Shown here in pieces: positions 1-64,000 of a stretch of 64,000 nucleotides of DNA. The DNA is from Escherichia phage vB_EcoM_TU01, in sequence record MZ560701. One strand, written 5' to 3'. Position 1 is the stretch's first letter, and every line of letters starts with the position of its first letter. The notes beneath the pieces are model-generated. The model did not search any database. It was not told the DNA's origin and saw nothing but the letters and a program-made list of their open reading frames with translations. The translations under genes and the position numbers were made by a program.

Positions 1-1
1 C

Positions 2-78
<77 letters not shown>

Positions 79-96
79 ACTTTAAGTGAGGAAAAT

Positions 97-441
97 ATGA
101 AAGGCAATATTTATCTGGTAGTTCATGATTTAACGTTTTATTTTAACGAACANGATACAGTTATTTCCGACCGGTTGATTAATTCGTTATATCAACACGC
201 TGATTACGTTTATTTTAAAAATGAATTCGGACATTGGAAGTTTCTTAAAAACCGTTCCGGGTTAACTAGTTTTGAATACTTTGACCGTAAAGACCTTTTA
301 AACGAAATTCCATTACAACATCGATTCCAGAAACGCGAATCACTATACTATTGTCGCCATATACCAAATGCTGAATGTGTTTATGAAGCGATTAATCTAT
401 GGCGTCGGCGTCGAGAGCAAATTGATGATATGTCAAAATAA
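97..441 (+). CDS. hypothetical protein (115 aa)
   Basis: ORF with gaggaaa RBS before ATG 97; track ORF 49..441 trimmed because its 5' end overlaps the tRNA. Confidence 0.5.
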   Translation: MKGNIYLVVHDLTFYFNEXDTVISDRLINSLYQHADYVYFKNEFGHWKFLKNRSGLTSFEYFDRKDLLNEIPLQHRFQKRESLYYCRHIPNAECVYEAINLWRRRREQIDDMSK

Positions 442-589
442 GAAGCCGGGTCGCTACCGGCAAGTCGTCGGACTGATGTTCCCTGAGTAAGGACTGGTCT
501 TAATAAATCTTTATGATTTGTTAATATCCCCTTACATCACAGCAGAAACGGCGCANCGAATTATCGATTCGAGGAAATATCTTTGCCGT

Positions 590-705
590 AAGCCGAGTAG
601 CGTTTTTGACGGAACGTTCGGATATGGTCGAGATATGGCCTTTTAAAAATATTGAGTAGCGTCAACTACTTAATAACCGGGTTCAAATCCCGGCGTTTCG
701 TACAA
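590..705 (+). ncRNA. possible small stable RNA with tRNA-like T-arm (position analogous to T4 species 1/2 RNAs)
   Basis: Non-coding stretch 445-745; ccggg-ttcaaat-cccgg hairpin at 677-693; full fold not resolved. Confidence 0.25.
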
Positions 706-744
706 ACACTTACCTTAGTAGGTGGAAACCCCGACAAGGTATAT

Positions 745-775
745 AGCCCCTTCCGAAAGGTTGGGGCTTTTTTGT
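745..775 (+). terminator. rho-independent terminator
   Basis: agcccc...ggggct stem followed by T6; near-identical copy at 16915-16944. Confidence 0.7.
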
Positions 776-782
776 ATAAATA
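775..782 (+). promoter_or_regulatory. late promoter TATAAATA
   Basis: Exact TATAAATA about 35 nt upstream of ATG 818. Confidence 0.4.
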
Positions 783-817
783 TAGTAAACAATAAACCTA
801 CTTTCTAAGGACCATCG

Positions 818-1444
818 ATGTATACTTTTAATGAATTTTTAGCCGAAACGGAAGTAATCACCGAAGCCGGTGTACGTATGACAAAAGAGAAATGGCAAGC
901 TGCTTACGATGCTATTTCTGGTACAAAAACTAGTACAGAGTTTTTCAAAAACGTTCAAGCCATGTACGGTATCGACACTTCGAGCCAAAAAGAATATTAC
1001 AGAGCTTCTAAAGCATTCAAAGATATTGTTAGTGGTGGTGTTTCTGCTAAATCTGGTTCGCCTAAAGTAAAACCTGCTCCTACCATTCCTAAACCTGCGG
1101 CCCCTAAAGCAATAGCAAAACCTGAGCCTAAGCCTGAAGTAAAAGCAACTCCTAAAGCTCCTGCTCTTAAGTTTGATACTTCTAGCCTGGAAAAAAAATA
1201 TAAACAACTATCTTCGCTTGTTCGCGATATTGAATCCGATACATCTTCACTCGTTCGTGAATTCAATATTCTTCGCAATGGCCAACATATCAACAACCTT
1301 GATACCCCAGACCTTTATCGTCTTTATTTGACTATCGAAGGTTTGAAGTATACTCAACCACTTCACGATGCGATTAAAGAAAAACTTCGTCAGGCAGGTC
1401 GTTTGGCTGCTGACGCTGCTCAGTATGCAAAAACTCGTAAGTAA
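818..1444 (+). CDS. internal-protein-like protein with capsid-targeting-type N-terminus (MYTFNEFLAE) and Pro/Ala/Lys-rich linker
   Basis: ORF with aagga RBS; N-terminus matches the MKTYxEFxxE motif of T4 internal proteins; low-complexity KPAPTIPKPAAPK region. Confidence 0.6.
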   Translation: MYTFNEFLAETEVITEAGVRMTKEKWQAAYDAISGTKTSTEFFKNVQAMYGIDTSSQKEYYRASKAFKDIVSGGVSAKSGSPKVKPAPTIPKPAAPKAIAKPEPKPEVKATPKAPALKFDTSSLEKKYKQLSSLVRDIESDTSSLVREFNILRNGQHINNLDTPDLYRLYLTIEGLKYTQPLHDAIKEKLRQAGRLAADAAQYAKTRK

Positions 1445-1449
1445 AGAAT

Positions 1450-1470
1450 GGGGACTTCGGTCCCCTTTAG
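1450..1470 (+). terminator. UUCG-tetraloop hairpin (terminator or RNA-stability element)
   Basis: ggggac-ttcg-gtcccc then ttta; immediately after stop codon. Confidence 0.4.
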
Positions 1471-1496
1471 GGGGTCTATAACTTACTGAAAAAGTT

Positions 1497-1525
1497 GTTT
1501 ACTTCTTCCCTAGATGTGTTACTAT
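1497..1525 (+). promoter_or_regulatory. early promoter
   Basis: GTTTAC, 17 nt spacer, TACTAT, then ATAGACCTATCAA motif. Confidence 0.55.
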
Positions 1526-1553
1526 AGACCTATCAAAACATGAGGAGAATATT

Positions 1554-1859
1554 ATGAGTCTTTACACTGAACTGAATAAAAAATCTGAAGAATCTGCTGA
1601 AACTATTTTTAAAAACGTGCAAAAGCGTATTTTAGAAAAGATGTATAACACTGCAGCTAAAGGTGAAAAATCTTGCCGGTTTCCGATTAGGTGTTCTTCA
1701 GATTTATGCGCAAATACTATTGAATGGCTGGAAAGTGAAGGTCTTACGGTAGAGAAAAACCCGGCGACTTCTATTGACAGCGAATCATATATTAGTATTT
1801 CTTGGGATAAACCACGTATGAATGAAGGACACTACAAGTTGTTAAGTTGGAAAAATTAA
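1554..1859 (+). CDS. hypothetical protein (101 aa)
   Basis: ORF with gaggag RBS. Confidence 0.55.
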   Translation: MSLYTELNKKSEESAETIFKNVQKRILEKMYNTAAKGEKSCRFPIRCSSDLCANTIEWLESEGLTVEKNPATSIDSESYISISWDKPRMNEGHYKLLSWKN

Positions 1860-1869
1860 AAATAATGAT

Positions 1870-1898
1870 GTACAAGCACCAAGGATGGTGATACTATA
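1870..1898 (+). promoter_or_regulatory. early promoter
   Basis: GTACAA -35-like, 17 nt, TACTAT then AGACTTATCAA. Confidence 0.45.
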
Positions 1899-1927
1899 GA
1901 CTTATCAACTACAGAGGAGTAAACAAA

Positions 1928-2092
1928 ATGACTACTTTAATTATTTGGTTCGATGAAAATGAAGAAACATACTGTGTGAATATTGGTGAAAGTCCAATGC
2001 CTGAATTTGAATCCTCAGATAAAAACTCTGTTGTATCTTGGGCTGAAGGTTATAAAGCAGCTAAAGGTGACGTTGAAATAATTTACATCTAA
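1928..2092 (+). CDS. hypothetical small protein (54 aa)
   Basis: ORF below track cutoff; agaggag RBS before ATG 1928. Confidence 0.45.
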   Translation: MTTLIIWFDENEETYCVNIGESPMPEFESSDKNSVVSWAEGYKAAKGDVEIIYI

Positions 2093-2111
2093 GTAAGTTT
2101 ATGTTATAGTA
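2082..2111 (+). promoter_or_regulatory. early promoter
   Basis: TTTACA, 18 nt, TATAGT then AGTCCTATCAA. Confidence 0.4.
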
Positions 2112-2138
2112 GTCCTATCAAATCAAGAGGAAAACAAA

Positions 2139-2366
2139 ATGGCTACAGTTAGTATTGATGTCGTTGATTATGAATACACCGAAGAAGTTATTCGCAACCG
2201 TCACCCTGAAGTTCGTATCGATTCAGTCCAAGATTCCAAGTTCTGGACAACTGAGCTTAATCTGAGTGGTCCTTATGAAGCCGTTAAGAAGTTCATGGTT
2301 GAAGAATACTGNGAAGGCATGCACCCNGAAGACGCCGAGTTTTATGTCAATTTGATTAAAAAATAA
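2139..2366 (+). CDS. hypothetical protein (75 aa)
   Basis: ORF with agagga RBS. Confidence 0.5.
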   Translation: MATVSIDVVDYEYTEEVIRNRHPEVRIDSVQDSKFWTTELNLSGPYEAVKKFMVEEYXEGMHXEDAEFYVNLIKK

Positions 2367-2401
2367 TTTACAAACTCTTGAGAGCAGAGTATAATGCTCT
2401 C
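2367..2401 (+). promoter_or_regulatory. sigma70-type promoter TTTACA-17-TATAAT with inverted repeat gagagc/gctctc flanking the -10
   Basis: Consensus-like elements; 44-nt block 2371-2414 is repeated exactly at 32984-33027. Confidence 0.55.
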
Positions 2402-2436
2402 ATTGGATAATAAACCACCAATTGAAAGGTAATAAT

Positions 2437-3030
2437 ATGAACACACTGAAGAAACTTGTTGAATTCATCCGCACTAAACTGGGTACTGCTATGGCTAAAA
2501 ATCTGACTGTCGAAGAACAGTATAACGCAGCTGCAGATAAGTTGATTACCCAAATCAAAGAACTAAAAACGGCTTCTGTTAAATCTATTAATGAAGAAAA
2601 ACGTATTCGCGAACTTGTTAATGAAAAGAACAAGCAAGCNGCTTCTAAGGAACGTGAAATTCGTAAGCTCCTGGCTGAAGGACAAGATGTTACCATGCAT
2701 GCTAAGCTTGGTCTTCTGTATCGTCGAACTGCCGAACAACTTAATACAAAAGCTGACGGGTATGCCGCTATGCGAATTGAAATTGCTCGTAAGGTGGTTG
2801 AACTTGANGATGCTCGTCAGAATCTGGCAATCAAACTCGAATACATTCGTGAAACTCGAGCAGCCAATGCCCTTGGTATCTCTACGGCTGATGATGTAAT
2901 TGAAATCGCTGCACTGACTAAGGTTGATATCGAAGACACTCTGACTCGTGTTGAAACGTTCAATGGCACTCCAGCTGGTGTCGAAACCACTTCTGCNGAT
3001 GTACAAGAATATATTAACTCTTTGAAATAA
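2437..3030 (+). CDS. hypothetical protein (197 aa), coiled-coil-like
   Basis: ATG 2437 preceded by aaagg RBS; track start 2422 is TTG. Confidence 0.55.
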
Positions 3031-3038
3031 AATAATAC

Positions 3039-3061
3039 GGAGGACTCCGGTCCTCCTTTTG
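3039..3061 (+). terminator. rho-independent terminator
   Basis: ggaggac-tccg-gtcctcc then TTTT. Confidence 0.65.
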
Positions 3062-3079
3062 GATAATAAAGGAGTTAAC

Positions 3080-3676
3080 ATGCGAAACCAAAATAATGAT
3101 ATTGACTCAATGTTCGAAGAGTTCCGAAATAAGGTAAATCCACCTACGTCTTTAGTTGATTCATTACGATATGTTGCAACTGGACGTAAATGGTACTGGT
3201 CGTCTTCTTATGAGACAACTGAATATGCAAATAACCGAAAATCTTTATTAGCCCCAGGTATTATGATTCATGATATCGGAGCTATTGCTAAACTAGTTGC
3301 AGACCATGATATTAGATTCACTGATTTCGTTGCTCCTACATGGTCTGTTTGTTGTTTAAACACTGAATGGGACTATATCAGTGAACGTTCAGATGATTAN
3401 NTAGGCTTTAGAGATAAGCTTTTAAGGTCTAACATGTTTTATATTGATACNGAAGTTCTGGTCAATAATAAAAAATACTACTTCACTTTAATCGTCGATT
3501 CTGAAACTATGTATGAAGGCAAGCCTTTGCTTAAAAGAGTTGATGCTTTAAGTGCTATTGATGCGCTTTATGAAACCATGGTTGTTAGTCCTAATTTCAC
3601 TAACAATTTAATCCTTGAGCAATTTATTATGGAATGTAGAGAATATGTCAAAGCCAACCCTNTACATGCCAATTAA
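3080..3676 (+). CDS. hypothetical protein (198 aa)
   Basis: ATG 3080 after aaggag RBS. Confidence 0.55.
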   Translation: MRNQNNDIDSMFEEFRNKVNPPTSLVDSLRYVATGRKWYWSSSYETTEYANNRKSLLAPGIMIHDIGAIAKLVADHDIRFTDFVAPTWSVCCLNTEWDYISERSDDXXGFRDKLLRSNMFYIDXEVLVNNKKYYFTLIVDSETMYEGKPLLKRVDALSAIDALYETMVVSPNFTNNLILEQFIMECREYVKANPXHAN

Positions 3677-4040
3677 GCCCTGGGCNTANGAATACAAACG
3701 TAAATTAATCCCAAATGAAGTACTATTTGGCCCTATTTTAGCTTTAGCATTTTTAATCTTTATGATTATAGGAGCTGTTTTAGATTCTAGTGAAGTTATA
3801 TCGTCTGATGCAGNGTTTTTACTTATTATACCCGGGTCGTTTATTNTACCNTTTTTATTAATGCCTATTAACTGGGTGGGATATTGGNACCAAGGACGTC
3901 ATCACAGAGCCCGATTAAGAGAATGGAAAGTTCAGTGCGCAAAAGCCCAAGCTCAGTATGATGAAGCTGTTAAAAAGTATGAATANGAAGAAGCTATGGA
4001 ATTCGTTAAGGAAATAAGANGCAAAAGCCTCAACTCTTAA
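3666..4040 (+). CDS. hypothetical membrane protein
   Basis: Hydrophobic segments; start uncertain (ATG 3615, 3645 or 3666). Confidence 0.4.
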   Translation: MPIKPWXXEYKRKLIPNEVLFGPILALAFLIFMIIGAVLDSSEVISSDAXFLLIIPGSFIXXFLLMPINWVGYWXQGRHHRARLREWKVQCAKAQAQYDEAVKKYEXEEAMEFVKEIRXKSLNS

Positions 4041-4081
4041 CCGTACGGCCTTCTCTTGGTGAGAACATTCTAATTTTTATT

Positions 4082-4378
4082 ATGAGTATTGGCATGGGAT
4101 TTGCCTTTGGATTAGTTGGATTTCTTATTGACGGCGTTGTGTTAGGATTTATAGGGAACACTGGTGGATTCACAGACCAATGGCAGGACTTACGGTATAC
4201 CCAAGCCTTTGCATCCATCGCATCATTTTGTACTGTAGTCTATTTTTACTACGATTTTATAAACCATAACAAGAAAAATAAAAAGGTTTACGCTTCTCAA
4301 ATGATTAGTTATAATGAACTCCTAGCTAGACGTGAAAATGAAACAATCGAAAACTTTATTAAGGAATGTAGAAAATGA
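4082..4378 (+). CDS. hypothetical membrane protein (98 aa)
   Basis: Hydrophobic N-terminal half; ORF. Confidence 0.5.
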   Translation: MSIGMGFAFGLVGFLIDGVVLGFIGNTGGFTDQWQDLRYTQAFASIASFCTVVYFYYDFINHNKKNKKVYASQMISYNELLARRENETIENFIKECRK

Positions 4379-4680
4379 GTAAGATTATTGAAATTAAAGT
4401 ACCAGAGTTTAANGATGCCAAATCCGCTTCAGATGCAATTTATAAACTTCTGAATCAAGCTGAACGTATCGAAGAAGAAGCAACAAAGATCGCAGACCAA
4501 TATGCCGTATCATTTTCTGTAGGTGATTATGGTAGCGGTCGTACTTATTATCCTAAGGGTGAAATCGTATCCCAGTGGATGAAAAATGAAATTGAAAATA
4601 ATGGTGGCGATGTTAAGCGTGAAGGTAATGGTTACGTTATTACTGAAGGTGCTTGGGTTTCGTCTTCTGCGTTGTGCTAA
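4375..4680 (+). CDS. small protein, paralog family member 1 (C-terminal EGAWVSSSALC)
   Basis: Tandem ORF; conserved C-terminal tail shared with the next two ORFs. Confidence 0.55.
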   Translation: MSKIIEIKVPEFXDAKSASDAIYKLLNQAERIEEEATKIADQYAVSFSVGDYGSGRTYYPKGEIVSQWMKNEIENNGGDVKREGNGYVITEGAWVSSSALC

Positions 4681-4689
4681 GGAATCATT

Positions 4690-4962
4690 ATGTCTAAAGA
4701 ACAAACCGAACTGGCTGAAGCTGTAGCAAAAATCTATGCAGCTATTGAGGCTGCCAAAGAAATTGCTGATAAACAAAACACAACATTCGACTTGTATCCA
4801 GCTTATGGTATGGGTGGAACATATCATTCACCCGGACAGCTTAAAGCCGATCTTGAACGTTGTACAAAAAACGGCTATGCTGAATGGGCNGACGTTTACC
4901 AATACGACTACAACCTNAGCCTCGAAACNGGNGGTTGGATTGCATCTTCTCACACTTGCTAA
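4690..4962 (+). CDS. small protein, paralog family member 2 (C-terminal GGWIASSHTC)
   Basis: Tandem ORF, shared C-terminal motif. Confidence 0.55.
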   Translation: MSKEQTELAEAVAKIYAAIEAAKEIADKQNTTFDLYPAYGMGGTYHSPGQLKADLERCTKNGYAEWXDVYQYDYNXSLEXXGWIASSHTC

Positions 4963-4971
4963 GGAAACCAT

Positions 4972-5169
4972 ATGTCTCGTGAATTAGATTGTGCTGTACG
5001 TACGGCAGTAGCTGCTCTGGAAAACCTGTTCCAAATTGCAACAGAAGAACGCGAAGAAGTTACATTATGGATTGAAGATAACGCAGGNCTGAATCTCCAG
5101 AACGCAATCTCGTTATCAAATAATAGTATTACTGTTCAAGGCTGGGTATCNTCTAGTTATTCTTGCTAA
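4972..5169 (+). CDS. small protein, paralog family member 3 (C-terminal QGWVxSSYSC)
   Basis: Tandem ORF, shared C-terminal motif. Confidence 0.55.
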   Translation: MSRELDCAVRTAVAALENLFQIATEEREEVTLWIEDNAXLNLQNAISLSNNSITVQGWVXSSYSC

Positions 5170-5173
5170 AACA

Positions 5174-5203
5174 GTTTACAACAAGATAGGGCTATGTTAT
5201 AGT
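5174..5203 (+). promoter_or_regulatory. early promoter
   Basis: GTTTAC, 18 nt, TATAGT then AGnCCTATCAA. Confidence 0.5.
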
Positions 5204-5231
5204 AGNCCTATCAAATTAAATGGAGTCCACA

Positions 5232-5471
5232 ATGATTTATTANGAAAGTATTGGAACCNAAGTGGTTGCTAAAACCATTACTCGTGAAAAGTTTGCAAAG
5301 ATATTCGATATGCGTTATAAAAAATCTGAACACAAAGGCATCCGNTTCGAAGATGCACACTGNACAATTTGCCCTTATAATGAAGACATAAANGGTACAA
5401 TCGTTCCATTGGTAGAGGCTTCACACGATGACCTCTGGGATGAATATAATATCGCATGTCGTGAAATTTAA
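5232..5471 (+). CDS. hypothetical protein (79 aa)
   Basis: ATG 5232 after tggag RBS. Confidence 0.45.
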   Translation: MIYXESIGTXVVAKTITREKFAKIFDMRYKKSEHKGIXFEDAHXTICPYNEDIXGTIVPLVEASHDDLWDEYNIACREI

Positions 5472-5495
5472 GTTAATTAATCCGAGGAAAATATT

Positions 5496-6452
5496 ATGAT
5501 GTTAGTTATTGGTTCTCGTGCACTTCACTATCATGGCCTTATTGATTCTAACGCTATCAAAAATAGTGATTGGGACTTTATTGCGGACCAAGGTTCTTGG
5601 AATGCATTCAAAAATCAAATGATGGGTGTATATGTTCACCAAGATAACCCTGATGTCCAAGTTTTCAAATGCTTCCATAANGGACGCGAAACTCATTTTG
5701 AAGCATATATTGTTCCGGCAATCACTAATGTCCGTGAATTAGTAGGTGAACTCACTCCTGAAGATTTCACGTCTTCTTATGACCTTTTAAAATACGCCAA
5801 GAAAAATTTGACTAAAGACCGTTTGAACGGGTTTTACTGGGCAACTCCTGAGATATGTCTTGCAATTAAGATGTCTCATCGTTTCAAGAAAAATAATCCA
5901 TTCTTTTTAAAGACTATGAACCATATTCAGTATCTTCGTGGTAAAGGTGTTACACTGAACGATGAACTTACTGAAATTATGCTGAAACGCCAGAAAGAAA
6001 CCTTGAACTATGCTCACCCAGTTCTTGACACTTCTAAAAGTGCGTTCTTTAAAGATGANATCTATACATATGACCATGATACTATTCATGAAGCCATTGC
6101 ACTAACAGACCGTCCAGCGTATACATTTTATATGAAAGACGGTTCTGAAGTCATGACCTCACGCGAGAAGTTCGAATCGTTACCAGAAATGGTCAAATTG
6201 GCCGGTGTATATGAAGAATCATGTGTACTAGCATTAGAACGTTCTCAGATTCCTAATGACTTTAAAATTAACCCTGAAGCCAGTTTTATGATGGCATTAG
6301 AAAAAGTCTGCACAAGCATCACCTCNGGTTGGTTCCGTGAATACGCCTGGGAAAACTACAGCAAAGTAGTAAGTATGTACCAAAGCTTAGGACACGACGA
6401 TTACGTCAAACGTTTCAAACAAAATTTNCATATGGTAAAACCTTTCAAATAA
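5496..6452 (+). CDS. hypothetical protein (318 aa)
   Basis: Long ORF with gaggaaa RBS; no motif recognised. Confidence 0.6.
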   Translation: MMLVIGSRALHYHGLIDSNAIKNSDWDFIADQGSWNAFKNQMMGVYVHQDNPDVQVFKCFHXGRETHFEAYIVPAITNVRELVGELTPEDFTSSYDLLKYAKKNLTKDRLNGFYWATPEICLAIKMSHRFKKNNPFFLKTMNHIQYLRGKGVTLNDELTEIMLKRQKETLNYAHPVLDTSKSAFFKDXIYTYDHDTIHEAIALTDRPAYTFYMKDGSEVMTSREKFESLPEMVKLAGVYEESCVLALERSQIPNDFKINPEASFMMALEKVCTSITXGWFREYAWENYSKVVSMYQSLGHDDYVKRFKQNXHMVKPFK

Positions 6453-6464
6453 TTTCACAAAACT

Positions 6465-6494
6465 GTTTACAAGGTCTGTAGTTGTTGATACTAT
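6465..6494 (+). promoter_or_regulatory. early promoter
   Basis: GTTTAC, 18 nt, TACTAT then AGACCTATCAA. Confidence 0.55.
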
Positions 6495-6532
6495 AGACCT
6501 ATCAAAACAAATGAGTGAATGGAGATATAAAA

Positions 6533-6733
6533 ATGACTACTTTGAATAAACGTTTCGGTAAAGCTAAACCTGGTTGTGCAGCAGAACGTCGTTATGTTTT
6601 CGCTCAGTTAGAAGATGTAGAGTATCAGATTAATCAAGTTCACATTACTGGTATCGAGCCTATGTGTGGCCTTGAAGCTCTTCGTGAAGTTCGTGATGGG
6701 TATCGTCGTGACATCGAAGAAATGTCAAAATAA
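6533..6733 (+). CDS. hypothetical protein (66 aa)
   Basis: ATG 6533 after ggag RBS. Confidence 0.45.
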   Translation: MTTLNKRFGKAKPGCAAERRYVFAQLEDVEYQINQVHITGIEPMCGLEALREVRDGYRRDIEEMSK

Positions 6734-6763
6734 GTGTACAAACTNATAGGNCTATGTTATAGT
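6734..6763 (+). promoter_or_regulatory. early promoter
   Basis: GTGTAC, 18 nt, TATAGT then AGTCCTATnAA. Confidence 0.45.
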
Positions 6764-6789
6764 AGTCCTATNAACATGAGGAGAATATT

Positions 6790-7095
6790 ATGAAATTAAC
6801 AGAAACCAATCGAATCGGTCTTTTAACAATATTTGCATCACCTTTTTACGCAGCCCTTTCTGTTGCAGTATTACAAAAGGCTTACGATATGGATGGTGTT
6901 CCTGGTTTTGTATTCTTATCGCCGTTTTTGCTATTCGTCGGAGCATTGTTATTATATGCCACGACTAGTTTCGACCATAATGTCTGGGTCAATTATAAAT
7001 GTAAATTGTCTGAAGAAGAACACGCAGAAGCTCGTAAAAAAGCTATTGAATCTACCAATCTAGAAAATTTCATTAAAGAATGTCGAGGAAAATAA
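6790..7095 (+). CDS. hypothetical membrane protein (101 aa)
   Basis: Two hydrophobic segments; gaggag RBS. Confidence 0.5.
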   Translation: MKLTETNRIGLLTIFASPFYAALSVAVLQKAYDMDGVPGFVFLSPFLLFVGALLLYATTSFDHNVWVNYKCKLSEEEHAEARKKAIESTNLENFIKECRGK

Positions 7096-7096
7096 T

Positions 7097-7783
7097 ATGA
7101 ATAGTTCTAAAGTGTTTAATAGTCAAGCTCGTGCAGTAGGTGGTTTTGCTGGCGGTATTTCTAATGATAAAATCAAAAACGAGCCTATGTTCTTNAACTG
7201 TAGTTTAGAATTTGCTTTTAATAATGGCGGNCCNATTACTCGTAGCTTCATCATGAACTTGCCGGATGATTGGAACACTGACCAGGTTGTATTTGATTCA
7301 CGAGTCCACATGCTGATGCCTGGTTGGTATCCTGCTATTCCTGGATATCACCATGANGACGTACCACGCCCTGATATTCCAGTTGGTCAACACTTTATTA
7401 CTGCAGGACAACCTGATTATGACAATCCTCGCTATTTGTCTGAACATATTCTTGGTCTTGTTAACGCTGACGTGTGTCCTACTCATTTTGCAACAGGAAC
7501 TGCAGAGTTCAGTCAGATTCCTGATGGCGAACTTATCTATCGTCAGTGGCACAAAGAAGTCCTCGAAAAAATTGAAAAAGGTGAACTAGAGAAATGGGAA
7601 GCTCCAGATCGTACTCTTCTTCAGTTTGATTGGCAAACATGGCACACNGGTTCTCGTGCAGTAAGTAATGGATGGCGCTGGTTCGGACGTGTATCTCGTA
7701 ATACAGACCGAGTTAAAAAGATTACCAATGAAATTCGTGTCAATGCTCAAGTTTATCTGGAATTCCCTATGGAAGGCTGGTAA
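7097..7783 (+). CDS. hypothetical protein (228 aa)
   Basis: ORF; HH-x-D...H residues noted but no fold assigned. Confidence 0.5.
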   Translation: MNSSKVFNSQARAVGGFAGGISNDKIKNEPMFXNCSLEFAFNNGXXITRSFIMNLPDDWNTDQVVFDSRVHMLMPGWYPAIPGYHHXDVPRPDIPVGQHFITAGQPDYDNPRYLSEHILGLVNADVCPTHFATGTAEFSQIPDGELIYRQWHKEVLEKIEKGELEKWEAPDRTLLQFDWQTWHXGSRAVSNGWRWFGRVSRNTDRVKKITNEIRVNAQVYLEFPMEGW

Positions 7784-8274
7784 TGATTAACAAAACATAT
7801 TGGTCTAATATAGACGATGGCAATGAAGGTATTTCATACTATTCAGTAGATTGGACAGGATGTCCATCCTACTTAGTGAAACATATTTGCCAAGAATTTA
7901 AAATCGACCAGCCAGCAGGTATTATCGTGAACAGATACATTAATGGATATCAACCTATCGATGAAGTAATACGAACAACTCAAGCTGAGCTTGAAANGTT
8001 TTTCAATAAGTGCCAATGGATAACAGGATGGATTATATTTGTACCGTCTATATGGTTTTTCAGTACTAAGGTGAGTTCTTTCGGTTTTGTTGATATTATT
8101 GCTATCTTATTAGCATCTAGTATCATAAGTGTTGTTGGTGGCATCATTGGCGGCGGTACTGCAGCCATCATTATTAATCTTGTTAAAAGTAGTTTACAGG
8201 AACGTAAAGACAAGATAAANGCCAAGAATAATGAAGTTGAACGTTTTATTACCGAATGCAGGAATTTGAGATGA
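7783..8274 (+). CDS. hypothetical membrane protein (163 aa)
   Basis: Hydrophobic core segments; start overlaps upstream stop. Confidence 0.5.
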   Translation: MINKTYWSNIDDGNEGISYYSVDWTGCPSYLVKHICQEFKIDQPAGIIVNRYINGYQPIDEVIRTTQAELEXFFNKCQWITGWIIFVPSIWFFSTKVSSFGFVDIIAILLASSIISVVGGIIGGGTAAIIINLVKSSLQERKDKIXAKNNEVERFITECRNLR

Positions 8275-8507
8275 GTATAGCAATTTACATTAAATCAGAA
8301 TCATGTGATAGTTATCTGTACACATACGATAAAGATGTGTCAGAAGAAAAAATCAAAGACGACCTTAATATGGACCTTGATTTGTTCCGTCCTATTGCAG
8401 ATTACAAACTTGCGGTCTCTAATAGTGAAAGTCCATCTAAAGAAACGCGCATTGAAGAATTTATGTCCAAATTAATGGCCAAATCATGGGACCGAGATGA
8501 TGAGTAA
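8271..8507 (+). CDS. hypothetical protein (78 aa)
   Basis: ATG 8271 overlapping upstream stop. Confidence 0.45.
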   Translation: MSIAIYIKSESCDSYLYTYDKDVSEEKIKDDLNMDLDLFRPIADYKLAVSNSESPSKETRIEEFMSKLMAKSWDRDDE

Positions 8508-8955
8508 GAAAAATAAAGTGAAAGAACTATCAGCCGGTATTATTTTCCTTACCGAAGATAAAGAATTATTCATGGGGCGTGTAACTGGTTCTCGTCCTAA
8601 AGGTTCTTTAGCTCATCGGTGGGATATTCCTAAAGGTCGTGTCGAGCCCGGTGAATCTCCTATCGAAGCCGCTATTCGTGAATGCGAAGAAGAAACTGGG
8701 TTTACACAATACGACCCTGCCTTCCTGAAAGACCTAGGTGAACATCATTACTCAGACAATAAGAATATTCATCTGTTCCTATATACCATCCCTGTAGAGC
8801 ACGAGCAATTCAGAAACAGTGTTTGTAATTCCTATCATACGTTCCCAGACGGACGACAGATTCCTGAATTTGATGCATTCGCTTTAATTAAACCTTCTCA
8901 ATGGGAATATGTAATGGGCAAATCATTATATAAGGTGCTCACTACCCTCCTATAA
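8497..8955 (+). CDS. nudE: Nudix hydrolase
   Basis: Nudix box GRVEPGESPIEAAIRECEEETGF; sits immediately upstream of lysozyme as in T4. Confidence 0.85.
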   Translation: MMSKKNKVKELSAGIIFLTEDKELFMGRVTGSRPKGSLAHRWDIPKGRVEPGESPIEAAIRECEEETGFTQYDPAFLKDLGEHHYSDNKNIHLFLYTIPVEHEQFRNSVCNSYHTFPDGRQIPEFDAFALIKPSQWEYVMGKSLYKVLTTLL

Positions 8956-8989
8956 GTAATAAATACCTCCTATAAACGTGGGAGGTATT

Positions 8990-9478
8990 ATGAATATATT
9001 TGAAATGCTTCGTAATGACGAAGGTCTTAGACTGACTTTATACAAAGACACTGAAGGCTTTTGGACGATTGGCATAGGCCATTTAGTAACAAAGAACCCG
9101 TCTTTAGCCGTAGCTAAAGCTGAACTTGACAGAATGATCGGACGTAAATGCAACGGTACAATTACCCTTGATGAGGCTGAAAAGCTATTTAATGAAGACG
9201 TTGATAAAGCTGTTCGCGGAATCTTGGGTAATGCTAAACTTAAACCGGTATATGATTCTTTAGATGCGGTTCGTCGATGTGCATTGGTCAATATGGTCTT
9301 CCAAATGGGTGTAACAGGCGTCGCTGGTTTTACTAATTCTCTTCGTATGCTTCAACAGAAACGTTGGGATGAAGCGGCAGTAAATCTAGCCCAATCTAAA
9401 TGGTATCGTCAGACACCTAATCGCGCGAAACGCGTAATCTCAACATTTAAAACAGGAACTTGGAAAGCGTATATATGA
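8990..9478 (+). CDS. e: lysozyme (endolysin, T4 e type)
   Basis: [31 protein letters not shown] closely matches T4 lysozyme; ggaggt RBS; track start 8978 is GTG. Confidence 0.95.
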
Positions 9479-9756
9479 AAACATATAGTGAATTTTTATC
9501 AGAATCTATTCTTAACGAAGCTACTGACACATTTGCAACTAAGCTAGGTGCAGCTTTGGTTGAAGCTGAAAGTCTATTAGCACGTATTTCTGAACTTGCT
9601 AGTAAGATAGATACTCGCAAATTTGAACGTACCAGTGATATCGTTAAGCTTGAAGCCTTGTTGCGTATGTGCGATAAACCGGAAGAAATCGCTAAGAACG
9701 GCTCGCTGATGAAACAACGTCTTGAAAAATATATTTCAGGCGCTTCAGAAAAATAG
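9475..9756 (+). CDS. internal-protein-like protein ([11 protein letters not shown]-terminus)
   Basis: Capsid-targeting-type N-terminal motif. Confidence 0.6.
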
Positions 9757-9757
9757 T

Positions 9758-9787
9758 GTTTACTTCCTCCAAGGACTTTGATACTAT
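9758..9787 (+). promoter_or_regulatory. early promoter
   Basis: GTTTAC, 18 nt, TACTAT. Confidence 0.5.
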
Positions 9788-9814
9788 ACATTCATCAACT
9801 ACTTGGAGGAAATT

Positions 9815-10228
9815 ATGACTCGTATCAATTTAACACTTGTTTCTGAACTGACCGACCAACATCTTATGGCTGAGTATCGTGAATTACCACGCGTATTTGG
9901 TGCAGTCCGTAAACATGTTCAAAACGGTAAACGTGTAAAGGATTTTAAAATCTCTCCAACATTTATCTTAGGCACAGGTCACGTAACATTCTTTTACGAC
10001 AAACTCGAATTTTTACGTTTACGACAAATCGAGCTAATCGCTGAATGCTTGAAACGTGGTTTCAAAATCAAGGACACGACTGTCCAGGATATTTCCGACA
10101 TCCCTGCCGAATTTCGTAATAATTATGTCCCGTCCGAAGCGTCCATTGCGATAAGTCAAGCACGCTTAGATGAAAAAATTGCTCAGCGCCCGACTTGGTA
10201 CAAATACTATGGTAAACCAATTTACTAA
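9815..10228 (+). CDS. denV: endonuclease V (pyrimidine-dimer DNA glycosylase)
   Basis: [35 protein letters not shown] closely matches T4 DenV. Confidence 0.9.
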
Positions 10229-10234
10229 GGAAAA

Positions 10235-10351
10235 ATGAAAATGTATCAAGAATTTATCACTGAAGCAGATGACAAAGGTCCTAAAGTAGATGTTGACGAT
10301 ATTGGATACGATTTTAACAACTTCGGAATTATTTCTGGCGGTAAAGCTTAA
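10235..10351 (+). CDS. small internal-protein-like peptide (MKMYQEFITEA)
   Basis: 38 aa ORF with capsid-targeting-like N-terminus. Confidence 0.35.
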   Translation: MKMYQEFITEADDKGPKVDVDDIGYDFNNFGIISGGKA

Positions 10352-10354
10352 ACG

Positions 10355-10384
10355 GTTTACGCTTAAGTGTTAATATGGTATAAT
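10355..10384 (+). promoter_or_regulatory. early promoter
   Basis: GTTTAC, 18 nt, TATAAT. Confidence 0.55.
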
Positions 10385-10414
10385 TACTCTATCAAAACAA
10401 ACAAGGAAACAAAA

Positions 10415-10729
10415 ATGAAAACGTATAAAGAATTTATTGCAGAATCCGCCAACCAACGCGTTGAAGGTGGTTATATTTGGATTGAACAAGTTGAGCCACC
10501 GAGCCGCACTTCTACAGGTAAATGGAAAATTACTGTTGATGGTCCTGGTGGTAAACGTAGGACTCTTAAAGAAATTAATGGGTACTATGAAGAAGCTCTT
10601 TCGGATGCAGGAACTTACATGATGCAAATCATGATTAAAAACCCTGAAAACCGTTTTGCAGCTAAAGTCTTCCGTCGCATCGGTAATAAACTTTATGACG
10701 CATACTCTAAAAACTTCCCTAAAGAATAA
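10415..10729 (+). CDS. internal-protein-like protein (MKTYKEFIAES)
   Basis: Capsid-targeting-type N-terminus. Confidence 0.65.
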   Translation: MKTYKEFIAESANQRVEGGYIWIEQVEPPSRTSTGKWKITVDGPGGKRRTLKEINGYYEEALSDAGTYMMQIMIKNPENRFAAKVFRRIGNKLYDAYSKNFPKE

Positions 10730-10755
10730 CATAAATTAAAACAATAGGAACAAAA

Positions 10756-11058
10756 ATGAAAACNTATNAAGAATTTATNACTGAAGCGCGCGTAACTGCG
10801 GGTAAATTAGAAGCCGCTATAAATAAAAAGGCTCATTCATTTCATGATTTGTCCGATAAAGACCGTAAGAAACTTGTAAGCCTTTATATTGACAAAGAGC
10901 GTATTCTCGCTCTTCCTGGCGCTAATGAAGGTAAACAGGCCAAGCCTTTGAATGCTGTCGAAAAGAAAATTGATAACTTTGCTTCTAAATTCGGTATGTC
11001 TATGGACGACCTTCAGCAAGCGGCTATCGAAGCAGCTAAAGTAATTAAAGGTAAATAA
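10756..11058 (+). CDS. internal-protein-like protein (MKxYxEFxTEA, 100 aa)
   Basis: Capsid-targeting-type N-terminus; size fits a T4 ipII/ipIII-type gene. Confidence 0.65.
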   Translation: MKXYXEFXTEARVTAGKLEAAINKKAHSFHDLSDKDRKKLVSLYIDKERILALPGANEGKQAKPLNAVEKKIDNFASKFGMSMDDLQQAAIEAAKVIKGK

Positions 11059-11060
11059 CA

Positions 11061-11090
11061 GTTTACTTTCTCCTAAAATTGTGATAGTAT
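11061..11090 (+). promoter_or_regulatory. early promoter (diverged duplicate of the denV promoter)
   Basis: GTTTAC, 18 nt, TAGTAT; block resembles 9758-9940. Confidence 0.5.
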
Positions 11091-11115
11091 ATTCATAATT
11101 ACTTGGAGGGGTAAA

Positions 11116-11244
11116 ATGACTTATATTAATTTGACTTTAGTATCTGAACTTGCTGATCAACATTTAATCGCAGAATACCGTGAANTGCCNCGTGTTTTTG
11201 GTATAGTTCGTAAACATGTGGCAAAAATATTTACATTCAAATAA
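11116..11244 (+). pseudogene. truncated denV paralog (N-terminal 42 codons only)
   Basis: [35 protein letters not shown] then premature stop; full denV is at 9815. Confidence 0.6.
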
Positions 11245-11387
11245 CATGGGAACAACCTGGACCTCATGATTCTATGAGGGATTCCCGCCAACCTGTAATA
11301 AGGTCGAGCCCAAGTGCGGTAATGGGTAAATACAGAAATGGACAATTCATGTGCCACGGAATGGCCCCCAACCTTAAGAGAAATAAT

Positions 11388-11927
11388 ATGAGAACATTTT
11401 TAACTGGACCTTATCTATCCCTGATGAATGCTTTTACACACCATTCTGATGCTAGAGTAGAAGAAATTTGTAAGAACGGTTATGTCCCACCATTTGAAGA
11501 CGTACTCAAGCAGTACTGTACACTTCGTTTAGACGGTGGCAGACAATCCGGTAAATCAACTGCAGTAACTAATTTTGCCGCTAATTGGCTGCATGATGGT
11601 GGAACAGTTATTGTTCTTTCTAATACTTCAGCTTATTCTAAAATTTCTGCTGGCAATATTAAAAAAGAATTTTCTCGTTATTCTAGCGATGATATTCGAT
11701 TCCGTTTATTTACTGATTCTGTCCGTAGTTTTATTGGCAATGAAGGTTCTAAATTCCGTGGATTAACGCTTTCTCGTATTCTGTATATAATTGACGAGCC
11801 TATTAAAGCTCCTGATATGGATAAGATTTACAACATACATATTAAAACAGTCCAACACTGTTGCAAAAGCAAATATTGCATCGGCGGTATTGCTCGTCCT
11901 CAATTTTTTGTGATTGGAATGCAATGA
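11388..11927 (+). CDS. P-loop NTPase (Walker A GGRQSGKST, Walker B LYIIDEP)
   Basis: ORF; Walker motifs; start uncertain (in-frame ATG also at 11274). Confidence 0.5.
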   Translation: MRTFLTGPYLSLMNAFTHHSDARVEEICKNGYVPPFEDVLKQYCTLRLDGGRQSGKSTAVTNFAANWLHDGGTVIVLSNTSAYSKISAGNIKKEFSRYSSDDIRFRLFTDSVRSFIGNEGSKFRGLTLSRILYIIDEPIKAPDMDKIYNIHIKTVQHCCKSKYCIGGIARPQFFVIGMQ

Positions 11928-12232
11928 TGACCACTATTGAAGTTTTTGAATATTGTTATAATAGCCCAGTATGCAATAAAAGGGCCCTTGTAGAAAATTA
12001 TGAGATTTACCATTTTAAACCTAAACGATATCGTTTGACTAAAGGTCCATTCGCAGGTCAGCAGGTTCTTTGTACTGCTCCTAATGCACGGTTGATGACT
12101 AGTATTCCGCATTTCAAAATGGAATTTATTGATGGGCCATTTAAGGGATTAATCACTCAAAGTTTAATGGCGTTTAATTCCGTCCCATTTTTGATTAAAG
12201 AAAAAACTTGGATAAATTTATTTTCTAATTGA
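11924..12232 (+). CDS. hypothetical protein (102 aa)
   Basis: ATG overlapping upstream stop. Confidence 0.45.
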   Translation: MMTTIEVFEYCYNSPVCNKRALVENYEIYHFKPKRYRLTKGPFAGQQVLCTAPNARLMTSIPHFKMEFIDGPFKGLITQSLMAFNSVPFLIKEKTWINLFSN

Positions 12233-12238
12233 GGTTAT

Positions 12239-12601
12239 ATGAAAGCATATCAAATTCTTGAAGGTGCACATAAAGGCACTATTTATTTTGAAGACGGTGC
12301 TCAAGCCCGGATTATTGTCTCTAAGACTTTTAAAGAAGACGCTATTGTAGACCCAGAAATTTTCTACGGTTTGAATGCCCGTGAAATTGAAATTGAACAT
12401 CAACCTAAAGTTAAAATTGAAGGTGGACAACATCTGAACGTTAACGTTCTGCGTCGTGAAACTCTGGAAGATGCAGTTAAGCATCCGGAAAAATATCCGC
12501 AGCTGACCATCCGTGTATCCGGTTATGCAGTTCGCTTTAACTCTCTGACTCCAGAACAGCAGCGCGACGTTATCGCTCGTACCTTTACTGAGAGTCTATA
12601 A
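12239..12601 (+). CDS. autonomous glycyl-radical cofactor (GrcA/YfiD-like; T4 Y06I-type)
   Basis: C-terminal [25 protein letters not shown] glycine-radical motif; C-terminal half very close to the E. coli GrcA sequence as recalled. Confidence 0.8.
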
Positions 12602-12825
12602 TGGCTAAATTGATTATAGAAGGGTCTGAAGATGTTTTAAAATGTTTTGCCGCCTGGTTTAGTTGCTCAGGCGAGCAATCATTCATTGAAGCATTTAGAA
12701 CGGGTGATATTACTGGAAAATATCCGTCAACCGATATCACTGTACGCGGATATGGTATTAATGAGCCTATCCAATTGGTCGAATACGACCTTGCCACCGA
12801 TGAGGAAATTCCTTATGTCGATTGA
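12601..12825 (+). CDS. hypothetical protein (74 aa)
   Basis: ORF, ATG overlaps upstream stop. Confidence 0.45.
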   Translation: MAKLIIEGSEDVLKCFAAWFSCSGEQSFIEAFRTGDITGKYPSTDITVRGYGINEPIQLVEYDLATDEEIPYVD

Positions 12826-13081
12826 AGACATCAAAGGCTACAAGCCGCATACCGATGATAAAATCGGTAAAGTGAACGCTATTAAAGATGCTGAAGTCCG
12901 TCTTGGATTGATGTTTGATGCTCTGATTGAAGAAGCATATATCTTGAAAGAAAATGAAACAGAGCAACAAACCAAAGAAGATATGGATGCAGTGCAGGCT
13001 CTTAAGTATGCTAAGCAACATCTAAAAGAAGCTAGTATGTGGGCGTGTCGTGCAGTATTTCGACCAGAGGAAAAATACTAA
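12815..13081 (+). CDS. hypothetical protein (88 aa)
   Basis: ATG 12815; track ORF 12647 start implausible because of overlap. Confidence 0.45.
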   Translation: MSIEDIKGYKPHTDDKIGKVNAIKDAEVRLGLMFDALIEEAYILKENETEQQTKEDMDAVQALKYAKQHLKEASMWACRAVFRPEEKY

Positions 13082-13296
13082 TGGCTTCTACTATTACTGG
13101 GTTATTGGACTTTCAAGAAAAGGTCAACAAAATTTGTAGTGAATACTTAAAGTATCTTGAAGAAGACNTTGAAGATTGTAAGGAAGAAGGCGAAGAAGAC
13201 TATGCTGACCAGCGTCGTCGCCAAATCGAAGAGATGAGGCATTTCGCCGATATGGTATCTAAAGAATCTTGGGCTTTAACTCCATTTTATCAATAA
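13081..13296 (+). CDS. hypothetical acidic protein (71 aa)
   Basis: ORF. Confidence 0.45.
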   Translation: MASTITGLLDFQEKVNKICSEYLKYLEEDXEDCKEEGEEDYADQRRRQIEEMRHFADMVSKESWALTPFYQ

Positions 13297-13300
13297 AGTA

Positions 13301-13329
13301 GTTTACTTCTCCTCTAGTTGTGTTACTAT
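13301..13329 (+). promoter_or_regulatory. early promoter
   Basis: GTTTAC, 17 nt, TACTAT then AGACCTTGTCAA. Confidence 0.55.
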
Positions 13330-13357
13330 AGACCTTGTCAACTAGAGGAGAAATCAA

Positions 13358-13816
13358 ATGACTATCAATTCAGACGTTTTTATCCGCCGTAATAAACTCC
13401 GTCGAATCTTTGAAACGGAGTTCCGCAAAATAAATGCCGGTATAAAAGATGCTGCAAAGTCTCTTGGACTACCAGGCTTTCATATCAAGTATTCTCAACA
13501 TCTCTTAGATCGTGCCATCCAGAGAGAAATAGATGAGAACTACGTTTTTGAATTATTTCGTAAAGTAAAAAATCATGTTAAAGAAGTTGCAGAATTTTTA
13601 TCAATGCCGGCACGTCCAGATGTTGATGAAGATTTTGTCGAAGGCGTCGAATATCGCCCAGGCCGTTTAGAAATAACTGACGGAAATCTTTGGTTAGGAC
13701 TTACAGTTTGTCGCGAAAATCCAGCATTCAAAATGAAGACTCTTCAATGCAGAATGGCTATTATTAACAGTAAACGACTACCAGGAAAAGCTTCTAAAGC
13801 AGTGATTAAAATCTAG
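13358..13816 (+). CDS. regB: RegB site-specific endoribonuclease
   Basis: Matches T4 RegB as recalled (MTIN...FIRRNKLRR...LEITDGNLWLG...CRMAIINS..LPGKASKAVIK); correct position after denV. Confidence 0.8.
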   Translation: MTINSDVFIRRNKLRRIFETEFRKINAGIKDAAKSLGLPGFHIKYSQHLLDRAIQREIDENYVFELFRKVKNHVKEVAEFLSMPARPDVDEDFVEGVEYRPGRLEITDGNLWLGLTVCRENPAFKMKTLQCRMAIINSKRLPGKASKAVIKI

Positions 13817-13824
13817 AGGTAAAC

Positions 13825-14367
13825 ATGAGAAAAGCACTACTCGCTGGTCTATTTGCTCTTTCGTTATCAGCACATAGCTCCGAGCATACTTTTAGTAATG
13901 TCCAACTCGATAACTTGAATTATGCTTATCAGTTTGGGGAACAGTTTTCTAAGGACGGAAAATTTAAAACGCATGAAAATATGCATAAGAAAGGACTTGG
14001 ATACATAATGGCCGCAATACTATGGCAGGAATCATCTGCCGGTATTAATCTTAAAGATAAGAAAGGTCACCATGCGTATGGAATGTTCCAAAATTATCTA
14101 CCAACAATGAGGGCAAGAATTAACCAGCTTGGTTATAATATGACTGATGCCCAAATTAAGAAAATGCTATCTAAGCGGTCTAATTCAGCCAGATGGGCTT
14201 ATATCGAATTTTCTTATTGGTTAAATATACATAATGGGGATATAAGAAAAGCTATATCCTCATATAACGCGGGATGGAAGACAAGTGCTGGAAGTAAATA
14301 TGCTTCTGAAGTCCTAGAAAAGGCCAATTACCTTAAATCAAATAAACTACTGGAAATAAAAGAATGA
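13825..14367 (+). CDS. secreted lytic-transglycosylase-like protein (T4 vs.1 position)
   Basis: Signal peptide MRKALLAGLFALSLSA; WQESSAG motif resembles the SLT catalytic E-S. Confidence 0.55.
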   Translation: MRKALLAGLFALSLSAHSSEHTFSNVQLDNLNYAYQFGEQFSKDGKFKTHENMHKKGLGYIMAAILWQESSAGINLKDKKGHHAYGMFQNYLPTMRARINQLGYNMTDAQIKKMLSKRSNSARWAYIEFSYWLNIHNGDIRKAISSYNAGWKTSAGSKYASEVLEKANYLKSNKLLEIKE

Positions 14368-14711
14368 CCAAAATGTTGGCTTTAATAGTTGGCTTGGTTT
14401 CATTTAACGCTCTTGCTAATACTACATATACTGATATAACGGAGTATACAAACAGAACGGCGTCTGATTATTGTGGTCAAAGTCAAGAGTGTAAAGTAGA
14501 TTTTTCACAAAAATTGTTATATGCGTATAAAGACGGAGAAAAAGATGGGGCGTCTAGTAGGTTCAAGGCGTCTACCTTAATTAAAAGATACTATAAAAAA
14601 TGGCAAATATTAGAATGCTCGGTGGCGGAACCTAAAGATAAGGCAGCATGCAATTCTATGGTGGACCGTCTAGTTGACTCTTATAATAGAGGACTTGCAG
14701 CAAGTGATTAA
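14364..14711 (+). CDS. secreted protein, 115 aa (T4 vs position)
   Basis: Signal peptide; same size and position as T4 Vs. Confidence 0.5.
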   Translation: MTKMLALIVGLVSFNALANTTYTDITEYTNRTASDYCGQSQECKVDFSQKLLYAYKDGEKDGASSRFKASTLIKRYYKKWQILECSVAEPKDKAACNSMVDRLVDSYNRGLAASD

Positions 14712-15171
14712 AAACTATATCAAGGGCGATATTGTCGCCCTGTTTTCTAAAGGTAATAATATCGCTCATGGGTGTAATTGTTTTCATACAATGGGCGCCG
14801 GTGTGGCAGGACAATTAGCAAAGGCTTATCCAAAAATTCTAGAAGCTGATAAACTTCAAACCGAATTCGGAGACGAGTCTAAACTCGGGACTTATTCGGT
14901 TTATGAAAAATATTTTAAGACCCATAAAGCTTATTGCTTTAATCTTTATACGCAGTTTGAGCCGGGACCTAATTTTGAGTACTCTGCTTTAATGAATTGT
15001 ATAATAGAATTAAATGAATTCGGAAAGAATAAGATAACAAAGCCTGTAATTTATATGCCAAGAATTGGTGCAGGTATTGGTGGTGGAAACTGGGATGTCA
15101 TCGAAGAGATTTTAGATACGTATTCCACTAAACTAGAAATTGTGATTGTTGATTGGGAACCATTATTATGA
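14704..15171 (+). CDS. macro domain protein (TARG1/DarG-like ADP-ribose hydrolase fold)
   Basis: KGDI...AHGCNCFHTMGAGVAGQL and YMPRIGAGIGGG motifs parallel TARG1 macro domain; start uncertain (GTG 14704 or TTG 14674). Confidence 0.7.
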   Translation: MIKNYIKGDIVALFSKGNNIAHGCNCFHTMGAGVAGQLAKAYPKILEADKLQTEFGDESKLGTYSVYEKYFKTHKAYCFNLYTQFEPGPNFEYSALMNCIIELNEFGKNKITKPVIYMPRIGAGIGGGNWDVIEEILDTYSTKLEIVIVDWEPLL

Positions 15172-15380
15172 ATATACATTATCCACATCCATATGACCCA
15201 AAGAATAAGGCAGTAATTATTCGTCAATGGGAACGAATTTGTCGTACCAAATGCCCAATTAATAGTCCACATGATGTAGATAAAGACTACATCGGAACAT
15301 TCGTTGAATATACCTTTATTGATAAGAAAGGCCGTAAACAACATGTAGAAGAATATTGCTTAAAGGTGACATGGCTATGA
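15168..15380 (+). CDS. hypothetical protein (70 aa)
   Basis: ATG overlapping upstream stop. Confidence 0.45.
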   Translation: MNIHYPHPYDPKNKAVIIRQWERICRTKCPINSPHDVDKDYIGTFVEYTFIDKKGRKQHVEEYCLKVTWL

Positions 15381-15583
15381 GTCAAACAAAAATTCTTACA
15401 GGTGCTAAATGCGAAAAATGCGAATGGCCTGTAGTTTTTGCTTTATGCAATGACGAAATGGCTTGTGATTTTGATTATTGGTGTTACTGTTCGAACAAAG
15501 GTTGTAGCAATCATAAAGGTGAAGGGTTTTACTCAGGATTTTACCCTTACCCAGATTTCGTTAAAGAAGGTGAACCTAAATGA
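15371..15583 (+). CDS. hypothetical Cys-rich protein
   Basis: ORF; 10 Cys. Confidence 0.45.
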   Translation: MAMSQTKILTGAKCEKCEWPVVFALCNDEMACDFDYWCYCSNKGCSNHKGEGFYSGFYPYPDFVKEGEPK

Positions 15584-15762
15584 AATTAACTAAAGAAGAG
15601 AAAGCTAAACTGTTTGAACTTATTCATGACCTATTGGATGAGCAAGCAGCCACCAATGCGTACGATGAATATGCTCCTTTAACAGATGAAGAATATCAAG
15701 CATTGATGGAATCATTTGACAGGAAAGAACAAGAACTCATTGACTACGTGAATTCACTATAA
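15580..15762 (+). CDS. hypothetical acidic protein (60 aa)
   Basis: ORF. Confidence 0.4.
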   Translation: MKLTKEEKAKLFELIHDLLDEQAATNAYDEYAPLTDEEYQALMESFDRKEQELIDYVNSL

Positions 15763-15771
15763 GGGACTCTT

Positions 15772-16353
15772 ATGGCTAGTTTAATTTTTACATATGCCGC
15801 TATGAACGCTGGTAAGTCTGCTTCATTACTTACTGCCGCACATAACTATAAAGAACGTGGCATGGGTGTATTAGTTCTTAAACCGGCTATTGATACTCGC
15901 GATTCAAAAGGTGAAATAGTCTCTCGTATTGGTATTCGTCAGGACGCCAATATAATTACAAAAGACATGGATATCTTTGAATTCTATAAATGGGCTGCAG
16001 CACAAAAGGATATTCATTGTGTATTTGTTGACGAAGCTCAGTTCTTAACTACTGAAAAGGTGTATCAACTTAGTCGTATTGTTGACGTATACAATGTGCC
16101 GGTAATGGCATATGGACTACGAACAGATTTTAAAGGTAATCTATTTGAAGGTTCTCAAGCATTAATGGCTATTGCCGATAAGCTTGTTGAACTTAAAGGT
16201 GTCTGTCATTGTGGTAAAAAGGCCACAATGGTAGCTAGAGTCACGGAAGACGGACTTCCAATTACAGATGGCAGTCAAATTGAAATTGGTGATACCGATA
16301 GATATGTGTCATTATGCCGGAAGCATTGGAATGATTTGACAGGGTTGTTATAA
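15772..16353 (+). CDS. tk: thymidine kinase
   Basis: MASLIFTYAAMNAGKSASLL P-loop; closely matches T4 Tk (193 aa). Confidence 0.95.
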   Translation: MASLIFTYAAMNAGKSASLLTAAHNYKERGMGVLVLKPAIDTRDSKGEIVSRIGIRQDANIITKDMDIFEFYKWAAAQKDIHCVFVDEAQFLTTEKVYQLSRIVDVYNVPVMAYGLRTDFKGNLFEGSQALMAIADKLVELKGVCHCGKKATMVARVTEDGLPITDGSQIEIGDTDRYVSLCRKHWNDLTGLL

Positions 16354-16380
16354 ATACTAATATCTAACCAAGAGGTATAT

Positions 16381-16593
16381 ATGCAGCAATTAAACGAAAG
16401 ACAACTTCGTAATCTTACTGTAACCCAATTGGATGAAATCCGAAGAGAATTAGGACATTCTATTTCTCATTTAAACGAGGATATCCGTCAAACTGGTTCT
16501 AAAGCTGATTATACACGCAAGCGCAAGCTGGAAAAATACCTCACAGATGTTAAGGCCGTCCAAAGGCGAAAAATAAATACTGGCCAAAATTAA
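16381..16593 (+). CDS. hypothetical protein (70 aa)
   Basis: ORF with gagg RBS. Confidence 0.45.
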
Positions 16594-16605
16594 CAGGAGG
16601 CCTAT

Positions 16606-16908
16606 ATGGCCTTAAGAGCGATAGCTGTCATGGCGATGCTGGGGTTTTTTGCAGCAACAACTCCTAACGTTGGTACTGCGTACACCGACCCATATTTTGA
16701 TAACTTTATGGAATCAGGGATTAAAAACGTATATACTTTGTTTGAAATTCAAAATGTCGAGAATTCTGAAAAATTCTATAAGTATATGGCAAAGCATTAC
16801 AAAAATAGCCCCTGTGACGATGCATTTGAATGTCATGAACAAGGCATAAAAACTGCCAGACAATTTGCCGAGTTCATGAAAATAAAATTAGAGCCTACAT
16901 CTATCTAA
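16606..16908 (+). CDS. rI: lysis-inhibition regulator RI (antiholin)
   Basis: MALRAIAVMAMLGFF signal-anchor and FMESGI...KNSPCDD..FEC resemble T4 RI. Confidence 0.8.
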   Translation: MALRAIAVMAMLGFFAATTPNVGTAYTDPYFDNFMESGIKNVYTLFEIQNVENSEKFYKYMAKHYKNSPCDDAFECHEQGIKTARQFAEFMKIKLEPTSI

Positions 16909-16914
16909 TTTACT

Positions 16915-16944
16915 AGCCCCTTCCTTACGGTTGGGGCTTTTTTG
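16915..16944 (+). terminator. rho-independent terminator
   Basis: agcccc...ggggct then T6; duplicate of 745-775. Confidence 0.7.
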
Positions 16945-16953
16945 CATTTAGCA

Positions 16954-16982
16954 GTTTACTTCTCCTCAGGTTGTGTTATAGT
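16954..16982 (+). promoter_or_regulatory. early promoter
   Basis: GTTTAC, 17 nt, TATAGT. Confidence 0.55.
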
Positions 16983-17009
16983 AGTCCTTACTTACTAGAG
17001 GAGAACGTT

Positions 17010-17189
17010 ATGTCACGTAAAGAAAAAATTTCTAAGTTAATGTTTTTGATTGAAGAGTACGCTAATGCGGTATCTGATTGGGAAAATGCTCATGGTTGCG
17101 AAGATGGAGACATCGACATTAACAGAGCTATGAAAAAGATGGCCGATGCCCACACCGAATTGCAAATGTATGTTAACGAGATTATGTGA
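17010..17189 (+). CDS. hypothetical protein (59 aa)
   Basis: ATG 17010 after gaggag RBS. Confidence 0.45.
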   Translation: MSRKEKISKLMFLIEEYANAVSDWENAHGCEDGDIDINRAMKKMADAHTELQMYVNEIM

Positions 17190-17196
17190 GGATATT

Positions 17197-17361
17197 ATGC
17201 TTTACGATTATACTGGAAAATCTGAAGACGGTGTACTTGAACTTTTACCTGAAAGCGCTGAAGATGATATGGTAGTGATGTTTTGTGTTGGTTGTCAATC
17301 AATGCGTGATGAAATTTTTAAACGTGAACCAAGAAACTGTTGGCACAGGAGCATGAGATGA
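17197..17361 (+). CDS. small protein, MLYD family copy 1
   Basis: N-terminus MLYDYTGKSEDGVLELLPE, paralog of 17453 ORF. Confidence 0.5.
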   Translation: MLYDYTGKSEDGVLELLPESAEDDMVVMFCVGCQSMRDEIFKREPRNCWHRSMR

Positions 17362-17453
17362 TTTATTATCTTGAACCTTGGGCTTGGTTAACAATGGCTG
17401 TAGGACCTGTTTTAATTGGTTTATTCTTTTCATGGTTAGCGAGGAAACTGTAA
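17358..17453 (+). CDS. small hydrophobic peptide (31 aa)
   Basis: ORF between the two MLYD paralogs. Confidence 0.3.
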   Translation: MIYYLEPWAWLTMAVGPVLIGLFFSWLARKL

Positions 17454-17668
17454 TGTTATATGACCCAAGCGGNNNTTNTGAAGATGGTGTGATTGTTCTG
17501 GAGCCTGAGCATCCAGTTGGTGATGTATATCGCNCNGTTGAAGTATGCGAATGTAATTTCGTTGAAGGTAATACTGGCGGAATTTCCATTGAGCAAGATG
17601 ATGATGTTATTTACCTGGATGCAAGCCAAGTAGAAGCTCTTTATAGCATTTTAAAACACAATCGGTAG
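17453..17668 (+). CDS. small protein, MLYD family copy 2
   Basis: N-terminus MLYDPSxxxEDGVIVLEPE. Confidence 0.5.
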   Translation: MLYDPSXXXEDGVIVLEPEHPVGDVYRXVEVCECNFVEGNTGGISIEQDDDVIYLDASQVEALYSILKHNR

Positions 17669-17697
17669 TTTACGTCTTGGTAGGACTATGATATAGT
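17668..17697 (+). promoter_or_regulatory. early promoter
   Basis: GTTTAC, 18 nt, TATAGT. Confidence 0.5.
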
Positions 17698-17725
17698 AAT
17701 CCTACCAAAACAAATGGAGAACAAA

Positions 17726-17835
17726 ATGAAACTTTTGCTTATCGCTTATGTTGTAGTACAATACAATTATCCGATGTTTACTTATAACATGGTAAACGGC
17801 ATAGTGAATCTTATTGAAACGAGTATGGTAAAATG
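17726..17835 (+). CDS. small hydrophobic peptide (36 aa)
   Basis: ORF with ggag RBS. Confidence 0.3.
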
Positions 17836-18012
17836 ACCCGTGAACAAGCTAATAAATTGATGGACCTTATCCATGACTTACGTGAAGCCGATTCAGATTT
17901 GAATGATGTAGCTTATCATGCGGTAAATGATAACGGAGACTTTTATGAAAATCAGGTTGATGCTTGCCAGAATGCTTTGGTGAATTTTGTTGAAACTTTA
18001 ATTGGTGAATAA
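17832..18012 (+). CDS. hypothetical protein (59 aa)
   Basis: ORF. Confidence 0.45.
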
Positions 18013-18013
18013 T

Positions 18014-18544
18014 ATGAAAACTGTAATTGAAACAACCGAGTTGTTTGGTGATTTATGTATCGAAAAACGTGGNNATGTGTATGTTCTGACACAAGAAGAT
18101 GATGCTGCTACTATTCTTCCTATGGAACTGGACAAGATTTTGAAACTCAATCCACCCGGCCATGCATCTGTAATTAACATTAATGAAGACCTTCAAGTTC
18201 GTTTTTATCACGGACTTTATAGTGGGGTTAATATCGAAACTGAAGACGAATGTTTTTCTATTAATAATTGGAAAACATTCGTCGCTAAAGTGAAAGAATT
18301 CATGGAATCTGAAACAGCCAAAAAGGCCAAACTTCAATGGGCTAAATGCCGTAATGCTTTTATTACAAATCAGGACCGCCCTGACTATACAACAGTCCTA
18401 GGCGTTAATCCTTCGTATGAAGATGGTGATGTCGTAGTTATTCGTCAAATTGATGACCTTCGTCAACATATCATTACATTAGACAAAGATGAAGCAGTTG
18501 CTCTTAAAGCTTATCTTGATTCTATTATCCCGACTTTGAAATAA
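18014..18544 (+). CDS. hypothetical protein (176 aa)
   Basis: ORF. Confidence 0.55.
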   Translation: MKTVIETTELFGDLCIEKRXXVYVLTQEDDAATILPMELDKILKLNPPGHASVININEDLQVRFYHGLYSGVNIETEDECFSINNWKTFVAKVKEFMESETAKKAKLQWAKCRNAFITNQDRPDYTTVLGVNPSYEDGDVVVIRQIDDLRQHIITLDKDEAVALKAYLDSIIPTLK

Positions 18545-18553
18545 GGAATTATT

Positions 18554-19027
18554 ATGATTATCAATGAAAACTCTTGGCACTTTAAAATTTATGCCGCGTT
18601 CAATAGTACATGGAATCGTCCGAAAACGTTGTGTGCTTATTTTTGGAAAACGTTAATCCCNGTATTGGCTGTTTCAATTATTGGATTTGCGATTTTAGCA
18701 GGTGCCGTAATCATTGGCCAGGAAATTTTAACTANATTCTTTGTTTTTAGCAGTCTATGGACATTAGTTCCGGCCTCAATTGGTGTAGGCATTTTAANNG
18801 TAGCAGTCATGGCTCTTATTGCTGTCGGGTTGGTAATTGGCCCGTCTTGGTTGTTAGACAAATATAACGACAGAAAATATTATAAAGAAATTGAGTTCAT
18901 TGCACAAAACCAAGAACGAATTAAAAATGGACTTGAGCCTATTGAACGTAAGAAATCATTAATAGGTGAATACCTTAAAGCTCGTAAAGAAAAAGTCTGT
19001 CCTACTCTTGAATATAAGGCTAAATGA
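18554..19027 (+). CDS. hypothetical membrane protein (157 aa)
   Basis: Multiple hydrophobic segments. Confidence 0.5.
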   Translation: MIINENSWHFKIYAAFNSTWNRPKTLCAYFWKTLIXVLAVSIIGFAILAGAVIIGQEILTXFFVFSSLWTLVPASIGVGILXVAVMALIAVGLVIGPSWLLDKYNDRKYYKEIEFIAQNQERIKNGLEPIERKKSLIGEYLKARKEKVCPTLEYKAK

Positions 19028-20013
19028 TGAAAACAATTATGAAGGCTTACTTTGGTAGTCACCTTTATGGAACGTCTACTCCTGAATCTGACGTCGATTT
19101 TAAAGAAATTTATGTCCCTCATGCTCGTGATATTTTGACCGGTAACGTTAAAGAACATATGAGCAAGAACACGAATAACACATCTTCTAAGAACACAAAA
19201 GACGACGTGGACCATGAGTTGTATAGTCTCAAATATTTCTTTAAACTAGCTGCAGATGGTGAAACCGTCGCATTAGATATGCTTCACACTCCACAAAGTC
19301 TAGTAGTTAAATCTGATTTGCCTGANGTNTGGAAGTATATTCAAGACAACAGGTCTCGTTTCTATACTACTAACATGAAATCTTATTTAGGGTATGTCCG
19401 TAAGCAAGCTTCTAAATACGGTGTCAAGGGTTCTCGACTGGCTGTTCTTCGACAAGCCCTTAAACGTTCTAATGAATGGGGACAATACTTTGATAATGGT
19501 GCAGTAATTCGTTTATCACATATGAAGAATGTTCTGCCTGTAGGTGAATTTGCTTCGTGGGTTGAAACCGAAAACGAGAAAACAGGTAAGCAAACATTCT
19601 ATAATCTGTTAGACCGTAAATTCCAAGACACATTAACCAATAAAGAGTTCAATGCCATCCTTGTTAAACTAGAAGAGAACTATGGCGAACGTGCTCGTAA
19701 GGCAGAAGCTAACGAAGGTATTGACTGGAAAGCATTGAGTCATGCATGTCGTGGTGGACTTCAATTATTGGAAATTTACAAAACAGGCGACCTGGTTTAC
19801 CCACTTCAGGATGCTCCATTTATTCTCGATGTTAAGCTTGGTAAACATACGTTTAAAACTGTACAAGAATTCCTAGAAGATATCGTTGACCAAGTTGAAC
19901 ATGCGTCAGAACAAGCTGCCAAGAACGGTATGCAACAAAAAGTAGATATGAGTTTCTGGGATGACTTCCTTGAACAAGTCTATCTCGAAAATCATAATTC
20001 TTACTATAAATAA
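19024..20013 (+). CDS. nucleotidyltransferase-fold protein (Pol-beta superfamily motif GS-x11-DVD)
   Basis: N-terminal GSHLYGTSTPESDVDF plus downstream acidic residue (VALDM). Confidence 0.55.
   Translation: MMKTIMKAYFGSHLYGTSTPESDVDFKEIYVPHARDILTGNVKEHMSKNTNNTSSKNTKDDVDHELYSLKYFFKLAADGETVALDMLHTPQSLVVKSDLPXXWKYIQDNRSRFYTTNMKSYLGYVRKQASKYGVKGSRLAVLRQALKRSNEWGQYFDNGAVIRLSHMKNVLPVGEFASWVETENEKTGKQTFYNLLDRKFQDTLTNKEFNAILVKLEENYGERARKAEANEGIDWKALSHACRGGLQLLEIYKTGDLVYPLQDAPFILDVKLGKHTFKTVQEFLEDIVDQVEHASEQAAKNGMQQKVDMSFWDDFLEQVYLENHNSYYK
20005..20012 (+). promoter_or_regulatory. possible late promoter TATAAATA
   Basis: Exact motif but it overlaps the stop codon region of the upstream ORF; may be coincidental. 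Confidence 0.25.
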
Positions 20014-20044
20014 GTAGATAAATAACCCTTAACTTGAGGTAAAT

Positions 20045-20311
20045 ATGAAAAAATTAGTAATTGGTTTATTCGCAGTAATGATGGCATTCTCTGTTGGTGC
20101 TACCACGGGTGCAGGAGCTGGTGGTAACCAGTCTTCTGGGCCTTCTAATGGTTCTGTAAATGCATCACATTCTCAGGGTATTGAGAACATTAAATCAAGC
20201 TATATTAATAGCACGGCCGGACAAGCAACTGAAGCATGGTCAAAGGGCCGAGTAGTTACTCGCTCCGTATTCTGTGATATGCCTAATTATGTTGCTAAGT
20301 GCGATAAGTAA
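20045..20311 (+). CDS. secreted Gly/Ser-rich protein (88 aa)
   Basis: Signal peptide MKKLVIGLFAVMMAFSVGA. Confidence 0.5.
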   Translation: MKKLVIGLFAVMMAFSVGATTGAGAGGNQSSGPSNGSVNASHSQGIENIKSSYINSTAGQATEAWSKGRVVTRSVFCDMPNYVAKCDK

Positions 20312-20315
20312 ATGT

Positions 20316-20336
20316 GGGGACCTTCGGGTCCCTTTA
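20316..20336 (+). terminator. UUCG-tetraloop hairpin
   Basis: gggacc-ttcg-ggtccc then ttta. Confidence 0.4.
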
Positions 20337-20363
20337 GGGGGTTAAAATATTTTTAAAAAAGTA

Positions 20364-20393
20364 GTGTACATGCTTTTAGGATATGTTATTATA
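20364..20393 (+). promoter_or_regulatory. early promoter
   Basis: GTGTAC, 18 nt, TATTAT then AGACCTATCGAA. Confidence 0.5.
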
Positions 20394-20430
20394 GACCTAT
20401 CGAAACGAAATGAGTAAATTGGAGAATAAA

Positions 20431-21411
20431 ATGTTCAACGTTCAAATCAAAAAAGGTATCTATCGTAATAACGAAATCTCTGGTTCTTATGTTGCCACAA
20501 AGACCTGGTTCCCGGCAAAGCTTAATCCTGAATGTTCCCACTTAGGTGATGGTAAAATTTTCGTTATGATTGATGGTTCTGAACGTGGAGTATGGGTCTT
20601 CAAATCAGACATCGTAATGGAAGGAGTTGAGACATCTCCAGTTGCAGTTGTTGAAAGCACTGAAGATATGAAAACTCGTATCAACAAACGCTTTAAAGTA
20701 ATGAACATGATGACGAATGGCATTATCGATGGCAAAATTCGTTCACTCATTATTTCAGGTGCTGCTGGTATTGGTAAGACGTATTCTCTGGATAAAGCAC
20801 TTAATAATGCTAATGATAACGGTTTCATCAAATACAAAAGCATTAATGGTAAAATCTCTGGTATTGGCCTTTACGAACAACTTTGGCTCAACCGTGATGC
20901 AGATAGCGTTCTCTTAATCGACGACGTTGACGTATTCTCAGATATGGACATCTTGAACCTTCTTAAAGCAGCATTAGATACCGGAGATAAACGCAAAGTT
21001 TGTTGGAGCACTGCGTCATCTTATCTCGATGATAAGGGTATTGATAAAGAATTTGAGTTTGAAGGTACTATCGTTTTCATTACAAACGTTGATATCGATA
21101 AAGAGTTAGAACGCGGTTCGAAACTTGCTCCACACCTTCAAGCTTTAGTATCTCGTTCAGTGTATCTCGACCTTGGAGTACACTCTAATGAAGAGATTAT
21201 GGTTCGAGTTGAAGATGTAATATTATCTACTGACATGATGCAGAAACGTGGTCTGACGGATGCAGAAACGTATAAAGCATTGTCCTGGATGAAGGCTAAC
21301 GTATCTCGTCTTCGCAATGTATCATTACGTACGGCTCTTTATGTAGCAGATTTTATTTCAACTGATAAAGACGGTTGGGAGGAAATCTCCGAAGTAACTT
21401 TACTGAAATAA
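20431..21411 (+). CDS. AAA+/P-loop ATPase
   Basis: Walker A GAAGIGKT, Walker B LLIDDVD; ATG 20431 after ggag RBS. Confidence 0.65.
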   Translation: MFNVQIKKGIYRNNEISGSYVATKTWFPAKLNPECSHLGDGKIFVMIDGSERGVWVFKSDIVMEGVETSPVAVVESTEDMKTRINKRFKVMNMMTNGIIDGKIRSLIISGAAGIGKTYSLDKALNNANDNGFIKYKSINGKISGIGLYEQLWLNRDADSVLLIDDVDVFSDMDILNLLKAALDTGDKRKVCWSTASSYLDDKGIDKEFEFEGTIVFITNVDIDKELERGSKLAPHLQALVSRSVYLDLGVHSNEEIMVRVEDVILSTDMMQKRGLTDAETYKALSWMKANVSRLRNVSLRTALYVADFISTDKDGWEEISEVTLLK

Positions 21412-21549
21412 GCTTATAGGAAGTTCTGAGGTAACAAAAGCCATAAAGATGAATAATCATATGGCTTACCTCAAAGAAGGACACCAGGAACCTACTGAGG
21501 GCATAGAAATATTTAAAAATAATGATGTACAAATCAAAGAGGATATGTT

Positions 21550-21837
21550 ATGGATTTTATGCAAAAAATTAAAGCCGCAGTCGAACTGTATGCTCATCGT
21601 ATGGTTAGTTCTACGATGCAATATAGCGAGGAGGTTCGCCAGGACTCTTCCTTGAAAGGAAAAACTAAAGCCTTAATTACCTTAGACCGTCTGCAAAAGA
21701 ATGCCATAGAGTTGTTCCAGTACGACAAGGATGCATATAAGAAAGAACAGGAAGAGAAACTTAAATCCGAAAAATTACAGAAAATNCCGAAGTCGGTTTG
21801 GTTCAGTGGAAAAAATACCGAAAAAAGTTTCTTTTAG
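21550..21837 (+). CDS. hypothetical protein (95 aa)
   Basis: ORF. Confidence 0.45.
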   Translation: MDFMQKIKAAVELYAHRMVSSTMQYSEEVRQDSSLKGKTKALITLDRLQKNAIELFQYDKDAYKKEQEEKLKSEKLQKXPKSVWFSGKNTEKSFF

Positions 21838-21839
21838 TT

Positions 21840-21868
21840 GTTTACAAGGTCTATGGTTATGTTATTAT
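21840..21868 (+). promoter_or_regulatory. early promoter
   Basis: GTTTAC, 17 nt, TATTAT then AGACCTATCAA. Confidence 0.55.
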
Positions 21869-21895
21869 AGACCTATCAACTACTGGAGGTAAAAC

Positions 21896-22423
21896 ATGAA
21901 CGCTAAAGATATTTTCAACCTGGTAAATTATAACGACGGTAAATTTAAATCTGAAGCACAAAGCAAGTTCTTTAATGACGTTGCTTATGGTAATGAGATT
22001 ACCGTGGACGGAGGTCAGATTTTCAAATCTCGCTGGAATTGGATTGCTATCATCGATTCAGTTGGAATTGTAGAAGTCTACAAAAACACTAACAAAAAAC
22101 GTACATTATTCTGGTCTCGTGAAACTAACGAGCAGTACAAAAAGGATAAAGCATCTCGTTTATCCAAAGTAACCCAGGAAGATATCGAGTTTATCAAGAA
22201 AGATATCGAGATGTACGAAAATTTAATCGCTGAAGACCAGGCAGTACTCGATAAGTTTGATGAAATTAAAGCTTCTCGTGAAATCCCTGACTTCATGAAA
22301 GAAACAGTAAACGAACGATACGCTCTCACTTCAGAACGTATTGCAAACTATACAAAACAGAAAGCAGAACGTATTAGTACTCTTCGGAAATTTGAAGAAC
22401 GTTTAAAGACGGTTCACGCATAA
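21896..22423 (+). CDS. hypothetical protein (175 aa)
   Basis: ORF with ggaggt RBS. Confidence 0.55.
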   Translation: MNAKDIFNLVNYNDGKFKSEAQSKFFNDVAYGNEITVDGGQIFKSRWNWIAIIDSVGIVEVYKNTNKKRTLFWSRETNEQYKKDKASRLSKVTQEDIEFIKKDIEMYENLIAEDQAVLDKFDEIKASREIPDFMKETVNERYALTSERIANYTKQKAERISTLRKFEERLKTVHA

Positions 22424-22450
22424 ACGCTTTACCCAAGGACGGGTTATAAT
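22423..22450 (+). promoter_or_regulatory. middle-type promoter (MotA-box-like GCTTTA, about 13 nt, TATAAT)
   Basis: Box and spacing match the T4 middle-promoter architecture. Confidence 0.4.
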
Positions 22451-22485
22451 GGTTTTGAGTTCCAATTCAATCTGAGGAAATAGTT

Positions 22486-23481
22486 ATGAGCATTACATCT
22501 GATGCGGTAAAACATGAAATTAACGGTTTATGTGCTTCACAGATTAAAGTGTGGTTTAAAGACCATAATGATCGCAGAGCACTTAATTATGAACAAATTG
22601 CTATCCAAGTTCATCAATTACTGACTAGTAAATTTGATTTTCATATGCCGTCTGAAATCTATACTAATCTGCCGCGAGCGCTTATTAAAGCGTGTAAAGG
22701 TTACGGAAAATCAATGGCTGATGGAATCTTCAGCGCGCTGAATAAACTTAACGTTCTGTCGATGATTAACTCTAACAACATTCTGCGTAATCTAGGACGT
22801 ACTGATTTGTTCGGTCGTGAACAGTGTAAAATGCCTTTGAAATGGATTGTTGCTCATCTTAACGAGAACCAAACACGTTTTATGGCCGTATCAGCACGCT
22901 TACAAATGGGCCTAGATCGTCAGATGAACTTTAAAACTCATCCACGTTATTCAGGTTCAACAGACTTTTATAAATGTGAGCTTCAAAAGGTTGCAGGTAA
23001 AACTGTCTTAGTAGTTCGTGTAACGTTTGAAGGACGACGTCAAGGATATTTTGACCTAATCGGCTCTGGTCTTAAACATTGTGGATTTATTGACGAAGTT
23101 GATATCAAGCGAGACGGCATTGGATACCGTATTGGATATGTTTGTACTCTTAAAGAAGAGATTTCAGGACCAGCACCAGGACTAAAAGACGTTAGATATA
23201 AAGACGAGCTCGTTGAAGAAATAAAAGAAGTTGAATATGATATCAACCAAGAAGATGCTCTTAAAGACCTTATTGATGAACTAAACCAAGACGTTATTCC
23301 GGTTCAGAAATTTGAATCAAAACATGCTGAGCAAATCAAATACTTTGAAGCTTTGATTAACGAACTTAATGTAACTATTCAACAGACTGACGATGAAATC
23401 TCACGATTAGCAGGCTTAAACGGTAAAAATAAAACAGAACGAGCTAATCTTATTCAAGTAGTAAAACTTCTTAAGGAATGA
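22486..23481 (+). CDS. hypothetical protein (331 aa) with C-terminal coiled coil
   Basis: Long ORF; heptad-like C-terminus. Confidence 0.6.
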   Translation: MSITSDAVKHEINGLCASQIKVWFKDHNDRRALNYEQIAIQVHQLLTSKFDFHMPSEIYTNLPRALIKACKGYGKSMADGIFSALNKLNVLSMINSNNILRNLGRTDLFGREQCKMPLKWIVAHLNENQTRFMAVSARLQMGLDRQMNFKTHPRYSGSTDFYKCELQKVAGKTVLVVRVTFEGRRQGYFDLIGSGLKHCGFIDEVDIKRDGIGYRIGYVCTLKEEISGPAPGLKDVRYKDELVEEIKEVEYDINQEDALKDLIDELNQDVIPVQKFESKHAEQIKYFEALINELNVTIQQTDDEISRLAGLNGKNKTERANLIQVVKLLKE

Positions 23482-23536
23482 TGTACAACCAAGGATGGTT
23501 GGAGTATAATAAATTTTTCAACATGAGGAATATAAA

Positions 23537-24472
23537 ATGGCTTCTATTACACGTAGAGAACTTATCAAAGAATTTACCTCGAACGCATATACCCCAGGTC
23601 CTAATCCTATCCGTATGCCTGTAAAGACTCCTGAAGAGATTGAGGAAATTTGTTCATATTATGGGATTACTTCTCGTAAGTTTACTCAATTTGAATGCGT
23701 TACTAACACACCCGTTAAAGAGTTCATTAAAAATGGTGAGTTCAGCCGTTTATTGGCCAAACAGAAACTTCGTAATTTTTGTATCGGCGGNNAAGGACAA
23801 TATTTCGCTAAACAGTTCAGGAATAACCTTAACAATCTGATGGCCATTGCTTCTCGTATTCGTCCTCAAGCAATTAACATGAAACATTTGAAATATACTT
23901 ACGATAAGTTAGAAATCATGGTTATCAGTGAGAACGAGTTCACTCTTACGTATAAACCTAAGAATGATAACGTTGCTCGTGTATTCCACCAAGCGTTGGA
24001 AGTGTTAGGTGATAATATTCACGAGATTAAAGCAATTTATTCTCGTGAGCTTAATATTATCAACCCTATCAAGAATAAGGGCCATATCGCTATCCAGGCC
24101 CGTGTATCTATTGGTAAAAAGGTTCCTGCGCCATGGTGGCACAAAGACTCTGAATACTATCAAAATCTTAAAAAGGAAAATGCAACGTTCGAAGCGTCAA
24201 TTACTGCAACCCCAATTGGCAATGCTGAAGTTCTAGGTGCATATTCTACTGCTCCATCTATACACACTTCACCGTCGACTAAACTGGAAATCTCTAACGG
24301 TCTTCTTCCTGCCGAAGATTACTATTATAATCAAATCAAGGCCACTATGGACCAACTGTCTGTTGAACTTGACAAAGCACAAGCTAAGCTTCGTGATGCT
24401 CAAAGTGTTGTAACCAAGCTCCAGTTGCAGTACTCTAAACTTTTTAATGCAATGAATGCATTAAAATCATAA
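23537..24472 (+). CDS. hypothetical protein (311 aa) with C-terminal coiled coil
   Basis: Long ORF; upstream promoter tacaaccaaggatggttggagtataat. Confidence 0.6.
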   Translation: MASITRRELIKEFTSNAYTPGPNPIRMPVKTPEEIEEICSYYGITSRKFTQFECVTNTPVKEFIKNGEFSRLLAKQKLRNFCIGXXGQYFAKQFRNNLNNLMAIASRIRPQAINMKHLKYTYDKLEIMVISENEFTLTYKPKNDNVARVFHQALEVLGDNIHEIKAIYSRELNIINPIKNKGHIAIQARVSIGKKVPAPWWHKDSEYYQNLKKENATFEASITATPIGNAEVLGAYSTAPSIHTSPSTKLEISNGLLPAEDYYYNQIKATMDQLSVELDKAQAKLRDAQSVVTKLQLQYSKLFNAMNALKS

Positions 24473-24534
24473 AANAGTTTACAACCAAGGACGGTTGGAG
24501 TATAATCTTTCTATCTTAACGAGAGGAAAATATT

Positions 24535-25485
24535 ATGACACGTTCACATTACATTGATTATTTTGCAGGTCTTATCGCTAACGTTCATGCTCAGCGTGCT
24601 TCTGGTTCATTAGGATTTGATGTTCCACACCGAAATGTAGTAAGTGGTATTCTTCGAGATTTTGGTACATACACAGGTCAAGAAAATCATATCTGTAAAG
24701 ATACTCAGAATGCGTATTCTCATTCATTAGGGACATTGCTTCAATGGTTCAAACGTTCTCGTTTATTATCTTCTACTGTGGCTCGTGATAACATTAAAAA
24801 CTTTATGAAGCCGAGCTTTATTAAATCTGTGACATCTAAAACTGATTTGGTTGAATTTACTATTATTAACGATGTTAAAAAGACTCATTTAGCTGATTGG
24901 TTATCTACCATTCCTGAAACTAAATTTGCTGATAAATTTGCTTGTGAATTCAATAACCAAGTGAATATGCTTTTTAAACATTCACGTAAATTATTCACAG
25001 GCGGCGATGACCGTACAAATACGGTTCATGTTAAGGATTGGGTTACTGCAGTATTCAAACCAACTGGTAATGGTAACGCATCATTGTCAATTGATATCCA
25101 GGTTCCGTATTACTACTCACGTAATCTCGGTACAATGAAAGCCGAAGAAATTAATAAGCGCAACAAAACCGTTCGTTCGCTATCTTATAAACTTCGTATG
25201 ATGTTACGGACTATGGACGTAGTAGAAATGTTCAGCGAAACCGAAGATAACGGTTCAATGTTATTCAGTTCTCGTATTAAAATTAAGCTGAAGAACCCTA
25301 ATACGTATAAACCTAAGCCTATTAAAGAGCCTAAAGCAGAAAAAGTTGATAATTTAAGAGAAGAACGTGAATACCTCAAATCTCGTCTGAAAGAAGTCGA
25401 AGCCCAGATTGCAGAACAAACTAAATCGTTAAAAGCTCTGAATGCGAAAGCGGACGGTTTACGAAATGCCATTGAGGTGTTATAA
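24535..25485 (+). CDS. hypothetical protein (316 aa) with C-terminal coiled coil
   Basis: Long ORF; near-identical upstream promoter tacaaccaaggacggttggagtataat. Confidence 0.6.
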   Translation: MTRSHYIDYFAGLIANVHAQRASGSLGFDVPHRNVVSGILRDFGTYTGQENHICKDTQNAYSHSLGTLLQWFKRSRLLSSTVARDNIKNFMKPSFIKSVTSKTDLVEFTIINDVKKTHLADWLSTIPETKFADKFACEFNNQVNMLFKHSRKLFTGGDDRTNTVHVKDWVTAVFKPTGNGNASLSIDIQVPYYYSRNLGTMKAEEINKRNKTVRSLSYKLRMMLRTMDVVEMFSETEDNGSMLFSSRIKIKLKNPNTYKPKPIKEPKAEKVDNLREEREYLKSRLKEVEAQIAEQTKSLKALNAKADGLRNAIEVL

Positions 25486-25790
25486 TGAAACTACGTCTTT
25501 TAGAGGATATTGATATGAGCACTAATCATGGCTTGGTTAAGTTTATTGACGATAGTTCAAAGATTGAATTTGTTCAGCGAGATAAAATCCACGGTGAAGA
25601 AGAGTTCGTTCCTCCGGCATGGAACGAAATCATGAAAATGGTTGAACGACGTGAAAATGCTGCCAAATCGGCAGCAAAACATCCATGCCCGGAATGTGGA
25701 ACTATCCAAGTCCAACTGGTTAACTGGACCACTGATAACTTGAAATTGAAATGCCGTAAATGCTTCCACAAATTTGAGAGAACATTATAA
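25485..25790 (+). CDS. zinc-ribbon protein (CPECG...CRKC)
   Basis: CxxC...CxxC pair near C-terminus. Confidence 0.5.
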   Translation: MKLRLLEDIDMSTNHGLVKFIDDSSKIEFVQRDKIHGEEEFVPPAWNEIMKMVERRENAAKSAAKHPCPECGTIQVQLVNWTTDNLKLKCRKCFHKFERTL

Positions 25791-26203
25791 TGAGATATAG
25801 CCTTCGTTGTTTTATTGTAGCTTTAGTTTTTGCCATCATTCCATTCATTTGGAACAGCCAGAATACTTACATGGAAACTAAAGTAATTCCTGTGGAGGTA
25901 GTGGAATTAATCTCAGGCCAATCTACAGGAAAATATTCTAAATTAGAATTTATTGCAGTCTATAAAGATGAGCAAGGACGAGTTTTTGACAGGCATGTAT
26001 CTCCATCATTTTATACGCTTCTGAATAAAGGTGATACGATAGCTATAGAAATTCGTGAGATGGATATCAAACAAACTACTAAAGATAACTTGATTTGGTT
26101 CTTTGGTACAGTGTTGTTGGTTTCTATCTGTATCACAGGTTTTATTACATGTATTGTATTTGGCGTTGCATATTTAATTGATGAAAGGAAAAATAATGTT
26201 TAA
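25790..26203 (+). CDS. hypothetical membrane protein (137 aa)
   Basis: N- and C-terminal hydrophobic segments. Confidence 0.5.
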   Translation: MRYSLRCFIVALVFAIIPFIWNSQNTYMETKVIPVEVVELISGQSTGKYSKLEFIAVYKDEQGRVFDRHVSPSFYTLLNKGDTIAIEIREMDIKQTTKDNLIWFFGTVLLVSICITGFITCIVFGVAYLIDERKNNV

Positions 26204-26459
26204 AGTGTATGGGTATGACTCTACTATTCATAAATGCATTTATTGTGATAATGCGAAACGATTGCTGACTGTTAAGAAACAGCCATTCGAATTCATTAAT
26301 GTTATGCCAGAAAAAGGTGTGTTCGATGATGAGAAAATTGCTGAGCTTCTGGTTAAGCTTGGACGTGAATCACAAGTCGGATTGACTATGCCTCAAGTGT
26401 TTGCTCCTGATGGAANTTCGATTGGTGGATTTGACCAACTACGAGAATATTTTAAATGA
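26196..26459 (+). CDS. nrdC: glutaredoxin/thioredoxin NrdC
   Basis: MFKVYGYDSTIHKCIYCDNAKRLL with CxxC; closely matches T4 NrdC. Confidence 0.9.
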   Translation: MFKVYGYDSTIHKCIYCDNAKRLLTVKKQPFEFINVMPEKGVFDDEKIAELLVKLGRESQVGLTMPQVFAPDGXSIGGFDQLREYFK

Positions 26460-26812
26460 CATATTCATTAAATCTTAAAGATTTCCAAGATGTATACGAA
26501 GTTTGTGCCAATGAACTTGGTCCTGATGCTCCAACTATTATTGAAGTTTTAAATGTGCTCCCTTCATCATTAGCTTACGAAGCCAAATCATGGGGTTGGA
26601 ACGACACTGTCGTTCGTGATGACCTTTACGTCCTGATGAACGATATGATGGTTAAAAAGGCAGAACCGGTTGCACCAATGGTTACCATTACCGTTGAAGA
26701 ATATAATCGCCTGCAAGCCATTGAAGAGCTTCTGTGGAACATTGAATGTGACCTGCCTTCAGGGCTAGAATCCTGGATTGATTATGAAGAGCTCAATAAA
26801 CTCCGGGGTTAA
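26456..26812 (+). CDS. hypothetical protein (118 aa)
   Basis: ORF. Confidence 0.5.
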   Translation: MTYSLNLKDFQDVYEVCANELGPDAPTIIEVLNVLPSSLAYEAKSWGWNDTVVRDDLYVLMNDMMVKKAEPVAPMVTITVEEYNRLQAIEELLWNIECDLPSGLESWIDYEELNKLRG

Positions 26813-26940
26813 ACCGTGGTATTCTGCTCGATGGGAGACTGTCGAGCCAGACGTCGAAACGGTTTACAACGACGAAGAANCATGTTATGATGAACCTTCA
26901 ATAAATGAATTAATTGATATGGAAATGGGAAGAGATTATT

Positions 26941-27111
26941 ATGCAAGTTAAATTATTGTACCGTTTATTAAAAAATGGCAAACATGATTGGTATTTGCTT
27001 ATTAAAACCGATCCGAATTTTTTCTCTGGACAACCATTTACAGTTCGTCCTACTAAACGTCAGCTTCGCAAAGCTAAACGTTCTCATCGTAACTTTTATA
27101 GAGGATATTGA
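26941..27111 (+). CDS. small basic protein, RPTKRQ-tail family copy 1
   Basis: C-terminal TVRPTKRQLRKAKRSHRNFY shared with 27536 and 55512 ORFs. Confidence 0.5.
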   Translation: MQVKLLYRLLKNGKHDWYLLIKTDPNFFSGQPFTVRPTKRQLRKAKRSHRNFYRGY

Positions 27112-27112
27112 T

Positions 27113-27526
27113 ATGAATATTTCTGAAACTCGCGGTAAATGGTTCAAGATTGTTAAAGAAGACGAAGAACTACAAGNNAAGTTTCCTGAATTAAAGAAAG
27201 NTACAATCGTCAAGGTAATTGGTACTACTACCGAAGATGGTTATGGCGACCACGGCATTATCGAAGTGATGTTGAACACAGGTGAGAAACTTTGCATCTA
27301 TGACCGTGATACTTCTCTTTGGTGCTTCTGGGAATCCCATTCAATAGATGAACTCGAAGAAATTGACCAAGTAGTTTGTGATNGTGGACTTGGCGAATTT
27401 GAAGGTGAACGTATTTCTTATGCTTTAGCTAAATTAGCAGCCCAAGAAAATAATGACGGTTATGAAGGTAATCTGATGCAAGCCGCAGCGGAATACATTG
27501 AATATTTAGAAAGACGTTTAAGTTAA
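27113..27526 (+). CDS. hypothetical acidic protein (137 aa)
   Basis: ORF with gagga RBS. Confidence 0.5.
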   Translation: MNISETRGKWFKIVKEDEELQXKFPELKKXTIVKVIGTTTEDGYGDHGIIEVMLNTGEKLCIYDRDTSLWCFWESHSIDELEEIDQVVCDXGLGEFEGERISYALAKLAAQENNDGYEGNLMQAAAEYIEYLERRLS

Positions 27527-27535
27527 GGGCTTATT

Positions 27536-27715
27536 ATGAAAACTGCATTATTTTTTGGCGAAAGAACAAACGGTCAAAAATCTTGGAAATTTGTTATAAT
27601 TGGTGCTCCAAACAATCCGAACATGAGGACTTCAATCATTTCGGTAACACGTCCTACTAAAAGAATGATTCGTCAATATAAACGTTTTCATCGAGACTTT
27701 TATAACGTTTACTAA
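27536..27715 (+). CDS. small basic protein, RPTKRQ-tail family copy 2
   Basis: C-terminal VTRPTKRMIRQYKRFHRDFY. Confidence 0.5.
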   Translation: MKTALFFGERTNGQKSWKFVIIGAPNNPNMRTSIISVTRPTKRMIRQYKRFHRDFYNVY

Positions 27716-27717
27716 AT

Positions 27718-27753
27718 TATAAATACCCTTATCTANTANGGTAAGGGTTTATC
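27718..27753 (+). promoter_or_regulatory. late promoter TATAAATA plus hairpin overlapping the gene 49 RBS
   Basis: TATAAATA at 27718-27725; inverted repeat ccctta/taaggg just before ATG 27754. Confidence 0.45.
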
Positions 27754-28227
27754 ATGTTATTATCAGGCAAATTATANAAAGAAGAAAAACAAAAATTTTA
27801 TGATGCACAGAACGGTAAGTGTCCTATTTGCCACCGTGAATTAGACCCTGATGTTCAAGGTAACCATCTTGACCACGACCACGAATTAAACGGGCCAAAA
27901 GCAGGTAGAGTTCGTGGGTTACTCTGTAATCTGTGCAACGCAGCAGAAGGTCAAATGAAGCATAAGTTCAACCGTTCCGGTCTTAAAGGACGTGATGTCG
28001 ACTACCTCGAATGGCTTGAAGCTCTTCTTGCTTATTTGAAACAAGATTATTCTGATAATAATATCCATCCTAATTTTGTTCCAGACAAAACTAAAGAGTT
28101 CTCAAGACTAGGTAAAGAGGAAATGATGGCTGAGATGCTTCAAAGAGGATTTGAATATAATGAATCTGATACCAAAACACAATTAATAGCTTCATTCAAA
28201 AAGCAGCTTAGAAAGAGTTTAAAATGA
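27754..28227 (+). CDS. 49: endonuclease VII (Holliday-junction resolvase)
   Basis: MLLSGKLxKEEKQKFYDAQNGKCPICHRELDPDVQGNHLDHDHELNG closely matches T4 gp49 (157 aa). Confidence 0.95.
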   Translation: MLLSGKLXKEEKQKFYDAQNGKCPICHRELDPDVQGNHLDHDHELNGPKAGRVRGLLCNLCNAAEGQMKHKFNRSGLKGRDVDYLEWLEALLAYLKQDYSDNNIHPNFVPDKTKEFSRLGKEEMMAEMLQRGFEYNESDTKTQLIASFKKQLRKSLK

Positions 28228-30041
28228 AAATTGAAAAAGAAATTGAAGGATTAATTCATAAAACTAATAAAGATCTTTTGAACGAGAATGCTAATAAAGA
28301 TTCTCGTGTTTTTCCAACTCAACGGGACCTTATGGCTGGTATTGTGTCTAAGCACATTGCCAAAAATATGGTCCCGTCTTTTATTATGAAAGCGCATGAA
28401 AGCGGAATTATCCATTTCCATGATATTGATTATTCCCCTGCTCTTCCGTTTACTAATTGCTGTTTAGTCGATTTAAAAGGNATGCTTGAGAACGGATTTA
28501 ANNTAGGCAATGCTCAAATTGAAACGCCTAAATCGATTGGTGTTGCTACTGCAATTATGGCACAAATTACCGCACAGGTTGCTTCACATCAGTACGGCGG
28601 AACGACTTTTGCTAATGTAGATAAAGTACTTTCTCCTTATGTTAAACGCACCTATGCAAAACATATTGAGGATGCAGAAAAATGGCAAATCGCTGATGCG
28701 TTGAATTATGCCCAATCTAAAACAGAAAAAGATGTATACGATGCATTCCAAGCTTATGAATATGAAGTAAATACTCTCTTTAGTTCAAACGGACAAACGC
28801 CTTTTGTAACAATTACATTTGGTACTGGAACTGACTGGACTGAACGAATGATTCAGAAAGCAATTCTGAAAAATCGTATTAAAGGTCTTGGTCGTGATGG
28901 GATAACTCCTATTTTCCCTAAACTTGTTATGTTCGTTGAAGAAGGTGTCAATCTTTATAAAGACGACCCGAACTACGATATTAAGCAGCTTGCTCTAGAG
29001 TGTGCAAGCAAAAGAATGTATCCTGATATTATTTCAGTTAAGAACAATAAAGCTATCACGGGTTCATCTATTCCTGTTTCTCCAATGGGTTGCCGTAGTT
29101 TCTTAAGTGTATGGAAAGATTCGACTGGTAATGAAATTCTTGATGGACGTAATAATCTTGGTGTTGTAACACTGAATCTTCCTCGTATTGCATTAGATTC
29201 TTATATTGGAACACAGTTCAATGAACAGAAATTTNTCGANNTNTTNAATGAACGAATGGATCTGTGTTTTGAAGCTTTGATGTGTAGAATTAGTTCTTTA
29301 AAGGGAGTTAAAGCAACTGTTGCTCCTATTCTTTACCAAGAAGGTGCATTCGGGGTTCGTCTTAAACCTGATGACGACATAATTGAGTTATTTAAAAACG
29401 GTAGAAGTTCAGTGTCTTTAGGATACATTGGTATTCACGAATTGAATATTCTTGTCGGACGTGATATTGGACAGGAAATTTTAACTAAAATGAATGCTCG
29501 TCTTAAGCAGTGGACTGAAAGAACTGGTTTTGCTTTTAGCTTGTATTCTACACCTGCTGAAAACCTNTGNTATCGCTTCTGTAAACTTGATACTGAGAAA
29601 TATGGAAGTGTAAANGATGTTACTGATAAAGGCTGGTACACTAACAGTTTCCACGTTTCAGTAGAAGAAAATATCACTCCGTTTGAAAAGATTTCTCGCG
29701 AAGCCCCATATCATTTCATTGCGACAGGCGGNCACATTTCTTATGTTGAACTTCCTGATATGAAAAATAACCTAAAAGGTCTTGAGGCTGTCTGGGATTA
29801 TGCTGCGCAACATTTAGATTATTTTGGTGTTAATATGCCAGTAGATAAATGTTTTACGTGTGGAAGTACCCATGAAATGACTCCTACTGAAAACGGATTT
29901 GTTTGTTCTATTTGTGGAGAAACTGATCCTAAAAAGATGAACACAATAAGAAGAACTTGTGGTTATNTTGGAAATCCGAACGAACGCGGATTTAATCTCG
30001 GCAAAAATAAAGAAATCATGCATAGGGTTAAACACCAATGA
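28224..30041 (+). CDS. nrdD: anaerobic ribonucleoside-triphosphate reductase
   Basis: 605 aa uninterrupted ORF; C-terminal glycyl-radical region RTCGYxG; matches T4 NrdD. Confidence 0.95.
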   Translation: MKIEKEIEGLIHKTNKDLLNENANKDSRVFPTQRDLMAGIVSKHIAKNMVPSFIMKAHESGIIHFHDIDYSPALPFTNCCLVDLKXMLENGFXXGNAQIETPKSIGVATAIMAQITAQVASHQYGGTTFANVDKVLSPYVKRTYAKHIEDAEKWQIADALNYAQSKTEKDVYDAFQAYEYEVNTLFSSNGQTPFVTITFGTGTDWTERMIQKAILKNRIKGLGRDGITPIFPKLVMFVEEGVNLYKDDPNYDIKQLALECASKRMYPDIISVKNNKAITGSSIPVSPMGCRSFLSVWKDSTGNEILDGRNNLGVVTLNLPRIALDSYIGTQFNEQKFXXXXNERMDLCFEALMCRISSLKGVKATVAPILYQEGAFGVRLKPDDDIIELFKNGRSSVSLGYIGIHELNILVGRDIGQEILTKMNARLKQWTERTGFAFSLYSTPAENXXYRFCKLDTEKYGSVXDVTDKGWYTNSFHVSVEENITPFEKISREAPYHFIATGXHISYVELPDMKNNLKGLEAVWDYAAQHLDYFGVNMPVDKCFTCGSTHEMTPTENGFVCSICGETDPKKMNTIRRTCGYXGNPNERGFNLGKNKEIMHRVKHQ

Positions 30042-30508
30042 ATTATGATAGATTTTATCCTTGTGATTTTGTGAATGGCCCTGGATGCAGGGTCGTTCTT
30101 TTCGTTACAGGTTGTTTGCATAAATGCGAAGGGTGTTATAATAAATCAACATGGAACGCTAGAAATGGTATTCCATTCACTGGTGAAACACTAGAGCAAT
30201 TAATTGAATGTTTGAATAATGATTATATAGAAGGATTAACTATAACTGGAGGAGACCCTCTCTATCCTGATAACCGAGATGTTGTTCATTGCATTGCTCA
30301 AACAGTAAAAAATCTTTATCCNAATAAAAGCATTTGGTTGTGGACAGGATATAAGTTTGAAGATATTAAACAACTAGAAATGCTTAAATATGTTGATGTT
30401 ATTATTGATGGGAAGTATGAGAAAAATCTTCCGACCAAAAAGCTGTGGCGAGGATCAGATAATCAGCGACTTTGGTCAAATACCGATGGGGTGTGGAAAC
30501 ATGATTAA
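30038..30508 (+). CDS. nrdG: anaerobic RNR activating enzyme (radical SAM)
   Basis: CLHKCEGCYNK CxxxCxxC motif; 156 aa as in T4. Confidence 0.9.
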   Translation: MNYDRFYPCDFVNGPGCRVVLFVTGCLHKCEGCYNKSTWNARNGIPFTGETLEQLIECLNNDYIEGLTITGGDPLYPDNRDVVHCIAQTVKNLYXNKSIWLWTGYKFEDIKQLEMLKYVDVIIDGKYEKNLPTKKLWRGSDNQRLWSNTDGVWKHD

Positions 30509-30618
30509 ATTGAATTATATTATGGATACTATAAATGATATGATTTTTCATTTTGGTCCAGAGTTTTATTCGCAATATAGTTTAGTGTTTATCAATGCTT
30601 GGTTAATTAAGGGTAAAT

Positions 30619-30834
30619 ATGTGTAAATTTCGTAAAGGTTTAGCTGATTTTCTTACAACTGTAACGTTCTTTTTGTTTATGGCAGTTGGAGCTATTTTTC
30701 TTATTCCTTTTACTGTTGTATTTTTCGTGATTAGTTTAATTTCTCCTGAAAAGGGTTTATCCTCCAGCGAATTCAATGAACGTTTGGACAAAATTACTAA
30801 TAAACTGAATTCTGTTCTTGATAAAAAGGNTTAA
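30619..30834 (+). CDS. hypothetical membrane protein (71 aa)
   Basis: Hydrophobic N-terminal half. Confidence 0.45.
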   Translation: MCKFRKGLADFLTTVTFFLFMAVGAIFLIPFTVVFFVISLISPEKGLSSSEFNERLDKITNKLNSVLDKKX

Positions 30835-30836
30835 TT

Positions 30837-31154
30837 ATGATTAGTTTTGANCGNTATGTGGTAGAGAGTTGGAATGGTTTTGATATGTTCGGTAATGACT
30901 ATTATTTCTATGAATGTAGTCTAAATCCTAGTTTTTGGGCNGGACGTGAACGNGAACTCGAAGAAATTAATAATCGTGCTGAATTGTTAGGTGAATTACC
31001 TACGGTTTATTTTACCTTTGATGCATCTGGATTTGTTATCCAGGTTTATTTTCCTGAAGAAAATTCTGGNGATGATTCTGTTAANCCGCCATATTGGGCT
31101 TATCAAGGAATTATTTCTCGTGGAACAAAACTCGAACTTAAAGAACAAGATTGA
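30837..31154 (+). CDS. hypothetical protein (105 aa)
   Basis: ORF. Confidence 0.45.
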   Translation: MISFXXYVVESWNGFDMFGNDYYFYECSLNPSFWXGREXELEEINNRAELLGELPTVYFTFDASGFVIQVYFPEENSXDDSVXPPYWAYQGIISRGTKLELKEQD

Positions 31155-31443
31155 AATTTATGGCATCCCTGAAGAAGTAGGACGTTGTCCAGGATGTTAT
31201 ACTGTTACAAAACTTTTAAAGGAGCTCAATGCTCCTTATACATTTTATAAAGTCCTCACTAATAATGGTAAGATTGAATATGACCGTCCTTTAATCGTAT
31301 CTCTTGCTAAACGTGCAGGATTCACTTCACTTAATATTCGTTATCCTGTCATATTTTTAAATGATAAGAAACAAAAGAATATTGCAGAGTTTAAAAAGTC
31401 CTTGATTTCATTAGGATATGACTCTGATATCATAGAAGATTGA
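31120..31443 (+). CDS. glutaredoxin-like protein (NrdH-like, CPGC)
   Basis: KIEIYGIPEEVGRCPGCY thioredoxin-fold start; no in-frame ATG, GTG 31120 assumed. Confidence 0.5.
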   Translation: MEQNSNLKNKIEIYGIPEEVGRCPGCYTVTKLLKELNAPYTFYKVLTNNGKIEYDRPLIVSLAKRAGFTSLNIRYPVIFLNDKKQKNIAEFKKSLISLGYDSDIIED

Positions 31444-31468
31444 CCAGGTGCCGCCTGGTCTTCTTTAT
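31442..31468 (+). terminator. rho-independent terminator
   Basis: gaccagg-tgccg-cctggtc then T-rich. Confidence 0.55.
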
Positions 31469-31551
31469 CTCATTTCTAATATAATCCATTGGAATCTTCA
31501 CTTCACTATCTCCTTGTGCCCCTCTCAAATCGAAAATATTTTCATAAAACA

Positions 31552-31580
31552 GTTTACATCCTCAATAGATGTGTTAAGAT
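31552..31580 (+). promoter_or_regulatory. early promoter
   Basis: GTTTAC, 17 nt, TAAGAT. Confidence 0.45.
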
Positions 31581-31608
31581 TAAACCATCTACTATAGAGG
31601 AAAATAAA

Positions 31609-31791
31609 ATGACAATTGAAGATAAAGAAATTAAGGTCGACCAGTACTATTCTGTCAACGGTAATGCAGTACAGATAACCAGAGTTTCAAGCCTGGATGT
31701 TTGGTACCGTTCAATCAAATATCCAGAAATTGGTGAAATGCTTTGTGACCGTGGTATCTTCTGTTCAATTGCGAAGGAAATTAAGCCATGA
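31609..31791 (+). CDS. hypothetical protein (60 aa)
   Basis: ORF with agagga RBS. Confidence 0.45.
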   Translation: MTIEDKEIKVDQYYSVNGNAVQITRVSSLDVWYRSIKYPEIGEMLCDRGIFCSIAKEIKP

Positions 31792-32036
31792 TTAGTTTAG
31801 ATTCAAAGAAAGTTGTTCTAACCCTTAAAGTTGATGACGAGCGTCTAGTATTCGTTACCATTTCCGATTTGCATGTTGAAATTGCTAATGGCGTCCGTAC
31901 TTATCAAACGTCTAAAACACAATGGGACTATATCCCAATGTTGACGCTTACTCAGCGTTTAGAATCAATCGGTCTTAAAGACCTTTCAGTAAGTGAAGTG
32001 AATTTTATCAAACGCATTGTATCAATCAACCTCTGA
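31788..32036 (+). CDS. hypothetical protein (82 aa)
   Basis: ORF. Confidence 0.45.
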   Translation: MISLDSKKVVLTLKVDDERLVFVTISDLHVEIANGVRTYQTSKTQWDYIPMLTLTQRLESIGLKDLSVSEVNFIKRIVSINL

Positions 32037-32043
32037 GGTACTT

Positions 32044-32337
32044 ATGGGTAAAACGTATCGTCGTAAAGATTTGAAAGTTCGTGATTACGACTATTTTGGT
32101 AAACGTAAAGCTCCTGACGGTGTTAGCCACAAAGACATGGTTGAAAACATATTCCGCTCAGATAAATGGAAACGTATGAAAGGCGTTGATTCCGAAGTCA
32201 AGAACGAAATGAATCGACAACTCCGCAAAGAAGTTCGTAAGTTGAAAAAAGATGTTTACAGTAAAGAAGATTATGATTATAATACTTCTCATACTGAAGC
32301 CAAACGTAAAGCCAACGAATGTTATCGTTACAGTTGA
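32044..32337 (+). CDS. hypothetical basic protein (97 aa)
   Basis: ORF with gagg RBS. Confidence 0.45.
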   Translation: MGKTYRRKDLKVRDYDYFGKRKAPDGVSHKDMVENIFRSDKWKRMKGVDSEVKNEMNRQLRKEVRKLKKDVYSKEDYDYNTSHTEAKRKANECYRYS

Positions 32338-32344
32338 GGAAATT

Positions 32345-32479
32345 ATGAATATCAAACGAATGCTTTTTAAGCAGGGATTATATACTTTAAATGTTAATCC
32401 AAAGGGTGATACAACTAAATGGTCTGTAAATGACTGGATTAAGTTCATCGACGAAAATGGGGCGTGGAACACAAAATGA
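32345..32479 (+). CDS. hypothetical protein (44 aa)
   Basis: Short ORF with gagga RBS. Confidence 0.35.
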   Translation: MNIKRMLFKQGLYTLNVNPKGDTTKWSVNDWIKFIDENGAWNTK

Positions 32480-32676
32480 ATCCTGAAAATATTGTGTCAT
32501 GGCAACTTCGTGAAGAACGTGCCAAATTCTTTGCCAACATGAAACTCAACGGTGTTGAGGATGAAGACTTTTTACGTTGGTTCTGGATTTACAAATACAA
32601 AGAATGCCAACATGCTGTGCTATTGACTTGCGCAGCTATGTACGAAGGCTGGAAAGGCGCTAAAAAGTTCGGTTAA
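32476..32676 (+). CDS. hypothetical protein (66 aa)
   Basis: ORF. Confidence 0.45.
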   Translation: MNPENIVSWQLREERAKFFANMKLNGVEDEDFLRWFWIYKYKECQHAVLLTCAAMYEGWKGAKKFG

Positions 32677-32979
32677 TAATGTACAACGATAGGAAGACAT
32701 GTTATTATCTTCCTATCGTCTTAAAATGAGGAAAATATCATGGCCCAAGAATTAGANNNNNNNNNNNNNNNNNNNNNNNNNNNNNNNNNNNNNNNNNNNN
32801 NNNNNNNNNNNNNNNNNTATGACATTTTAACAGATGCTATTACTGTTAGTTGTGGTGGAAANNNNNNNNNNNNNNNNNNNACTGAAAACAAATACCCAAT
32901 CTATAAAGGCATCTTTGATATGGGTGTTGATATTAGNNNNNNNNNNNNNNNNNNNNNNNNNNNNNNNNNNNNNAAATAA

Positions 32980-33014
32980 TGCACAAACTCTTGAGAGCAG
33001 AGTATAATGCTCTC
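32980..33014 (+). promoter_or_regulatory. sigma70-type promoter with inverted repeat around TATAAT (second copy of the 2371-2414 element)
   Basis: Exact 44-nt repeat 32984-33027. Confidence 0.55.
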
Positions 33015-33045
33015 ATTGGATAATAAAATAACCGAGGAAAATAAT

Positions 33046-33378
33046 ATGTCTACTAAAATCAAAAACGTAGTTAATTCTTTCGCTTTCGATAAAGTTGTTG
33101 CTCTTCTGGAATCCGGCAATATTGTTACTCCTCAAGTTCTTGACGCGTGGGAATTCCGTCTTTATGAAATCATGCAAAAACACGACCAGAAAATTGGACG
33201 TAATTCTATTCGTGAAATTCTAGTACAATATATTCTTTCTGAATTTGACGTTGCTGCATTTGGTGTTGAATCTAAAGCTTATCAGAAACATGAAATCTCT
33301 GAAAAGACTATCCGTCGTATGAAAAATCAACGTAAGAAAAAATTCGTTGACCTGAAAATTGTTAAGGCGGTAAAATGA
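33046..33378 (+). CDS. hypothetical protein (110 aa)
   Basis: ATG 33046 after gagga RBS. Confidence 0.55.
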   Translation: MSTKIKNVVNSFAFDKVVALLESGNIVTPQVLDAWEFRLYEIMQKHDQKIGRNSIREILVQYILSEFDVAAFGVESKAYQKHEISEKTIRRMKNQRKKKFVDLKIVKAVK

Positions 33379-33602
33379 GCGTATTAACAGAAACTTTGAT
33401 TAATGACCTGCGTCTAGCTGGTTACGAAGTTGGTACAAATAGTCTAGGTCTTTCTCAGATTGAAGGGCTTGGATTTATCCTAGAATATGAATTCAAACAA
33501 TGGTGGCTATATGCTACGGCTGACGATGCGTTGAATATTGATTTCGTTGACCAATTTGATTCGTTGGATGCTGCTCTTGAAGCAGCAAAGGAACTAGAAT
33601 GA
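33375..33602 (+). CDS. hypothetical acidic protein (75 aa)
   Basis: ORF. Confidence 0.45.
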   Translation: MSVLTETLINDLRLAGYEVGTNSLGLSQIEGLGFILEYEFKQWWLYATADDALNIDFVDQFDSLDAALEAAKELE

Positions 33603-33868
33603 AATTAACTCGAATCAGTATAACTGAAGAAAAGCTGGGCGAATTTTATGTTGACGAATACATGAAAGTCACGTATTTTCCATTCGTTAAAGGTGTTGGT
33701 TTTTGGGAAACTCATGTATCTCAATTAAACGAAGGCGACTATAACGAAACACATGAGAACTTTTTAGATTTTCTTTATAATGCCGGTCTTACTGAGCTTT
33801 ATATCGATATCCATGAGTTCAAACGTTTAATGGAAAAAGTGTTTCAGGCTTATTGTTTGCTCCGATAG
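33599..33868 (+). CDS. hypothetical protein (89 aa)
   Basis: ORF. Confidence 0.45.
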   Translation: MKLTRISITEEKLGEFYVDEYMKVTYFPFVKGVGFWETHVSQLNEGDYNETHENFLDFLYNAGLTELYIDIHEFKRLMEKVFQAYCLLR

Positions 33869-33940
33869 TATCTCGTGCTTTAAGATAGGTCTCTAAATAT
33901 TATGATATAATAGACCTATGAATTGAGCCAAGAGGTACTT

Positions 33941-34498
33941 ATGACTGAACAAAAACCTAAAAATAACTATGTGAATAATAAAGAGCTTCTCGCCGCTATA
34001 ATCGAGTGGAAAAAGGAGCTCTTAAATAATAAAGACCCAAACAAAATTATTCGTCAGAATGATACCATCGGTTTAGCAATTATGCTTATCGCCGAAGGCC
34101 TGTCCAAACGTTTCAACTTTTCAGGATATACCCAGTCTTGGAAGCAGGAGATGATTGCAGATGGGATTGAAGCCTCTATTAAGGGACTTCATAATTTCGA
34201 CGAAACTAAGTACAATAACCCACATGCATACATAACTCGAGCTTGTTTTAATGCTTTTGTCCAACGTATCAAAAAAGAACGTAAGGAAGTTGCAAAGAAA
34301 TATAGTTACTTCGTTCATAATGTCTACGACAGTCATGACGATGATATGGTAGCGTTGGTAGATGAAACGTTTATTCAAGACATCTACGATAAAATGACGC
34401 ATTATGAAGAATCCGCTTATAAAGCTCCTGGGGCTGAAAAGAAGGAAGTTGTTAGCGATTCGCCTAGTTTGGATTTTTTATATGAGGATGACAATTGA
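33941..34498 (+). CDS. 55: late-transcription sigma factor gp55
   Basis: [51 protein letters not shown] closely matches T4 gp55. Confidence 0.95.
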
Positions 34499-34697
34499 CA
34501 TCTCTAACTACTTAGAAGAACCTTTTGACGAAGCAATCCCTTATTTGGTAAAACTGTTGGGTCGTGAATTTAAAATTAATTTTGACATCGACCCTTTGAA
34601 CCCACATGACGTGTCATTTTCGATAAATGGGACTCCGGTTGAGTATGAGTTCTGTATTGAAGAGGACGGACGTTTTTATTTTAATTTAATGAGATAA
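34482..34697 (+). CDS. hypothetical protein
   Basis: ORF overlapping the end of gene 55. Confidence 0.4.
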
Positions 34698-34698
34698 T

Positions 34699-35022
34699 AT
34701 GACTACCGAGATTATTGAAAATAAAGAAGCAGAAGATGCAGTAGCTAAAATGCTACAAGAAATCCAAANGAAAAATGAAGCTGAAGCACGTAAAAAATCC
34801 GAAAAGATTCTTAAAAAGAATCGTTTTGAACTAAACCGTCTTTATGCTCATGCTCAAGAAGCAGCAATTCAAAACAACTTCGAAGCTTACGAATATGCTA
34901 TTAAGAAATCTCGGGATATTCTACGACAACCATATAATGACAAGTTAATTAAAATCCAGTGGATTACTACTCGTCAGGCTATTGAGGACATCATTAATGG
35001 CGCTAGTTCAAACAAAGTTTAA
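34699..35022 (+). CDS. hypothetical protein (107 aa)
   Basis: ORF. Confidence 0.45.
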   Translation: MTTEIIENKEAEDAVAKMLQEIQXKNEAEARKKSEKILKKNRFELNRLYAHAQEAAIQNNFEAYEYAIKKSRDILRQPYNDKLIKIQWITTRQAIEDIINGASSNKV

Positions 35023-35203
35023 ACGTCTGAAGCTGAACGCAGGGTTCACCCTTAAATTGGGAGGTCCTCTTTGTGTTAAAATTTCTGAAAAGGAATATCA
35101 CGACGGTTCTATTACAGAAATTTGTCCGCCTATTGTAAAGGCAGACCCAAAACAACTCGTGTGGGTTGATTCATTTCAAGTTAAGAAATGGTGGAAACGA
35201 TGA
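34997..35203 (+). CDS. hypothetical protein (68 aa)
   Basis: ORF. Confidence 0.4.
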   Translation: MALVQTKFKRLKLNAGFTLKLGGPLCVKISEKEYHDGSITEICPPIVKADPKQLVWVDSFQVKKWWKR

Positions 35204-35242
35204 GAGAAATCGATTTAGGNNTTTTCTGAGAGGTGCTTATGC

Positions 35243-35416
35243 ATGACGAACGACCCGACCTCTGAAAATTTCGATAAAATCCGTAAAGGCAAAGCAGAAA
35301 GAATGAGACGTTTTAAAGAGTCTTATGATAAAGCTAAAGCCGAAGGAACTATTACATACAAGCCCATTCGATTTAAAAGTTCAAATGAGCCTCTGTACGG
35401 TGTACTATGTGGATAG
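35243..35416 (+). CDS. hypothetical small basic protein (57 aa)
   Basis: ORF below track cutoff, followed directly by a terminator. Confidence 0.35.
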   Translation: MTNDPTSENFDKIRKGKAERMRRFKESYDKAKAEGTITYKPIRFKSSNEPLYGVLCG

Positions 35417-35440
35417 GAACTCTTCGGAGTTCCTTTTTTG
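35416..35440 (+). terminator. rho-independent terminator
   Basis: ggaactc-ttcg-gagttcc then T6. Confidence 0.7.
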
Positions 35441-35462
35441 CTTTATAAACGGATGATAGAAT
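35436..35462 (+). promoter_or_regulatory. middle-type promoter (TGCTTTA, 11 nt, TAGAAT)
   Basis: MotA-box-like TGCTTTA at 35439-35445 upstream of gene 47. Confidence 0.45.
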
Positions 35463-35485
35463 GAATTAACTAATGAGGAAATAAT

Positions 35486-36505
35486 ATGAAAATTTTAAAT
35501 TTAGGTGATTGGCATTTAGGTGTTAAAGCCGATGATGAGTGGGTTCAATCCATTCAGTTGGATGGAATTAAACAAGCAATAGAATATTCTAAGAAAAANG
35601 GAATTACTACATGGATTCAATACGGCGATATTTTTGATGTGCGAAAAGCAATCACNCATAAAACTATGGANTTCGCNCGTGAAATAGTTCAAATGCTTGA
35701 TGATGCTGGTATTACCCTACATACTGTNGTAGGAAACCATGATATGCACTTTAAAAATACTTTAACTCCAAATGCTTCTACTGAGCTTTTGGCTAAATAT
35801 CCTAATGTTAAAGTATATGATAAGCCNACTACNGTAGATTTTGATGGATGTTTGATTGATTTAATTCCATGGATGTGTGAAGAAAATACAGGTGAAATCT
35901 TAGAGCACATCAAGACTTCTTCAGCAGCGTATTGTGTTGGGCACTGGGAACTGAATGGCTTTTATTTCTATAAAGGAATGAAGTCTCATGGGCTTGAACC
36001 TGATTTCTTAAAGACCTATAAACAAGTCTGGTCTGGCCACTTCCACACAATCTCTGAAGCTGCTAACGTCAAATATATTGGGACACCATGGACCCTTACT
36101 GCAGGCGATGAGAACGACCCTCGAGGATTCTGGGTATTTGACACTGATGTTGAACGTATGGAATTTATTCCTAATGAAACAACATGGCATCGACGAATCA
36201 CTTATCCGTTTAAAGGCAAAATCAATTATTCTGATTATACTAATCTAGCCGTACGTGTTATAGTATCAGAAATTGATTCAGAGTTGACTAAGTTTGAATC
36301 TGAACTTGAAAAAGTAGTTCACTCTCTTCGTATGGTTTCTAAAGTTGATAACAGTGTTGAATCTGATGATGACCAGGAAATCGAGATTAAATCACTTCAA
36401 GATATCATTAAAGAATATATTGACGCGATTCCAGATATCTCAGACGAAGACAGAGAAGCGCTGGTCAAATATTCCAACGAACTTTATATTGAGGCAACAC
36501 AATGA
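35486..36505 (+). CDS. 47: recombination nuclease subunit gp47 (Mre11-like)
   Basis: MKILNLGDWHLG phosphoesterase start; 339 aa; directly upstream of gp46. Confidence 0.9.
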   Translation: MKILNLGDWHLGVKADDEWVQSIQLDGIKQAIEYSKKXGITTWIQYGDIFDVRKAIXHKTMXFXREIVQMLDDAGITLHTXVGNHDMHFKNTLTPNASTELLAKYPNVKVYDKXTXVDFDGCLIDLIPWMCEENTGEILEHIKTSSAAYCVGHWELNGFYFYKGMKSHGLEPDFLKTYKQVWSGHFHTISEAANVKYIGTPWTLTAGDENDPRGFWVFDTDVERMEFIPNETTWHRRITYPFKGKINYSDYTNLAVRVIVSEIDSELTKFESELEKVVHSLRMVSKVDNSVESDDDQEIEIKSLQDIIKEYIDAIPDISDEDREALVKYSNELYIEATQ

Positions 36506-36759
36506 CTTTAGATGAATTTAACAATGCTGGACTCAGGCTTGAAGTTGAAATGGACGTTAAAGATGATGATGGATTCGAGAACACTATCAAGTATTGGATT
36601 GAGCCATTACGCGTTGAAGGCAATGAAGTTAAAGCAGTTCATGTCTGCACCGACTGGGCTATTGAATTTAGCTTTAATATAATGGACAACGATACTCCTG
36701 GCTCTATTCTTAAAATGGCTGAAGCGTGTATTGAGGATGCGTATAATGACGAAGACTGA
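36502..36759 (+). CDS. hypothetical acidic protein (85 aa)
   Basis: ORF between 47 and 46. Confidence 0.45.
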   Translation: MTLDEFNNAGLRLEVEMDVKDDDGFENTIKYWIEPLRVEGNEVKAVHVCTDWAIEFSFNIMDNDTPGSILKMAEACIEDAYNDED

Positions 36760-36985
36760 TTATGAAATCCATCGTCATGAATTTAGTATTGGTGACGGTT
36801 ATATTGGTATCGTTGAATGGACTGAGAATTACGAGGAATCAACTCCTCGTTTCTTTGGAACAATGTATGTTACCTGTGAGTACGCACCAGGTGTTGTTAT
36901 GTATGCAGAACTAGATGAATATTTTGCTGATAGAGATGACATGTTAAAATATGTAGAGGACTTCATTCGAAGAGAATACATATGA
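36746..36985 (+). CDS. hypothetical protein (79 aa)
   Basis: ORF between 47 and 46. Confidence 0.45.
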   Translation: MTKTDYEIHRHEFSIGDGYIGIVEWTENYEESTPRFFGTMYVTCEYAPGVVMYAELDEYFADRDDMLKYVEDFIRREYI

Positions 36986-38670
36986 AATCATTTAAATTAA
37001 ATCGTGTTCGTTATCAAAATATCATGTCGGTAGGCGGGAATCCTATTGATATCCAATTAGATAAAGTCCAAAAGACATTAATCACTGGTAAAAATGGCGG
37101 TGGTAAATCTACGATGTTAGAAGCCATTACTTTCGGACTTTTCGGTAAACCATTTCGTGATGTTAAGAAAGGGCAAATCATTAATAGCACGAACAAGAAA
37201 GAGCTCTTAGTTGAGCTTTGGATGGAATTCGATGGTAAAAAATACTTCATTAAACGTGGCCAAAAGCCCAATATTTTCGAAATCTCCGTTGACGGTGTTC
37301 GTCTTGATGAATCTGCCAGCAGTCGTGACTTCCAAGAAGAATTTGAACGTAGCATCGGAATGTCATACGCGTCTTTTAAACAAATCGTTGTGCTTGGGAC
37401 GGCAGGGTATACCCCTTTCATGGCTCTTAGCACCCCTGCTCGTAGAAAACTTGTCGAAGACCTTTTAGAAGTCGGCACACTCGCTGAAATGGATAAAATC
37501 AATAAGTCTCAAGTTCGAGAACTTAATTCCCAGGGACAAGTTCTCGATGCCAAGAAAGATGGTGTTATCCAACAAATTAAGATTTATAACGAGAATATCG
37601 AACGTCAAAAGAAATTATCTGGTGATAATGTAGCGCGTCTACAGAATATGTATGACGACCTAGCCAAAGAAGCTCGTTCATTAAAAGCAGAAATTGAAGA
37701 AGCTAACGAGCGTCTACTTAATATCGTTCTTGACGAAGACCCTACTGAGGCATTCAACAAGATCGGACAAGAAGCACTCTTGATTAAATCTAAAATTGAC
37801 TCATATAACAAAGTTATTAAGATGTATCATGATGGTGGTACATGTCCTACTTGTGCATCACAGTTGCACCAGGGTGATCCTATTGTCTCTAAGATTACCA
37901 ATAAGCTTCACGAATGTAATCACTCATTCGAGCAACTTACATGTCACAGAGATAATCTGAGTGTCCTAGTGGACGAATATAGAGCTAATGTTAAGACTAA
38001 ACAGGACCTTGCATCTGATATTCGTACCAAGAAACAAGCAATGATTGCCACTATTGATAAAGCTAAGAAAGTTAAAGCTGCAATAGAACAAGCCTCGGCG
38101 GAATTTATCGACCATGCCGATGAGATAGCTTTGCTTCAAAAAGAACTTGATAAAATCATTAAAACAAAATCAGATATCGTTCTTGAAAAATACCATCGTG
38201 GTATTATCACAGATATGTTAAAAGATTCTGGTATTAAAGGTGCTATCATTAAAAAATATGTGCCTCTGTTCAACAAGCAGATTAACCATTATCTTAAAAT
38301 CATGGAAGCTGATTACGTGTTTTCTATTGACGAAGAATTCAATGAATCTATAAAATCACGTGGTCGTGAAGATTTTAGTTATGCTTCATTTAGTCAAGGT
38401 GAAAAAGCACGTATCGATATCGCATTGTTGTTTACATGGCGAGATATTGCTGAAAAGGTCTCTGGCGTTAAAATCAACACTCTGATTCTTGATGAGGTTT
38501 TTGACGGCGCTGTTGATTCTGAGGCTGTTAAGGCTATAGATACCATTCTTGGAAGTTTACAAAACACTAATGTGTTCATTATCTCTCATCGAGACCATGA
38601 CCCTCAACGGTATGGACAGCATCTTCAGATGAGCAAAGTTGGACGATTTACGGTAATGACTGTTTCATAA
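36982..38670 (+). CDS. 46: recombination nuclease subunit gp46 (Rad50/SbcC-like ATPase)
   Basis: Walker A GKNGGGKST, coiled-coil middle with CPTC zinc hook, C-terminal LILDEVF; 562 aa. Confidence 0.9.
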   Translation: MKSFKLNRVRYQNIMSVGGNPIDIQLDKVQKTLITGKNGGGKSTMLEAITFGLFGKPFRDVKKGQIINSTNKKELLVELWMEFDGKKYFIKRGQKPNIFEISVDGVRLDESASSRDFQEEFERSIGMSYASFKQIVVLGTAGYTPFMALSTPARRKLVEDLLEVGTLAEMDKINKSQVRELNSQGQVLDAKKDGVIQQIKIYNENIERQKKLSGDNVARLQNMYDDLAKEARSLKAEIEEANERLLNIVLDEDPTEAFNKIGQEALLIKSKIDSYNKVIKMYHDGGTCPTCASQLHQGDPIVSKITNKLHECNHSFEQLTCHRDNLSVLVDEYRANVKTKQDLASDIRTKKQAMIATIDKAKKVKAAIEQASAEFIDHADEIALLQKELDKIIKTKSDIVLEKYHRGIITDMLKDSGIKGAIIKKYVPLFNKQINHYLKIMEADYVFSIDEEFNESIKSRGREDFSYASFSQGEKARIDIALLFTWRDIAEKVSGVKINTLILDEVFDGAVDSEAVKAIDTILGSLQNTNVFIISHRDHDPQRYGQHLQMSKVGRFTVMTVS

Positions 38671-38696
38671 ACGCTTTAACACGATGTGGTTATAAT
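38670..38696 (+). promoter_or_regulatory. middle-type promoter (GCTTTA, 12 nt, TATAAT)
   Basis: MotA-box-like element and spacing. Confidence 0.4.
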
Positions 38697-38724
38697 GACC
38701 ACATCAAATTAAATGGAGAACAAC

Positions 38725-38913
38725 ATGGAGTATTCAACCGGACAACATCTTCTCGTTGTCCCTGAAATTAAAAAATATGTTTTGACCAACACGTTTTCAG
38801 GTGAAGAACATATTGTTACTGAACAAATGCTCAAATCTGCTTTTAAAGATGAGTATAATAAAATAATGTCTAATCGCAATTCCGCATGGACAGTTACCGA
38901 CTTCTACGAATAA
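38725..38913 (+). CDS. hypothetical protein (62 aa)
   Basis: ATG 38725 after ggag RBS. Confidence 0.45.
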   Translation: MEYSTGQHLLVVPEIKKYVLTNTFSGEEHIVTEQMLKSAFKDEYNKIMSNRNSAWTVTDFYE

Positions 38914-38925
38914 GAGAGAAATAAT

Positions 38926-39342
38926 ATGTTTACTACTGCTAAAGGTTTCACTGCTGCTGATCTGAAAGTTACTTCTATCCGTACTGACGCTAACCCACAT
39001 AACCATAATCGTGTTCGTAAAGCATGGGTCCTGCATTGTGATGACGCAAGTGCTAAAAAACTCCAATCTTTGCCACAAGAAACTCGTTTTATGATTTATG
39101 GTTTTATTGATAACGATGTATCTGATATGTGGATTCATCTGATGCGTAAGCACTATAAAGATTCTATTGAAGCCGGCGGAAAAATCGTTCTTGATAAAGA
39201 TGGTTCTGAGCGTCTGGAAGATCTCTACTGTGTTGATGCCGACGAACAACTAATTGCAGCTGGCGAAATTGTTGCTTCTAAAATTCCAGAATATATTGAA
39301 TCACTGCCTGAAGCTATTAAAAAGCAGATGGTTGCTGCATAA
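38926..39342 (+). CDS. rpbA: RNA polymerase-binding protein RpbA-like
   Basis: Position between 46 and 45 and similar size to T4 rpbA; sequence not independently recognised. Confidence 0.5.
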   Translation: MFTTAKGFTAADLKVTSIRTDANPHNHNRVRKAWVLHCDDASAKKLQSLPQETRFMIYGFIDNDVSDMWIHLMRKHYKDSIEAGGKIVLDKDGSERLEDLYCVDADEQLIAAGEIVASKIPEYIESLPEAIKKQMVAA

Positions 39343-39384
39343 TAAATTTGTTATAAACTTTGAATTGTCTTGAAAGGAAATAAA

Positions 39385-40071
39385 ATGAAACTGTCTAAAG
39401 ATACTATCGCTATTCTGAAAAACTTTGCCTCTATTAACTCCGGCATTCTGCTGAGTCAAGGTAAATTTATTATGACTCGTGCAGTTAATGGCACCACTTA
39501 TGCGGAAGCAAATATCTCTGATGAAATTGATTTTGACGTAGCACTTTATGATTTGAATAGCTTCTTAAGCATTTTGAGTTTAGTGTCTGATGATGCTGAA
39601 ATTTCAATGCACACCGATGGCAATATTAAAATTGCAGATACACGTTCCACAGTTTATTGGCCTGCCGCTGACAAGAGCACCATTGTTTTTCCTAATAAGC
39701 CAATTCAATTCCCAGTGGCTTCTGTGATTACTGAAATTAAAGCCGAAGACCTTCAACAATTGCTTCGAGTTTCACGCGGTCTTCAGATTGATACAATTGC
39801 TATTACAAATAAAGATGGTAAAATTGTTATCAATGGCTATAATAAAGTTGAAGATTCTGGACTAACTCGTCCTAAGTATTCTTTGACTCTTACCGATTAT
39901 GATGGTTCTAACAATTTTAACTTCGTAATCAATATGGCTAATATGAAAATCCAGCCAGGTAACTATAAAGTAATGTTGTGGGGAGCTGGTGATAAAGTTG
40001 CAGCCAAGTTTGAAAGCTCTCAAGTAAGTTATGTTATTGCGATGGAAGCCGATTCTACTCACGACTTCTAA
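39385..40071 (+). CDS. 45: sliding clamp gp45
   Basis: MKLSKDTIAILKNFASINSGILLSQGKFIMTRAVNG closely matches T4 gp45. Confidence 0.95.
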   Translation: MKLSKDTIAILKNFASINSGILLSQGKFIMTRAVNGTTYAEANISDEIDFDVALYDLNSFLSILSLVSDDAEISMHTDGNIKIADTRSTVYWPAADKSTIVFPNKPIQFPVASVITEIKAEDLQQLLRVSRGLQIDTIAITNKDGKIVINGYNKVEDSGLTRPKYSLTLTDYDGSNNFNFVINMANMKIQPGNYKVMLWGAGDKVAAKFESSQVSYVIAMEADSTHDF

Positions 40072-40146
40072 GTCAAAGCTTTACGTTTAATGTGATACTA
40101 TTATGGAGGAGAAATCCTCCAGTTTAATGATAATGAGGAAAATTAC

Positions 40147-41109
40147 ATGATTACTATCAATTCCAAAGAACACATTCTAGAACAGAAATATCGTCCTTCT
40201 TCCATTGACGAATGTATTCTGCCTGCGTATGACCATGAAACATTCAAGTCTTTAGTATCTAAAGGAAAACTTCCTCATATTATTTTGCACTCTCCTTCTC
40301 CTGGCACAGGTAAAACAACCGTAGCAAAAGCATTATGTAATGATATCAATGCCGAAATGATGTTCGTCAATGGTTCTGATTGTAAGATTGATTTTGTGCG
40401 GGGTCCGTTAACCGCATTCGCTCGTTCAGTCTCAATGGAAGGCAAGCCTAAAGTTATTGTTATTGATGAATTTGACCGTAGTGGCCTCGCCGAATCACAA
40501 CGTCACCTTCGTACGTTTATGGAAGAATTCTCTAGTAACTGCTCTATTGTTATTACGGCTAACAACATCGATGGAATTATTGAACCATTACGTAGTCGTT
40601 GTCGAGTTATCGAATTCGGACGTCCAACCGAAGAAGATAAAATCTCGATGATGAAGAAAATGATTCATCGTATGGTTGAAATCTGTAAGAACGAAAATAT
40701 CGAAATCGCTGATATGAAAGTTGTTGCAGCTCTGGTTAAAAAGAACTTCCCAGACTTTCGTCGTACAATTGGTCAATTAGACCAGTACTCGTCTAAAGGT
40801 GTTCTTGATGCGGGTATTTTGTCTATCGTAACTAATGACCGTGGCACAGTCTCTGATGTTATCGAAGCAATGAAGAACAAAGATATCAAACAGCTTCGTG
40901 CATTAGCTCCAAAATATGCCGCAGATTATTCATGGTTCATCGATAAATTAGTTTCAGAATGTTATGACCAAGTTGCACCTGGTAAAAGTATTATTTCGCT
41001 TTATGAAATTGCAGGCGAAAACAATAAGTTTCATGGATTAGCAAGTAATATTGAATTACATGTTATGTATATGCTTCTTCAACTGACCTGCGAACTGACT
41101 TGGAAATAA
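40147..41109 (+). CDS. 44: clamp loader large subunit gp44
   Basis: [15 protein letters not shown] Walker A; VIVIDEFDR; closely matches T4 gp44. Confidence 0.95.
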
Positions 41110-41110
41110 T

Positions 41111-41674
41111 ATGAACTTATTCGATGATGACGTCCGGCTTAACGAGCACCAAATTGCATGGAAGTCTAATGACGCTGATGCGATTCAAAAATGTGCTGAT
41201 ATGTTTAAAGAAAAACCTGAGAATGAATTCTTTAAAATCATTAATGCTATTAATGAAAAGAAATCTATGTCAATTGCTCAGGTCGACTACTCAAAATTTA
41301 TGGTTGAGAACTCATTATCCCAGTTCCCAGAATGTATGCCAGCTGTTTACATGATGAACTTAGTCGGTTCTGAATTAAGTGATGAAGCGCACTTCAACTA
41401 TATGATGGCGGCAATTCCGCGTGGTCGTCGATTCTCTAAATGGGCTAAACTAGTCGAAGACACTTCAGAGTTACTAGTTATCAAACTGTTGATGAAACGT
41501 TACACAATCAACATGAATGATGCTACCGAGTATAAGCGGCTCCTTGAAAAAAATAACAAGTTGCCAATAGTCCTTAAAGAACTGAAGGCCATGGTCACTG
41601 ATGAGTTTCTCAAAGAAGTTACAAAAAATGTGAAAGAACAAAAACAATTTAAAAAATTAGCATTGGAATGGTAA
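41111..41674 (+). CDS. 62: clamp loader small subunit gp62
   Basis: 187 aa ORF immediately after gp44 and overlapping regA start, as in T4. Confidence 0.85.
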
Positions 41675-41676
41675 AA

Positions 41677-42045
41677 ATGATTGAAATTAAATTGAAGAAC
41701 CCTGAAGATTTTCTGAAAGTCAAAGAGACTTTGACCCGTATGGGCATCGCTAATAACAAGGATAAAGTCCTTTACCAGTCTTGTCATATCCTCCAAAAGC
41801 AAGGTAAATATTACATCGTCCACTTTAAAGAAATGCTGCGTATGGACGGACGACAGGTTGATATTGATGGTGAAGACTATCAGCGACGTGATTCGATTGC
41901 TCAGTTGCTTGAAGACTGGGGATTGATTGTTATTGAAGACTCTGCTCGTGAAGATCTGTTTGGCCTGACTAATAACTTCCGTGTTATCTCTTTTAAACAG
42001 AAAGATGACTGGACTTTGAAAGCAAAATATACAATTGGTAATTAA
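41677..42045 (+). CDS. regA: translational repressor RegA
   Basis: MIEIKLKNPEDFLKVKETLTRMGIANNKDKVLYQSCHILQK closely matches T4 RegA. Confidence 0.95.
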   Translation: MIEIKLKNPEDFLKVKETLTRMGIANNKDKVLYQSCHILQKQGKYYIVHFKEMLRMDGRQVDIDGEDYQRRDSIAQLLEDWGLIVIEDSAREDLFGLTNNFRVISFKQKDDWTLKAKYTIGN

Positions 42046-42048
42046 AGC

Positions 42049-42067
42049 AATGGGACTTCGGTCCCAT
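42049..42067 (+). other. UUCG-tetraloop hairpin upstream of gene 43 (terminator-like; possible gp43 translational operator)
   Basis: tgggac-ttcg-gtccca; T4 gp43 autoregulates via an RNA hairpin upstream of its start. Confidence 0.4.
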
Positions 42068-42126
42068 TTGGAGTATAATAAGTTCATCAACAAACAAAAG
42101 ACAATAACTCGTCTAAAGGAAATTAA

Positions 42127-44838
42127 ATGAAAGAATTTTACTTAACGGTTGAACAGATTGGTGATTCAATTTTTGAACGTTACATCGATTCTAATGGCCG
42201 TGAACGTACTCGTGAAGTAGAATATAAACCATCACTGTTTGCTCATTGTCCAGAAAGTCAGGCTACGAAATATTTCGATATCTACGGTAAGCCGTGTACT
42301 CGTAAGTTGTTCGCTAATATGCGTGATGCCTCCCAATGGATTAAACGCATGGAAGATATCGGACTTGAAGCACTTGGCATGGACGATTTCAAATTGGCGT
42401 ATTTGTCTGACACTTATAACTATGAAATCAAATACGACCATACAAAAATTCGTGTGGCTAACTTCGACATCGAAGTAACATCTCCGGACGGGTTCCCTGA
42501 GCCGTCACAAGCAAAACATCCGATTGATGCTATCACCCATTATGACTCAATTGACGACAGGTTCTACGTATTTGATCTATTGAATTCTCCATATGGTAAT
42601 GTAGAAGAATGGTCTATCGAAATCGCTGCTAAGCTTCAAGAACAAGGCGGTGATGAAGTTCCATCCGAAATTATCGATAAAATCATTTATATGCCGTTCG
42701 ATAACGAAAAAGAATTGTTGATGGAATATCTCAACTTCTGGCAACAGAAAACTCCTGTCATTTTGACTGGATGGAACGTTGAGTCATTTGATATTCCATA
42801 TGTGTATAACCGAATCAAGAATATTTTTGGCGAATCTACTGCGAAACGTTTATCACCACATCGTAAAACTCGTGTTAAAGTTATCGAAAACATGTATGGT
42901 TCTCGTGAAATCATTACATTGTTCGGTATCTCTGTTCTTGATTACATTGACCTTTACAAAAAATTCTCTTTTACCAATCAACCGTCGTATTCTCTGGATT
43001 ACATTTCAGAATTTGAATTGAACGTTGGTAAACTGAAATATGACGGCCCTATTTCTAAGCTTCGTGAAAGCAATCACCAACGATACATTTCTTATAACAT
43101 TATCGACGTGTATCGTGTATTGCAAATTGATGGTAAACGTCAGTTCATTAACTTGAGCTTGGACATGGGTTATTATGCTAAGATACAGATTCAATCTGTG
43201 TTTAGCCCAATTAAAACATGGGATGCTATTATTTTTAATAGCCTTAAAGAGCAGAACAAGGTGATTCCACAAGGTCGTTCTCACCCGGTTCAACCTTATC
43301 CTGGCGCTTTTGTTAAGGAACCTATTCCAAATCGATACAAATATGTGATGAGCTTCGACCTCACATCTCTGTATCCAAGTATTATTCGCCAAGTGAATAT
43401 TAGCCCAGAAACAATAGCAGGAACGTTTAAAGTAGCTCCATTGCATGATTATATTAACGCTGTTGCTGAACGTCCTTCTGATGTGTACAGTTGTTCTCCT
43501 AACGGCATGATGTATTATAAAGACCGTGACGGTGTTGTTCCAACTGAAATCACTAAGGTCTTTAATCAACGTAAAGAACATAAAGGTTANATGCTTGCAG
43601 CTCAACGTAATGGTGAAATAATTAAAGAGGCATTGCATAATCCTAATCTTTCTGTTGACGAACCATTAGATGTTGATTATCGTTTCGACTTCAGTGATGA
43701 GATTAAAGAAAAGATTAAAAAGTTGTCTGCTAAATCTCTTAATGAAATGTTGTTTAGAGCTCAACGTACTGAAGTTGCAGGTATGACTGCACAGATTAAC
43801 CGTAAATTGCTTATCAACTCNCTTTATGGTGCACTTGGAAACGTNTGGTTCCGTTATTANGATTTGCGTAATGCTACTGCAATCACAACATTCGGGCAAA
43901 TGGCTTTACAGTGGATTGAACGTAAAGTTAATGAATATCTGAATGAAGTTTGTGGCACAGAAGGTGAAGCTTTCGTTCTTTATGGTGATACAGACTCTAT
44001 TTACGTATCTGCNGATAAAATTATCGATAAGGTTGGTGAATCTAAATTCCGTGATACCAACCATTGGGTAGACTTCTTAGATAAGTTTGCACGTGAACGT
44101 ATGGAACCAGCTATTGATAGAGGTTTCCGTGAAATGTGTGAATATATGAACAATAAACAACACTTAATGTTCATGGACCGAGAAGCTATCGCTGGTCCTC
44201 CGCTCGGTTCTAAAGGTATTGGTGGATTCTGGACTGGTAAGAAACGTTATGCATTAAACGTGTGGGATATGGAAGGTACTCGTTACGCTGAACCTAAGCT
44301 TAAAATCATGGGTCTCGAGACGCAGAAATCTTCGACTCCTAAAGCAGTACAGAAAGCTCTTAAAGAATGTATTCGTCGTATGCTTCAAGAAGGTGAAGAA
44401 TCATTACAAGAATATTTTAAAGAGTTTGAAAAAGAATTCCGTCAATTGAATTATATTAGCATCGCGTCGGTATCTTCTGCGAATAACATTGCTAAATATG
44501 ATGTAGGTGGATTCCCTGGTCCCAAATGTCCGTTCCATATTCGTGGAATTCTGACGTATAACCGGGCTATCAAAGGTAATATCGATGCACCGCAAGTTGT
44601 AGAAGGTGAAAAAGTATATGTTCTGCCTTTACGTGAAGGAAACCCATTCGGTGATAAATGTATCGCATGGCCTTCTGGTACTGAAATCACAGATTTAATT
44701 AAAGACGACGTACTTCATTGGATGGACTACACTGTTCTCCTTGAGAAGACATTTATTAAACCACTTGAAGGATTCACATCAGCAGCGAAACTCGATTACG
44801 AGAAGAAAGCATCTCTGTTCGATATGTTCGATTTTTGA
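42127..44838 (+). CDS. 43: DNA polymerase gp43 (family B)
   Basis: 903 aa; exonuclease and polymerase motifs (DIE, YGDTDS); sequence matches the RB69 gp43 I recall. Confidence 0.97.
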   Translation: MKEFYLTVEQIGDSIFERYIDSNGRERTREVEYKPSLFAHCPESQATKYFDIYGKPCTRKLFANMRDASQWIKRMEDIGLEALGMDDFKLAYLSDTYNYEIKYDHTKIRVANFDIEVTSPDGFPEPSQAKHPIDAITHYDSIDDRFYVFDLLNSPYGNVEEWSIEIAAKLQEQGGDEVPSEIIDKIIYMPFDNEKELLMEYLNFWQQKTPVILTGWNVESFDIPYVYNRIKNIFGESTAKRLSPHRKTRVKVIENMYGSREIITLFGISVLDYIDLYKKFSFTNQPSYSLDYISEFELNVGKLKYDGPISKLRESNHQRYISYNIIDVYRVLQIDGKRQFINLSLDMGYYAKIQIQSVFSPIKTWDAIIFNSLKEQNKVIPQGRSHPVQPYPGAFVKEPIPNRYKYVMSFDLTSLYPSIIRQVNISPETIAGTFKVAPLHDYINAVAERPSDVYSCSPNGMMYYKDRDGVVPTEITKVFNQRKEHKGXMLAAQRNGEIIKEALHNPNLSVDEPLDVDYRFDFSDEIKEKIKKLSAKSLNEMLFRAQRTEVAGMTAQINRKLLINXLYGALGNXWFRYXDLRNATAITTFGQMALQWIERKVNEYLNEVCGTEGEAFVLYGDTDSIYVSXDKIIDKVGESKFRDTNHWVDFLDKFARERMEPAIDRGFREMCEYMNNKQHLMFMDREAIAGPPLGSKGIGGFWTGKKRYALNVWDMEGTRYAEPKLKIMGLETQKSSTPKAVQKALKECIRRMLQEGEESLQEYFKEFEKEFRQLNYISIASVSSANNIAKYDVGGFPGPKCPFHIRGILTYNRAIKGNIDAPQVVEGEKVYVLPLREGNPFGDKCIAWPSGTEITDLIKDDVLHWMDYTVLLEKTFIKPLEGFTSAAKLDYEKKASLFDMFDF

Positions 44839-44878
44839 TATAATGACATGGACGGTAAACTAATTAAATGAGAGAAAT

Positions 44879-45514
44879 ATGAAAACTACTCCTATTACTA
44901 TCGCTATTGACGCAATCATAAAACAAGCTTCTTCTTTGGCCGCTATGGCCAAAGTAATTAGTCAAAACCCTGCTCGTTATAATGCTATTCTAGAAACTCT
45001 TCGACGCCCAGGACTTAGNAATTANGAAAGCCGAGTAATTATTACAGGTGTTGGTAAGAATGCTAATATTGCAACTAAAGCTTCTGAGACATTTGCTTCA
45101 CTCGGTATCCCGAGTATGTACTTGAACACCGGGCATTATTCTCACGGTGATGCAGGATTCATTGCGCCTAATGATGTGTTGATTCATATTAGTCGTTCTG
45201 GTAAAACTGAAGAAATGATAGGCGTTGCTAAGCATCTTAAAATGATTCGTCCGAACGTCAAACAGATTCTGTTGCATTGTAACCCAGACATTCCACAAGA
45301 AAATGAAGCCCTTTTTGATTACTCTTTCTGTACAGGCATCGCAGTAGAGGTTGATGAGAATTCTCTGGCTCCGACTATGTCCACTACATTGTTGTTAGCG
45401 CTTATCGATACTTTTGCTATCAACCTTTCGTCTGAGCGTGGATTTACCTCTAATGACTTCCTTAAGTTCCACCCTGGTGGTGCACTAGGTGCCATGTTAC
45501 GAGGCGAACAATGA
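44879..45514 (+). CDS. SIS-domain sugar-phosphate isomerase (arabinose-5-phosphate isomerase KdsD/GutQ-like, no CBS domains)
   Basis: ITGVGKN...HGDAG...SRSGKTEE...APTMSTT...FHPGGALG parallel the E. coli KdsD SIS domain. Confidence 0.8.
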   Translation: MKTTPITIAIDAIIKQASSLAAMAKVISQNPARYNAILETLRRPGLXNXESRVIITGVGKNANIATKASETFASLGIPSMYLNTGHYSHGDAGFIAPNDVLIHISRSGKTEEMIGVAKHLKMIRPNVKQILLHCNPDIPQENEALFDYSFCTGIAVEVDENSLAPTMSTTLLLALIDTFAINLSSERGFTSNDFLKFHPGGALGAMLRGEQ

Positions 45515-45654
45515 AAGCAATAACAATAGGACTTTTACTATTGATGCTTGTCATGACTATCTACTGGAGCTTAACGGCTCCAGTAATGATTCCAACACTT
45601 GTAATTGGATGGATTATGATTGGACTACAAGCAAAGTATGAATGCTTTAACTAG
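45511..45654 (+). CDS. small membrane peptide (47 aa)
   Basis: Hydrophobic ORF overlapping upstream stop. Confidence 0.35.
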   Translation: MKAITIGLLLLMLVMTIYWSLTAPVMIPTLVIGWIMIGLQAKYECFN

Positions 45655-45695
45655 AATAGTGTACAATACTCCTACTTACCAATGAGGACNNCAAC

Positions 45696-47381
45696 ATGAA
45701 AAAAGCTGTTATTCTTGGTGCTGGACTGGCAACTCGTTTGTATCCAATAACGCATCATATTCCTAAGGTGCTTGTTAACTATAAACAAGACACTATTCTG
45801 AGCAATTTGTATACAATTTATTCTGACCTTGGCGCAGATGAAATTATTGTAGTAGTTCATTCAAAATTTGCTGAAACTGTTCGAGCTTATTGTGAGCAAG
45901 AAGGGTTCAATGTGACTATTCGTACAGTTGATGAAGCGTATGGTTCTGCTTATGCTCTTGCTAAATTACACAAAGATTTAGACGGCCATAATGTAATTGT
46001 TAACTGGTGTGATATTATTCCTGATTTTGGTTCATGGTCTTGGAATGTTAACGCAATCTATGTTAAGGGTGATGAATGTCGATATAATTTCGACGGTGAA
46101 AATATCACTAACGTAGGTTCAACAGGTGGTAATGTTGTAGGAATTTATCAGTTCAAAGACTGGGAATTCTATATGGGTTCTACTGATGAGGAAATTCATG
46201 AATACTGCAAAGGACGTGATTTCGTAGAATTCCTTTACGGCAGCGCATTCAATAAATCAGAGCTTATGAATCTAATTGATTTAGGTGATATGCCTAAACT
46301 TGAAAAAGCTCATGAAGTTCGTGAACTTAATCGTAGTTTTAATGCAGTTGAAATTGGTGAAGAAACTGTAACTAAATTCGCATTAACCGAACAGGGTCGA
46401 GCTCTTCAGAAAGATGAGATTTCATGGTATCTTAAAGTGAAATCAGATTCAGTTCCTCAGTTAGTTTCTGTTAATGAAAATAACTTTGAAATGGAACGCA
46501 TTAAAGGTAAGCCGGCATTTGAATATATTAAATCCAAATCGAGTCTTGCTCGTCCACAAATTGTTGATGCAATTTTAGATGCACTGAAATTCAGCACAGA
46601 CACTTATTTTGTAAGTCCTGAAACTGTTCGTCGTGATTTCACTAAAGAATTCTATACGAAAGTTATTGATCGTTGTGAAAGTATTCAACCATTGATTGAT
46701 TCATTTGGTAAAATCACACATGTGAACTACACTAAGATTGGACGTCTGAAGCCAATGCTGAAACAAGCTTTAGAACACCTTATTCGTTATCATAACCGTT
46801 CTCAGGGACAGTACTCTGTTATTCATGGCGACCCGAACTTCAGTAATACTATGATTACTGATAACGGCGAAGTCAAGTTTATCGACCCTCGTGGATATTT
46901 TGGTGAAACCAAGATTTACGGGCCAAAATTGTACGATGAAGCTAAAGTGCTTTATGCTGTTTCAGGTTATGATGAATTCAACGCTAATCCGACCTGGGGA
47001 CAGTTTACTATTGACGAAACAACTTGTAATGTGACTATTAACATCAATCCATTAATTTACAAATATGGAAAGCTGAGTTCGTTTAACGAGTATCATCATT
47101 TGGCCGTAGCAATTATCTGGATTGCATTAGGTGGTTATTTCAAGAATAATCCACTTAAAGCGGTAGCCGCATATTATAAAGGTATGGAACTTCTGACTAA
47201 GCAATTACGTAACATGGGCCGTGTACTTCAAGACGGCTCTATTAGTTATGACGTAGCAGAACCTGTAACGGCTACTCTGATTACAAAAAATCCTGGTAAA
47301 TGGGTACTAACTGATAAAGAAACTGGTGTTTCCTATCGTCCAATCGGTGGCGATATCACTCATCAATGGGAACGAATCTAA
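45696..47381 (+). CDS. bifunctional sugar-1-phosphate nucleotidyltransferase / APH-ChoK-like kinase
   Basis: N-terminal ILGAGLATRL (GxGTRL sugar-NTase motif); C-terminal HGDPNFSN...KFIDP (kinase catalytic loop). Confidence 0.75.
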   Translation: MKKAVILGAGLATRLYPITHHIPKVLVNYKQDTILSNLYTIYSDLGADEIIVVVHSKFAETVRAYCEQEGFNVTIRTVDEAYGSAYALAKLHKDLDGHNVIVNWCDIIPDFGSWSWNVNAIYVKGDECRYNFDGENITNVGSTGGNVVGIYQFKDWEFYMGSTDEEIHEYCKGRDFVEFLYGSAFNKSELMNLIDLGDMPKLEKAHEVRELNRSFNAVEIGEETVTKFALTEQGRALQKDEISWYLKVKSDSVPQLVSVNENNFEMERIKGKPAFEYIKSKSSLARPQIVDAILDALKFSTDTYFVSPETVRRDFTKEFYTKVIDRCESIQPLIDSFGKITHVNYTKIGRLKPMLKQALEHLIRYHNRSQGQYSVIHGDPNFSNTMITDNGEVKFIDPRGYFGETKIYGPKLYDEAKVLYAVSGYDEFNANPTWGQFTIDETTCNVTININPLIYKYGKLSSFNEYHHLAVAIIWIALGGYFKNNPLKAVAAYYKGMELLTKQLRNMGRVLQDGSISYDVAEPVTATLITKNPGKWVLTDKETGVSYRPIGGDITHQWERI

Positions 47382-47767
47382 TGCACCGTGTAGAAAACAT
47401 GCTTAATCTTTGTTTTGATGTCGATGATTGTATAACAGAGTGGAATAACAATCGTGATTACGTGAACTTCAAGCCGGACGTCGAAATGGTGAATGCCATT
47501 AATGCCCTGTATGATGCAGGGCACACAATAACGCTTTACACTGCTCGCGGTATGAAGTCAGTAGGTCCTGGTCGTATAGCAATTGACATTCTCCCAAGTC
47601 TTATTCAGAACTTGGCAAACATTGGCTTGAAGTACCATAATTTGCTAACACATAAACCAGTATATGATTGGATTATCGACGACAAAGCTATGCGTCCTGA
47701 CGAATTCAAAGCTCTTATGAATAAAGGCGAATTCGAAACATTTAAATCATATAAACCGAATCTATAA
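47380..47767 (+). CDS. HAD-family phosphatase
   Basis: DxDx motif CFDVDDCIT near N-terminus; small KdsC-like size. Confidence 0.65.
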
Positions 47768-47821
47768 TAATTTAAGTAAGACCTGCAAAAACCATCGCAT
47801 CAATTAACGCGAGATGCAAAA

Positions 47822-48982
47822 ATGAATACTTTTAAAATCGGAACGAATTTTGATTTAGCTCTTCTTGATAAAATCGTAGAGCTCAATAAAACTTATCCTA
47901 ATAGCTTGATAAACGAAGTATATGGCTCTACAAGAGAAATGGCTTTTGTAGCAGCCAGACCTGATTTTAGGCTTCCTGACGTTGACAAAAAGATGTTAGA
48001 AGATTACGTTAAACGTTGTAACGAATTAGGTATTTGCTTTAACTATACACTCAACACGATAAATCCTGGTTCAAAAAGAGAACTAGTTGAGTGGAAGAAG
48101 AAAGCTATTCAGGACTATGTTCAGTATCTTTGGTCAATAGGCGTATGGCGTATTACTATCGCTAACCCTGTTGTTATGGAAATTGTTCGTGAAGTCAATA
48201 AAGACATTGAGATTGAAGTTTCAACAATTTTACATGTCGATGCTGTAACTCAAATCAAATACTTACATGACCAGTATAATATCAAAAAGGTCTGCTGTGG
48301 AATTCATAAGAACCGTTCAGTTTCTTTCCTGAAGCGTGCAGCAGAGTTTTGCAATAAGAACAATATAATATTTGAAGTTCTTGTAAATGAGTTCTGTTCT
48401 AATGCTGGTAAAGGGTATACAACACATTGTAGCTATCGTGACTCTTGCTATATTTTCCATAGTACTGATGTTACAGCTGATGATGCTAAATCCTTAAATG
48501 GATATCCTATGCAGCACTGTATTAAAGCTCGTGATACAGACCCATTTAACTGGTTGAGAACTCGTTTTGTTCGTCCACAAGATTTGAAACTTTATAATGA
48601 TATTGGTATCACTCAATTTAAAGTTTCGGGACGTACAGGTAGCACCGACTACATTTTGAAAGTTCTTGAAGCTTATGCTTCTGAAAAGTTTGAAGGTAAT
48701 TTGTTGGAATTGTGGAAGCCTTTAGAGACCATTTTCACTCTTGAAAATGAGACCGAGTTTTCACATACGGTAAATATTGAAACCTCTTTGTTAGACGGCT
48801 TTTTAGAAAAAAGGTGGTTCAGACATCCGGATTTCGATTGTGCTAATGAAATCTGCGGGACGACGTGTACATATTGTGAAAGATATTATAAACGTCAGTT
48901 ATCTAAAAATGGGTTATCAGAAAATTCTATATCTATTATTGATATAACTAACTCTGACGACGCTTTGAGGTACCCAGAATGA
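47822..48982 (+). CDS. Cys-rich enzyme of unknown function (386 aa)
   Basis: Long ORF; Cys clusters EFCSNAGKGYTTHCSYRDSC and CANEICGTTCTYC. Confidence 0.6.
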   Translation: MNTFKIGTNFDLALLDKIVELNKTYPNSLINEVYGSTREMAFVAARPDFRLPDVDKKMLEDYVKRCNELGICFNYTLNTINPGSKRELVEWKKKAIQDYVQYLWSIGVWRITIANPVVMEIVREVNKDIEIEVSTILHVDAVTQIKYLHDQYNIKKVCCGIHKNRSVSFLKRAAEFCNKNNIIFEVLVNEFCSNAGKGYTTHCSYRDSCYIFHSTDVTADDAKSLNGYPMQHCIKARDTDPFNWLRTRFVRPQDLKLYNDIGITQFKVSGRTGSTDYILKVLEAYASEKFEGNLLELWKPLETIFTLENETEFSHTVNIETSLLDGFLEKRWFRHPDFDCANEICGTTCTYCERYYKRQLSKNGLSENSISIIDITNSDDALRYPE

Positions 48983-49216
48983 TTTCTAGAAAAACTTTTA
49001 ACCACCAACTTAATGAAGAGATTTTGACTATAAAAATTAACAGCAACGAACAAATTCTTAAAAAGGCCCTTATGGGCCTGTTTGAAACTAAAGCGGCTAA
49101 AGCGATTAAAGAAACCTGTTCAACTAGAATACTATGCCGACGCATTCCTTCATAGTGTCCTTGGAAGTATTGATGCCGAAGCTCTACGTTATATCAACAT
49201 CGCTAAGAAATTCAAA

Positions 49217-49242
49217 TAAGCTTTATGAATTGAGTATATAAT
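49217..49242 (+). promoter_or_regulatory. middle-type promoter (GCTTTA, 11 nt, TATAAT)
   Basis: Upstream of gene 42. Confidence 0.45.
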
Positions 49243-49261
49243 AAACTGTATTGAGGTAAAC

Positions 49262-49978
49262 ATGGGAAAACATAACACAATGAAATATATTAAAGCCGCA
49301 GATTTTCAATCCGCATTTAAAGCTGTCAATCGTGAAATTTTAGAAAACCCAGAATTCGTAACTGATTCTCGTATTGGACGTTGTAATGAAATTGGGTCTA
49401 TGACAGTAGTTGTTGACACTCCATCATCATTCAAAATGACCGACCCACGTATTAACCGCATCTCTTATGAATATGCCGAAGATTTCTGGAAATTTATGAT
49501 TTCTGGCGGNACTGANGCAGAAGAAGCATTTAAGGCATATCCTAATGTCGCTAAATTTATTTCTAAACCAAAATCAGACGCTTTGCCTGCGAACTTCAAC
49601 ACTTTCTATGGTCCTCGCATTGCGGCCCAATTACCAGCTCTTCTAAAAGAACTTAAAGAGAAGCCTAACTCTCGAAGAGTTGTGTTCCAAATTCTTGAAA
49701 GTTCTGATCAGGCTTTGCTTGATTCGGACGAAACGCTTGAATATCCATGTACTGACTCAGTGACTTATTATATTCGTGATGGTAAGCTTTATACCCACTG
49801 TCATATGCGTTCCCAGAACTGTGCTGTTGTTATGCAGTTGGATTTTTATCTCCAAGGAAAATTACTTCATTATATCGCTAAAGAATGCGGTGTAGAAGTT
49901 GGTGATTATACTCATACCATGGTAAGTGCCCATGTGTTTGAACGTGATTTTGATTATGTTAAAGGATTCCTTGACTAA
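49262..49978 (+). CDS. 42: dCMP hydroxymethylase (thymidylate-synthase fold)
   Basis: Syntenic with T4 gene 42; candidate nucleophile in EYPCTDSVTYY; diverged from T4. Confidence 0.75.
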   Translation: MGKHNTMKYIKAADFQSAFKAVNREILENPEFVTDSRIGRCNEIGSMTVVVDTPSSFKMTDPRINRISYEYAEDFWKFMISGXTXAEEAFKAYPNVAKFISKPKSDALPANFNTFYGPRIAAQLPALLKELKEKPNSRRVVFQILESSDQALLDSDETLEYPCTDSVTYYIRDGKLYTHCHMRSQNCAVVMQLDFYLQGKLLHYIAKECGVEVGDYTHTMVSAHVFERDFDYVKGFLD

Positions 49979-50877
49979 TGGCTATTTTCCGCGTACCTAT
50001 CTTGAGTATGCGGTCTTATGAAACCGGACAGTATGCTATCCTTAAGGATGGCAACTTCCAACTTCATTTGCACCGTGCTAATCCGGGTGATGTGATTACA
50101 TATCCACGTAATGCATCTGATATTAAAGAATGTGAACGTCTTTTCCCAGAATTTAAGTTTGTTCCATTATGGTATAAAGATAACGCGTATAACACTCGTA
50201 AATATTTCTGGTCTGAAAATGAATTTGTGGTTGATTCATTAATTGCTTATTATGATTGTGATTTTCTAATCACAGATATCACTGGATATGACGGAGCTTT
50301 TGATGTAGAATTCAATTTCAATATCACTGCAGACCCTAATAAACCACGTTTTTATATTGACGAATTCTTAAAAACCGACATGTTGTCGGTTAATCGTTCA
50401 CTTCAAACTACTGTGTTGAATGAACGTCAAAAAGAAGTGCTGGTTAACGCTGGTGCAGATGGTAATAAGATTATCGTAACCCAGAAAGTTATACGTCCTT
50501 CCATCATGCAGCGTCTTGTAGGTGATTTGGCTCCTATTCATCTAGATGGTATTTTTCATCCATTTCGAATTAGTGACCCGTGCTATCGTTTTGAACAAGT
50601 GGTTGAATGTGCAATTCAATTAGGTCAACCGCTTTATGTAACCGATCCAAATAATAGTTTCGATAGAAATAAGTATCCTGAAGAAGCGCTGATTCGAATT
50701 TTTAAACCAACTAAAACTGAGTACTATCAAATTCTTAAAGGACGGCCGAAGATTCAATATTTCGAAAATCCTGAAGAAGTATTCCATCCAGGTCTTGGCG
50801 AGTTCATCTACTTTAATGCTTTAATTTCTTCACCGTATAATATACCTAAATACGAAGATGTCGTAATCGAGGAATAA
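49978..50877 (+). CDS. hypothetical protein at the beta-glucosyltransferase position (candidate DNA sugar transferase)
   Basis: 299 aa ORF directly after gene 42; no similarity to T4 beta-gt recognised. Confidence 0.5.
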   Translation: MAIFRVPILSMRSYETGQYAILKDGNFQLHLHRANPGDVITYPRNASDIKECERLFPEFKFVPLWYKDNAYNTRKYFWSENEFVVDSLIAYYDCDFLITDITGYDGAFDVEFNFNITADPNKPRFYIDEFLKTDMLSVNRSLQTTVLNERQKEVLVNAGADGNKIIVTQKVIRPSIMQRLVGDLAPIHLDGIFHPFRISDPCYRFEQVVECAIQLGQPLYVTDPNNSFDRNKYPEEALIRIFKPTKTEYYQILKGRPKIQYFENPEEVFHPGLGEFIYFNALISSPYNIPKYEDVVIEE

Positions 50878-50878
50878 A

Positions 50879-51427
50879 ATGGCTAAAATTATTTTAGTAG
50901 ATGGCCCGGATAATGCTGGTAAAACAACTTTCATTAATGATATAATGGAAATTAGTGAAAGATATGTAAAGATTGATTTCCCTAAACGAACAGTTGATGG
51001 ACGTTTCGATGTTAAGTCTCGAAATGAAGTTGGCTGTTTCGAAACGATGTTGAATTATTTAGACCCTACTAAGATTTATCTGTTAGACCGTGGATATATT
51101 AGTAACTGGGTTTATGGACGTATTCGACAAGATGCGGACTCGGTTCTTGACGTTTATGAACAGGATTATGTTCGTCTTTGCCAAAACCATGATGTGTTCA
51201 CAATTATTTTAACACGTAACGAAATGACTGAAAGTTTTGAAGACGACCTTATTACTTTGTCTTCATTCGGTTTTAATACAGTCATTTCACATTTTGAAGA
51301 GTTTGCAATTCATAACAAAATCCAAACGTATCAATTACTTAATCATGATGGTGCTAACAAAGTTATAGGATTTAATGCAAGCGAACGTAATTATTTGATT
51401 ACAGAAATTATCAAATGGGCTCGTTAA
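50879..51427 (+). CDS. P-loop kinase-like protein
   Basis: Walker A GPDNAGKTT at N-terminus; 182 aa. Confidence 0.55.
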   Translation: MAKIILVDGPDNAGKTTFINDIMEISERYVKIDFPKRTVDGRFDVKSRNEVGCFETMLNYLDPTKIYLLDRGYISNWVYGRIRQDADSVLDVYEQDYVRLCQNHDVFTIILTRNEMTESFEDDLITLSSFGFNTVISHFEEFAIHNKIQTYQLLNHDGANKVIGFNASERNYLITEIIKWAR

Positions 51428-51446
51428 GAGCCTGTTTAAAGTTTTT

Positions 51447-51474
51447 AAATGCTGTATAACCCTTAGTATATAAT
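51447..51474 (+). promoter_or_regulatory. middle-type promoter (TGCTGTA, 12 nt, TATAAT)
   Basis: Upstream of uvsX. Confidence 0.4.
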
Positions 51475-51527
51475 CGTCTTATCTTTTAAACATGAGTAAA
51501 ATATAATGATGCCTATGGAAAAATACA

Positions 51528-52700
51528 ATGTCTGATTTAAAATCTCGTCTGATTAAAGCTTCTACTTCTAAAATGACTGCAGACTTGACTAAGTCTAAGC
51601 TGTTTAATAATCGTGATGAAGTCCCTACTCGTATTCCGATGTTGAATATTGCATTAGGTGGTGCACTGAATGCCGGGTTGCAATCAGGCTTAACTATTTT
51701 TGCTGCTCCTTCTAAACACTTTAAAACGTTGTTTGGACTGACCATGGTTGCAGCATATATGAAGAAATATAAAGATGCAATTTGTTTGTTCTATGATTCA
51801 GAATTTGGTGCTTCAGAATCTTATTTTCGTTCAATGGGTGTTGATTTAGACCGTGTAGTTCATACTCCGATTCAATCTGTCGAACAACTTAAAGTTGATA
51901 TGACTAATCAGCTTGACGCGATTGAACGTGGTGATAAAGTTATTATCTTTATCGATTCAATCGGTAATACTGCATCTAAGAAAGAAACTGAAGATGCGTT
52001 GAACGAGAAAGTTGTAGGTGATATGTCTCGTGCTAAGGCACTTAAATCTCTGTTCCGCATTGTGACTCCTTATCTGACTATTAAAGATATTCCATGTGTT
52101 GCAATCAACCATACAGCAATGGAAATCGGCGGACTATATCCTAAAGAGATTATGGGCGGTGGTACAGGTATTCTTTACTCTGCTAACACTGTATTCTTTA
52201 TCTCTAAACGTCAGGTTAAAGAAGGTACAGAATTGACCGGNTANGANTTCACGTTGAAAGCAGAAAAATCTCGTACAGTTAAAGAGAAATCTACTTTCCC
52301 GATCACGGTTAATTTTGATGGCGGTATTGACCCATTCAGTGGCTTGTTAGAAATGGCAACTGAAATTGGTTTTGTAGTTAAGCCTAAAGCCGGTTGGTAC
52401 GCTCGCGAATTCCTTGACGAAGAAACAGGCGAAATGATTCGTGAAGAAAAATCATGGCGTGCTAAAGCTACTGATTGTGTAGAATTCTGGGGACCATTGT
52501 TTAAACACAAACCTTTCCGAGATGCAATTGAAACTAAATATAAACTAGGTGCTATCTCTTCTATTAAAGAAGTTGATGACGCTGTTAATGACCTTATTAA
52601 TTGCAAAGCAACAACTAAAGTTCCGGTTAAAACTTCTGATGCTCCGTCTGCAGCAGATATAGAAAACGACCTTGACGAAATGGAAGATTTCGATGAATAA
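51528..52700 (+). CDS. uvsX: UvsX recombinase (RecA-like)
   Basis: 390 aa; matches T4 UvsX. Confidence 0.95.
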   Translation: MSDLKSRLIKASTSKMTADLTKSKLFNNRDEVPTRIPMLNIALGGALNAGLQSGLTIFAAPSKHFKTLFGLTMVAAYMKKYKDAICLFYDSEFGASESYFRSMGVDLDRVVHTPIQSVEQLKVDMTNQLDAIERGDKVIIFIDSIGNTASKKETEDALNEKVVGDMSRAKALKSLFRIVTPYLTIKDIPCVAINHTAMEIGGLYPKEIMGGGTGILYSANTVFFISKRQVKEGTELTXXXFTLKAEKSRTVKEKSTFPITVNFDGGIDPFSGLLEMATEIGFVVKPKAGWYAREFLDEETGEMIREEKSWRAKATDCVEFWGPLFKHKPFRDAIETKYKLGAISSIKEVDDAVNDLINCKATTKVPVKTSDAPSAADIENDLDEMEDFDE

Positions 52701-53034
52701 TCTCGATGATTTAAATCTAGAAATCGTTGATGAATCCCCTTCTTCGGAAGGGGAAGACATTCGCAAAGAACGAGTGTTTAATGAATCTCTTAAAATTGTC
52801 CGTTCAGCAATGGAAAATGTCATTCAAGAGATTCTGATTACGCTTGAAGATGGTTCTCATCATATAGTCTATATTACAAAACTAGACTGGGTTGATGGTA
52901 AAATCGTAATGGACTTTGCAGTTCTTGACCAGGACAGAAAAGCAGAACTTGCACCACATGTTGAAAAATGTGTTACAATGCAAGTACAACAAGCTTTTAA
53001 TGAACGGACCAAGAAAAAATTTAAATTCTTTTAA
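52693..53034 (+). CDS. gp40-like protein (head vertex assembly chaperone position)
   Basis: 113 aa ORF between uvsX and 41 as in T4. Confidence 0.45.
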   Translation: MNNLDDLNLEIVDESPSSEGEDIRKERVFNESLKIVRSAMENVIQEILITLEDGSHHIVYITKLDWVDGKIVMDFAVLDQDRKAELAPHVEKCVTMQVQQAFNERTKKKFKFF

Positions 53035-53043
53035 GGAGTTATC

Positions 53044-54486
53044 GTGGTAGAAATTATTTTGTCTCATCTAGTATATGACCAGGCTTATTTTTCTAAGGTC
53101 TGGCCTTATATGGATTCTGAGTATTTTGAGCGTGGACCGGCAAAAAACGTCTTTAAAATTATAAAGAGCCACGTTAACGAATATAATGCAATGCCATCTA
53201 TCAACGCGTTAAAGGTGGCTTTAGATAACAGTTCTTTAACTGAAGCCGAATATAAAGGAACTTCAGACCTAATTGAAAAATTGGCTGATACTCCTGAAGA
53301 CCACGAATGGTTGGTTAAAGAAACTGAGAAATATGTCCAGCAAAAAGCGATGTATAATGCTACATCCAAAATCATTGAGATTCAGTCTAATGCTGAACTA
53401 CCTCCAGAACAACGTAACAAGAAAATGCCTGACGTAGGAGCTATTCCTGATATTATGCGTCAAGCACTTTCAATTTCGTTTGATAGTTATGTTGGACATG
53501 ACTGGATGGAAGACTACGAAGCACGCTGGCTTTCTTATCTGAACAAAGCACGTAAGGTCCCGTTCAAATTAAACATTCTGAATAAAATCACTAAAGGCGG
53601 TGCAGAAACAGGTACACTGAACGTTTTAATGGCCGGTGTTAACGTCGGTAAATCTTTAGGCCTTTGTTCACTTGCTGCAGATTATCTTCAAACAGGTCAT
53701 AATGTTCTTTATATTTCCATGGAAATGGCCGAAGAAGTTTGCGCTAAGCGTATAGATGCAAACATGCTTGACGTATCACTTGACGATATTGATGATGGTA
53801 ACGTATCTTATGCTGAATATAAAGCCAAGATGGAAAAATGGCGTTCAAAAACAACATTAGGACGTTTAGTAGTTAAACAGTATCCTACTGGTGGAGCTAA
53901 TGCTAATACATTCCGTGCATTGCTTAATGAATTGAAACTCAAGAAGAACTTTGTGCCATCTGTAATCATGGTTGATTACTTAGGTATTTGTGGGTCTTGT
54001 CGTATCAGAGTTTACACTGAAAATAGTTACACATTAGTTAAAGCTATCGCAGAAGAACTTCGTGCATTAGCAGTAGAATCTGAAACAGTTCTATGGACTG
54101 CAGCTCAAGTAGGACGTGCAGCATGGGATGCTTCGGATATGAACATGAGCGATATTGCAGAATCAGCAGGTTTACCAGCAACGGCGGATTTCATGTTGGC
54201 CGTAATTGAAACAGAAGAACTTGCACAAGCTGAACAACAACTTATCAAACAAATCAAATCACGATACGGTGATAAGAATAAGTGGAATAAATTCCTGATG
54301 GGTGTACGTAAAGGCAACCAGAAATGGATTGAGATTGAGCAAGAAGGCATGAACACACCTAACACAGTAAATGAAAACGCAGGTGCTCAGATGCGTCAGG
54401 CAGAGGTGAATCGTACGGAACGCGTAGGTAAAGCCAAAACAACACGTGCTGACCTAGATAGCTTAGCCAATGAGTTAAAATTTTAA
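53044..54486 (+). CDS. 41: replicative DNA helicase gp41
   Basis: GTG start; MVEIILSHL...; Walker A GVNVGKS; matches T4 gp41. Confidence 0.95.
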   Translation: MVEIILSHLVYDQAYFSKVWPYMDSEYFERGPAKNVFKIIKSHVNEYNAMPSINALKVALDNSSLTEAEYKGTSDLIEKLADTPEDHEWLVKETEKYVQQKAMYNATSKIIEIQSNAELPPEQRNKKMPDVGAIPDIMRQALSISFDSYVGHDWMEDYEARWLSYLNKARKVPFKLNILNKITKGGAETGTLNVLMAGVNVGKSLGLCSLAADYLQTGHNVLYISMEMAEEVCAKRIDANMLDVSLDDIDDGNVSYAEYKAKMEKWRSKTTLGRLVVKQYPTGGANANTFRALLNELKLKKNFVPSVIMVDYLGICGSCRIRVYTENSYTLVKAIAEELRALAVESETVLWTAAQVGRAAWDASDMNMSDIAESAGLPATADFMLAVIETEELAQAEQQLIKQIKSRYGDKNKWNKFLMGVRKGNQKWIEIEQEGMNTPNTVNENAGAQMRQAEVNRTERVGKAKTTRADLDSLANELKF

Positions 54487-54492
54487 TAAAAA

Positions 54493-54512
54493 GGAGACTT
54501 CGGTCTCCTTTC
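54493..54512 (+). terminator. UUCG-tetraloop hairpin after gene 41
   Basis: ggagac-ttcg-gtctcc then tttcgggg. Confidence 0.45.
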
Positions 54513-54574
54513 GGGGTTTACATCTTCCTCTAGGCATGATATGATGTACTTACACCAACCAAGAGGAAAACATT

Positions 54575-54949
54575 ATGAATATGTCTCAAGCAATTTTTAC
54601 TGCAATCACCGAAAACACAACTGTTGAAGTAGTTTCTCCGCTGGCAACCTACGTTATTCTTGCTCCTAAAACTATTGTATCTCGTATGGAAAACATGGGC
54701 AAACGTATCGTACAAATTGTTGGAGCCGGAAATCAAAAACTTGATTATCTGCGAACCATCAAAGCTTATGAACATTTCCAACTCGAAAAAGGTTCTCCTA
54801 TCCAGGTAGAACTCGTAAATGGTGATATCGTTCGAGCAATGTTCCATCATTTCTATGCATTGAATGACCCATCTAAAGCGGTTCGTTTAATTGCATATGA
54901 CGCAAACCAAAACGAAATCAACGCAGATATATCTAAATTACGTTTTTAA
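54575..54949 (+). CDS. hypothetical protein (124 aa)
   Basis: ORF with agagga RBS. Confidence 0.5.
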   Translation: MNMSQAIFTAITENTTVEVVSPLATYVILAPKTIVSRMENMGKRIVQIVGAGNQKLDYLRTIKAYEHFQLEKGSPIQVELVNGDIVRAMFHHFYALNDPSKAVRLIAYDANQNEINADISKLRF

Positions 54950-54978
54950 GTTTACTTCTCCAGTAGTTGTGTTATTAT
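54950..54978 (+). promoter_or_regulatory. early promoter
   Basis: GTTTAC, 17 nt, TATTAT then AGACCTATCAA. Confidence 0.55.
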
Positions 54979-55004
54979 AGACCTATCAACTACTGGAGAA
55001 CAAA

Positions 55005-55322
55005 ATGAAAACCATCGATTGTAAAGCAGAATTTAAGATTTTTTATCACGGTTCAAGTAGTTCAGCTAACATCGAAAACATGCTTTGTCCTCCTGAAGAA
55101 ACAGGAGTTCTGTCTGAAACTGGACGTAAGAAAAACTTGGATCGTGTGTTCTTTACTGAAGATATCGGTTTAGCAAAGATTTATGCAGGACGAGCAGCAC
55201 GCTCTTATGGAGGTGAACCACGACTCTATCGAGTAATTTCTCCGGTAGACGTAGTTCAAATGAATAATACTAAAGGTGCTACAGTTTATCACGCTGAATG
55301 GGCATTTTGCGAGGAAATATGA
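55005..55322 (+). CDS. hypothetical protein (105 aa)
   Basis: ORF. Confidence 0.5.
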   Translation: MKTIDCKAEFKIFYHGSSSSANIENMLCPPEETGVLSETGRKKNLDRVFFTEDIGLAKIYAGRAARSYGGEPRLYRVISPVDVVQMNNTKGATVYHAEWAFCEEI

Positions 55323-55510
55323 GCAAATTAACTAAAGTTACTTTTATCGGTTGGTTTAAAAGCGGTGAGATGTTCACTAAAGATATCATGTTATCAGGTG
55401 ATCGCGAAGAAATCGAGTGGGTTACGGTACAACTTGCTGAAGTGAACAAAGCATTAGTTAAAGCATTTGTTAATGACGAGAAAGTTTTTGAAGCTGATTT
55501 CAGAGGATAA
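55319..55510 (+). CDS. hypothetical protein (63 aa)
   Basis: ORF. Confidence 0.45.
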   Translation: MSKLTKVTFIGWFKSGEMFTKDIMLSGDREEIEWVTVQLAEVNKALVKAFVNDEKVFEADFRG

Positions 55511-55511
55511 T

Positions 55512-55724
55512 ATGTATTCAACTGTGTTTAAACCATCAACATACGAATTTGCATCAACTACACAATGGAAAGCTCTTATTCTGGAAGGATGGGAACTAAT
55601 GATGGATTGTGAAGCATCTGAAAAGTTTCCACACGGCAAAGTGGACTTCGTTAAATTTGCTGTACGTCCGACTAAACGACAGATTCGTCAAGAAAAACGC
55701 AAATTTCGCAAAAGTTTAAAATAA
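55512..55724 (+). CDS. small basic protein, RPTKRQ-tail family copy 3
   Basis: C-terminal AVRPTKRQIRQEKRKFRKSLK. Confidence 0.5.
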   Translation: MYSTVFKPSTYEFASTTQWKALILEGWELMMDCEASEKFPHGKVDFVKFAVRPTKRQIRQEKRKFRKSLK

Positions 55725-55726
55725 CT

Positions 55727-55756
55727 GTTTACAAGCACCACATACTGTGTTACTAT
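55727..55756 (+). promoter_or_regulatory. early promoter
   Basis: GTTTAC, 18 nt, TACTAT. Confidence 0.5.
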
Positions 55757-55784
55757 CTTTCTATCAACTACAGAGGAAATTGAA

Positions 55785-56153
55785 ATGAAAAAATTAATCG
55801 CTTTAGCAATGGTATTTGGATTAACCGGATGTGGTGCCCATGGCTTTATCCCTAATAACGTTGGCCAACTGATTTACAATCCGAATGTTAAACAGTATGA
55901 CCAACCTAAAGTTGAAGTGGAAGACCCGGTTACTGTAGGTAATCGAATGATTCAAGCTGATGCACATGCTCAACGTTATCGTGATTCTGATACTGTAGCA
56001 TTGTCAAAAGAACAACGCGTTAAAGAACATTGTCTACAGGCTACTGAAATCGCATTCATTCGCTATGTTGAAACAACTGGTAAAGAGCCTACCCAGAAAC
56101 AAATCGCGAATAACTACGTCCAGTGTATTGAACGTTTAAACAAATTTAATTAA
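55785..56153 (+). CDS. lipoprotein
   Basis: Signal peptide with lipobox LTGC (MKKLIALAMVFGLTGC). Confidence 0.65.
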   Translation: MKKLIALAMVFGLTGCGAHGFIPNNVGQLIYNPNVKQYDQPKVEVEDPVTVGNRMIQADAHAQRYRDSDTVALSKEQRVKEHCLQATEIAFIRYVETTGKEPTQKQIANNYVQCIERLNKFN

Positions 56154-56214
56154 TTGGTTTACGCCAAAGTTAAAACAAGATATTATAAACATAACAAATC
56201 AAGAGGAAATTAAC

Positions 56215-56463
56215 ATGGAATTATTCGTAGCTAGTTCAGTAGCGGTTTTAATTGCAGGTATTGGTTCAATCATCATTTACATGTTGCCTTGGGTAATCGC
56301 ACTTATTCGTGGCACAAAAAGCACAACAGCAATCTTCTTTGTATCTTTACTCTTTAACTGGACGATGGTTGGTTGGATTGGAACTTTAATTTGGTCTATC
56401 GTTGCCGAAAAGAAATCTGCTCAGCAGCCTCAACAAGTAATTATTATTCGCGAAAAAGAATAA
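56215..56463 (+). CDS. membrane protein (2 TM)
   Basis: Two long hydrophobic segments. Confidence 0.55.
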   Translation: MELFVASSVAVLIAGIGSIIIYMLPWVIALIRGTKSTTAIFFVSLLFNWTMVGWIGTLIWSIVAEKKSAQQPQQVIIIREKE

Positions 56464-56467
56464 ACTT

Positions 56468-56497
56468 GTTTACATTATAGATGGACTATAGTATAGT
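56468..56497 (+). promoter_or_regulatory. early promoter
   Basis: GTTTAC, 18 nt, TATAGT then AGTCCTATCAA. Confidence 0.5.
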
Positions 56498-56526
56498 AGT
56501 CCTATCAAATCAACTAAGGAGTTAAA

Positions 56527-56820
56527 ATGAAAAAGTTATCATTGGCAGCAATCTTACTTGCAGTATCATGTGCACCAGCTCCAGTTACGGCAGGTTATGA
56601 TAAAGACCTCTGTGAGTGGTCAATGACTGCAAATCAAGAAGATGTTGAACAACAAATCTTCTCTGATATCATGAACATCACTAAACGAGACCGTCCTAAT
56701 ATGGTTAATAAAGTTGTTGAACAACTTAAGTCTGGCGGTATCATGCAGTACAATTATGTTTTGTATTGTGACCCTAATTTCGATAACAAAGATATCGTAA
56801 CCGAAATCACAGGTGAATAA
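56527..56820 (+). CDS. secreted protein (97 aa)
   Basis: Signal peptide MKKLSLAAILLAVSCAPAPVTA. Confidence 0.55.
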   Translation: MKKLSLAAILLAVSCAPAPVTAGYDKDLCEWSMTANQEDVEQQIFSDIMNITKRDRPNMVNKVVEQLKSGGIMQYNYVLYCDPNFDNKDIVTEITGE

Positions 56821-56821
56821 T

Positions 56822-57472
56822 ATGATTTATTATATGCACAAAAATGCGCCATTTAAATATGGTAAATTTCCTAATGCACAATGTTATAATATAACGCCGA
56901 ATGAAAATAATAACGGATACCATATTGGTGTAATTTTTGTAATTGTTAAAGATAACGAAATCGTTGCCTGGGCAGATTTTAAAGGTACAACATATGATGT
57001 TAATCCAGTGCCTTTCACATATTACAACATAATGGATTTGGCATATGATTATAACTGGTTTAATCATGACGCGTTGGCTCATATTGAAGGTGTAGGATTT
57101 GACATCTCTTATTCTAGCTATTCATTATGTCCTATGAGCCGAGCTCACGGTAAAGATGCATCATATCTTTCAATTCGGAAACGTGTAAACTTCAAACGTA
57201 GCACAGAGTATGTTGGTGGACTCTTTGTTAAAGATAATAAAATAACCCGTATTAGTTATCCTTTAAGTGTAGGTCAAAAAGATGTTGATGTTGATTTAGA
57301 CTTAACCGAAAATAACATTAATCATATTGCTTCTGTATATTTTGATATCGATGAAAAAATTGTAGTGTGTGGATACGAATTACCACCTGAAGAAAAGGCT
57401 GAAGCAATTGAAGTCGAATTAGAAATTTCTGTTGATGACCAAATATTTAATGCATTTATGAATCGAGGTTAA
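56822..57472 (+). CDS. hypothetical protein (216 aa)
   Basis: ATG 56822; ORF. Confidence 0.5.
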   Translation: MIYYMHKNAPFKYGKFPNAQCYNITPNENNNGYHIGVIFVIVKDNEIVAWADFKGTTYDVNPVPFTYYNIMDLAYDYNWFNHDALAHIEGVGFDISYSSYSLCPMSRAHGKDASYLSIRKRVNFKRSTEYVGGLFVKDNKITRISYPLSVGQKDVDVDLDLTENNINHIASVYFDIDEKIVVCGYELPPEEKAEAIEVELEISVDDQIFNAFMNRG

Positions 57473-57473
57473 A

Positions 57474-57671
57474 ATGACTACTGCAATTTGCACTGGTTCT
57501 AAAATTAGTGTTTTTACAAGTTTTGAAGATTATGAAGTTGTTTCAAAACACCAATACCATATTAGCGTAAAAGCTAATGACGGTGTAATTTGGAATATTC
57601 CGCAGTATGAAGGCACTACATATGAAGTCACAGATATAAATGGTGACAAAGCAATCTTTGTAATTGATTAA
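57474..57671 (+). CDS. hypothetical protein (65 aa)
   Basis: ORF. Confidence 0.45.
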   Translation: MTTAICTGSKISVFTSFEDYEVVSKHQYHISVKANDGVIWNIPQYEGTTYEVTDINGDKAIFVID

Positions 57672-57690
57672 ATATACTCAGGAGGTACCT

Positions 57691-58158
57691 ATGGGTATTA
57701 TTAACACTGCAATAGATTCTGTTTATGCATATAAGTTTATTAGACTAATGCAAAAACCTTTTACCGAATGGAAAGCGTACGAAGCCAAAATCATAGATGA
57801 ACGTGGAAGTGTTCTTAAACGTCCTTCTACTCCCGAAGAGAAAGCGGCGTATACACCTTTTCATGCTTCAGTTCGTTCAATGAAGCGAATGATGAGCACT
57901 GTTCCAGGTCTTAATGGAATGGCCTCAATGATGTCTGCCTGGAGTGCTGTAGCTTCACGCTATAACATTACGGAAGAACAACAGAAAGAAATATTTAAAG
58001 AACTCCCTTTATTTGAGGATATGGTTGCTGGTGATTCAGGCGGTANTCCTCAAGCTATTGCATCAGGAACAACTACAGGTGCAGTCGTAAATAAAGGTCC
58101 AGAACAAATTCCTTCCAAGAAAAGAAAGCGAATTAAAGTAAATATTAATAAGTTGTGA
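57691..58158 (+). CDS. hypothetical protein (155 aa)
   Basis: ATG 57691 after ggagg RBS. Confidence 0.5.
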   Translation: MGIINTAIDSVYAYKFIRLMQKPFTEWKAYEAKIIDERGSVLKRPSTPEEKAAYTPFHASVRSMKRMMSTVPGLNGMASMMSAWSAVASRYNITEEQQKEIFKELPLFEDMVAGDSGGXPQAIASGTTTGAVVNKGPEQIPSKKRKRIKVNINKL

Positions 58159-58197
58159 TATGATGGCCTTATTAATTTAAGGCCTCTGGAGAATACT

Positions 58198-59220
58198 ATG
58201 GCTGAATGGATAGATAATGAATTTGCTTATCGTGCGTTTTCTCACCTACCTCGTTTTAGACAAATCAATAATTCAAGCACATTTAAATTAACATTTCGAT
58301 GTCCAGTTTGTGGCGACTCCCAGACAGATGCAATGAAAGCTCGCGGATGGTATTATGGCGGTACTCCTGGTAATGTACATTGCTATAATTGCCAATACCA
58401 CAATACAATTTCCGGATACTTAAAAGAGTATGATGAAGAGCTTTATCGCGAATATCTAATGGAAGTTCGTAAAGAAAAAGCTAGAATGGAACCAAAGATT
58501 GAAAAGGTTCCTGAACATAAACCAGAACCGGAGAAAAAGACTATAAATTCTTTGCCGTCTTGTTCTCGTCTGGACAAGCTGCCTGAAGAGCATCCTATTG
58601 TGAAATATGTTAAGACTCGATGCATTCCTAAAGAATCATGGAACAGATTATGGTTCACATTAGAATGGCCCAAATTGGTCAACAAGATTCAACCTGGTAC
58701 GTATAAGAAAGAGATTCCCGAACCACGTTTAGTGATTCCTATTTTTAATAAAGATGGGAAGGCTGAGTCATTCCAAGGACGTGCACTTCGTAAAGATGCT
58801 CCTCAGAAATATATCACTATTAAAGCGTTTGAGTCTGCAACAAAAATTTATGGTGTTGAACGTGTTAAGGAAGGAGACGTCTGGGTAATGGAAGGCCCTA
58901 TTGATAGTTTATTCATACCCAATGCAATCGCTATTACAGGCGGCTCAATAGATTTAGATGTGGTACCATTTAAAGAACGTCGTGTATGGGTAATGGATAA
59001 TGAACCTAGGCATCCGGATACTATAGCTCGCATGAAGCGATTAGTTGATGCAGGCGAACGTGTCATGTTCTGGGACCGAGCTCCATGGAGATCAAAGGAT
59101 GTGAATGATATGGTAATGAAAGAAAATGCAACACCACAAGAAATTTTAGAATATATGAAACAGAATATTTCAAGTGGGTTGCATGCTAAAATGAGATTAT
59201 CTCGTTATTCGAAGATTTAA
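58198..59220 (+). CDS. 61: DNA primase gp61
   Basis: Zinc-binding CPVCGDS...CYNC N-terminus, Toprim-like core; 340 aa. Confidence 0.9.
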   Translation: MAEWIDNEFAYRAFSHLPRFRQINNSSTFKLTFRCPVCGDSQTDAMKARGWYYGGTPGNVHCYNCQYHNTISGYLKEYDEELYREYLMEVRKEKARMEPKIEKVPEHKPEPEKKTINSLPSCSRLDKLPEEHPIVKYVKTRCIPKESWNRLWFTLEWPKLVNKIQPGTYKKEIPEPRLVIPIFNKDGKAESFQGRALRKDAPQKYITIKAFESATKIYGVERVKEGDVWVMEGPIDSLFIPNAIAITGGSIDLDVVPFKERRVWVMDNEPRHPDTIARMKRLVDAGERVMFWDRAPWRSKDVNDMVMKENATPQEILEYMKQNISSGLHAKMRLSRYSKI

Positions 59221-59414
59221 ACAAGCCCTATAATAGCAAAGGCCAAATCAACTACAGTATCCAATGGAACAGAAGGAACCATAACACCATTAGCAACTAA
59301 CAATGGTGCAATCCCGAAGTTCCATGAAATAATGCCACCTACAACTATTGCAGCGATAGCAGTTTTCTTTTTATTGCCTTTAATAGCGTTGATTAACGAT
59401 GGAAGTTTAAACAT
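59217..59414 (-). CDS. small membrane protein on the opposite strand (65 aa, 2 TM)
   Basis: Minus-strand ORF with strong aaggagat RBS 5 nt before ATG; no + strand ORF occupies this interval. Confidence 0.55.
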   Translation of the reverse strand: MFKLPSLINAIKGNKKKTAIAAIVVGGIISWNFGIAPLLVANGVMVPSVPLDTVVDLAFAIIGLV

Positions 59415-59442
59415 AATATCTCCTTAGTTACCTATTATTTAT

Positions 59443-59469
59443 TACGCTTTATAAAATTAATGTTAGAAT
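59443..59469 (+). promoter_or_regulatory. middle-type promoter (GCTTTA, 12 nt, TAGAAT)
   Basis: Upstream of gene 56. Confidence 0.4.
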
Positions 59470-59502
59470 TAACTCTCTTATACTGAATTGAAAGGAAAAA
59501 TA

Positions 59503-60024
59503 ATGGCACACTTTAACGAATGTTCACAACTTATTTCTGGTGTTGATAAAGCAGAAGAAGCTTATTTTAATGCTCTGATTCACGAAGATAAAGACCCACT
59601 GCAGGTAATGCTTGATATGCAGAAATCTTTACAGGTTCGTCTGGCAAATGACAAGCCTGAACATAACAAACATCCTGATGAATTGGCCACTGCTGGTGAT
59701 GTTGTTGATTGGCTGCGTAATCAGAAAGATTATATTGATGATGAATTCCGTGAACTGCTGACTTCACTTGGTGGTATGAGCAATGGCGAAAAAGCCGCTA
59801 GCTCTGTATGGAAGCCGTGGAAAGCACAACATGCTGAATATCGAAATCGTCGTATCGATGAACTGTCTCCTGAAGACCAGCTTGAAATTAAATTCGAGAT
59901 GATTGATATNCTGCACTTTGTTCTGAATATGTTCCAAGGTCTGGGTCTTTCGGCTGAAGAAATCTTTAAACTTTACTACTTGAAAAACCAACACAACTTT
60001 GAACGCCAGGATAATGGTTACTGA
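59503..60024 (+). CDS. 56: dCTPase/dUTPase gp56 (MazG-like)
   Basis: MAHFNEC...DPLQVMLDMQ...DELATAGDVVDWLR...IDDEFRELLTSLG closely matches T4 gp56. Confidence 0.9.
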   Translation: MAHFNECSQLISGVDKAEEAYFNALIHEDKDPLQVMLDMQKSLQVRLANDKPEHNKHPDELATAGDVVDWLRNQKDYIDDEFRELLTSLGGMSNGEKAASSVWKPWKAQHAEYRNRRIDELSPEDQLEIKFEMIDXLHFVLNMFQGLGLSAEEIFKLYYLKNQHNFERQDNGY

Positions 60025-60030
60025 TTAAGT

Positions 60031-60038
60031 TATAAATA
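60031..60038 (+). promoter_or_regulatory. late promoter TATAAATA
   Basis: Exact motif about 30 nt upstream of the soc start, as expected for a capsid gene. Confidence 0.5.
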
Positions 60039-60069
60039 CACCTGTAATTAAACAACAAAGGAGTTAATT

Positions 60070-60306
60070 ATGGGTGGTTATGTTAACATCAAAACCTTTA
60101 CGCATCCTGCTGGTGAAGGCAAAGAAGTTAAAGGTATGGAAGTTTCTGTACCGTTTGAGATTTATTCAAACGAACATCGGATTGCAGATTCTCATTACCA
60201 AATCTTTCCGTCAGAAAANGCAGCTTATTCTNNTGTAGTTTCTGATGCAGCNACTTGGAAAACTAAGAACGCTGCAATGTTTACGCCTACANNANTAGGT
60301 GGTTAA
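60070..60306 (+). CDS. soc: small outer capsid protein Soc
   Basis: GYVNIKTF...HYQIFPSExAAYS resembles T4 Soc; about 78 aa. Confidence 0.8.
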   Translation: MGGYVNIKTFTHPAGEGKEVKGMEVSVPFEIYSNEHRIADSHYQIFPSEXAAYSXVVSDAXTWKTKNAAMFTPTXXGG

Positions 60307-60313
60307 ATAATTC

Positions 60314-60344
60314 AAGGAATCCTTCGGGATTCCTTTTTTTTTTG
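60314..60344 (+). terminator. rho-independent terminator
   Basis: ggaatcc-ttcg-ggattcc then T11. Confidence 0.8.
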
Positions 60345-60352
60345 TTTCTACA

Positions 60353-60382
60353 GTTTACAACCACTAAAAACTGTGTTAAGAT
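60353..60382 (+). promoter_or_regulatory. early promoter
   Basis: GTTTAC, 18 nt, TAAGAT. Confidence 0.45.
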
Positions 60383-60410
60383 ATTCTTACTTACTCAAGA
60401 GGAGAACAAT

Positions 60411-60638
60411 ATGTTAAATCGTTGGATTAAACCTAATAACACATTAGGTGCTTTGATTGCTCAAGAAGTTTCGTTGAAATACGGTCTTGGATATTACGAT
60501 GATGTAGTCGTACACTCATTCATGATGGATGGTGAAGACGTCAAATTTAATGCCGAAATCCGTTGGGATGACGGTGGTGTTCGTTTTGTTCGAGGAACAA
60601 TTAATGCTTACGATGCTGAAGAAGTTGTTTGCTGTTAA
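60411..60638 (+). CDS. hypothetical protein (75 aa)
   Basis: ORF with agaggag RBS. Confidence 0.5.
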   Translation: MLNRWIKPNNTLGALIAQEVSLKYGLGYYDDVVVHSFMMDGEDVKFNAEIRWDDGGVRFVRGTINAYDAEEVVCC

Positions 60639-60651
60639 ACCAGGCGAAGGT

Positions 60652-60840
60652 ATGATGCCTATTCCTGATACACNCGAAAAGNCTTGGGAATATATCGGCG
60701 ACGGAATGATGGAAGAAGTTGTTCGTCCAAAGTCTGCTTCAAGCTCTTCAAGTTATAATCATTCATACGTATCGTCTTGGCCTGGTGATTCTGGGTCAAG
60801 TTATTCTGATTGTGGTTCAAGCTCAGGGAGCTGCGAATGA
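60652..60840 (+). CDS. hypothetical Ser-rich protein (62 aa)
   Basis: ORF; low-complexity Ser-rich C-terminus. Confidence 0.4.
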   Translation: MMPIPDTXEKXWEYIGDGMMEEVVRPKSASSSSSYNHSYVSSWPGDSGSSYSDCGSSSGSCE

Positions 60841-61016
60841 ACANGATAGTAAAATGGTTTAAAAGCTGGGACGATGGTGTCGGTCCGGAAGATTGGCTGG
60901 ATGTTCTTGAAGAGAATATGGCTAAAGAATTCCAGAAACACGAAGAGAAGCTCGTCGAAGATGAAGGCGAACGTATTGTAAAACTTTATATGGGTGAACC
61001 ATCGAGGAAATTATAA
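60837..61016 (+). CDS. hypothetical acidic protein (59 aa)
   Basis: ORF. Confidence 0.4.
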   Translation: MNXIVKWFKSWDDGVGPEDWLDVLEENMAKEFQKHEEKLVEDEGERIVKLYMGEPSRKL

Positions 61017-61480
61017 TGGATGCTATGTTATTTAAAATGTATTTGCTTGAAGCCAAGTCGTTTAAACATATACCAGTAGAAGATAAGACTCCACTAGAAA
61101 TAGCTATTCTCATTAACAAAAGTCTAAATAATCCGCAATATATCGTAGAAGAATTCTGCAAATTGCAGATTCCTAAAGGTTATAAAATTCGTGTAGAGCG
61201 AGTTGGAGCTATTACTCATTCTAAAAATTCTCCGTTTAGTCTTGAAGAAGGCATAAAGGACTTAGGTTATGAATCTACGGAAAATGCAGTTTATGTGAAT
61301 CCAGAAAAGCGTTTAGACCTGTTTGAAAAGCGAGACCATAAGTATTTTGCCAAAAAATACTTTATTACATCATTAGCAGATTTAANCCATTTGCAACGAG
61401 CTATTTGGAAATTTTTTAAGACAAAAGGTGTAGCACTAGAAACATTCTCTGAACCTGCTAGTTTTTATCTTGGTGAATAA
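61016..61480 (+). CDS. hypothetical protein (154 aa)
   Basis: ORF. Confidence 0.5.
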   Translation: MDAMLFKMYLLEAKSFKHIPVEDKTPLEIAILINKSLNNPQYIVEEFCKLQIPKGYKIRVERVGAITHSKNSPFSLEEGIKDLGYESTENAVYVNPEKRLDLFEKRDHKYFAKKYFITSLADLXHLQRAIWKFFKTKGVALETFSEPASFYLGE

Positions 61481-61481
61481 T

Positions 61482-61661
61482 ATGGACNTNATGAGTATGT
61501 TTGATGAGCCTGAAGTTGAGGCTCCTAAAGTGCATCGTAGTGAACTTGTTGATGAACTAGATAGTATTATACAACGTCACGGCTTTAGTTTACCTGTTGA
61601 AGCCCTGAAAGACCTTGCCTCTTATTATGACGACCCTCCACCATGGAGTCCTTGGAAATGA
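61482..61661 (+). CDS. hypothetical protein (59 aa)
   Basis: ORF. Confidence 0.4.
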   Translation: MDXMSMFDEPEVEAPKVHRSELVDELDSIIQRHGFSLPVEALKDLASYYDDPPPWSPWK

Positions 61662-61822
61662 AAGAGAAATTTAAAGAGAAATTCTTACTAGAAATCAAGG
61701 AAAAAGACTTTGAGACATGGTATCGAATGGTGAAAGGGTTGACATTGCTTTTTAAAGCATCCTTATTCATGTTAGAACAACCTGGACCTGATGGACCTTT
61801 AGTAGGAAAGCTTAAAAAGTAG
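61658..61822 (+). CDS. hypothetical protein (54 aa)
   Basis: ORF below track cutoff. Confidence 0.35.
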   Translation: MKEKFKEKFLLEIKEKDFETWYRMVKGLTLLFKASLFMLEQPGPDGPLVGKLKK

Positions 61823-61850
61823 TTTACATTCCCTCCTCTCGTGTTATGAT
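61822..61850 (+). promoter_or_regulatory. early promoter
   Basis: GTTTAC, 17 nt, TATGAT. Confidence 0.45.
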
Positions 61851-61877
61851 AGGCTTATCTTTAAATGGAGGTCTATC

Positions 61878-62459
61878 ATGACATGTCAATCTGAACTTCA
61901 AGAACGTGAATACCTAACAAATCTGATTGATAGCAAATTCACCCGCCAAGAACAAAACATTCTCTGGGCTTGCACCGATTCTAAGGAAGACCCGGATTTC
62001 CACTATGAATTAGACCATCTTGTTCGTAAGCATATGACTTCTACAGTACCAGTAGAACTCTACCGTGGTGTAACTCCAGAAGAAGTAGAACGTCTTTCAC
62101 TTCTTTCTGTTGGATGCCATTGGTCTCCTGGACGAGTAACATCGTTCACAACTGATTTCAGTACAGCTCGTCAATTCTCCGGGAGATGGGAATATCAGAC
62201 GTACACTATTCTTAGTCTCAGGAATGCTCCATTCATTTTTGATTACTACCAAAACATGGTTAACATTGTACTTGCCGGAAAGAACCCTAAGCATGTTATG
62301 GAAGAAACTCGTNTNGATGTCCTAGATATGATTGAATCTGAACAAGAGTACATGGTCTCAGGTATCTCTAGATTTGAGATTGTGGAAATTGAAGACTTAG
62401 AATATGACCCTTTATCTCGATTATACAAAATCATTCATTTAAAAATGTTGAATTTTTAG
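61878..62459 (+). CDS. ADP-ribosyltransferase, ModA/ModB-like (R-S-ExE type), copy 1
   Basis: YRGV, FSTAR and ESEQEYM motifs; paralog of the next ORF. Confidence 0.6.
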   Translation: MTCQSELQEREYLTNLIDSKFTRQEQNILWACTDSKEDPDFHYELDHLVRKHMTSTVPVELYRGVTPEEVERLSLLSVGCHWSPGRVTSFTTDFSTARQFSGRWEYQTYTILSLRNAPFIFDYYQNMVNIVLAGKNPKHVMEETRXDVLDMIESEQEYMVSGISRFEIVEIEDLEYDPLSRLYKIIHLKMLNF

Positions 62460-62488
62460 TGTACAAACTCTACNGACGATGATACTAT
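62459..62488 (+). promoter_or_regulatory. early promoter
   Basis: GTGTAC, 18 nt, TACTAT. Confidence 0.45.
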
Positions 62489-62516
62489 ACTTTTATCAAC
62501 CACAGGAGAAACCTAA

Positions 62517-63125
62517 ATGTTTATGCCGTATAATGAATGTGAAATTGAGGAAATGGTTCGACGTGCNCAAAACCCCGAATATCAAGATGTATTGCAGTAC
62601 GAAATNGATAGTCAATTCAGCGACATTGAACAAAGTGTACTGTGGCAATGTATGGAAAACAAGCCAGACAGCATCCAACAAGATTTAAGTGCAATTGTTC
62701 GTAGAAATTGGTCNTCTTCNGTTCCTGAGACAATGTATCGTGGAATCTCTAAGAAAACTATGGCCACACTCGACGATAAAGGCNTTGGTAGTATTATTAA
62801 ATTTGACAGAGTAATGAGCTTTAGTCCGGTGTTCGGTGTAGCACGTAACTTCGCTTCATATAATTTTTATGGAACATTTAATATGTTCTGCATCAAAGAT
62901 GCACCATTTGCTTTCAACTTCCGTGAACATATGCTTAATATGATTCTGGCTGCACCATCTTGTGAGTTCAATGGAGCTTTCCCTGAAGCGACAAGACGGT
63001 CTAATGCTAGACTTATATCTGACGAATGTGAATTTATGCTCCCTATAGGGACTACACTGCGTGTAGATTCTATTATTCAAGATGGACGTTATACAATCTG
63101 GAATCTGTCTATTGTCAGTTACTGA
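62517..63125 (+). CDS. ADP-ribosyltransferase, ModA/ModB-like (R-S-ExE type), copy 2
   Basis: YRGI, SFSPVFGVAR and SDECEFM motifs. Confidence 0.6.
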   Translation: MFMPYNECEIEEMVRRXQNPEYQDVLQYEXDSQFSDIEQSVLWQCMENKPDSIQQDLSAIVRRNWXSXVPETMYRGISKKTMATLDDKGXGSIIKFDRVMSFSPVFGVARNFASYNFYGTFNMFCIKDAPFAFNFREHMLNMILAAPSCEFNGAFPEATRRSNARLISDECEFMLPIGTTLRVDSIIQDGRYTIWNLSIVSY

Positions 63126-63277
63126 CTGGATTGGAATAACCGGATGGAACTCAGAACCATTATAACACATAAAAAATTAAAGCATTTTACGAAAAAAGAG
63201 TGTACACTACCTGAGGGCATGATATTATANACCNATCAGCTAAATGACCTAACGTCCGTAAGACAGAGGAAAATATT

Positions 63278-64000
63278 ATGTTATCAAATAATAAAATTAA
63301 CAAAATCAATCGTCGTCTTGACCACACCAGAGCTTCTGCGAAGAGACGCTCTAAGGATTTTAACTTAGACTTTAATTACCTTAAAAACATTCTTGATCAA
63401 AAGGTCTGCGCTTACTCAGGTGAATCTTTCAATAACTCTGTTGAAGGTGAGAAATTATCCTTAGAACGTTTTAATAATGATATAGGCTACATTAAAGGTA
63501 ATGTCATCCCAGTTAAGAAAAAATATAACACGGCTCGTTCTGATTTAACATTAGAAGAACTTATTGAGAAACGTGACGCNATTGCAAGACGTATCGCTAA
63601 TCCTTCTGCCCGTAAAGTAGAGAAACTTAATCTCGACGAGAAGAAATGGGCCCAAATTAAAAAGGTTTATGGTACTATTTTAAAAATCCGAGCAAAACGT
63701 GAAAATCGTGTTAAGCATATGGCGAACATGATGAAAAATCAACCTTTATCTAACGAATCTAAACTTAGAATTGTTGCTTTGAAAGCACGCATTAATGGAT
63801 CACATCAAGCAGAAGGCCATGAACTTACTAAACTCAANGTTCTTCTTAAAGGCTCTGACTGGAAAACTAAAACTAAATTAACTGACGCTGAATCGCTTTT
63901 CGATACATATGATAAAGTTATCCAAGGTCTGCAACGTTTTGAAAAGATCGGTTTCATNGGTAAATTAAAATTGAAACGTGGCTTACCACTTAGCGCATCN
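63278..64000 (+). CDS. HNH-family endonuclease-like protein (Mob-like), partial at window end
   Basis: LERFNNDIGYIKGNVIPV resembles the DRxxNxxGYxxxNV signature of phage HNH homing endonucleases; ORF runs off the window. Confidence 0.4.
   Translation, partial: MLSNNKINKINRRLDHTRASAKRRSKDFNLDFNYLKNILDQKVCAYSGESFNNSVEGEKLSLERFNNDIGYIKGNVIPVKKKYNTARSDLTLEELIEKRDXIARRIANPSARKVEKLNLDEKKWAQIKKVYGTILKIRAKRENRVKHMANMMKNQPLSNESKLRIVALKARINGSHQAEGHELTKLXVLLKGSDWKTKTKLTDAESLFDTYDKVIQGLQRFEKIGFXGKLKLKRGLPLSAX

Follow-up and report, generated by a model that had tools for sequence, protein, structure and literature searches.

A Peptidase_U32-family protein in the DNA-modification module of an RB69-like phage: a candidate for oxygen-independent 5-hydroxycytosine synthesis

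In bacteria, two members of the U32 protein family are linked to the C5 hydroxylation of pyrimidines in RNA: RlhA is needed for ho5C in rRNA and TrhP for ho5U in tRNA, with both activities being O2-independent and prephenate-dependent (PMC5727448; PMC6599085; PMC10990095). Through 18O labelling, prephenate was identified as the oxygen donor for UbiU/UbiV, TrhP and RlhA need prephenate as a putative oxygen source, and no U32 enzyme has yet been demonstrated to hydroxylate its substrate in vitro (PMC10990095). The cysteine motifs of the family have been described as CX6CX15CX3/4C, with CX6CX16CX38C in UbiU and CXnCX12CX3C in UbiV, and in UbiU/UbiV the equivalent Cys residues are indispensable ligands of the [4Fe-4S] cluster (PMC6747719). 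On the phage side, the modified base of RB69 DNA is arabinosyl-5-hydroxycytosine (arabinosyl-5hoC) and not hmC, and RB69 gp48 has been shown experimentally to be a 5-hydroxy-dCMP (5hodCMP) synthase that takes its oxygen from O2, as seen by 18O2 labelling; the genome of Acinetobacter phage DLP3 has likewise been shown by experiment to contain arabinosyl-5hoC, in the form of tri-arabinosyl-5hoC (PMC13326640). Here, we analyse a gene from the arabinosylation cluster of an RB69-like Mosigvirus, using a stretch of 64,000 nucleotides from Escherichia phage vB_EcoM_TU01 (the window). The gene is the homologue of RB69 ORF050c/gp50, for which the U32 assignment was already noted in 2006 (PMC1524935). 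In the full texts accessible to us, neither U32 proteins nor chorismate mutase are tied to phage 5hoC, and the idea of an anaerobic hydroxylase is not proposed.

The gene runs from ATG to TAA and encodes 386 amino acids, with a translation that agrees with the strings quoted in the first-pass annotation and an opposite strand that is stop-rich. Its 13 Cys residues correspond to 3.4% of the protein, compared to 1.4% across the ORFs of the window: the description of a Cys-rich 386-residue protein is thus borne out. The same annotation had regarded the protein as an enzyme of unknown function; its family can be named, as Pfam places it in Peptidase_U32 (PF01136, residues 94–286) with 42.2 bits against a gathering cut-off of 22.4 (E 7e-11). 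This domain was found in 117 of the 120 relatives listed, and PHROG 5757 matches the protein over its full length. Profile comparison using hhalign gave a probability of 97.6% for RlhA (E 3.8e-12, 203 columns), 96.4% for TrhP and 92.5% for UbiU. The AF2 model (pLDDT 89.7, pTM 0.89) displays alternating strands and helices in a TIM barrel, for which the best solved match in Foldseek is the U32 protein Mk0906 (5d88, E 2e-7); the same structure was the sole PDB match in a profile search (E 1.4e-8), and a PDB sequence search with the single protein found nothing. On the basis of these sequence and profile comparisons, the gene is a phage member of Peptidase_U32 that is homologous to RlhA, TrhP and UbiU. 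The first-pass annotation had named a family without a link to sugar or nucleotide chemistry as the result that would speak against it, and the family found is of a different kind, with RlhA (ho5C) and TrhP (ho5U) being needed for pyrimidine C5 hydroxylation. Identity to the four E. coli U32 proteins is 18–19% and the NCBIfam equivalog cut-offs are not reached, with UbiU as the sole match at 18.5 bits against 440; the protein therefore falls into a separate U32 subfamily, for which we found 719 cluster representatives at E<=1e-10.

Table 1. Coordinates of the U32 gene, its predicted metal sites and the genes discussed with it.
Feature	Position in window	Strand	Evidence
nrdD + nrdG, anaerobic ribonucleotide reductase + activase	28224..30508	+	PF13597 3e-165 + Gly_radical; Fer4_12, Radical_SAM
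SIS-domain arabinose-5-phosphate isomerase, RB69 gp55 homologue	44879..45514	+	PMC13326640
Bifunctional sugar-1-P nucleotidyltransferase/kinase, RB69 gp52:53, AfhE-like	45696..47381	+	PMC13326640, PMC6024577
HAD-type sugar phosphatase, RB69 gp51, AfhF-like	47366..47767	+	TIGR01689 (NCBIfam), PHROG 1238, PMC13326640
U32-family Fe-S protein (predicted), 386 aa, RB69 ORF050c/gp50 homologue	47822..48982	+	PF01136, PHROG 5757, hhalign, AF2
Site A: C192, C203, C209, C233 codons (C-x10-C-x5-C-x23-C), predicted [4Fe-4S]	48395..48520	+	Conservation, U32 alignment
Site B: C340, C345, C349, C352 codons (C-x4-C-G-x2-C-x-Y-C), predicted auxiliary [4Fe-4S] or Zn	48839..48877	+	Conserved in 44-46/46
ORF049c-like small gene, overlaps U32 stop codon (ATGA)	48979..49219	+	Split by 1-nt insertion, A-run near 49113
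Thymidylate-synthase homologue, RB69 gp48 homologue = flavin/O2-dependent 5-hydroxy-dCMP synthase	49262..49978	+	Pfam Thymidylat_synt; PMC13326640
DNA arabinosyltransferase 1, RB69 gp46:47 homologue, one ORF here	49978..50877	+	PMC13326640 Table 1
Thymidylate-kinase-like nucleotide kinase, RB69 gp45 homologue	50879..51427	+	PMC13326640 Table 1

The U32 protein very likely belongs to the DNA-modification module (Table 1). The first-pass annotation had placed its gene between the HAD phosphatase and gene 42, but the gene does not directly abut the latter, as the ORF049c-like gene intervenes. The name "gene 42" itself has to be replaced, since this gene is the homologue of RB69 gp48 (98.3% identity to RB69 ORF048c) and its product is no hydroxymethylase but makes 5-hydroxy-dCMP, and the accompanying premise of hmC-DNA is outdated given the base found in RB69-type DNA (PMC13326640). 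We found ORF049c-like genes in 162 phage records, with the U32 gene next to them in every row inspected; promoter-like matches near the U32 gene are not above shuffled expectation. The presence of nrdD/nrdG shows that the phage is equipped for replication without O2, yet the known 5hodCMP synthase requires O2, a gap that an O2-independent hydroxylase would fill.

In order to locate possible metal ligands we used 46 relatives with 25–47% identity to the window protein (mean column identity 29%). C192, C203, C233 and C352 are kept in all 46, C340, C345 and C349 in 44–45 (C340 in 45), and position 209 is occupied by Cys (34), His (11) or Asp (1), whilst C66, C72, C159 and C177 lack conservation and C158 is retained in part (32/46). 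The Cys pattern thus exceeds chance, and the eight positions that make up sites A and B are kept even in relatives with 25% identity. C203 and C209 fall on Cys1 and Cys2 of the canonical motif in RlhA and UbiU, and C233 (C-x-x-A-R) with C193 of UbiU (C-S-P-A-R); the four-Cys pattern of U32 proteins is thus present as a variant, C192-x10-C203-x5-[C/H/D]209-x23-C233, in which the residues are spaced differently from the canonical motif. Site A is predicted to be the counterpart of the [4Fe-4S] site in the catalytic domain of U32 hydroxylases. In alignments, site B is absent from TrhP, UbiU and UbiV, and it is specific to this U32 subfamily. The suggestion of a metal- or Fe-S-dependent enzyme is very likely correct, given that the conserved Cys residues overlie proven [4Fe-4S] ligands of U32 hydroxylases. 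As for the spacings originally reported, the central cluster is real but reads C192-x10-C203-x5-C209 followed by x23 to C233, and not C-x11-C-x5-C; the C-terminal C-x4-C-x3-C-x2-C was given correctly (C340-x4-C345-x3-C349-x2-C352). That the canonical CX6CX15CX3/4C motif is kept only in part is an observation that counts against a function like that of the U32 hydroxylases.

Chorismate mutase, whose product is prephenate, is a recurring neighbour of the U32 gene. In other T4-like genera the slot filled here by the ORF049c-like gene holds a chorismate mutase, as in Entb_45, where the gene for a 79-residue CM_2 protein (40.9 bits, cut-off 27) overlaps the U32 stop codon. Homologues of this type are present in 51 T4-like records and occupy the slot between the U32 gene and the thymidylate-synthase (TS) homologue in every row inspected; their profile matches solved chorismate mutases (1ybz, 3e-16) and the catalytic residues are kept. 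Amongst 47 non-T4 loci with a U32 gene, nine have such a gene near it, five as DAHP-synthase/CM_2 fusions and four as standalone chorismate mutases. Amongst cultured phages, matches to the chorismate-mutase portion of the fusion were confined to U32-bearing T4-like phages, bar one full-length exception (MT837090.1). This apparent phage with a fusion and no U32 gene was rejected as a misfiled bacterial fragment, which carries genes for prephenate dehydrogenase, DXS, TrkA and TrkH. ORF049c was considered as a diverged chorismate mutase and also rejected: in RB69 as well as in the window it has no Pfam or NCBIfam match, no BLASTP similarity and an hhalign probability of 24%, and the tandem presence of an ORF049c-like gene and a chorismate mutase in Yersinia phages speaks against it. 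There is no chorismate mutase anywhere in the 64-kb window, and none of the RB69-like phages has a homologue in the search of T4-like records; for Mosigvirus and its RB69-like relatives this counts against a prephenate-dependent enzyme.

The distribution of the gene differs from that of the synthase, with 345 records containing the synthase and 221 the U32 gene. The 5hodCMP synthase is found in all arabinosyl-5hoC T4-like phages, those of Acinetobacter included. Acinetobacter is a strictly aerobic host, and the 57 synthase records from its phages show the TS-type enzyme only, in a search where the U32 matches from all sources had at least 80% identity. Direct inspection of DLP3 found no U32 gene, which is also absent from E. 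coli phage WG01 (Dhakavirus). As both lack it, the gene is not core to the sugar pathway of arabinosyl-5hoC, and the existence of enteric 5hoC phages such as WG01 without it means that it is not indispensable. The absence from Acinetobacter phages may represent one or few evolutionary events. In phages that infect facultative anaerobes, the U32 gene and the TS-type synthase frequently occur together. The 47 non-T4 loci come from metagenomic phages and MAG contigs of anaerobe lineages and combine the U32 gene with a gp46:47-like glycosyltransferase (25/47), an AfhE-like protein (15/47) or a SIS-domain protein (12/47), together with genes for dCMP deaminase, dUTPase and MazG. Only one weak TS-family match was present, in loci that had been selected for the U32 gene and viewed over ±8–10 kb, such that a TS-type enzyme could sit elsewhere on the contig. 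This three-way phyletic pattern resembles those of TrhO/TrhP and UbiIHF/UbiUV.

The analysis establishes to which family the protein belongs, that its ligand positions are conserved, which genes it is linked to and how it is distributed amongst phages, whilst its Fe-S content, prephenate use, substrate and anaerobic role are inferred. On computational evidence, we assign a probability of roughly 0.6 to the reading that the U32 protein hydroxylates pyrimidine C5 anaerobically and in a prephenate-dependent manner, as a backup to the O2-dependent enzyme. In an anoxic host, the U32 enzyme would convert dCMP into 5-hydroxy-dCMP, with another cytosine nucleotide or cytosine in DNA being less likely substrates, and prephenate would give its oxygen atom to C5 of the pyrimidine; in air, the gp48 homologue, a flavin enzyme, would yield the same product from O2. 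The catalytic TIM barrel would have its [4Fe-4S] cluster at site A, and site B would bind a second cluster or Zn, handing the two electrons derived from the ring to an acceptor. 5-Hydroxy-dCMP would then pass to the dNMP kinase, the DNA polymerase and the arabinosyltransferases. In this Mosigvirus, the host (PheA/TyrA) would have to provide the prephenate; other T4-like genera carry a chorismate mutase themselves, and phages of anaerobes carry DAHP-synthase/chorismate-mutase fusions. The fullest version of this proposal has a little under an even chance of being right: a single-chain, two-cluster U32 enzyme would hydroxylate dCMP without O2 using prephenate as oxygen donor, many carriers would add a chorismate mutase or fusion to meet a demand of millions of prephenate molecules per burst, and the reaction would be the first viral chemistry with an organic oxygen donor, the first with a small soluble substrate for a U32 enzyme and the sole route to glycosylated 5-hydroxypyrimidine DNA in phages of strict anaerobes.

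The same evidence can be read in other ways. Hydroxylation, still prephenate-dependent, might act post-replicatively on polymer DNA or on dUMP, dCTP or a similar nucleotide instead of dCMP, and the closest characterised relatives, RlhA and TrhP, do act on polymers, whilst the dCMP deaminase and dUTPase of the non-T4 loci would fit uracil chemistry. We consider this unlikely, as the C-terminal extensions of RlhA and TrhP are missing from the phage protein, neighbourhoods are dominated by nucleotide kinases and nucleotidases and T4-type phages remove dCTP, such that their DNA should contain little cytosine (dCTPase RB69p028, PMC13326640). The homology to RlhA and TrhP would equally suit an RNA hydroxylase that tunes translation through host or phage tRNA or rRNA and is unrelated to DNA modification, and the prephenate dependence of these two enzymes would also account for the chorismate mutase linkage; however, the host already has both, the extra domains of the RNA enzymes are lacking and the gene sits in DNA-hypermodification modules of unrelated phage groups beside DNA glycosyltransferases, which leaves this reading very unlikely.

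A role in sugar metabolism, for example as an Fe-S step in the synthesis or transfer of the precursor, here the arabinose donor, was the first suggestion for the gene, and Lee et al. 2026 gave the RB69 protein the label "sugar or heterocycle reductase" in their Table 1 without experiment (PMC13326640). The location inside the arabinosylation cluster, with the HAD phosphatase on one side and a glycosyltransferase on the other, and the SIS and AfhE-like sugar-activation genes that accompany the U32 gene in non-T4 loci are in keeping with such a role. It nevertheless has a low probability: DLP3 makes tri-arabinosyl-5hoC without the gene, which WG01 also lacks, SIS, AfhE and AfhF already make up a full UDP-arabinose route, and the recurring specific partner is not a sugar enzyme but chorismate mutase, for which a sugar route has no place. 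In addition, we know of no U32 member that acts on sugars. More remote still are a radical-SAM-like enzyme and a genuine collagenase-type peptidase, both of which we regard as highly improbable. The first-pass annotation held that neither cluster fits radical-SAM spacing, which is wrong as a statement on spacing because the last three Cys residues (C345-GTT-C349-TY-C352) form an exact CX3CX2C with Tyr351 ahead of the final Cys, a position that is mostly Tyr but varies in the alignment of relatives. Against a radical-SAM enzyme, U32 is the sole Pfam match and Radical_SAM is not found, the conservation of C340 suggests a fully ligated site and the motif lies at residues 340–352, past the barrel and not on its first strand. 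The names "peptidase", "collagenase" and "protease" in sequence records, which would speak for a peptidase, were assigned solely by transfer within the family, and an Fe-S nature has since been proposed for most U32 families.

If the phage protein is indeed an anaerobic C5 hydroxylase, this would explain how RB69-type phages replace cytosine fully by 5-hydroxycytosine in the anoxic gut despite the known synthase being O2-dependent, and how phages of strict anaerobes do likewise without that synthase. A DNA-precursor branch would be added to the field of prephenate-dependent hydroxylation, which might gain a tractable in vitro system in a monomeric enzyme whose substrate is a soluble nucleotide, and phage genes of the shikimate pathway (chorismate mutase, DAHP synthase) would be given a rationale. 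It would also predict that phage fitness, and how sensitive phages are to modification-dependent defences, shift with O2, which bears on phage therapy with Mosigvirus and Kanagawavirus phages.

Comparison with the known systems shows what the phage protein would share with each. Mk0906, to our knowledge the only solved U32 structure and one that has no assigned function, matches in the barrel core only, at ~11% identity and a TM score of 0.45 normalised to the query. RlhA (YdcP), which acts at C2501 of E. coli 23S rRNA, is the best profile match among characterised enzymes: it has the same U32 TIM barrel and an aligning C-x-C-Y-x-x-H signature, and forms the 5-hydroxycytosine ring without O2 and in dependence on prephenate, as we propose here (PMC5727448; PMC10990095). 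In contrast to the phage protein, RlhA has 653 residues with large extra domains, targets a single rRNA residue, is only ~19% identical and displays CX6CX15CX3C in place of C-x10-C-x5-C-x23-C, whilst the separate C-terminal four-Cys module and the DNA-modification operon are found on the phage side only. TrhP (YegQ) and TrhO provide the precedent for the proposed pairing of gp50 and gp48, as an O2-independent U32 protein and an unrelated O2-dependent enzyme lead to the same C5-hydroxypyrimidine in one organism (PMC6599085), although TrhP has tRNA as substrate (ho5U34) and aligns in hhalign only over the N-terminal half of the barrel, and TrhO is of the rhodanese type whereas gp48 is a flavin-dependent thymidylate-synthase homologue. 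UbiU-UbiV carry a spectroscopically proven [4Fe-4S] on Cys residues that match C203, C209 and C233, and their functional unit contains two clusters, as would the two predicted sites of the phage protein; it is, however, a heterodimer with one cluster per chain and a lipid substrate (ubiquinone), compared to two sites in one chain. Finally, RB69 gp48, DLP3 gp80 and the HY126 enzyme differ from the U32 protein in their thymidylate-synthase fold, their cofactor and their use of O2 as the oxygen source, but yield the product that we propose for it, 5-hydroxy-dCMP, in the same pathway (PMC13326640), with the gp48 gene lying just two genes downstream of the U32 gene.

The Cys-rich protein encoded between the HAD phosphatase and the thymidylate-synthase homologue is a real product of 386 residues, as the first-pass annotation had described it, with the peptide strings quoted there matching the translation exactly, whilst stops interrupt the complementary strand. 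Its 13 Cys residues amount to 3.4%, against 1.4% across the ORFs of the window. The function had been given as unknown, and the family can now be named as Peptidase_U32: the Pfam match reaches 42.2 bits where 22.4 is the cut-off, the match to PHROG 5757 spans the whole protein, and profile-profile comparison using an alignment of 46 sequences returned RlhA (97.6%, E 3.8e-12, 203 columns), TrhP (96.4%) and UbiU (92.5%). The AF2 model is a confident beta/alpha barrel (pLDDT 89.7, pTM 0.89), for which the best match among solved structures is the U32 protein Mk0906 (5d88), and the subfamily is a large one, comprising 719 cluster representatives at E<=1e-10. The Pfam U32 match had already been listed in 2006 (PMC1524935). 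Those U32 proteins that conserve the Cys residues are now regarded as Fe-S proteins required for hydroxylations that use no O2 and depend on prephenate, examples being UbiU/UbiV, TrhP (ho5U) and RlhA (ho5C) (PMC6747719, PMC6599085, PMC10990095); in vitro reconstitution has so far been achieved for no U32 enzyme (PMC10990095).

The Cys clusters form two putative metal sites of four ligands each, here termed A (C192-x10-C203-x5-C209-x23-C233) and B (C340-x4-C345-x3-C349-x2-C352): the spacing first reported for site B was correct, whilst in the central C-x11-C-x5-C pattern the x5 holds and, given the exact count of x10, the x11 was a miscount. Among 46 subfamily members of 25-47% identity to the window protein, C192, C203 and C233 were kept in all, position 209 was Cys in 34, His in 11 and Asp in one, and the four Cys of site B were kept in 44-46. 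In the U32 signature, the first two Cys fall on C203 and C209 (RlhA HGALCVAYSGQCYISH vs phage YTTHCS-YRDSCYIFH), and C233 (C-I-K-A-R) aligns with UbiU C193 (C-S-P-A-R), with C192 supplied by a 10-residue insertion in the phage protein. The equivalent Cys residues of UbiU/UbiV are essential [4Fe-4S] ligands (PMC6747719). In the alignment, TrhP, UbiU and UbiV show nothing equivalent to site B. Contrary to the earlier statement that neither cluster fits a radical-SAM spacing, C345, C349 and C352 together with Tyr351 display exactly the canonical one; a SAM-binding cluster was judged unlikely all the same, and because all four Cys are conserved and a Pfam search found no Radical_SAM signature in the protein, we read site B from its sequence as a putative closed auxiliary cluster or Zn site.

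The region shares 97.8-98.4% identity with RB69-like Mosigvirus genomes, and the U32 gene is the homologue of RB69 ORF050c/RB69p050. The window and RB69 have in common the order DNA polymerase, SIS isomerase, nucleotidyltransferase/kinase, HAD phosphatase, U32 protein, ORF049c-like protein, thymidylate-synthase homologue, glycosyltransferase, kinase and UvsX. The RB69 gene splits 052c/053c and 046c/047c have been published as sequencing errors, with which the corresponding unsplit ORFs of the window agree. Scattered through the window are 270 N bases, which lead to X residues in three proteins, and the quality of the assembly is that of a consensus or of low coverage. Upstream of the U32 gene, neither the inverted repeat nor the promoter-like sequence exceeds chance expectation.

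Features of the window discussed in the text
Feature	Position	Strand	Remarks
nrdD + nrdG	28224-30508		NrdD 605 aa, glycyl-radical motif RRTCGY; NrdG 156 aa, 7 Cys
DNA polymerase	42127-44838		X residues
Nucleotidyltransferase/kinase	45696-47381		561 aa, one ORF
Promoter-like TTTAAA-16-TATAAT	47741-47768		upstream of U32 gene
Short inverted repeat TCGCATCAATTAACGCGA	47795-47812		10-27 nt 5' of U32 start codon, beside weak GAG Shine-Dalgarno
U32 gene	47822-48982	+	386 aa
ORF049c-like gene	48979-49219		79 aa; split near 49113
5hodCMP synthase homologue	49262-49978	+	X residues
Arabinosyltransferase	49978-50877		299 aa, one ORF
UvsX	51528-52700		X residues

Arabinosyl-hmC was the first report for RB69 DNA (PMC6024577). 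The sugar is in fact attached via 5-hydroxycytosine (Lee et al., NAR 2026; PMC13326640), which removes the hmC premise of the first-pass annotation; what had been called gene 42 is the homologue of RB69 gp48, a flavin-binding 5hodCMP synthase that takes its oxygen from 18O2, and UDP-arabinofuranose is made by SIS, gp52:53 and gp51 (PMC13326640). In that paper RB69p050 appears in Table 1 only, as a 'sugar or heterocycle reductase' with Foldseek match 5d88 and neither experiment nor discussion, and the two tRNA hydroxylation pathways named in its Discussion are not connected to gp50. The paper on Shewanella phage Thanatos gives the homologue TH1_065 no assignment, and its authors state that they can offer no hypothesis on where the hydroxyl group comes from. 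A role in sugar synthesis or transfer does not fit phage DLP3, whose DNA carries tri-arabinosyl-5hoC (PMC13326640) in spite of its HAD gene directly adjoining the synthase gene with no U32 gene between them; the E. coli Dhakavirus WG01 is also without the cassette, so that some enteric relatives do without the gene. Thus, the U32 cassette is an accessory insertion between HAD and synthase that lies outside the core sugar pathway, and what holds of the former interpretation is that the protein is probably an Fe-S enzyme and belongs to the modification module. Of the phage records, 221 carry the U32 gene; all are from T4-like phages infecting Enterobacterales or Shewanella, and no match among them is below 80% identity. 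The gp48 homologue was found in 345 records, 57 of them from Acinetobacter phages (66-71% identity), and absence of the U32 gene from Acinetobacter phages may go back to one event in evolution.

The U32 gene of Enterobacter phage Entb_45 overlaps, at its stop codon, with the start of a gene for a type II chorismate mutase of 79 aa (CM_2, 40.9 bits where the cut-off is 27, and many NCBIfam chorismate mutase models). A PDB profile search with the phage enzyme gave 1ybz at 3e-16, and the invariant R8, R25, K36, S71 and Q75 presumably correspond to R11, R28, K39, S84 and Q88 of EcCM. Homologues are present in 51 T4-like records, in every row inspected between U32 and synthase genes and adjoining the latter, with hosts comprising Klebsiella, Serratia, Yersinia, Enterobacter, Edwardsiella, Erwinia, Pectobacterium, Shewanella, Providencia, Morganella and Kosakonia, together with Escherichia phage EcS1. 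Chorismate mutase produces prephenate, which TrhP and RlhA require and which has been demonstrated to donate the oxygen for UbiU/UbiV (PMC10990095). In RB69-like phages including that of the window, ORF049c (162 records, beside the U32 gene in every row inspected) occupies this slot, and comparison revealed no relation to chorismate mutase. RB69-like phages are without this enzyme, none being found elsewhere within the 64-kb window; here, the host would need to supply the prephenate. The ORF049c-like gene of the window is broken in two where one extra nucleotide stands in an A-run (AAAGAAACC vs RB69 AAAG-AACC); since a similar two-piece match is seen in the independent records JS09, SSE1, 348Ecol098PP and 172859UKE1 (PNJ-6 showing a partial match only), the split may be either a variant that these phages share or a homopolymer error that recurs. 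In two loci of the EcS1 and CHI14 type (L036, L037), the chorismate mutase has an N-terminal extension of ~35 aa, whose start MRRINH.MNE resembles the ORF049c-like N-terminus, as if two small genes were fused.

Relatives of ~50% identity are found on metagenomic viral contigs and on 12 genome or MAG contigs of Erysipelotrichales, Oscillospiraceae, Romboutsia, Clostridium, Gastranaerophilaceae, Tannerella, Phocaeicola, Woesearchaeota, BRC1 and Planctomycetota, lineages that we take to be anaerobic or from anoxic habitats. Clustering the neighbours at 47 loci outside T4-like phages, chosen for carrying the U32 gene (flanks 8-10 kb), revealed a gp46:47-like glycosyltransferase at 25, usually directly upstream of the U32 gene, followed by AfhE-like nucleotidyltransferase/kinase (15), HAD-like (13), SIS (12), thymidylate-kinase-like (10), DNA Pol III alpha (9), dCMP deaminase and dUTPase (7 each), MazG-like (6), a DAHP-synthase/CM_2 fusion (5; PF00793 at 7e-26, PF01817 at 6.7e-18) and standalone chorismate mutase (4, the one at L057 directly 3' of the U32 gene). 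The 5hodCMP-synthase/TS family HMM gave one weak match across these loci. At L009, a TET-associated DNA glycosyltransferase and a UDP-galactopyranose mutase adjoin the U32 gene. The fusions lie just upstream of U32 on metagenomic phage or MAG contigs (L053, L054 at 6321-7376, L055, L051, L017), and in cultured phages their chorismate-mutase part matches only T4-like phages with the U32 gene. One apparent phage with a fusion and no U32 gene (MT837090.1, 1-7000; human faeces, filed as 'Bacteriophage sp.') was rejected as a Bacteroidota-like chromosomal fragment carrying DAHPS-CM, prephenate dehydrogenase, DXS, TrkA and TrkH; its fusion is 42% identical to those of the U32 contigs, which suggests capture from such hosts. 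On a Bacillota-type contig (L006, 7135-17428; also L015), two U32 paralogues ~22% identical to each other accompany a radical-SAM/SPASM protein, deoxynucleoside kinase, NT5C nucleotidase, NMN transporter, AlaX-like protein, nucleoside 2-deoxyribosyltransferase and methyltransferases, perhaps as a nucleoside or DNA-modification cluster of a cell or a prophage.

The window phage encodes both NrdD and NrdG and hence is equipped for replication without O2, whereas its only known route to 5hodCMP requires O2. We consider it probable, at roughly 0.6, that the U32 protein is an O2-independent, prephenate-dependent pyrimidine C5 hydroxylase and thus the anaerobic counterpart of 5hodCMP synthase. By homology, dCMP and prephenate would bind in the barrel, where the ring would lose two electrons and decarboxylation of prephenate would deliver hydroxide to C5, after the scheme proposed for UbiU/UbiV (PMC10990095); electrons would pass from the site A cluster via site B to an acceptor, and the product would enter the known kinase, polymerase and arabinosyltransferase route. 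By our estimate, each genome calls for ~62,000 hydroxylations (37% GC, 167.6 kb), and an assumed burst of 100-200 would bring the prephenate needed in one infected cell to roughly 10^7 molecules, a demand that would make sense of phage chorismate mutase and DAHP synthase genes. Phages of aerobic hosts carry the O2 enzyme only, those of facultative anaerobes often both, and anaerobe-associated ones the U32 enzyme only: this gp48-type/U32 pattern mirrors the O2-dependent/O2-independent distribution of TrhO/TrhP and UbiIHF/UbiUV (PMC6747719, PMC6599085).

Follow-up and report, generated by a model that had tools for sequence, protein, structure and literature searches.

A GT-B-fold protein as the predicted first arabinosyltransferase of an RB69-like arabinosyl-5-hydroxycytosine pathway

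The 299-amino-acid protein encoded at positions 49978 to 50877 (plus strand) of the 64,000-nucleotide stretch of Escherichia phage vB_EcoM_TU01 analyzed here (the window; sequence record MZ560701) has a GT-B glycosyltransferase fold. It is probably the priming α-arabinofuranosyltransferase that acts on 5-hydroxycytosine in an RB69-like arabinosyl-5-hydroxycytosine pathway. The phage is a Mosigvirus, i.e., an RB69-like T-even phage. The assignment of this protein family as first arabinosyltransferase is already known; it was proposed in NAR in 2026, where the protein is named "arabinosyltransferase 1" and the first sugar is α-linked (PMC13326640), and a second report agrees (PMC13390438). Because the assignment is in print, the protein does not define a new kind of system. 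In many T4-like phages, some of them therapy candidates against E. coli, Klebsiella, and Acinetobacter, arabinosyl-5-hydroxycytosine gives protection against restriction enzymes and CRISPR systems, and it also makes these phages vulnerable to type IV restriction systems.

The gene begins with an ATG (positions 49978 to 49980) that shares one base with the TAA stop codon of the upstream gene (positions 49976 to 49978; ...GAC TAATG GCT...). The coordinates, length, and start at the upstream stop codon given in the preliminary description are thus borne out by the sequence. That description also equated this arrangement with that of gene 42 and beta-gt in T4, where the two genes are adjacent but are separated by a 23-nt spacer and do not overlap. 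The next gene downstream (50879 to 51427) begins 2 nt past the stop codon. The open reading frame (ORF) is the unbroken form of RB69p047 and RB69p046 (gp46:47), which are split in the RB69 reference record by an extra T; with that T removed, the ORF and RB69 differ at 20 nt. At the sequence level, the ORF is a real gene under purifying selection, with ratios of synonymous to nonsynonymous codon differences from close relatives of 11:2, 17:3, and 17:3.

The family is present in 348 phage records, whose hosts include Klebsiella, Serratia, Enterobacter, Proteus, Yersinia, and Shewanella, and the ORF product is 46% identical to DLP3 gp79 and 47% identical to Thanatos TH1_063. The earlier remark that the protein contains no known motif holds for Pfam, NCBIfam, PADLOC, and a sequence search of the PDB, none of which gave a match; profile searches likewise returned nothing meaningful, and across the family, none of 74 members matched Pfam, with no glycosyltransferase (GT) model at an E value of ≤1. 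The sole database match is PHROG 3891 ("unknown function"; E = 5e-156). Public databases label the family "hypothetical protein" or "RNA polymerase binding protein"; the latter label, found in UniRef and some GenBank records, is without any support.

Structure prediction and comparison with GT folds had been proposed as a check on the preliminary description, and they returned a GT-B fold. The single-sequence AlphaFold prediction was unusable (pLDDT of 36), and an alignment-based model was used in its place. This model contains two Rossmann-like α/β domains with a cleft between them. Its best structural matches are mostly bacterial retaining GT4 enzymes, and the nucleotidyltransferase fold is absent among its top structural matches. 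Across the 74 family sequences, which diverge to 26 to 35% identity, 20 residues are invariant, including R197, K246, and H270; E275 is found in 67 of the 74 and is replaced by Asp in the remaining 7. Judged by their position in the secondary structure, these four residues appear to occupy sites typical of donor binding in GT-B enzymes, and D24-G25-N26, R197, K246, and H270/E275 are putative donor-binding residues. Two points count against the transferase assignment: no family member matches a Pfam GT model, and the family does not conserve the Glu that opens the GT4 EX7E motif, the residue 8 positions before E275 being mostly K or T. Since the family gives no profile signal against T4 beta-gt or RB69 gp3, sequence-based mapping of residues onto a solved GT is impossible.

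The upstream gene (49262 to 49978, plus strand) encodes a ThyA-family protein that, by sequence identity and signature, is the ortholog of RB69 gp48, a 5-hydroxy-dCMP (5hodCMP) synthase that makes the precursor of the acceptor base. The product is 98% identical to RB69 gp48, and its sequence is nearly that of the HY126 "thymidylate synthase" in crystal structures 9iqc, 9ir2, and 9iqu (E = 5e-160). It carries the signature MRSQN, with N at the position of E. coli ThyA D169, where T4 and PS2 have MRSND. RB69 gp48 makes 5-hydroxy-dCMP, and RB69 DNA bears β-D-Araf-(1-3)-α-D-Araf-O5-cytosine (PMC13326640); in the RB69 group, arabinose is carried on O5 and hydroxymethylcytosine (hmC) is not found (PMC13326640, PMC13390438). 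The preliminary description had read this gene as the hydroxymethylase gene 42, but its product is only 25% identical to T4 gp42 and is of the 5-hydroxy-dCMP synthase type. That description had also named the ORF product a candidate hmC sugar transferase. The sugar transferase part agrees with the GT-B fold, the T4 beta-gt slot, and the donor-sugar context; the hmC part has to be given up, as the gp48-type synthase and the DNA chemistry (PMC13326640) make 5-hydroxycytosine the acceptor base in the RB69 group.

The donor-sugar context itself, noted before on the basis of position, is real: sugar-nucleotide genes were found from 44879 to 49978, all on the plus strand. The first donor-sugar step is assigned to a predicted arabinose-5-phosphate isomerase (44879 to 45514; Pfam SIS, E = 8e-11; PHROG 5670; NCBIfam KpsF/GutQ, E = 2e-32). 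It is followed by a 561-residue predicted bifunctional sugar kinase/UDP-arabinose pyrophosphorylase (45696 to 47381), with an N-terminal Pfam NTP_transferase domain, a kinase-like C terminus, and matches to NCBIfam sugar-1-phosphate nucleotidylyltransferases; this protein corresponds to RB69 gp52:53 and is of the HY126 AfhE type, and AfhE is reported as a UDP-arabinose pyrophosphorylase (PMC13326640). Next come a HAD-type sugar phosphatase of the RB69 gp51/AfhF type (47366 to 47767; PHROG 1238; TIGR01689 capsule biosynthesis phosphatase, E = 3e-13) (PMC13326640) and a U32-family protein, RB69 gp50 (47822 to 48982; Pfam Peptidase_U32, E = 7e-11; weak UbiU match), which is conserved in the cluster and whose Thanatos homolog is TH1_065. 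On the other side of the ORF, the gene at 50879 to 51427 (plus strand) encodes a Tmk-like P-loop nucleotide kinase, the ortholog of RB69 gp45 (PHROG 761 thymidylate kinase, E = 2e-45). Where the kinase gene ends, a consensus scan picked out, by pattern match only, a terminator-like hairpin with a T-rich tail (51413 to 51437, plus strand; 10-bp stem with 4 GC pairs), which likely ends the synthase-GT-kinase transcription unit before uvsX. An Rfam scan of positions 44000 to 52000 found no RNA family.

In the pathway that we propose, the upstream module would convert ribulose-5-phosphate to UDP-D-arabinofuranose, and the enzyme encoded at 49262 to 49978 would hydroxylate dCMP at C5. With UDP-Araf as donor, the ORF product would then place the first arabinofuranose on the cytosine 5-OH, yielding the α-linked, base-proximal sugar, and a separate RB69 gp3-type GT, encoded outside the window, would add the second arabinose. 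The acceptor would most likely be 5-hydroxycytosine in replicated DNA, presumably reached by base flipping as for the T4 glucosyltransferases.

Gene order, phyletic distribution, and natural fusions of the GT to the pathway HAD phosphatase or to the Tmk-like kinase are consistent with this assignment. The ORF family is the sole GT common to every such cluster examined, which makes it likely to catalyze the committed modification step. Its members nearly always lie right after the 5hodCMP synthase and usually before the Tmk-like kinase. The GT gene directly follows a ThyA homolog of the 5hodCMP synthase type in RB69, HY126, DLP3, Thanatos, a 383-kb contig, and a marine contig, with one additional gene between the two in a 356-kb contig; the kinase gene lies directly 3′ of it in most lineages examined (Thanatos, DLP3, L006, and L007). 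Conservation of the synthase-GT-kinase triad extends from Mosigvirus as far as jumbo relatives that share 35% identity. The gp3-type GT was found in only 211 records (a word-indexed search with gp3 returned just 5 relatives) and is restricted to phages whose DNA carries two or three arabinoses: one copy accompanies di-arabinosyl DNA in Mosigvirus, and two copies accompany tri-arabinosyl DNA in Acinetobacter phages. Thanatos DNA is reported to be mono-arabinosylated. TH1_063 is the only GT-B protein in the Thanatos cluster, because TH1_065, considered as a hidden second GT, is a U32 protein and is thereby ruled out. According to a secondary account, deletion in Bas46 of one arabinosyltransferase, "Aat," is viable.

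An alternative that we consider unlikely places glycosylation before replication: the ORF GT would arabinosylate free 5-hydroxy-dCMP, the Tmk-like kinase would phosphorylate the product, and the polymerase would insert a preglycosylated dCTP analogue. About equally improbable is a version in which synthase, GT, and kinase form a channeled unit, with the kinase dedicated to the glycosylated nucleotide. The conservation of the triad fits such a scheme, as do natural GT-kinase fusion proteins, found in at least 7 cluster representatives of metagenomic relatives (P0219, P0234, P0247, and others). Elsewhere, however, the GT is fused to the pathway HAD phosphatase with no adjoining kinase, so fusion may reflect only gene neighborhood. 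Scans of viral contigs recovered no wider gene context for the fusion proteins, two of which lie on contigs of <2 kb, and the 199-residue product encoded upstream of the L013 fusion is not ThyA-like. The extra kinase needs explaining, because a separate gp1-type dNMP kinase already handles 5hodCMP (PMC13326640); against the scheme, 5hodC readily enters DNA when gp48 and the dNMP kinase are expressed, which makes a DNA-level route available, and DLP3 gp76 and gp77 act on DNA (PMC13326640). Given either UDP-Araf or UDP-Arap, purified DLP3 gp79 alone did not arabinosylate 5hoC DNA (data not shown by the authors), a result that also counts against the main reading; the authors cannot tell mononucleotide from DNA arabinosylation (PMC13326640). 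The acidity of the ORF family (median pI of 5.2, versus 9.05 for T4 beta-gt) would suit a nucleotide acceptor but is weak evidence on this point, given that DLP3 gp77, which acts on DNA, is acidic as well. To our knowledge, the characterized phage DNA glycosyltransferases all act on DNA, and the polymerase would need to take a bulky C5-O-pentosyl dCTP. If true, glycosylation before replication would explain both the inactivity of the GT alone on 5hoC DNA and the GT-kinase fusions. Together with the conserved triad, these fusions bring the choice between DNA and a nucleotide as acceptor into sharper focus.

Considerably less probable is that the ORF product supplies the donor, as a UDP-pentose pyrophosphorylase or another UDP-sugar enzyme (for example, an epimerase-like one). 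This reading draws on TH1_063, a true homolog in the same gene position, which when purified reportedly converted UTP and xylose-1-phosphate to UDP-xylose and glycosylated neither DNA, dCMP, nor dCTP, all of them acceptors that lack a 5-OH (PMC12838424). This outcome, too, counts against the main reading. As described, however, that assay had a no-enzyme control only (PMC12838424). The GT-B fold of the ORF product also speaks against it, with no Pfam NTP_transferase match and no NTP-transferase among the top structural matches, and the cluster already encodes an NTP_transferase domain in the AfhE-type 561-residue neighbor. Moreover, denying the ORF family a GT role would leave mono-arabinosylating phages without any transferase.

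That the ORF encodes an hmC glucosyltransferase of the T4 beta-gt type has a negligible probability: it occupies the beta-gt slot between a gene 42 homolog and uvsX, and in Serratia phage PS2 a remote homolog of the family (19% identity) comes after a gp42 that is truly of the hmC type, but the ORF product resembles T4 beta-gt in neither sequence nor profile, the upstream enzyme yields 5-hydroxy- rather than 5-hydroxymethyl-dCMP, and for the RB69 group, this reading is refuted by the published nucleoside chemistry.

Compared with known systems, the predicted priming arabinosyltransferase shows no substantive difference from RB69 gp46:47, DLP3 gp79, and Thanatos TH1_063, except that the ORF is intact where the RB69 record is split. 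With T4 beta-gt (GT63) it has in common the GT-B superfold, a genomic slot downstream of gene 42 and ahead of uvsX, and a presumed role in decorating a C5-hydroxylated cytosine. The two have no detectable homology, however; T4 beta-gt is an inverting enzyme that places glucose on hmC, whereas the ORF product resembles retaining GT4 enzymes and belongs to a pathway that puts α-arabinofuranose on 5-hydroxycytosine. T4 α-glucosyltransferase (GT72; PDB code 1y6f) is 12% identical to the ORF product, which is about 100 residues shorter, and uses another sugar and acceptor; the ORF product is structurally nearer to bacterial GT4 enzymes. The extension arabinosyltransferase (RB69 gp3, ORF003c, and the HY126 glycosyltransferase of PDB codes 9iqz and 9ir0) has 366 residues rather than 299, and the two families show no relation in sequence or profile (hhalign probability of 0.07%); in a PDB sequence search, gp3 matched 9iqz at an E value of 5e-249, whereas the ORF product matched nothing. 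The GT4 structural matches comprise sucrose-phosphate synthase (6kih), BshA, PimA, MshA, and WaaG. Unlike GT4 enzymes, the family has no member among the 74 that matches Pfam Glycos_transf_1, the ORF product is 60 to 100 residues shorter, and its acceptor is probably a nucleobase. An Arg after the first strand of the C-terminal domain, a Lys, and the Glu of an H-P-G-x-x-E stretch may correspond in position to the GT4 residues that bind the donor diphosphate and ribose.

The preliminary description gave the coordinates and length of the gene correctly: the open reading frame (ORF) lies on the plus strand at 49978 to 50877 and encodes 299 amino acids. As also claimed there, it starts at the stop codon of the upstream gene; the TAA at 49976 to 49978 and the ATG at 49978 to 49980 have one base in common (TAATG). 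An AAGGA at 49962 to 49966 could serve as the ribosome-binding site, and only 2 nucleotides separate the ORF stop codon from the start of the next gene. Because the ORF occurs in 153 phage records at 95 to 99% nucleotide identity, its family is found in 348 records at the protein level, and most codon differences from three close relatives are synonymous (synonymous to nonsynonymous, 11:2, 17:3, and 17:3), it is, judging from sequence, clearly a real gene. The earlier remark that it contains no known motif holds, in that no Pfam, NCBIfam, or PADLOC model matched it; no PDB chain matched it by sequence, and its sole match was PHROG 3891, annotated as "unknown function" (E = 5e-156). No Rfam family was found in the window between 44000 and 52000. 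The exact protein is deposited as QYC95661.1 (Escherichia phage vB_EcoM_TU01) and labeled "hypothetical protein." In UniRef and in a few GenBank records it is called "RNA polymerase binding protein," a label that is wrong and for which this analysis found no support. Ambiguous bases (N) form 143 runs across the whole window, none of them inside the ORF; the nearby ones lie at 44013, 45019, 45025, 45690 to 45691, 49510, and 49516. Such runs introduce X residues into gp43, the isomerase, the ThyA-like protein, and UvsX.

The window is from a Mosigvirus, an RB69-like T-even phage. On the plus strand, the genes for gp43 DNA polymerase, an arabinose-5-phosphate isomerase (44879 to 45514), a 561-amino-acid NTP-transferase plus kinase (45696 to 47381), a HAD phosphatase (47366 to 47767), a U32-family protein (the RB69 gp50 ortholog; 47822 to 48982), and a ThyA-family protein (49262 to 49978) are followed by the ORF, a Tmk-like kinase gene (50879 to 51427) with a terminator-like hairpin just after it (51413 to 51437), uvsX, gp40, and gp41. 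A donor-sugar module (isomerase, NTP-transferase plus kinase, and phosphatase) does precede the ORF, as had been proposed, and it would make UDP-D-arabinofuranose, the putative donor for the ORF protein. Between the U32 and ThyA-like genes lies a plus-strand ORF (48979 to 49155) of 58 amino acids, compared to 79 as annotated in RB69 and Bas46 and 40 in HY126; this is a variable small gene that is possibly decaying.

To the U32 family belong RlhA, TrhP, and UbiU, enzymes that hydroxylate RNA cytidine or uridine at C5, or ubiquinone precursors, without O2. The protein encoded here has a weak match to UbiU (E = 9e-4) and could provide an anaerobic route to 5-hydroxycytosine (5hoC) beside the O2-dependent ThyA-like enzyme. 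Its gene is retained within the 5hoC cluster and is also present in a metagenomic cluster and in Shewanella phage Thanatos, where TH1_065 (378 amino acids), encoded beside the ORF homolog TH1_063, proved to be a U32 protein and not a second GT-B glycosyltransferase. Published work describes the U32 protein merely as a "sugar or heterocycle reductase" (PMC13326640).

The upstream ThyA-family gene had been taken for gene 42, and this identification did not survive: the gene does not encode a hydroxymethylase. Its product is 98% identical to RB69 gp48, essentially identical to HY126 "thymidylate synthase" crystal structures (9iqc, 9ir2, and 9iqu; E = 5e-160), and only 25% identical to T4 gp42. 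RB69 gp48 produces 5-hydroxy-dCMP using a flavin cofactor and O2 (PMC13326640). The published signature of this enzyme class, an asparagine at the position of D169 in Escherichia coli ThyA, is present (MRSQN) in the window gene and in its counterparts from RB69, DLP3, Thanatos, and two metagenomic relatives. The corresponding stretch reads MRSND in gp42 of both T4 and Serratia phage PS2. The DNA of RB69 carries beta-D-Araf-(1-3)-alpha-D-Araf (Araf, arabinofuranose) linked via oxygen directly to cytosine C5 (PMC13326640), and the same chemistry was confirmed in another Mosigvirus (PMC13390438). With arabinose on 5hoC in RB69-type DNA and a gp48-type synthase in the window, hydroxymethylcytosine (hmC) has to be abandoned as the acceptor. 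In distant relatives, Flavodoxin_2 or FMN-reductase genes adjoin the ThyA-like hydroxylase gene (L006, 6426 to 6932; L007, 1 to 523; L015, 5781 to 6251), which fits a flavin-reductase partner for a flavin-dependent dCMP hydroxylase; no such gene was seen in the ORF part of the window.

Structure prediction and comparison with glycosyltransferase folds, suggested earlier as a check, supported a glycosyltransferase. Single-sequence AlphaFold gave a pLDDT of 36 for the ORF protein, and an alignment of 74 homologs, reaching down to 26 to 35% identity, gave a model of two beta-alpha-beta halves with a pLDDT of 95.8 and a pTM of 0.90. Foldseek returned 143 PDB matches at E ≤ 1e-3, and all 50 listed have the GT-B fold; among those listed are tetrahydrobiopterin glucosyltransferase (E = 8e-7), MshA (TM = 0.62), sucrose-phosphate synthase, and, with lower TM, UDP-GlcNAc 2-epimerases. 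The structural neighbors, with their scores, were sucrose-phosphate synthase 6kih (17.3, 267 residues aligned), BshA (16.6), HepE (16.2), PimA (16.0), HY126 glycosyltransferase 9iqz (13.8), and T4 alpha-GT 1y6f (13.1). The best neighbors are almost all retaining enzymes, which fits the reported alpha linkage of the base-proximal arabinose, with the modeled fold being a weak guide to stereochemistry. None of the 74 aligned family members matched a glycosyltransferase Pfam model, and by sequence the family is an orphan.

Residues M11-R12-S13, D24-G25-N26, F193, P195-F196-R197, D200, Y203, P224-N225, K246, and H270 are invariant in all 74 sequences, and position 275 holds Glu in 67 of them and Asp in the other 7. 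In the model, D24-G25-N26 opens the first helix of the N domain, R197 comes after the first strand of the C domain, and H270-P-G-x-x-E275 lies ahead of a C-domain helix. GT4 enzymes bind the donor diphosphate and ribose at such positions, and we infer from their placement in the model that the conserved residues may form a GT4-like donor site; the family does not conserve the first Glu of EX7E.

In the RB69 reference genome, the ORF aligns to RB69p047 plus RB69p046. In the record (NC_004928, 24597 to 25497; locus L004, 2598 to 3498), a single additional T at nucleotide 545 of the gene splits the frame; once this T is removed, 20 of the 900 nucleotides and 3 nonsynonymous codons distinguish the two genes. 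BFVD and UniProt keep two proteins. Genes 46 and 47 have been recognized as a single ORF split by a sequencing error, and the joined gp46:47 was modeled and named "arabinosyltransferase 1" (PMC13326640; Nucleic Acids Res 2026), so the assignment is already in print for the RB69 ortholog.

A second glycosyltransferase type, RB69 gp3, includes the HY126 enzyme with solved structures (9iqz and 9ir0), which is not an ortholog of the ORF; profile comparison found no relation between the two families (probability, 0.07%). Using tblastn against 50,697 phage records, we found the ORF family in phages of Escherichia, Acinetobacter, Klebsiella, Shigella, Serratia, Enterobacter, Proteus, Yersinia, and Shewanella (the 348 records), and the gp3 family in 211 records, essentially Mosigvirus (one copy) and Acinetobacter phages (two copies). 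These copy numbers agree with the di-arabinosyl DNA of RB69 and the tri-arabinosyl DNA of DLP3 (PMC13326640). Thanatos DNA is reported to be mono-arabinosylated, and TH1_063 is the sole GT-B in its cluster. Because of these distributions, the sugar counts, and the Thanatos case, the ORF protein is the universal transferase of the arabinosyl-5hoC clusters examined and, by elimination, probably the priming one, as has been argued likewise for this protein type (PMC13326640). It would move the first, alpha-linked arabinose from UDP-D-arabinofuranose onto the cytosine 5-hydroxyl, and a gp3-type enzyme would then lengthen the chain.

Serratia phage PS2 (Muldoonvirus) has a remote family homolog (L010, 7001 to 7927; 19% identity; hhalign probability, 99.2%) after a true hmC-type gp42 and before homologs of beta-glucosyl-HMC-alpha-glucosyltransferase and beta-gt. 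The locus lacks the arabinose module and the Tmk-like kinase, and the protein has none of the MRS, DGN, and FRISD motifs; an hmC phage may here have a third glycosyltransferase, or a degenerate one.

When 1.84 billion representative proteins were searched with a profile, the family proved small (245 matches at E ≤ 1e-3, 58 at E ≤ 1e-30). A 383-kb contig (35% identity) has a flavodoxin-like gene, a small ORF, a ThyA homolog, the glycosyltransferase, and a Tmk-like kinase in order, and a 356-kb contig has a cluster of a SIS isomerase, a kinase-domain protein, a ThyA homolog, the glycosyltransferase, and a Tmk-like kinase. A Tmk-like kinase domain bearing a P-loop-like motif (EGFDRIGKD) is joined to the transferase in at least seven representatives (P0212, P0215, P0219, P0230, P0234, P0242, and P0247), and the kinase domain comes first in P0213; one fusion (L013, 7001 to 8725) adjoins SIS, NTP-transferase, and U32 genes. 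Eight others carry a KdsC-like HAD phosphatase at the N terminus (P0132, P0134, P0138, P0143, P0155, P0157, P0188, and P0211). One HAD fusion lies directly 3' of a ThyA homolog (46% identical to that of the window, MRSQN, with an FMN-reductase gene beside it) and is followed by SIS and NTP-transferase genes. In L015 and L016 (7001 to 8656), HAD fusions come straight after a ThyA homolog of the 5-hydroxy-dCMP synthase type, with no separate phosphatase gene and no adjacent Tmk-like kinase.

The conserved synthase-transferase-kinase triad and the kinase fusions would fit a free nucleotide that is glycosylated before replication, or at least a transferase that needs a kinase-like partner. Also in keeping with this, the phage has the Tmk-like kinase on top of a dNMP kinase of the gp1 type, which itself phosphorylates 5-hydroxy-dCMP, and purified DLP3 gp79, an ORF homolog, did not by itself arabinosylate 5hoC-containing DNA (PMC13326640). 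However, 5-hydroxydeoxycytidine enters DNA unglycosylated and DLP3 gp76 plus gp77 work on DNA (PMC13326640), and other lineages fuse the transferase to a phosphatase with no adjacent kinase; we consider this reading unlikely. The authors of that study did not distinguish a first step on the mononucleotide from one on DNA (PMC13326640). A UDP-pentose pyrophosphorylase, as TH1_063 was named after the purified protein made UDP-xylose from UTP and xylose-1-phosphate (PMC12838424), has a low probability, since the modeled fold is not that of a nucleotidyltransferase, the cluster has its own NTP-transferase domain (the HY126 ortholog is reported in that role; PMC13326640), mono-arabinosylating phages would be left without any transferase, and the acceptors in the TH1_063 study had no 5-hydroxyl (PMC12838424).

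The best-supported candidate function for the ORF protein is that of first arabinosyltransferase on the cytosine 5-hydroxyl. Two results with purified homologs weigh against this function, the inactivity of DLP3 gp79 by itself on 5hoC-containing DNA and the formation of UDP-xylose by TH1_063. Of the original proposal, an hmC sugar transferase in the beta-gt slot, the glycosyltransferase fold and the slot stand; hmC gives way to arabinose on 5hoC. In T4, the genes lying between gene 42 and uvsX are beta-gt and segA. The synteny noted earlier is real, and the overlap is not part of it, as the T4 genes are 23 nucleotides apart. T4 beta-gt and the ORF protein occupy the same slot, yet they are not relatives (profile comparison probability, 0.3%).

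Follow-up and report, generated by a model that had tools for sequence, protein, structure and literature searches.

The window analyzed here is a 64,000-nucleotide stretch of Escherichia phage vB_EcoM_TU01 (MZ560701). It contains, between the genes for the replicative helicase (gene 41) and the primase (gene 61), a 3.7 kb interval with ten ORFs, all on the + strand, which together span exactly 54575–58158, as the initial annotation had stated. The features of the interval and of its flanks are the following.

53044–54486, + strand: gene 41, replicative helicase, upstream flank (480-aa ORF; 41/DnaB-like helicase in matching Mosigvirus records)
54490–54511, + strand: stem-loop after the gene 41 stop (GGAGAC-UUCG-GUCUCC core; −12.8 kcal/mol, z −3.3)
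54516–54545, + strand: early promoter-like site P1, upstream of ORF124 (GTTTACA-N17-TATGAT, TG-extended; consensus match)
54575–54949, + strand: ORF124 (= RB69ORF041c), Mosigvirus-restricted
54950–54978, + strand: early promoter-like site P2, for ORF105-dmd-tifA (GTTTACT-N16-TATTAT, TG-extended; consensus match)
54956–55000, + strand: 14-bp hairpin upstream of ORF105 (−21.1 kcal/mol, z −6.0, 0/200 shuffles as stable)
55005–55322, + strand: ORF105 (= RB69ORF040c), 105 aa, first cistron of the dmd-tifA operon
55319–55510, + strand: dmd (61.5), antitoxin-like protein inhibiting the RNase toxins RnlA/LsoA (Pfam PF17587, E 6e-22)
55512–55724, + strand: tifA (61.4), ToxN inhibitor, "RPTKRQ-tail" protein (Pfam DUF7279, PF23945, E 3.5e-20)
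55727–55756, + strand: early promoter-like site P3, upstream of imm.1 (consensus match)
55785–56153, + strand: imm.1, predicted lipoprotein, travels with imm (Pfam DUF5481, E 3.7e-9)
56157–56186, + strand: early promoter-like site P4, upstream of imm (consensus match)
56215–56463, + strand: imm, inner-membrane superinfection immunity protein (Pfam PF14373, E 1.8e-15)
56468–56497, + strand: early promoter-like site P5, upstream of sp (consensus match)
56527–56820, + strand: sp (61.3), Spackle, periplasmic gp5 tail lysozyme inhibitor (Pfam PF25676, E 1e-42)
56822–57472, + strand: adfA (61.2), anti-DarT1 factor A (Pfam PF23813, E 3e-120; start 56822 or 56834)
57474–57671, + strand: ORF65 (= RB69ORF033c), small acidic protein (phrog_3249, E 1e-32)
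57691–58158, + strand: 61.1, full-length 155-aa form (phrog_2086, E 5e-73; C-terminus matches phrog_1823)
58198–59220, + strand: gene 61, primase, downstream flank (340-aa ORF; DNA primase in matching records)

The ten ORFs are real, and all of them (10/10) matched a PHROG family with E<=1e-29. Judged from its sequence, the window is a Mosigvirus (RB69-like) genome: DNA identity to Mosigvirus genomes was 98.6% over a 6.3 kb query, and 150 Mosigvirus genomes covered at least 80% of this query. For seven of the ten ORFs, the T4 orthologue is a named gene (Dmd, TifA/61.4, Imm.1, Imm, Spackle, AdfA/61.2, and 61.1), with pairwise identities to the T4 proteins of 32–75% (E 1e-18 to 2e-100). Pfam matches above the gathering score were obtained for Dmd, TifA (DUF7279), Imm.1 (DUF5481), Imm (Imm_superinfect), Spackle (T4_Spackle), and AdfA. 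The gene identities shown here rest on orthology between sequences, and the mechanisms proposed below are carried over, by analogy, from the published T4 and RB69 orthologues.

The initial annotation had taken genes 41 and 61 to be adjacent in T4 and the ten ORFs to be inserted between them. The T4 record has instead the order 41-dmd-61.4-sp-61.2-61.1-61, and these five shared genes have the same position, strand, and order in the window, with protein identities of 57–75%; dmd and tifA are likewise co-operonic behind an early promoter in both phages. The additional genes with respect to T4 are only three ORFs and the imm.1-imm cassette, namely ORF124 and ORF105 upstream of dmd, imm.1-imm between tifA and sp, and ORF65. 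Moreover, 61.1 is 155 aa long in the window versus 54 aa in T4, and the C-terminal extension of T4 TifA is missing from the window protein. In T4, the imm.1-imm cassette is located between genes 43 and 42; in both phages it consists of a lipoprotein gene followed by a gene for an Imm of 82–83 aa, with a promoter-like site upstream of each. We found no imm copy in the 43-uvsX interval of the window, where relatives have annotated genes for thymidylate synthase and arabinose-5-phosphate isomerase, along with hypothetical genes, instead.

RB69 (AY303349) contains all ten genes, from RB69ORF041c to 61.1, with identical content and order, and an annotated relative of the window also has this gene order. 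TifA, ORF105, and ORF124 are 100% identical between RB69 and the window and AdfA is 99% identical; the two phages differ at residue 164 of AdfA (Arg in RB69, His in the window) and in 61.1, which is split into two ORFs by a 1-nt deletion in RB69 and is intact in the window. A recent lineage-specific insertion that placed novel envelope-targeted and anti-defence genes between two replication genes that are normally neighbors would be in line with the length of the interval (3.7 kb and ten ORFs, versus 1.65 kb and five in T4), with the confinement of ORF124 to Mosigvirus, and with the location of imm.1-imm elsewhere in T4. However, five of the island genes occupy the same site in T4, the 41-61 gap is also filled, with overlapping gene sets, in Dhakavirus, Tegunavirus, and Lazarusvirus, the whole arrangement is common to RB69 and about 150 sequenced relatives, and there is no GC or skew discontinuity at the island. 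We consider such an insertion highly improbable; applied to the whole island, it is ruled out by the T4 and RB69 records.

The interval is, very probably, the Mosigvirus (RB69-type) form of a conserved T-even early accessory island dedicated to counter-defence and superinfection exclusion. The same genes are present at this position in several T-even genera (T4, RB69, Dhakavirus QL01, and partly Tegunavirus phiR1-RT), which goes against the initial annotation, but the functions assigned to them are accessory, as it had proposed, and not core. The observations of the initial annotation were partly confirmed and its interpretation partly supported, the framing as a novel insertion being wrong. 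The existence and location of the island and what Dmd, TifA, AdfA, Imm, and Spackle do have already been published, and the RB69 arrangement is alike; the 41-61 interval was named "anti-TA island" by Srikant et al. (2022; PMC9391042). As a whole, the island changes nothing in this picture, and the only fresh lead is ORF105, a small gene with an ADP-ribosyltransferase (ART) fold.

A GTTTAC-N15-18-TAnnnT site is present in each of the five intergenic gaps (at 54516, 54950, 55727, 56157, and 56468), instead of the three early promoters noted initially, and such sites number 26 in the window versus 3.7 expected by chance. P1–P5 appear, from these consensus matches, to be sigma-70-type early promoters. 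The island would be expressed from them immediately after infection, in five proposed units: ORF124; ORF105-dmd-tifA; imm.1; imm; and sp-adfA-ORF65-61.1, the last reading on into 61. The stem-loop that follows gene 41 is succeeded by UUUCGGGG and not by a long U run; we infer that it could be terminator-like or RNA-stabilizing. The 3′ arm of the hairpin upstream of ORF105 holds the Shine-Dalgarno of this gene (GGAGA, 54995–54999) and its loop holds the P2 −10 element, and the segment from 54978 onward was unstructured when folded. The ribosome binding site of ORF105 would be masked in read-through RNA and free in RNA initiated at P2.

The island would do two jobs, cytoplasmic counter-defence and superinfection exclusion at the envelope, although this account is perhaps incomplete because Imm.1, ORF124, ORF65, and 61.1 have no known function. 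For the first job, three genes of the island, dmd, tifA, and adfA, have an anti-defence function established by experiment, in agreement with the anti-defence role suggested initially. The start of dmd overlaps the stop of ORF105 (ATGA), and tifA directly follows dmd (dmd end 55510, tifA start 55512). Dmd gave a full-length Pfam match (78 bits, cutoff 27), matched the PDB structures 5i8j (E 3e-37) and 5hy3_B (E 2e-18), and is 58% identical to T4 Dmd; by analogy, it would bind and neutralize the RnlA/LsoA RNase toxins. TifA (72 bits against a DUF7279 cutoff of 24.5; 57% identical to T4 TifA) has a P-T motif followed by a basic cluster (P53-T54-KRQIRQEKRKFRK) and is indeed the third copy of the RPTKRQ family, the others being located at 26941–27108 and 27536–27712, all three matching DUF7279. 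RB69 TifA is a potent, experimentally tested ToxN inhibitor (PMC9391042, PMC10853763), and the window protein would similarly bind ToxN and RNA, neutralizing the type III toxIN system. Resistance to rnlAB/lsoAB and toxIN is predicted for this phage, which is of modest practical value.

AdfA matched PF23813 over its full length (399.6 bits, cutoff 27) and is 66% identical to T4 gp61.2. The context of position 164 is NNINHIAS in the window and T4 and NNINRIAS in RB69. H164 corresponds to the DarT1-neutralizing allele, and the R164 form of RB69 was reported to be unable to neutralize DarT1 (PMC11257639). By analogy, AdfA in its H164 form would bind the DNA ADP-ribosyltransferase DarT1, and this phage, unlike laboratory RB69, should resist darTG1, a prediction from the allele that is uncertain because for T4 AdfA no phenotype could be detected with the DarTG1 that was tested (PMC11257639).

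The second job would involve the three envelope proteins of the island. Imm and Spackle are the two classical T-even superinfection-exclusion proteins. The two-TM membrane protein of the initial annotation proved to be Imm, with hydrophobic segments at residues 1–34 and 40–59 in a Kyte-Doolittle scan; it scored 56.9 bits against a PF14373 cutoff of 27.9 and is 64% identical to T4 Imm. R33 and W50 of the T4 protein, reported to be needed for exclusion and implicated in binding of the tape-measure protein (preprint 10.64898/2026.03.06.709160), have conserved equivalents in a pairwise alignment of the two proteins. From the inner membrane, Imm would, as in the analogous T4 system, bind the incoming tape-measure protein gp29 and block genome translocation.

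The secreted protein noted initially is Spackle. It gave a full-length match to PF25676 (145 bits, cutoff 27) and a match to PDB 6x6o (E 1.4e-39), and it is 66% identical to T4 Sp over 97 aa, with both disulfide-forming cysteines of the mature protein conserved. A hydrophobic segment at residues 4–24 fits a cleavable N-terminal export signal, and the mature chain of 7cn6 aligns from residue 23. T4 Sp binds and inhibits the lysozyme domain of gp5 (PMC7677548), by a published mechanism (PMC7677548, PMC7650644), and the window protein would do the same to the gp5 tail lysozyme in the periplasm. The lipoprotein with an LTGC lipobox corresponds to Imm.1 (MKKLIALAMVFGLTGC, 55785–56153). Its lipobox, L13-T14-G15-C16, follows MKKLIALAMVFG and fits the pattern [LVI][ASTVI][GAS]C past a short hydrophobic segment, the single N-terminal one detected in a hydrophobicity scan; acylation is predicted. 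Identity to T4 Imm.1, whose aligned lipobox reads LAGC, is 32%; moving with imm as a cassette, Imm.1 would probably assist Imm. The suggestion of superinfection exclusion was sound for these envelope proteins, whereas we found no evidence for receptor masking, the other role proposed for them; the functional guess was right, yet it amounts to textbook and recent-literature knowledge.

Phage records with ORF65 numbered 262, from Escherichia, Shigella, and Salmonella phages and a small number of other T-even phages, with 40–100% identity among the matches listed. Full-length 61.1 was present in 588 records across Straboviridae, and T4 61.1 corresponds only to the C-terminal third of the window protein (75% identity over 40 aa). 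Being conserved beside the primase gene across this family, 61.1 may be replication-related rather than accessory. The island could even be two modules, one for anti-defence and exclusion and one, ORF65-61.1, serving the primase or replisome. In Mosigvirus, Tegunavirus, and Acinetobacter Lazarusvirus, the gene immediately before gene 61 is full-length 61.1, its 588 records point in the same direction, and the sp-to-61 stretch has no promoter-like site, the 61.1/61 gap holding only a hairpin. Yet only the C-terminal ~54 aa of 61.1 remain in T4 and Dhakavirus, the gene is frameshifted in the RB69 reference, and no domain or structural match was obtained for it, and we regard this division as unlikely. 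Since it is truncated in T4 and Dhakavirus and frameshifted in RB69, 61.1 is dispensable for laboratory replication.

Within the accessory island, ORF105 is conserved, at 63–100% identity, in most of 609 phage records. We are confident that it adopts an ART fold similar to Tpt1, Arr, and AcrF11. Among 30 members from several host genera, H15-G16, Y60, and E103 are invariant and F50 nearly so, and these residues fall on the expected secondary-structure elements, which makes H, Y, and E candidates for the catalytic H (strand 1, H-G-S/T), Y, and E (last strands) of the NAD+ site. ORF105 has no significant sequence match to the H-Y-E clade ARTs, namely the rifampin ART Arr, the RNA 2′-phosphotransferase Tpt1/KptA (NAD+ lobe), and the anti-CRISPR AcrF11; it is smaller than all three and lacks the Tpt1 RNA-binding lobe. 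The window protein had no Pfam hit; Arr-ms (PF12120) was matched by 3/30 relatives with a best E of 0.026, which places ORF105 outside the curated ART families. A PDB profile search with ORF105 found nothing, and we found no paper on this gene.

We infer that ORF105 is most likely an ADP-ribosyltransferase that uses NAD+ to modify a target in the host or in a defence system. It could also be a non-enzymatic ART-fold decoy or binder, titrating for instance an antitoxin, an NAD+/ADP-ribose-derived signal, or a DarT-type partner. Its 105 aa are fewer than those of Arr (140-aa chain) or AcrF11 (137-aa chain), Phe50 takes the place of the first Tyr in the customary Y-x10-Y pair, it scores below the gathering score of every Pfam ART family, and its operon partners Dmd and TifA work through binding, not catalysis (PMC9391042). 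Nevertheless, the invariant residues in the 30 members form the pattern expected of a working H-Y-E site, and Tpt1, Arr, and AcrF11, the closest folds, are described as active NAD+-using enzymes; we find the decoy reading rather doubtful. As for the enzymatic reading, it is possible, tentatively, that ORF105 is both an active minimal ART and a new immediate early effector of counter-defence or host takeover, heading the dmd-tifA operon. If so, it would ADP-ribosylate, and thereby neutralize, a bacterial immunity protein, by analogy with AcrF11, or it would modify an RNA or a translation target of the host, and its conservation across the T4-like phages that infect Enterobacteria, Acinetobacter, and Aeromonas would suggest a target that many hosts have in common. 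ORF105, widespread among Straboviridae and missing from the 41-61 interval of T4, is the one lead worth an experiment. The C-terminal half of the neighboring ORF124 is predicted to form a small SH3/Tudor-like beta-barrel.

The ten open reading frames (ORFs) of the island lie on the + strand and occupy the 3.7 kb from the stop of the helicase gene 41 to the start of the primase gene 61, with 54575 and 58158 as exact outer limits, in agreement with the initial annotation. All ten matched PHROG families (E from 1e-29 to 1e-131), so none of them is a chance ORF. The region 53000-59300 aligned over its full length, with 98.6% identity, to Escherichia phages JN02, NHEP29, GADS24, HX01, JS09 and others (150 records have a single place that spans 80% or more of this query), which are Mosigvirus, RB69-like members of the Tevenvirinae. 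The flanking genes, which also include genes 40 and 56, were named from the annotation of relatives, and no base-composition discontinuity was detected at the border of the island.

Genes with coordinates in the 41-61 interval and around it
51528-52700, uvsX, upstream flank
53044-54486, gene 41, helicase
54575-54949, + strand, ORF124, counterpart of RB69ORF041c
55005-55322, + strand, ORF105, counterpart of RB69ORF040c
55785-56153, + strand, imm.1, gene for a predicted lipoprotein
56834-57472, + strand, 61.2 (adfA)
57474-57671, + strand, ORF65, counterpart of RB69ORF033c
57691-58158, + strand, 61.1
58198-59220, gene 61, primase
59217-59414, - strand, 65-aa ORF, counterpart of RB69ORF029w

The ten genes and their order are exactly those of RB69 (RB69ORF041c, ORF040c, dmd, 61.4, imm.1, imm, sp, 61.2, ORF033c, and ORF032c plus 61.1), and the island as a whole is already known. 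The initial annotation took genes 41 and 61 to be adjacent in T4, which they are not, the transcriptional order in the T4 RefSeq record being 41, dmd, 61.4, sp, 61.2, 61.1, 61. Pairwise BLASTP of the window proteins against those of T4 gave 58% identity for Dmd, 57% for gp61.4 (TifA), 32% for Imm.1, 64% for Imm, 66% for both Sp (Spackle) and gp61.2 (AdfA), and 75% for gp61.1 over its 40 conserved residues. Consistent with T4 orthology, the Pfam families Dmd, DUF7279, DUF5481, Imm_superinfect, T4_Spackle and AdfA were recovered above gathering score; Spackle and Dmd also had sequence matches to solved structures (6x6o, 7cn6, 5i8j, 5hy3). The RefSeq product names "iduronate sulfatase" for Imm.1 and "DNA polymerase" for TifA, as well as the GenBank/UniRef name "major capsid protein" for 61.1, were rejected as spurious.

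Superinfection exclusion, receptor masking or anti-defence had been suggested for the products of an insertion; exclusion and anti-defence were right in kind, yet they are already established and the insertion is not novel. The envelope features were recovered: one product has a lipobox (MKKLIALAMVFGLTGC), another is small and has two hydrophobic segments, and a third has a signal peptide. Spackle acts in the periplasm, where it inhibits the tail lysozyme gp5, and gives superinfection exclusion together with Imm (PMC7677548, PMC7650644). A 2026 preprint (10.64898/2026.03.06.709160) reports binding of Imm to the tape-measure protein gp29, and weaker exclusion with Imm R33A and W50A; both residues of T4 Imm are conserved in the window Imm in the pairwise alignment. 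Dmd inhibits the RnlA toxin and 61.2 (adfA) encodes a DarT inhibitor, and the region was proposed as an "anti-TA island" given its toxin inhibitors (PMC9391042). TifA binds both ToxN and RNA; its conserved P-T motif, which is P53-T54 in RB69 TifA, is followed by basic residues (PMC10853763), which is what the initial annotation had called an "RPTKRQ tail". RB69 TifA, which is without the C-terminal extension of T4 TifA, is the more potent ToxN inhibitor of the two according to the authors, and the window TifA is 100% identical to it.

TifA is indeed the third member of an R-P-T-K-R family in the window, all three belonging to Pfam DUF7279. The other two genes (26941-27108 and 27536-27712), which also encode the basic motif, lie on either side of the gene for PinA, a Lon protease inhibitor (PF10465), a short way upstream of an ORF of 157 aa, which we assigned by eye only to gene 49, endonuclease VII. 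The TifA papers cited here do not mention paralogues.

The window AdfA is 99% identical to RB69 AdfA but has H164. RB69 AdfA, with R164, fails to associate with DarT1; DarT1 is neutralised by the escape variant R164H and by the H164 alleles of T-even phages (PMC11257639). From these allele data and the H164 residue, the phage is predicted to resist DarTG1 through AdfA. The window 61.1 is an intact 155-aa gene, unlike that of the RB69 reference (locus L007, 8116-8582), which a 1-nt deletion (GAGAAAGC to GAG-AAGC) splits into ORF032c and 61.1. Full-length 61.1 is spread over Straboviridae (588 phage records). In the genomes of Lazarusvirus, Tegunavirus and Mosigvirus that were inspected, it immediately precedes the primase gene, whereas T4-type phages keep only the C-terminal ~54 aa. 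Taken with AdfA R164 and the frameshift reported in the RB69 30.3 homologue (PMC11257639), the 61.1 deletion suggests that the reference RB69 has several degraded accessory genes.

Compared with T4, the window has three additional ORFs, ORF124, ORF105 and ORF65, and the imm.1-imm cassette lies between tifA and sp instead of between genes 43 and 42; the imm copy in the island is the only one in the window. Other genera have different gene sets at this place. The interval contains an ORF105 homologue, dmd, a small ORF, 61.4, sp, two ORFs and a short 61.1 in Dhakavirus QL01, an ORF105 homologue, sp, a 63-aa ORF and a long 61.1 in Tegunavirus phiR1-RT, and 17 ORFs, including an ORF105 homologue and a long 61.1, in Acinetobacter phage Berthold. 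The 41-61 interval thus behaves as a plastic accessory region, in line with the general idea of the initial annotation, although not as an insertion peculiar to this genome.

ORF105, 100% identical to RB69ORF040c, was recovered in 609 phage records, and in only nine of these is the identity outside the range 60-100%. The records are from T4-like phages of Escherichia, Klebsiella, Acinetobacter and Aeromonas, in which ORF105 occupies different accessory sites in different genera, and a Vibrio phage encodes a 34% identical homologue. The AF2 model was confident (pLDDT 86, pTM 0.77), and ORF105 is assigned an ADP-ribosyltransferase (ART) fold. Residues H15-G16, Y60 and E103 are invariant in 30 diverse members, and an active site of the H-Y-E clade is plausible. 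In BFVD, ORF105 matched, at 39% identity, a siphovirus protein of 94 aa that bears the name "Rifampin ADP-ribosyl transferase", and some GenBank records name ORF105 itself "putative ADP-ribosyl transferase". Arr-ms matched three of 30 family members at a sub-threshold level (best E 0.026). Scans of ORF105 with Pfam, NCBIfam and PADLOC gave nothing significant, and its profile retrieved only a chance match among PDB sequences. Searched against a set of 5.8 billion proteins, the profile gave 452 matches, the best 120 of which are close relatives. Our search of the literature on RB69ORF040c, 041c and 033c and on ARTs in the counter-defence of Straboviridae turned up no work on the three ORFs. In the passages of the Aravind-group survey covered here, Arr-family ARTs are mentioned in actinophages and in Sinorhizobium phage PBC5, and the ORF105 family is not.

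A scan of a genome collection returned five ORF105 loci, of which at least two are on contigs of 167-178 kb that appear to be T4-like phage genomes, mis-binned, and two contigs were too short to be judged as phage or bacterial. The remaining locus, on a Candidatus Kaiserbacteria chromosome (OY969413; locus L013, 3902-4348), encodes a cellular homologue of 148 aa that is 47% identical and is extended by 40 aa at its N-terminus; the adjoining 347-aa ORF looks by eye like an IS-type transposase.

The three early promoters initially counted in the island were too few. The pattern GTTTAC-N15-18-TAnnnT, present 26 times in the window versus 3.7 expected from shuffles, occurs once in each of the five intergenic gaps, at 54516 (P1), 54950 (P2), 55727 (P3), 56157 (P4) and 56468 (P5). 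T4 has an early promoter just upstream of dmd (PMC9391042), whose apparent counterpart in the window lies upstream of ORF105. The ORF105 stop overlaps the dmd start (ATGA, 55319-55322), and this promoter position places ORF105 at the head of the anti-toxin operon. A 14-bp hairpin at 54956-55000 (-21.1 kcal/mol, z -6.0) holds the Shine-Dalgarno sequence of ORF105 in its 3' arm and the -10 element of P2 in its loop. RNA from P2 is without the 5' arm and was unstructured in fold prediction, so ORF105 would be translated from this RNA and not from P1 read-through RNA, in which its ribosome-binding site would be sequestered. Such an arrangement is also known in T4, for gene e among others. A hairpin in the imm-sp gap (within 56478-56530) was not clearly above shuffles (z -2.2, 6/200 as stable); the one in the 61.1-61 gap (58162-58186) was stronger (z -3.1, 3/200).

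An exhaustive HMMER search found four relatives of ORF124; one of these, a 3411-aa Ig-repeat adhesin, was judged to be a weak beta-rich similarity. The AF2 model of ORF124 was only moderate, and the predicted SH3/Tudor-like match is therefore taken at fold level only. ORF65 encodes a small acidic protein present in 262 T-even records.

The very hydrophobic and basic 65-aa ORF, without match in a Pfam scan, shares 4 nt with the end of gene 61 and fills a portion of the gap between 61 and 56, the site of dam in T4. There are 270 ambiguous bases (N) in the window, singly scattered, with examples at 58046 (61.1) and at 52241-52247 (uvsX); they give X residues in several translations. The interval from the gene 43 DNA polymerase (42127-44838) to uvsX has seven ORFs (44879-51427), for which the annotations in relatives name a thymidylate synthase, an arabinose-5-phosphate isomerase, a peptidase and hypothetical proteins. 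We take this stretch to be probably an RB69-type arabinosyl-hydroxymethylcytosine DNA modification module, at the place where T4 carries imm, 42 and beta-gt.
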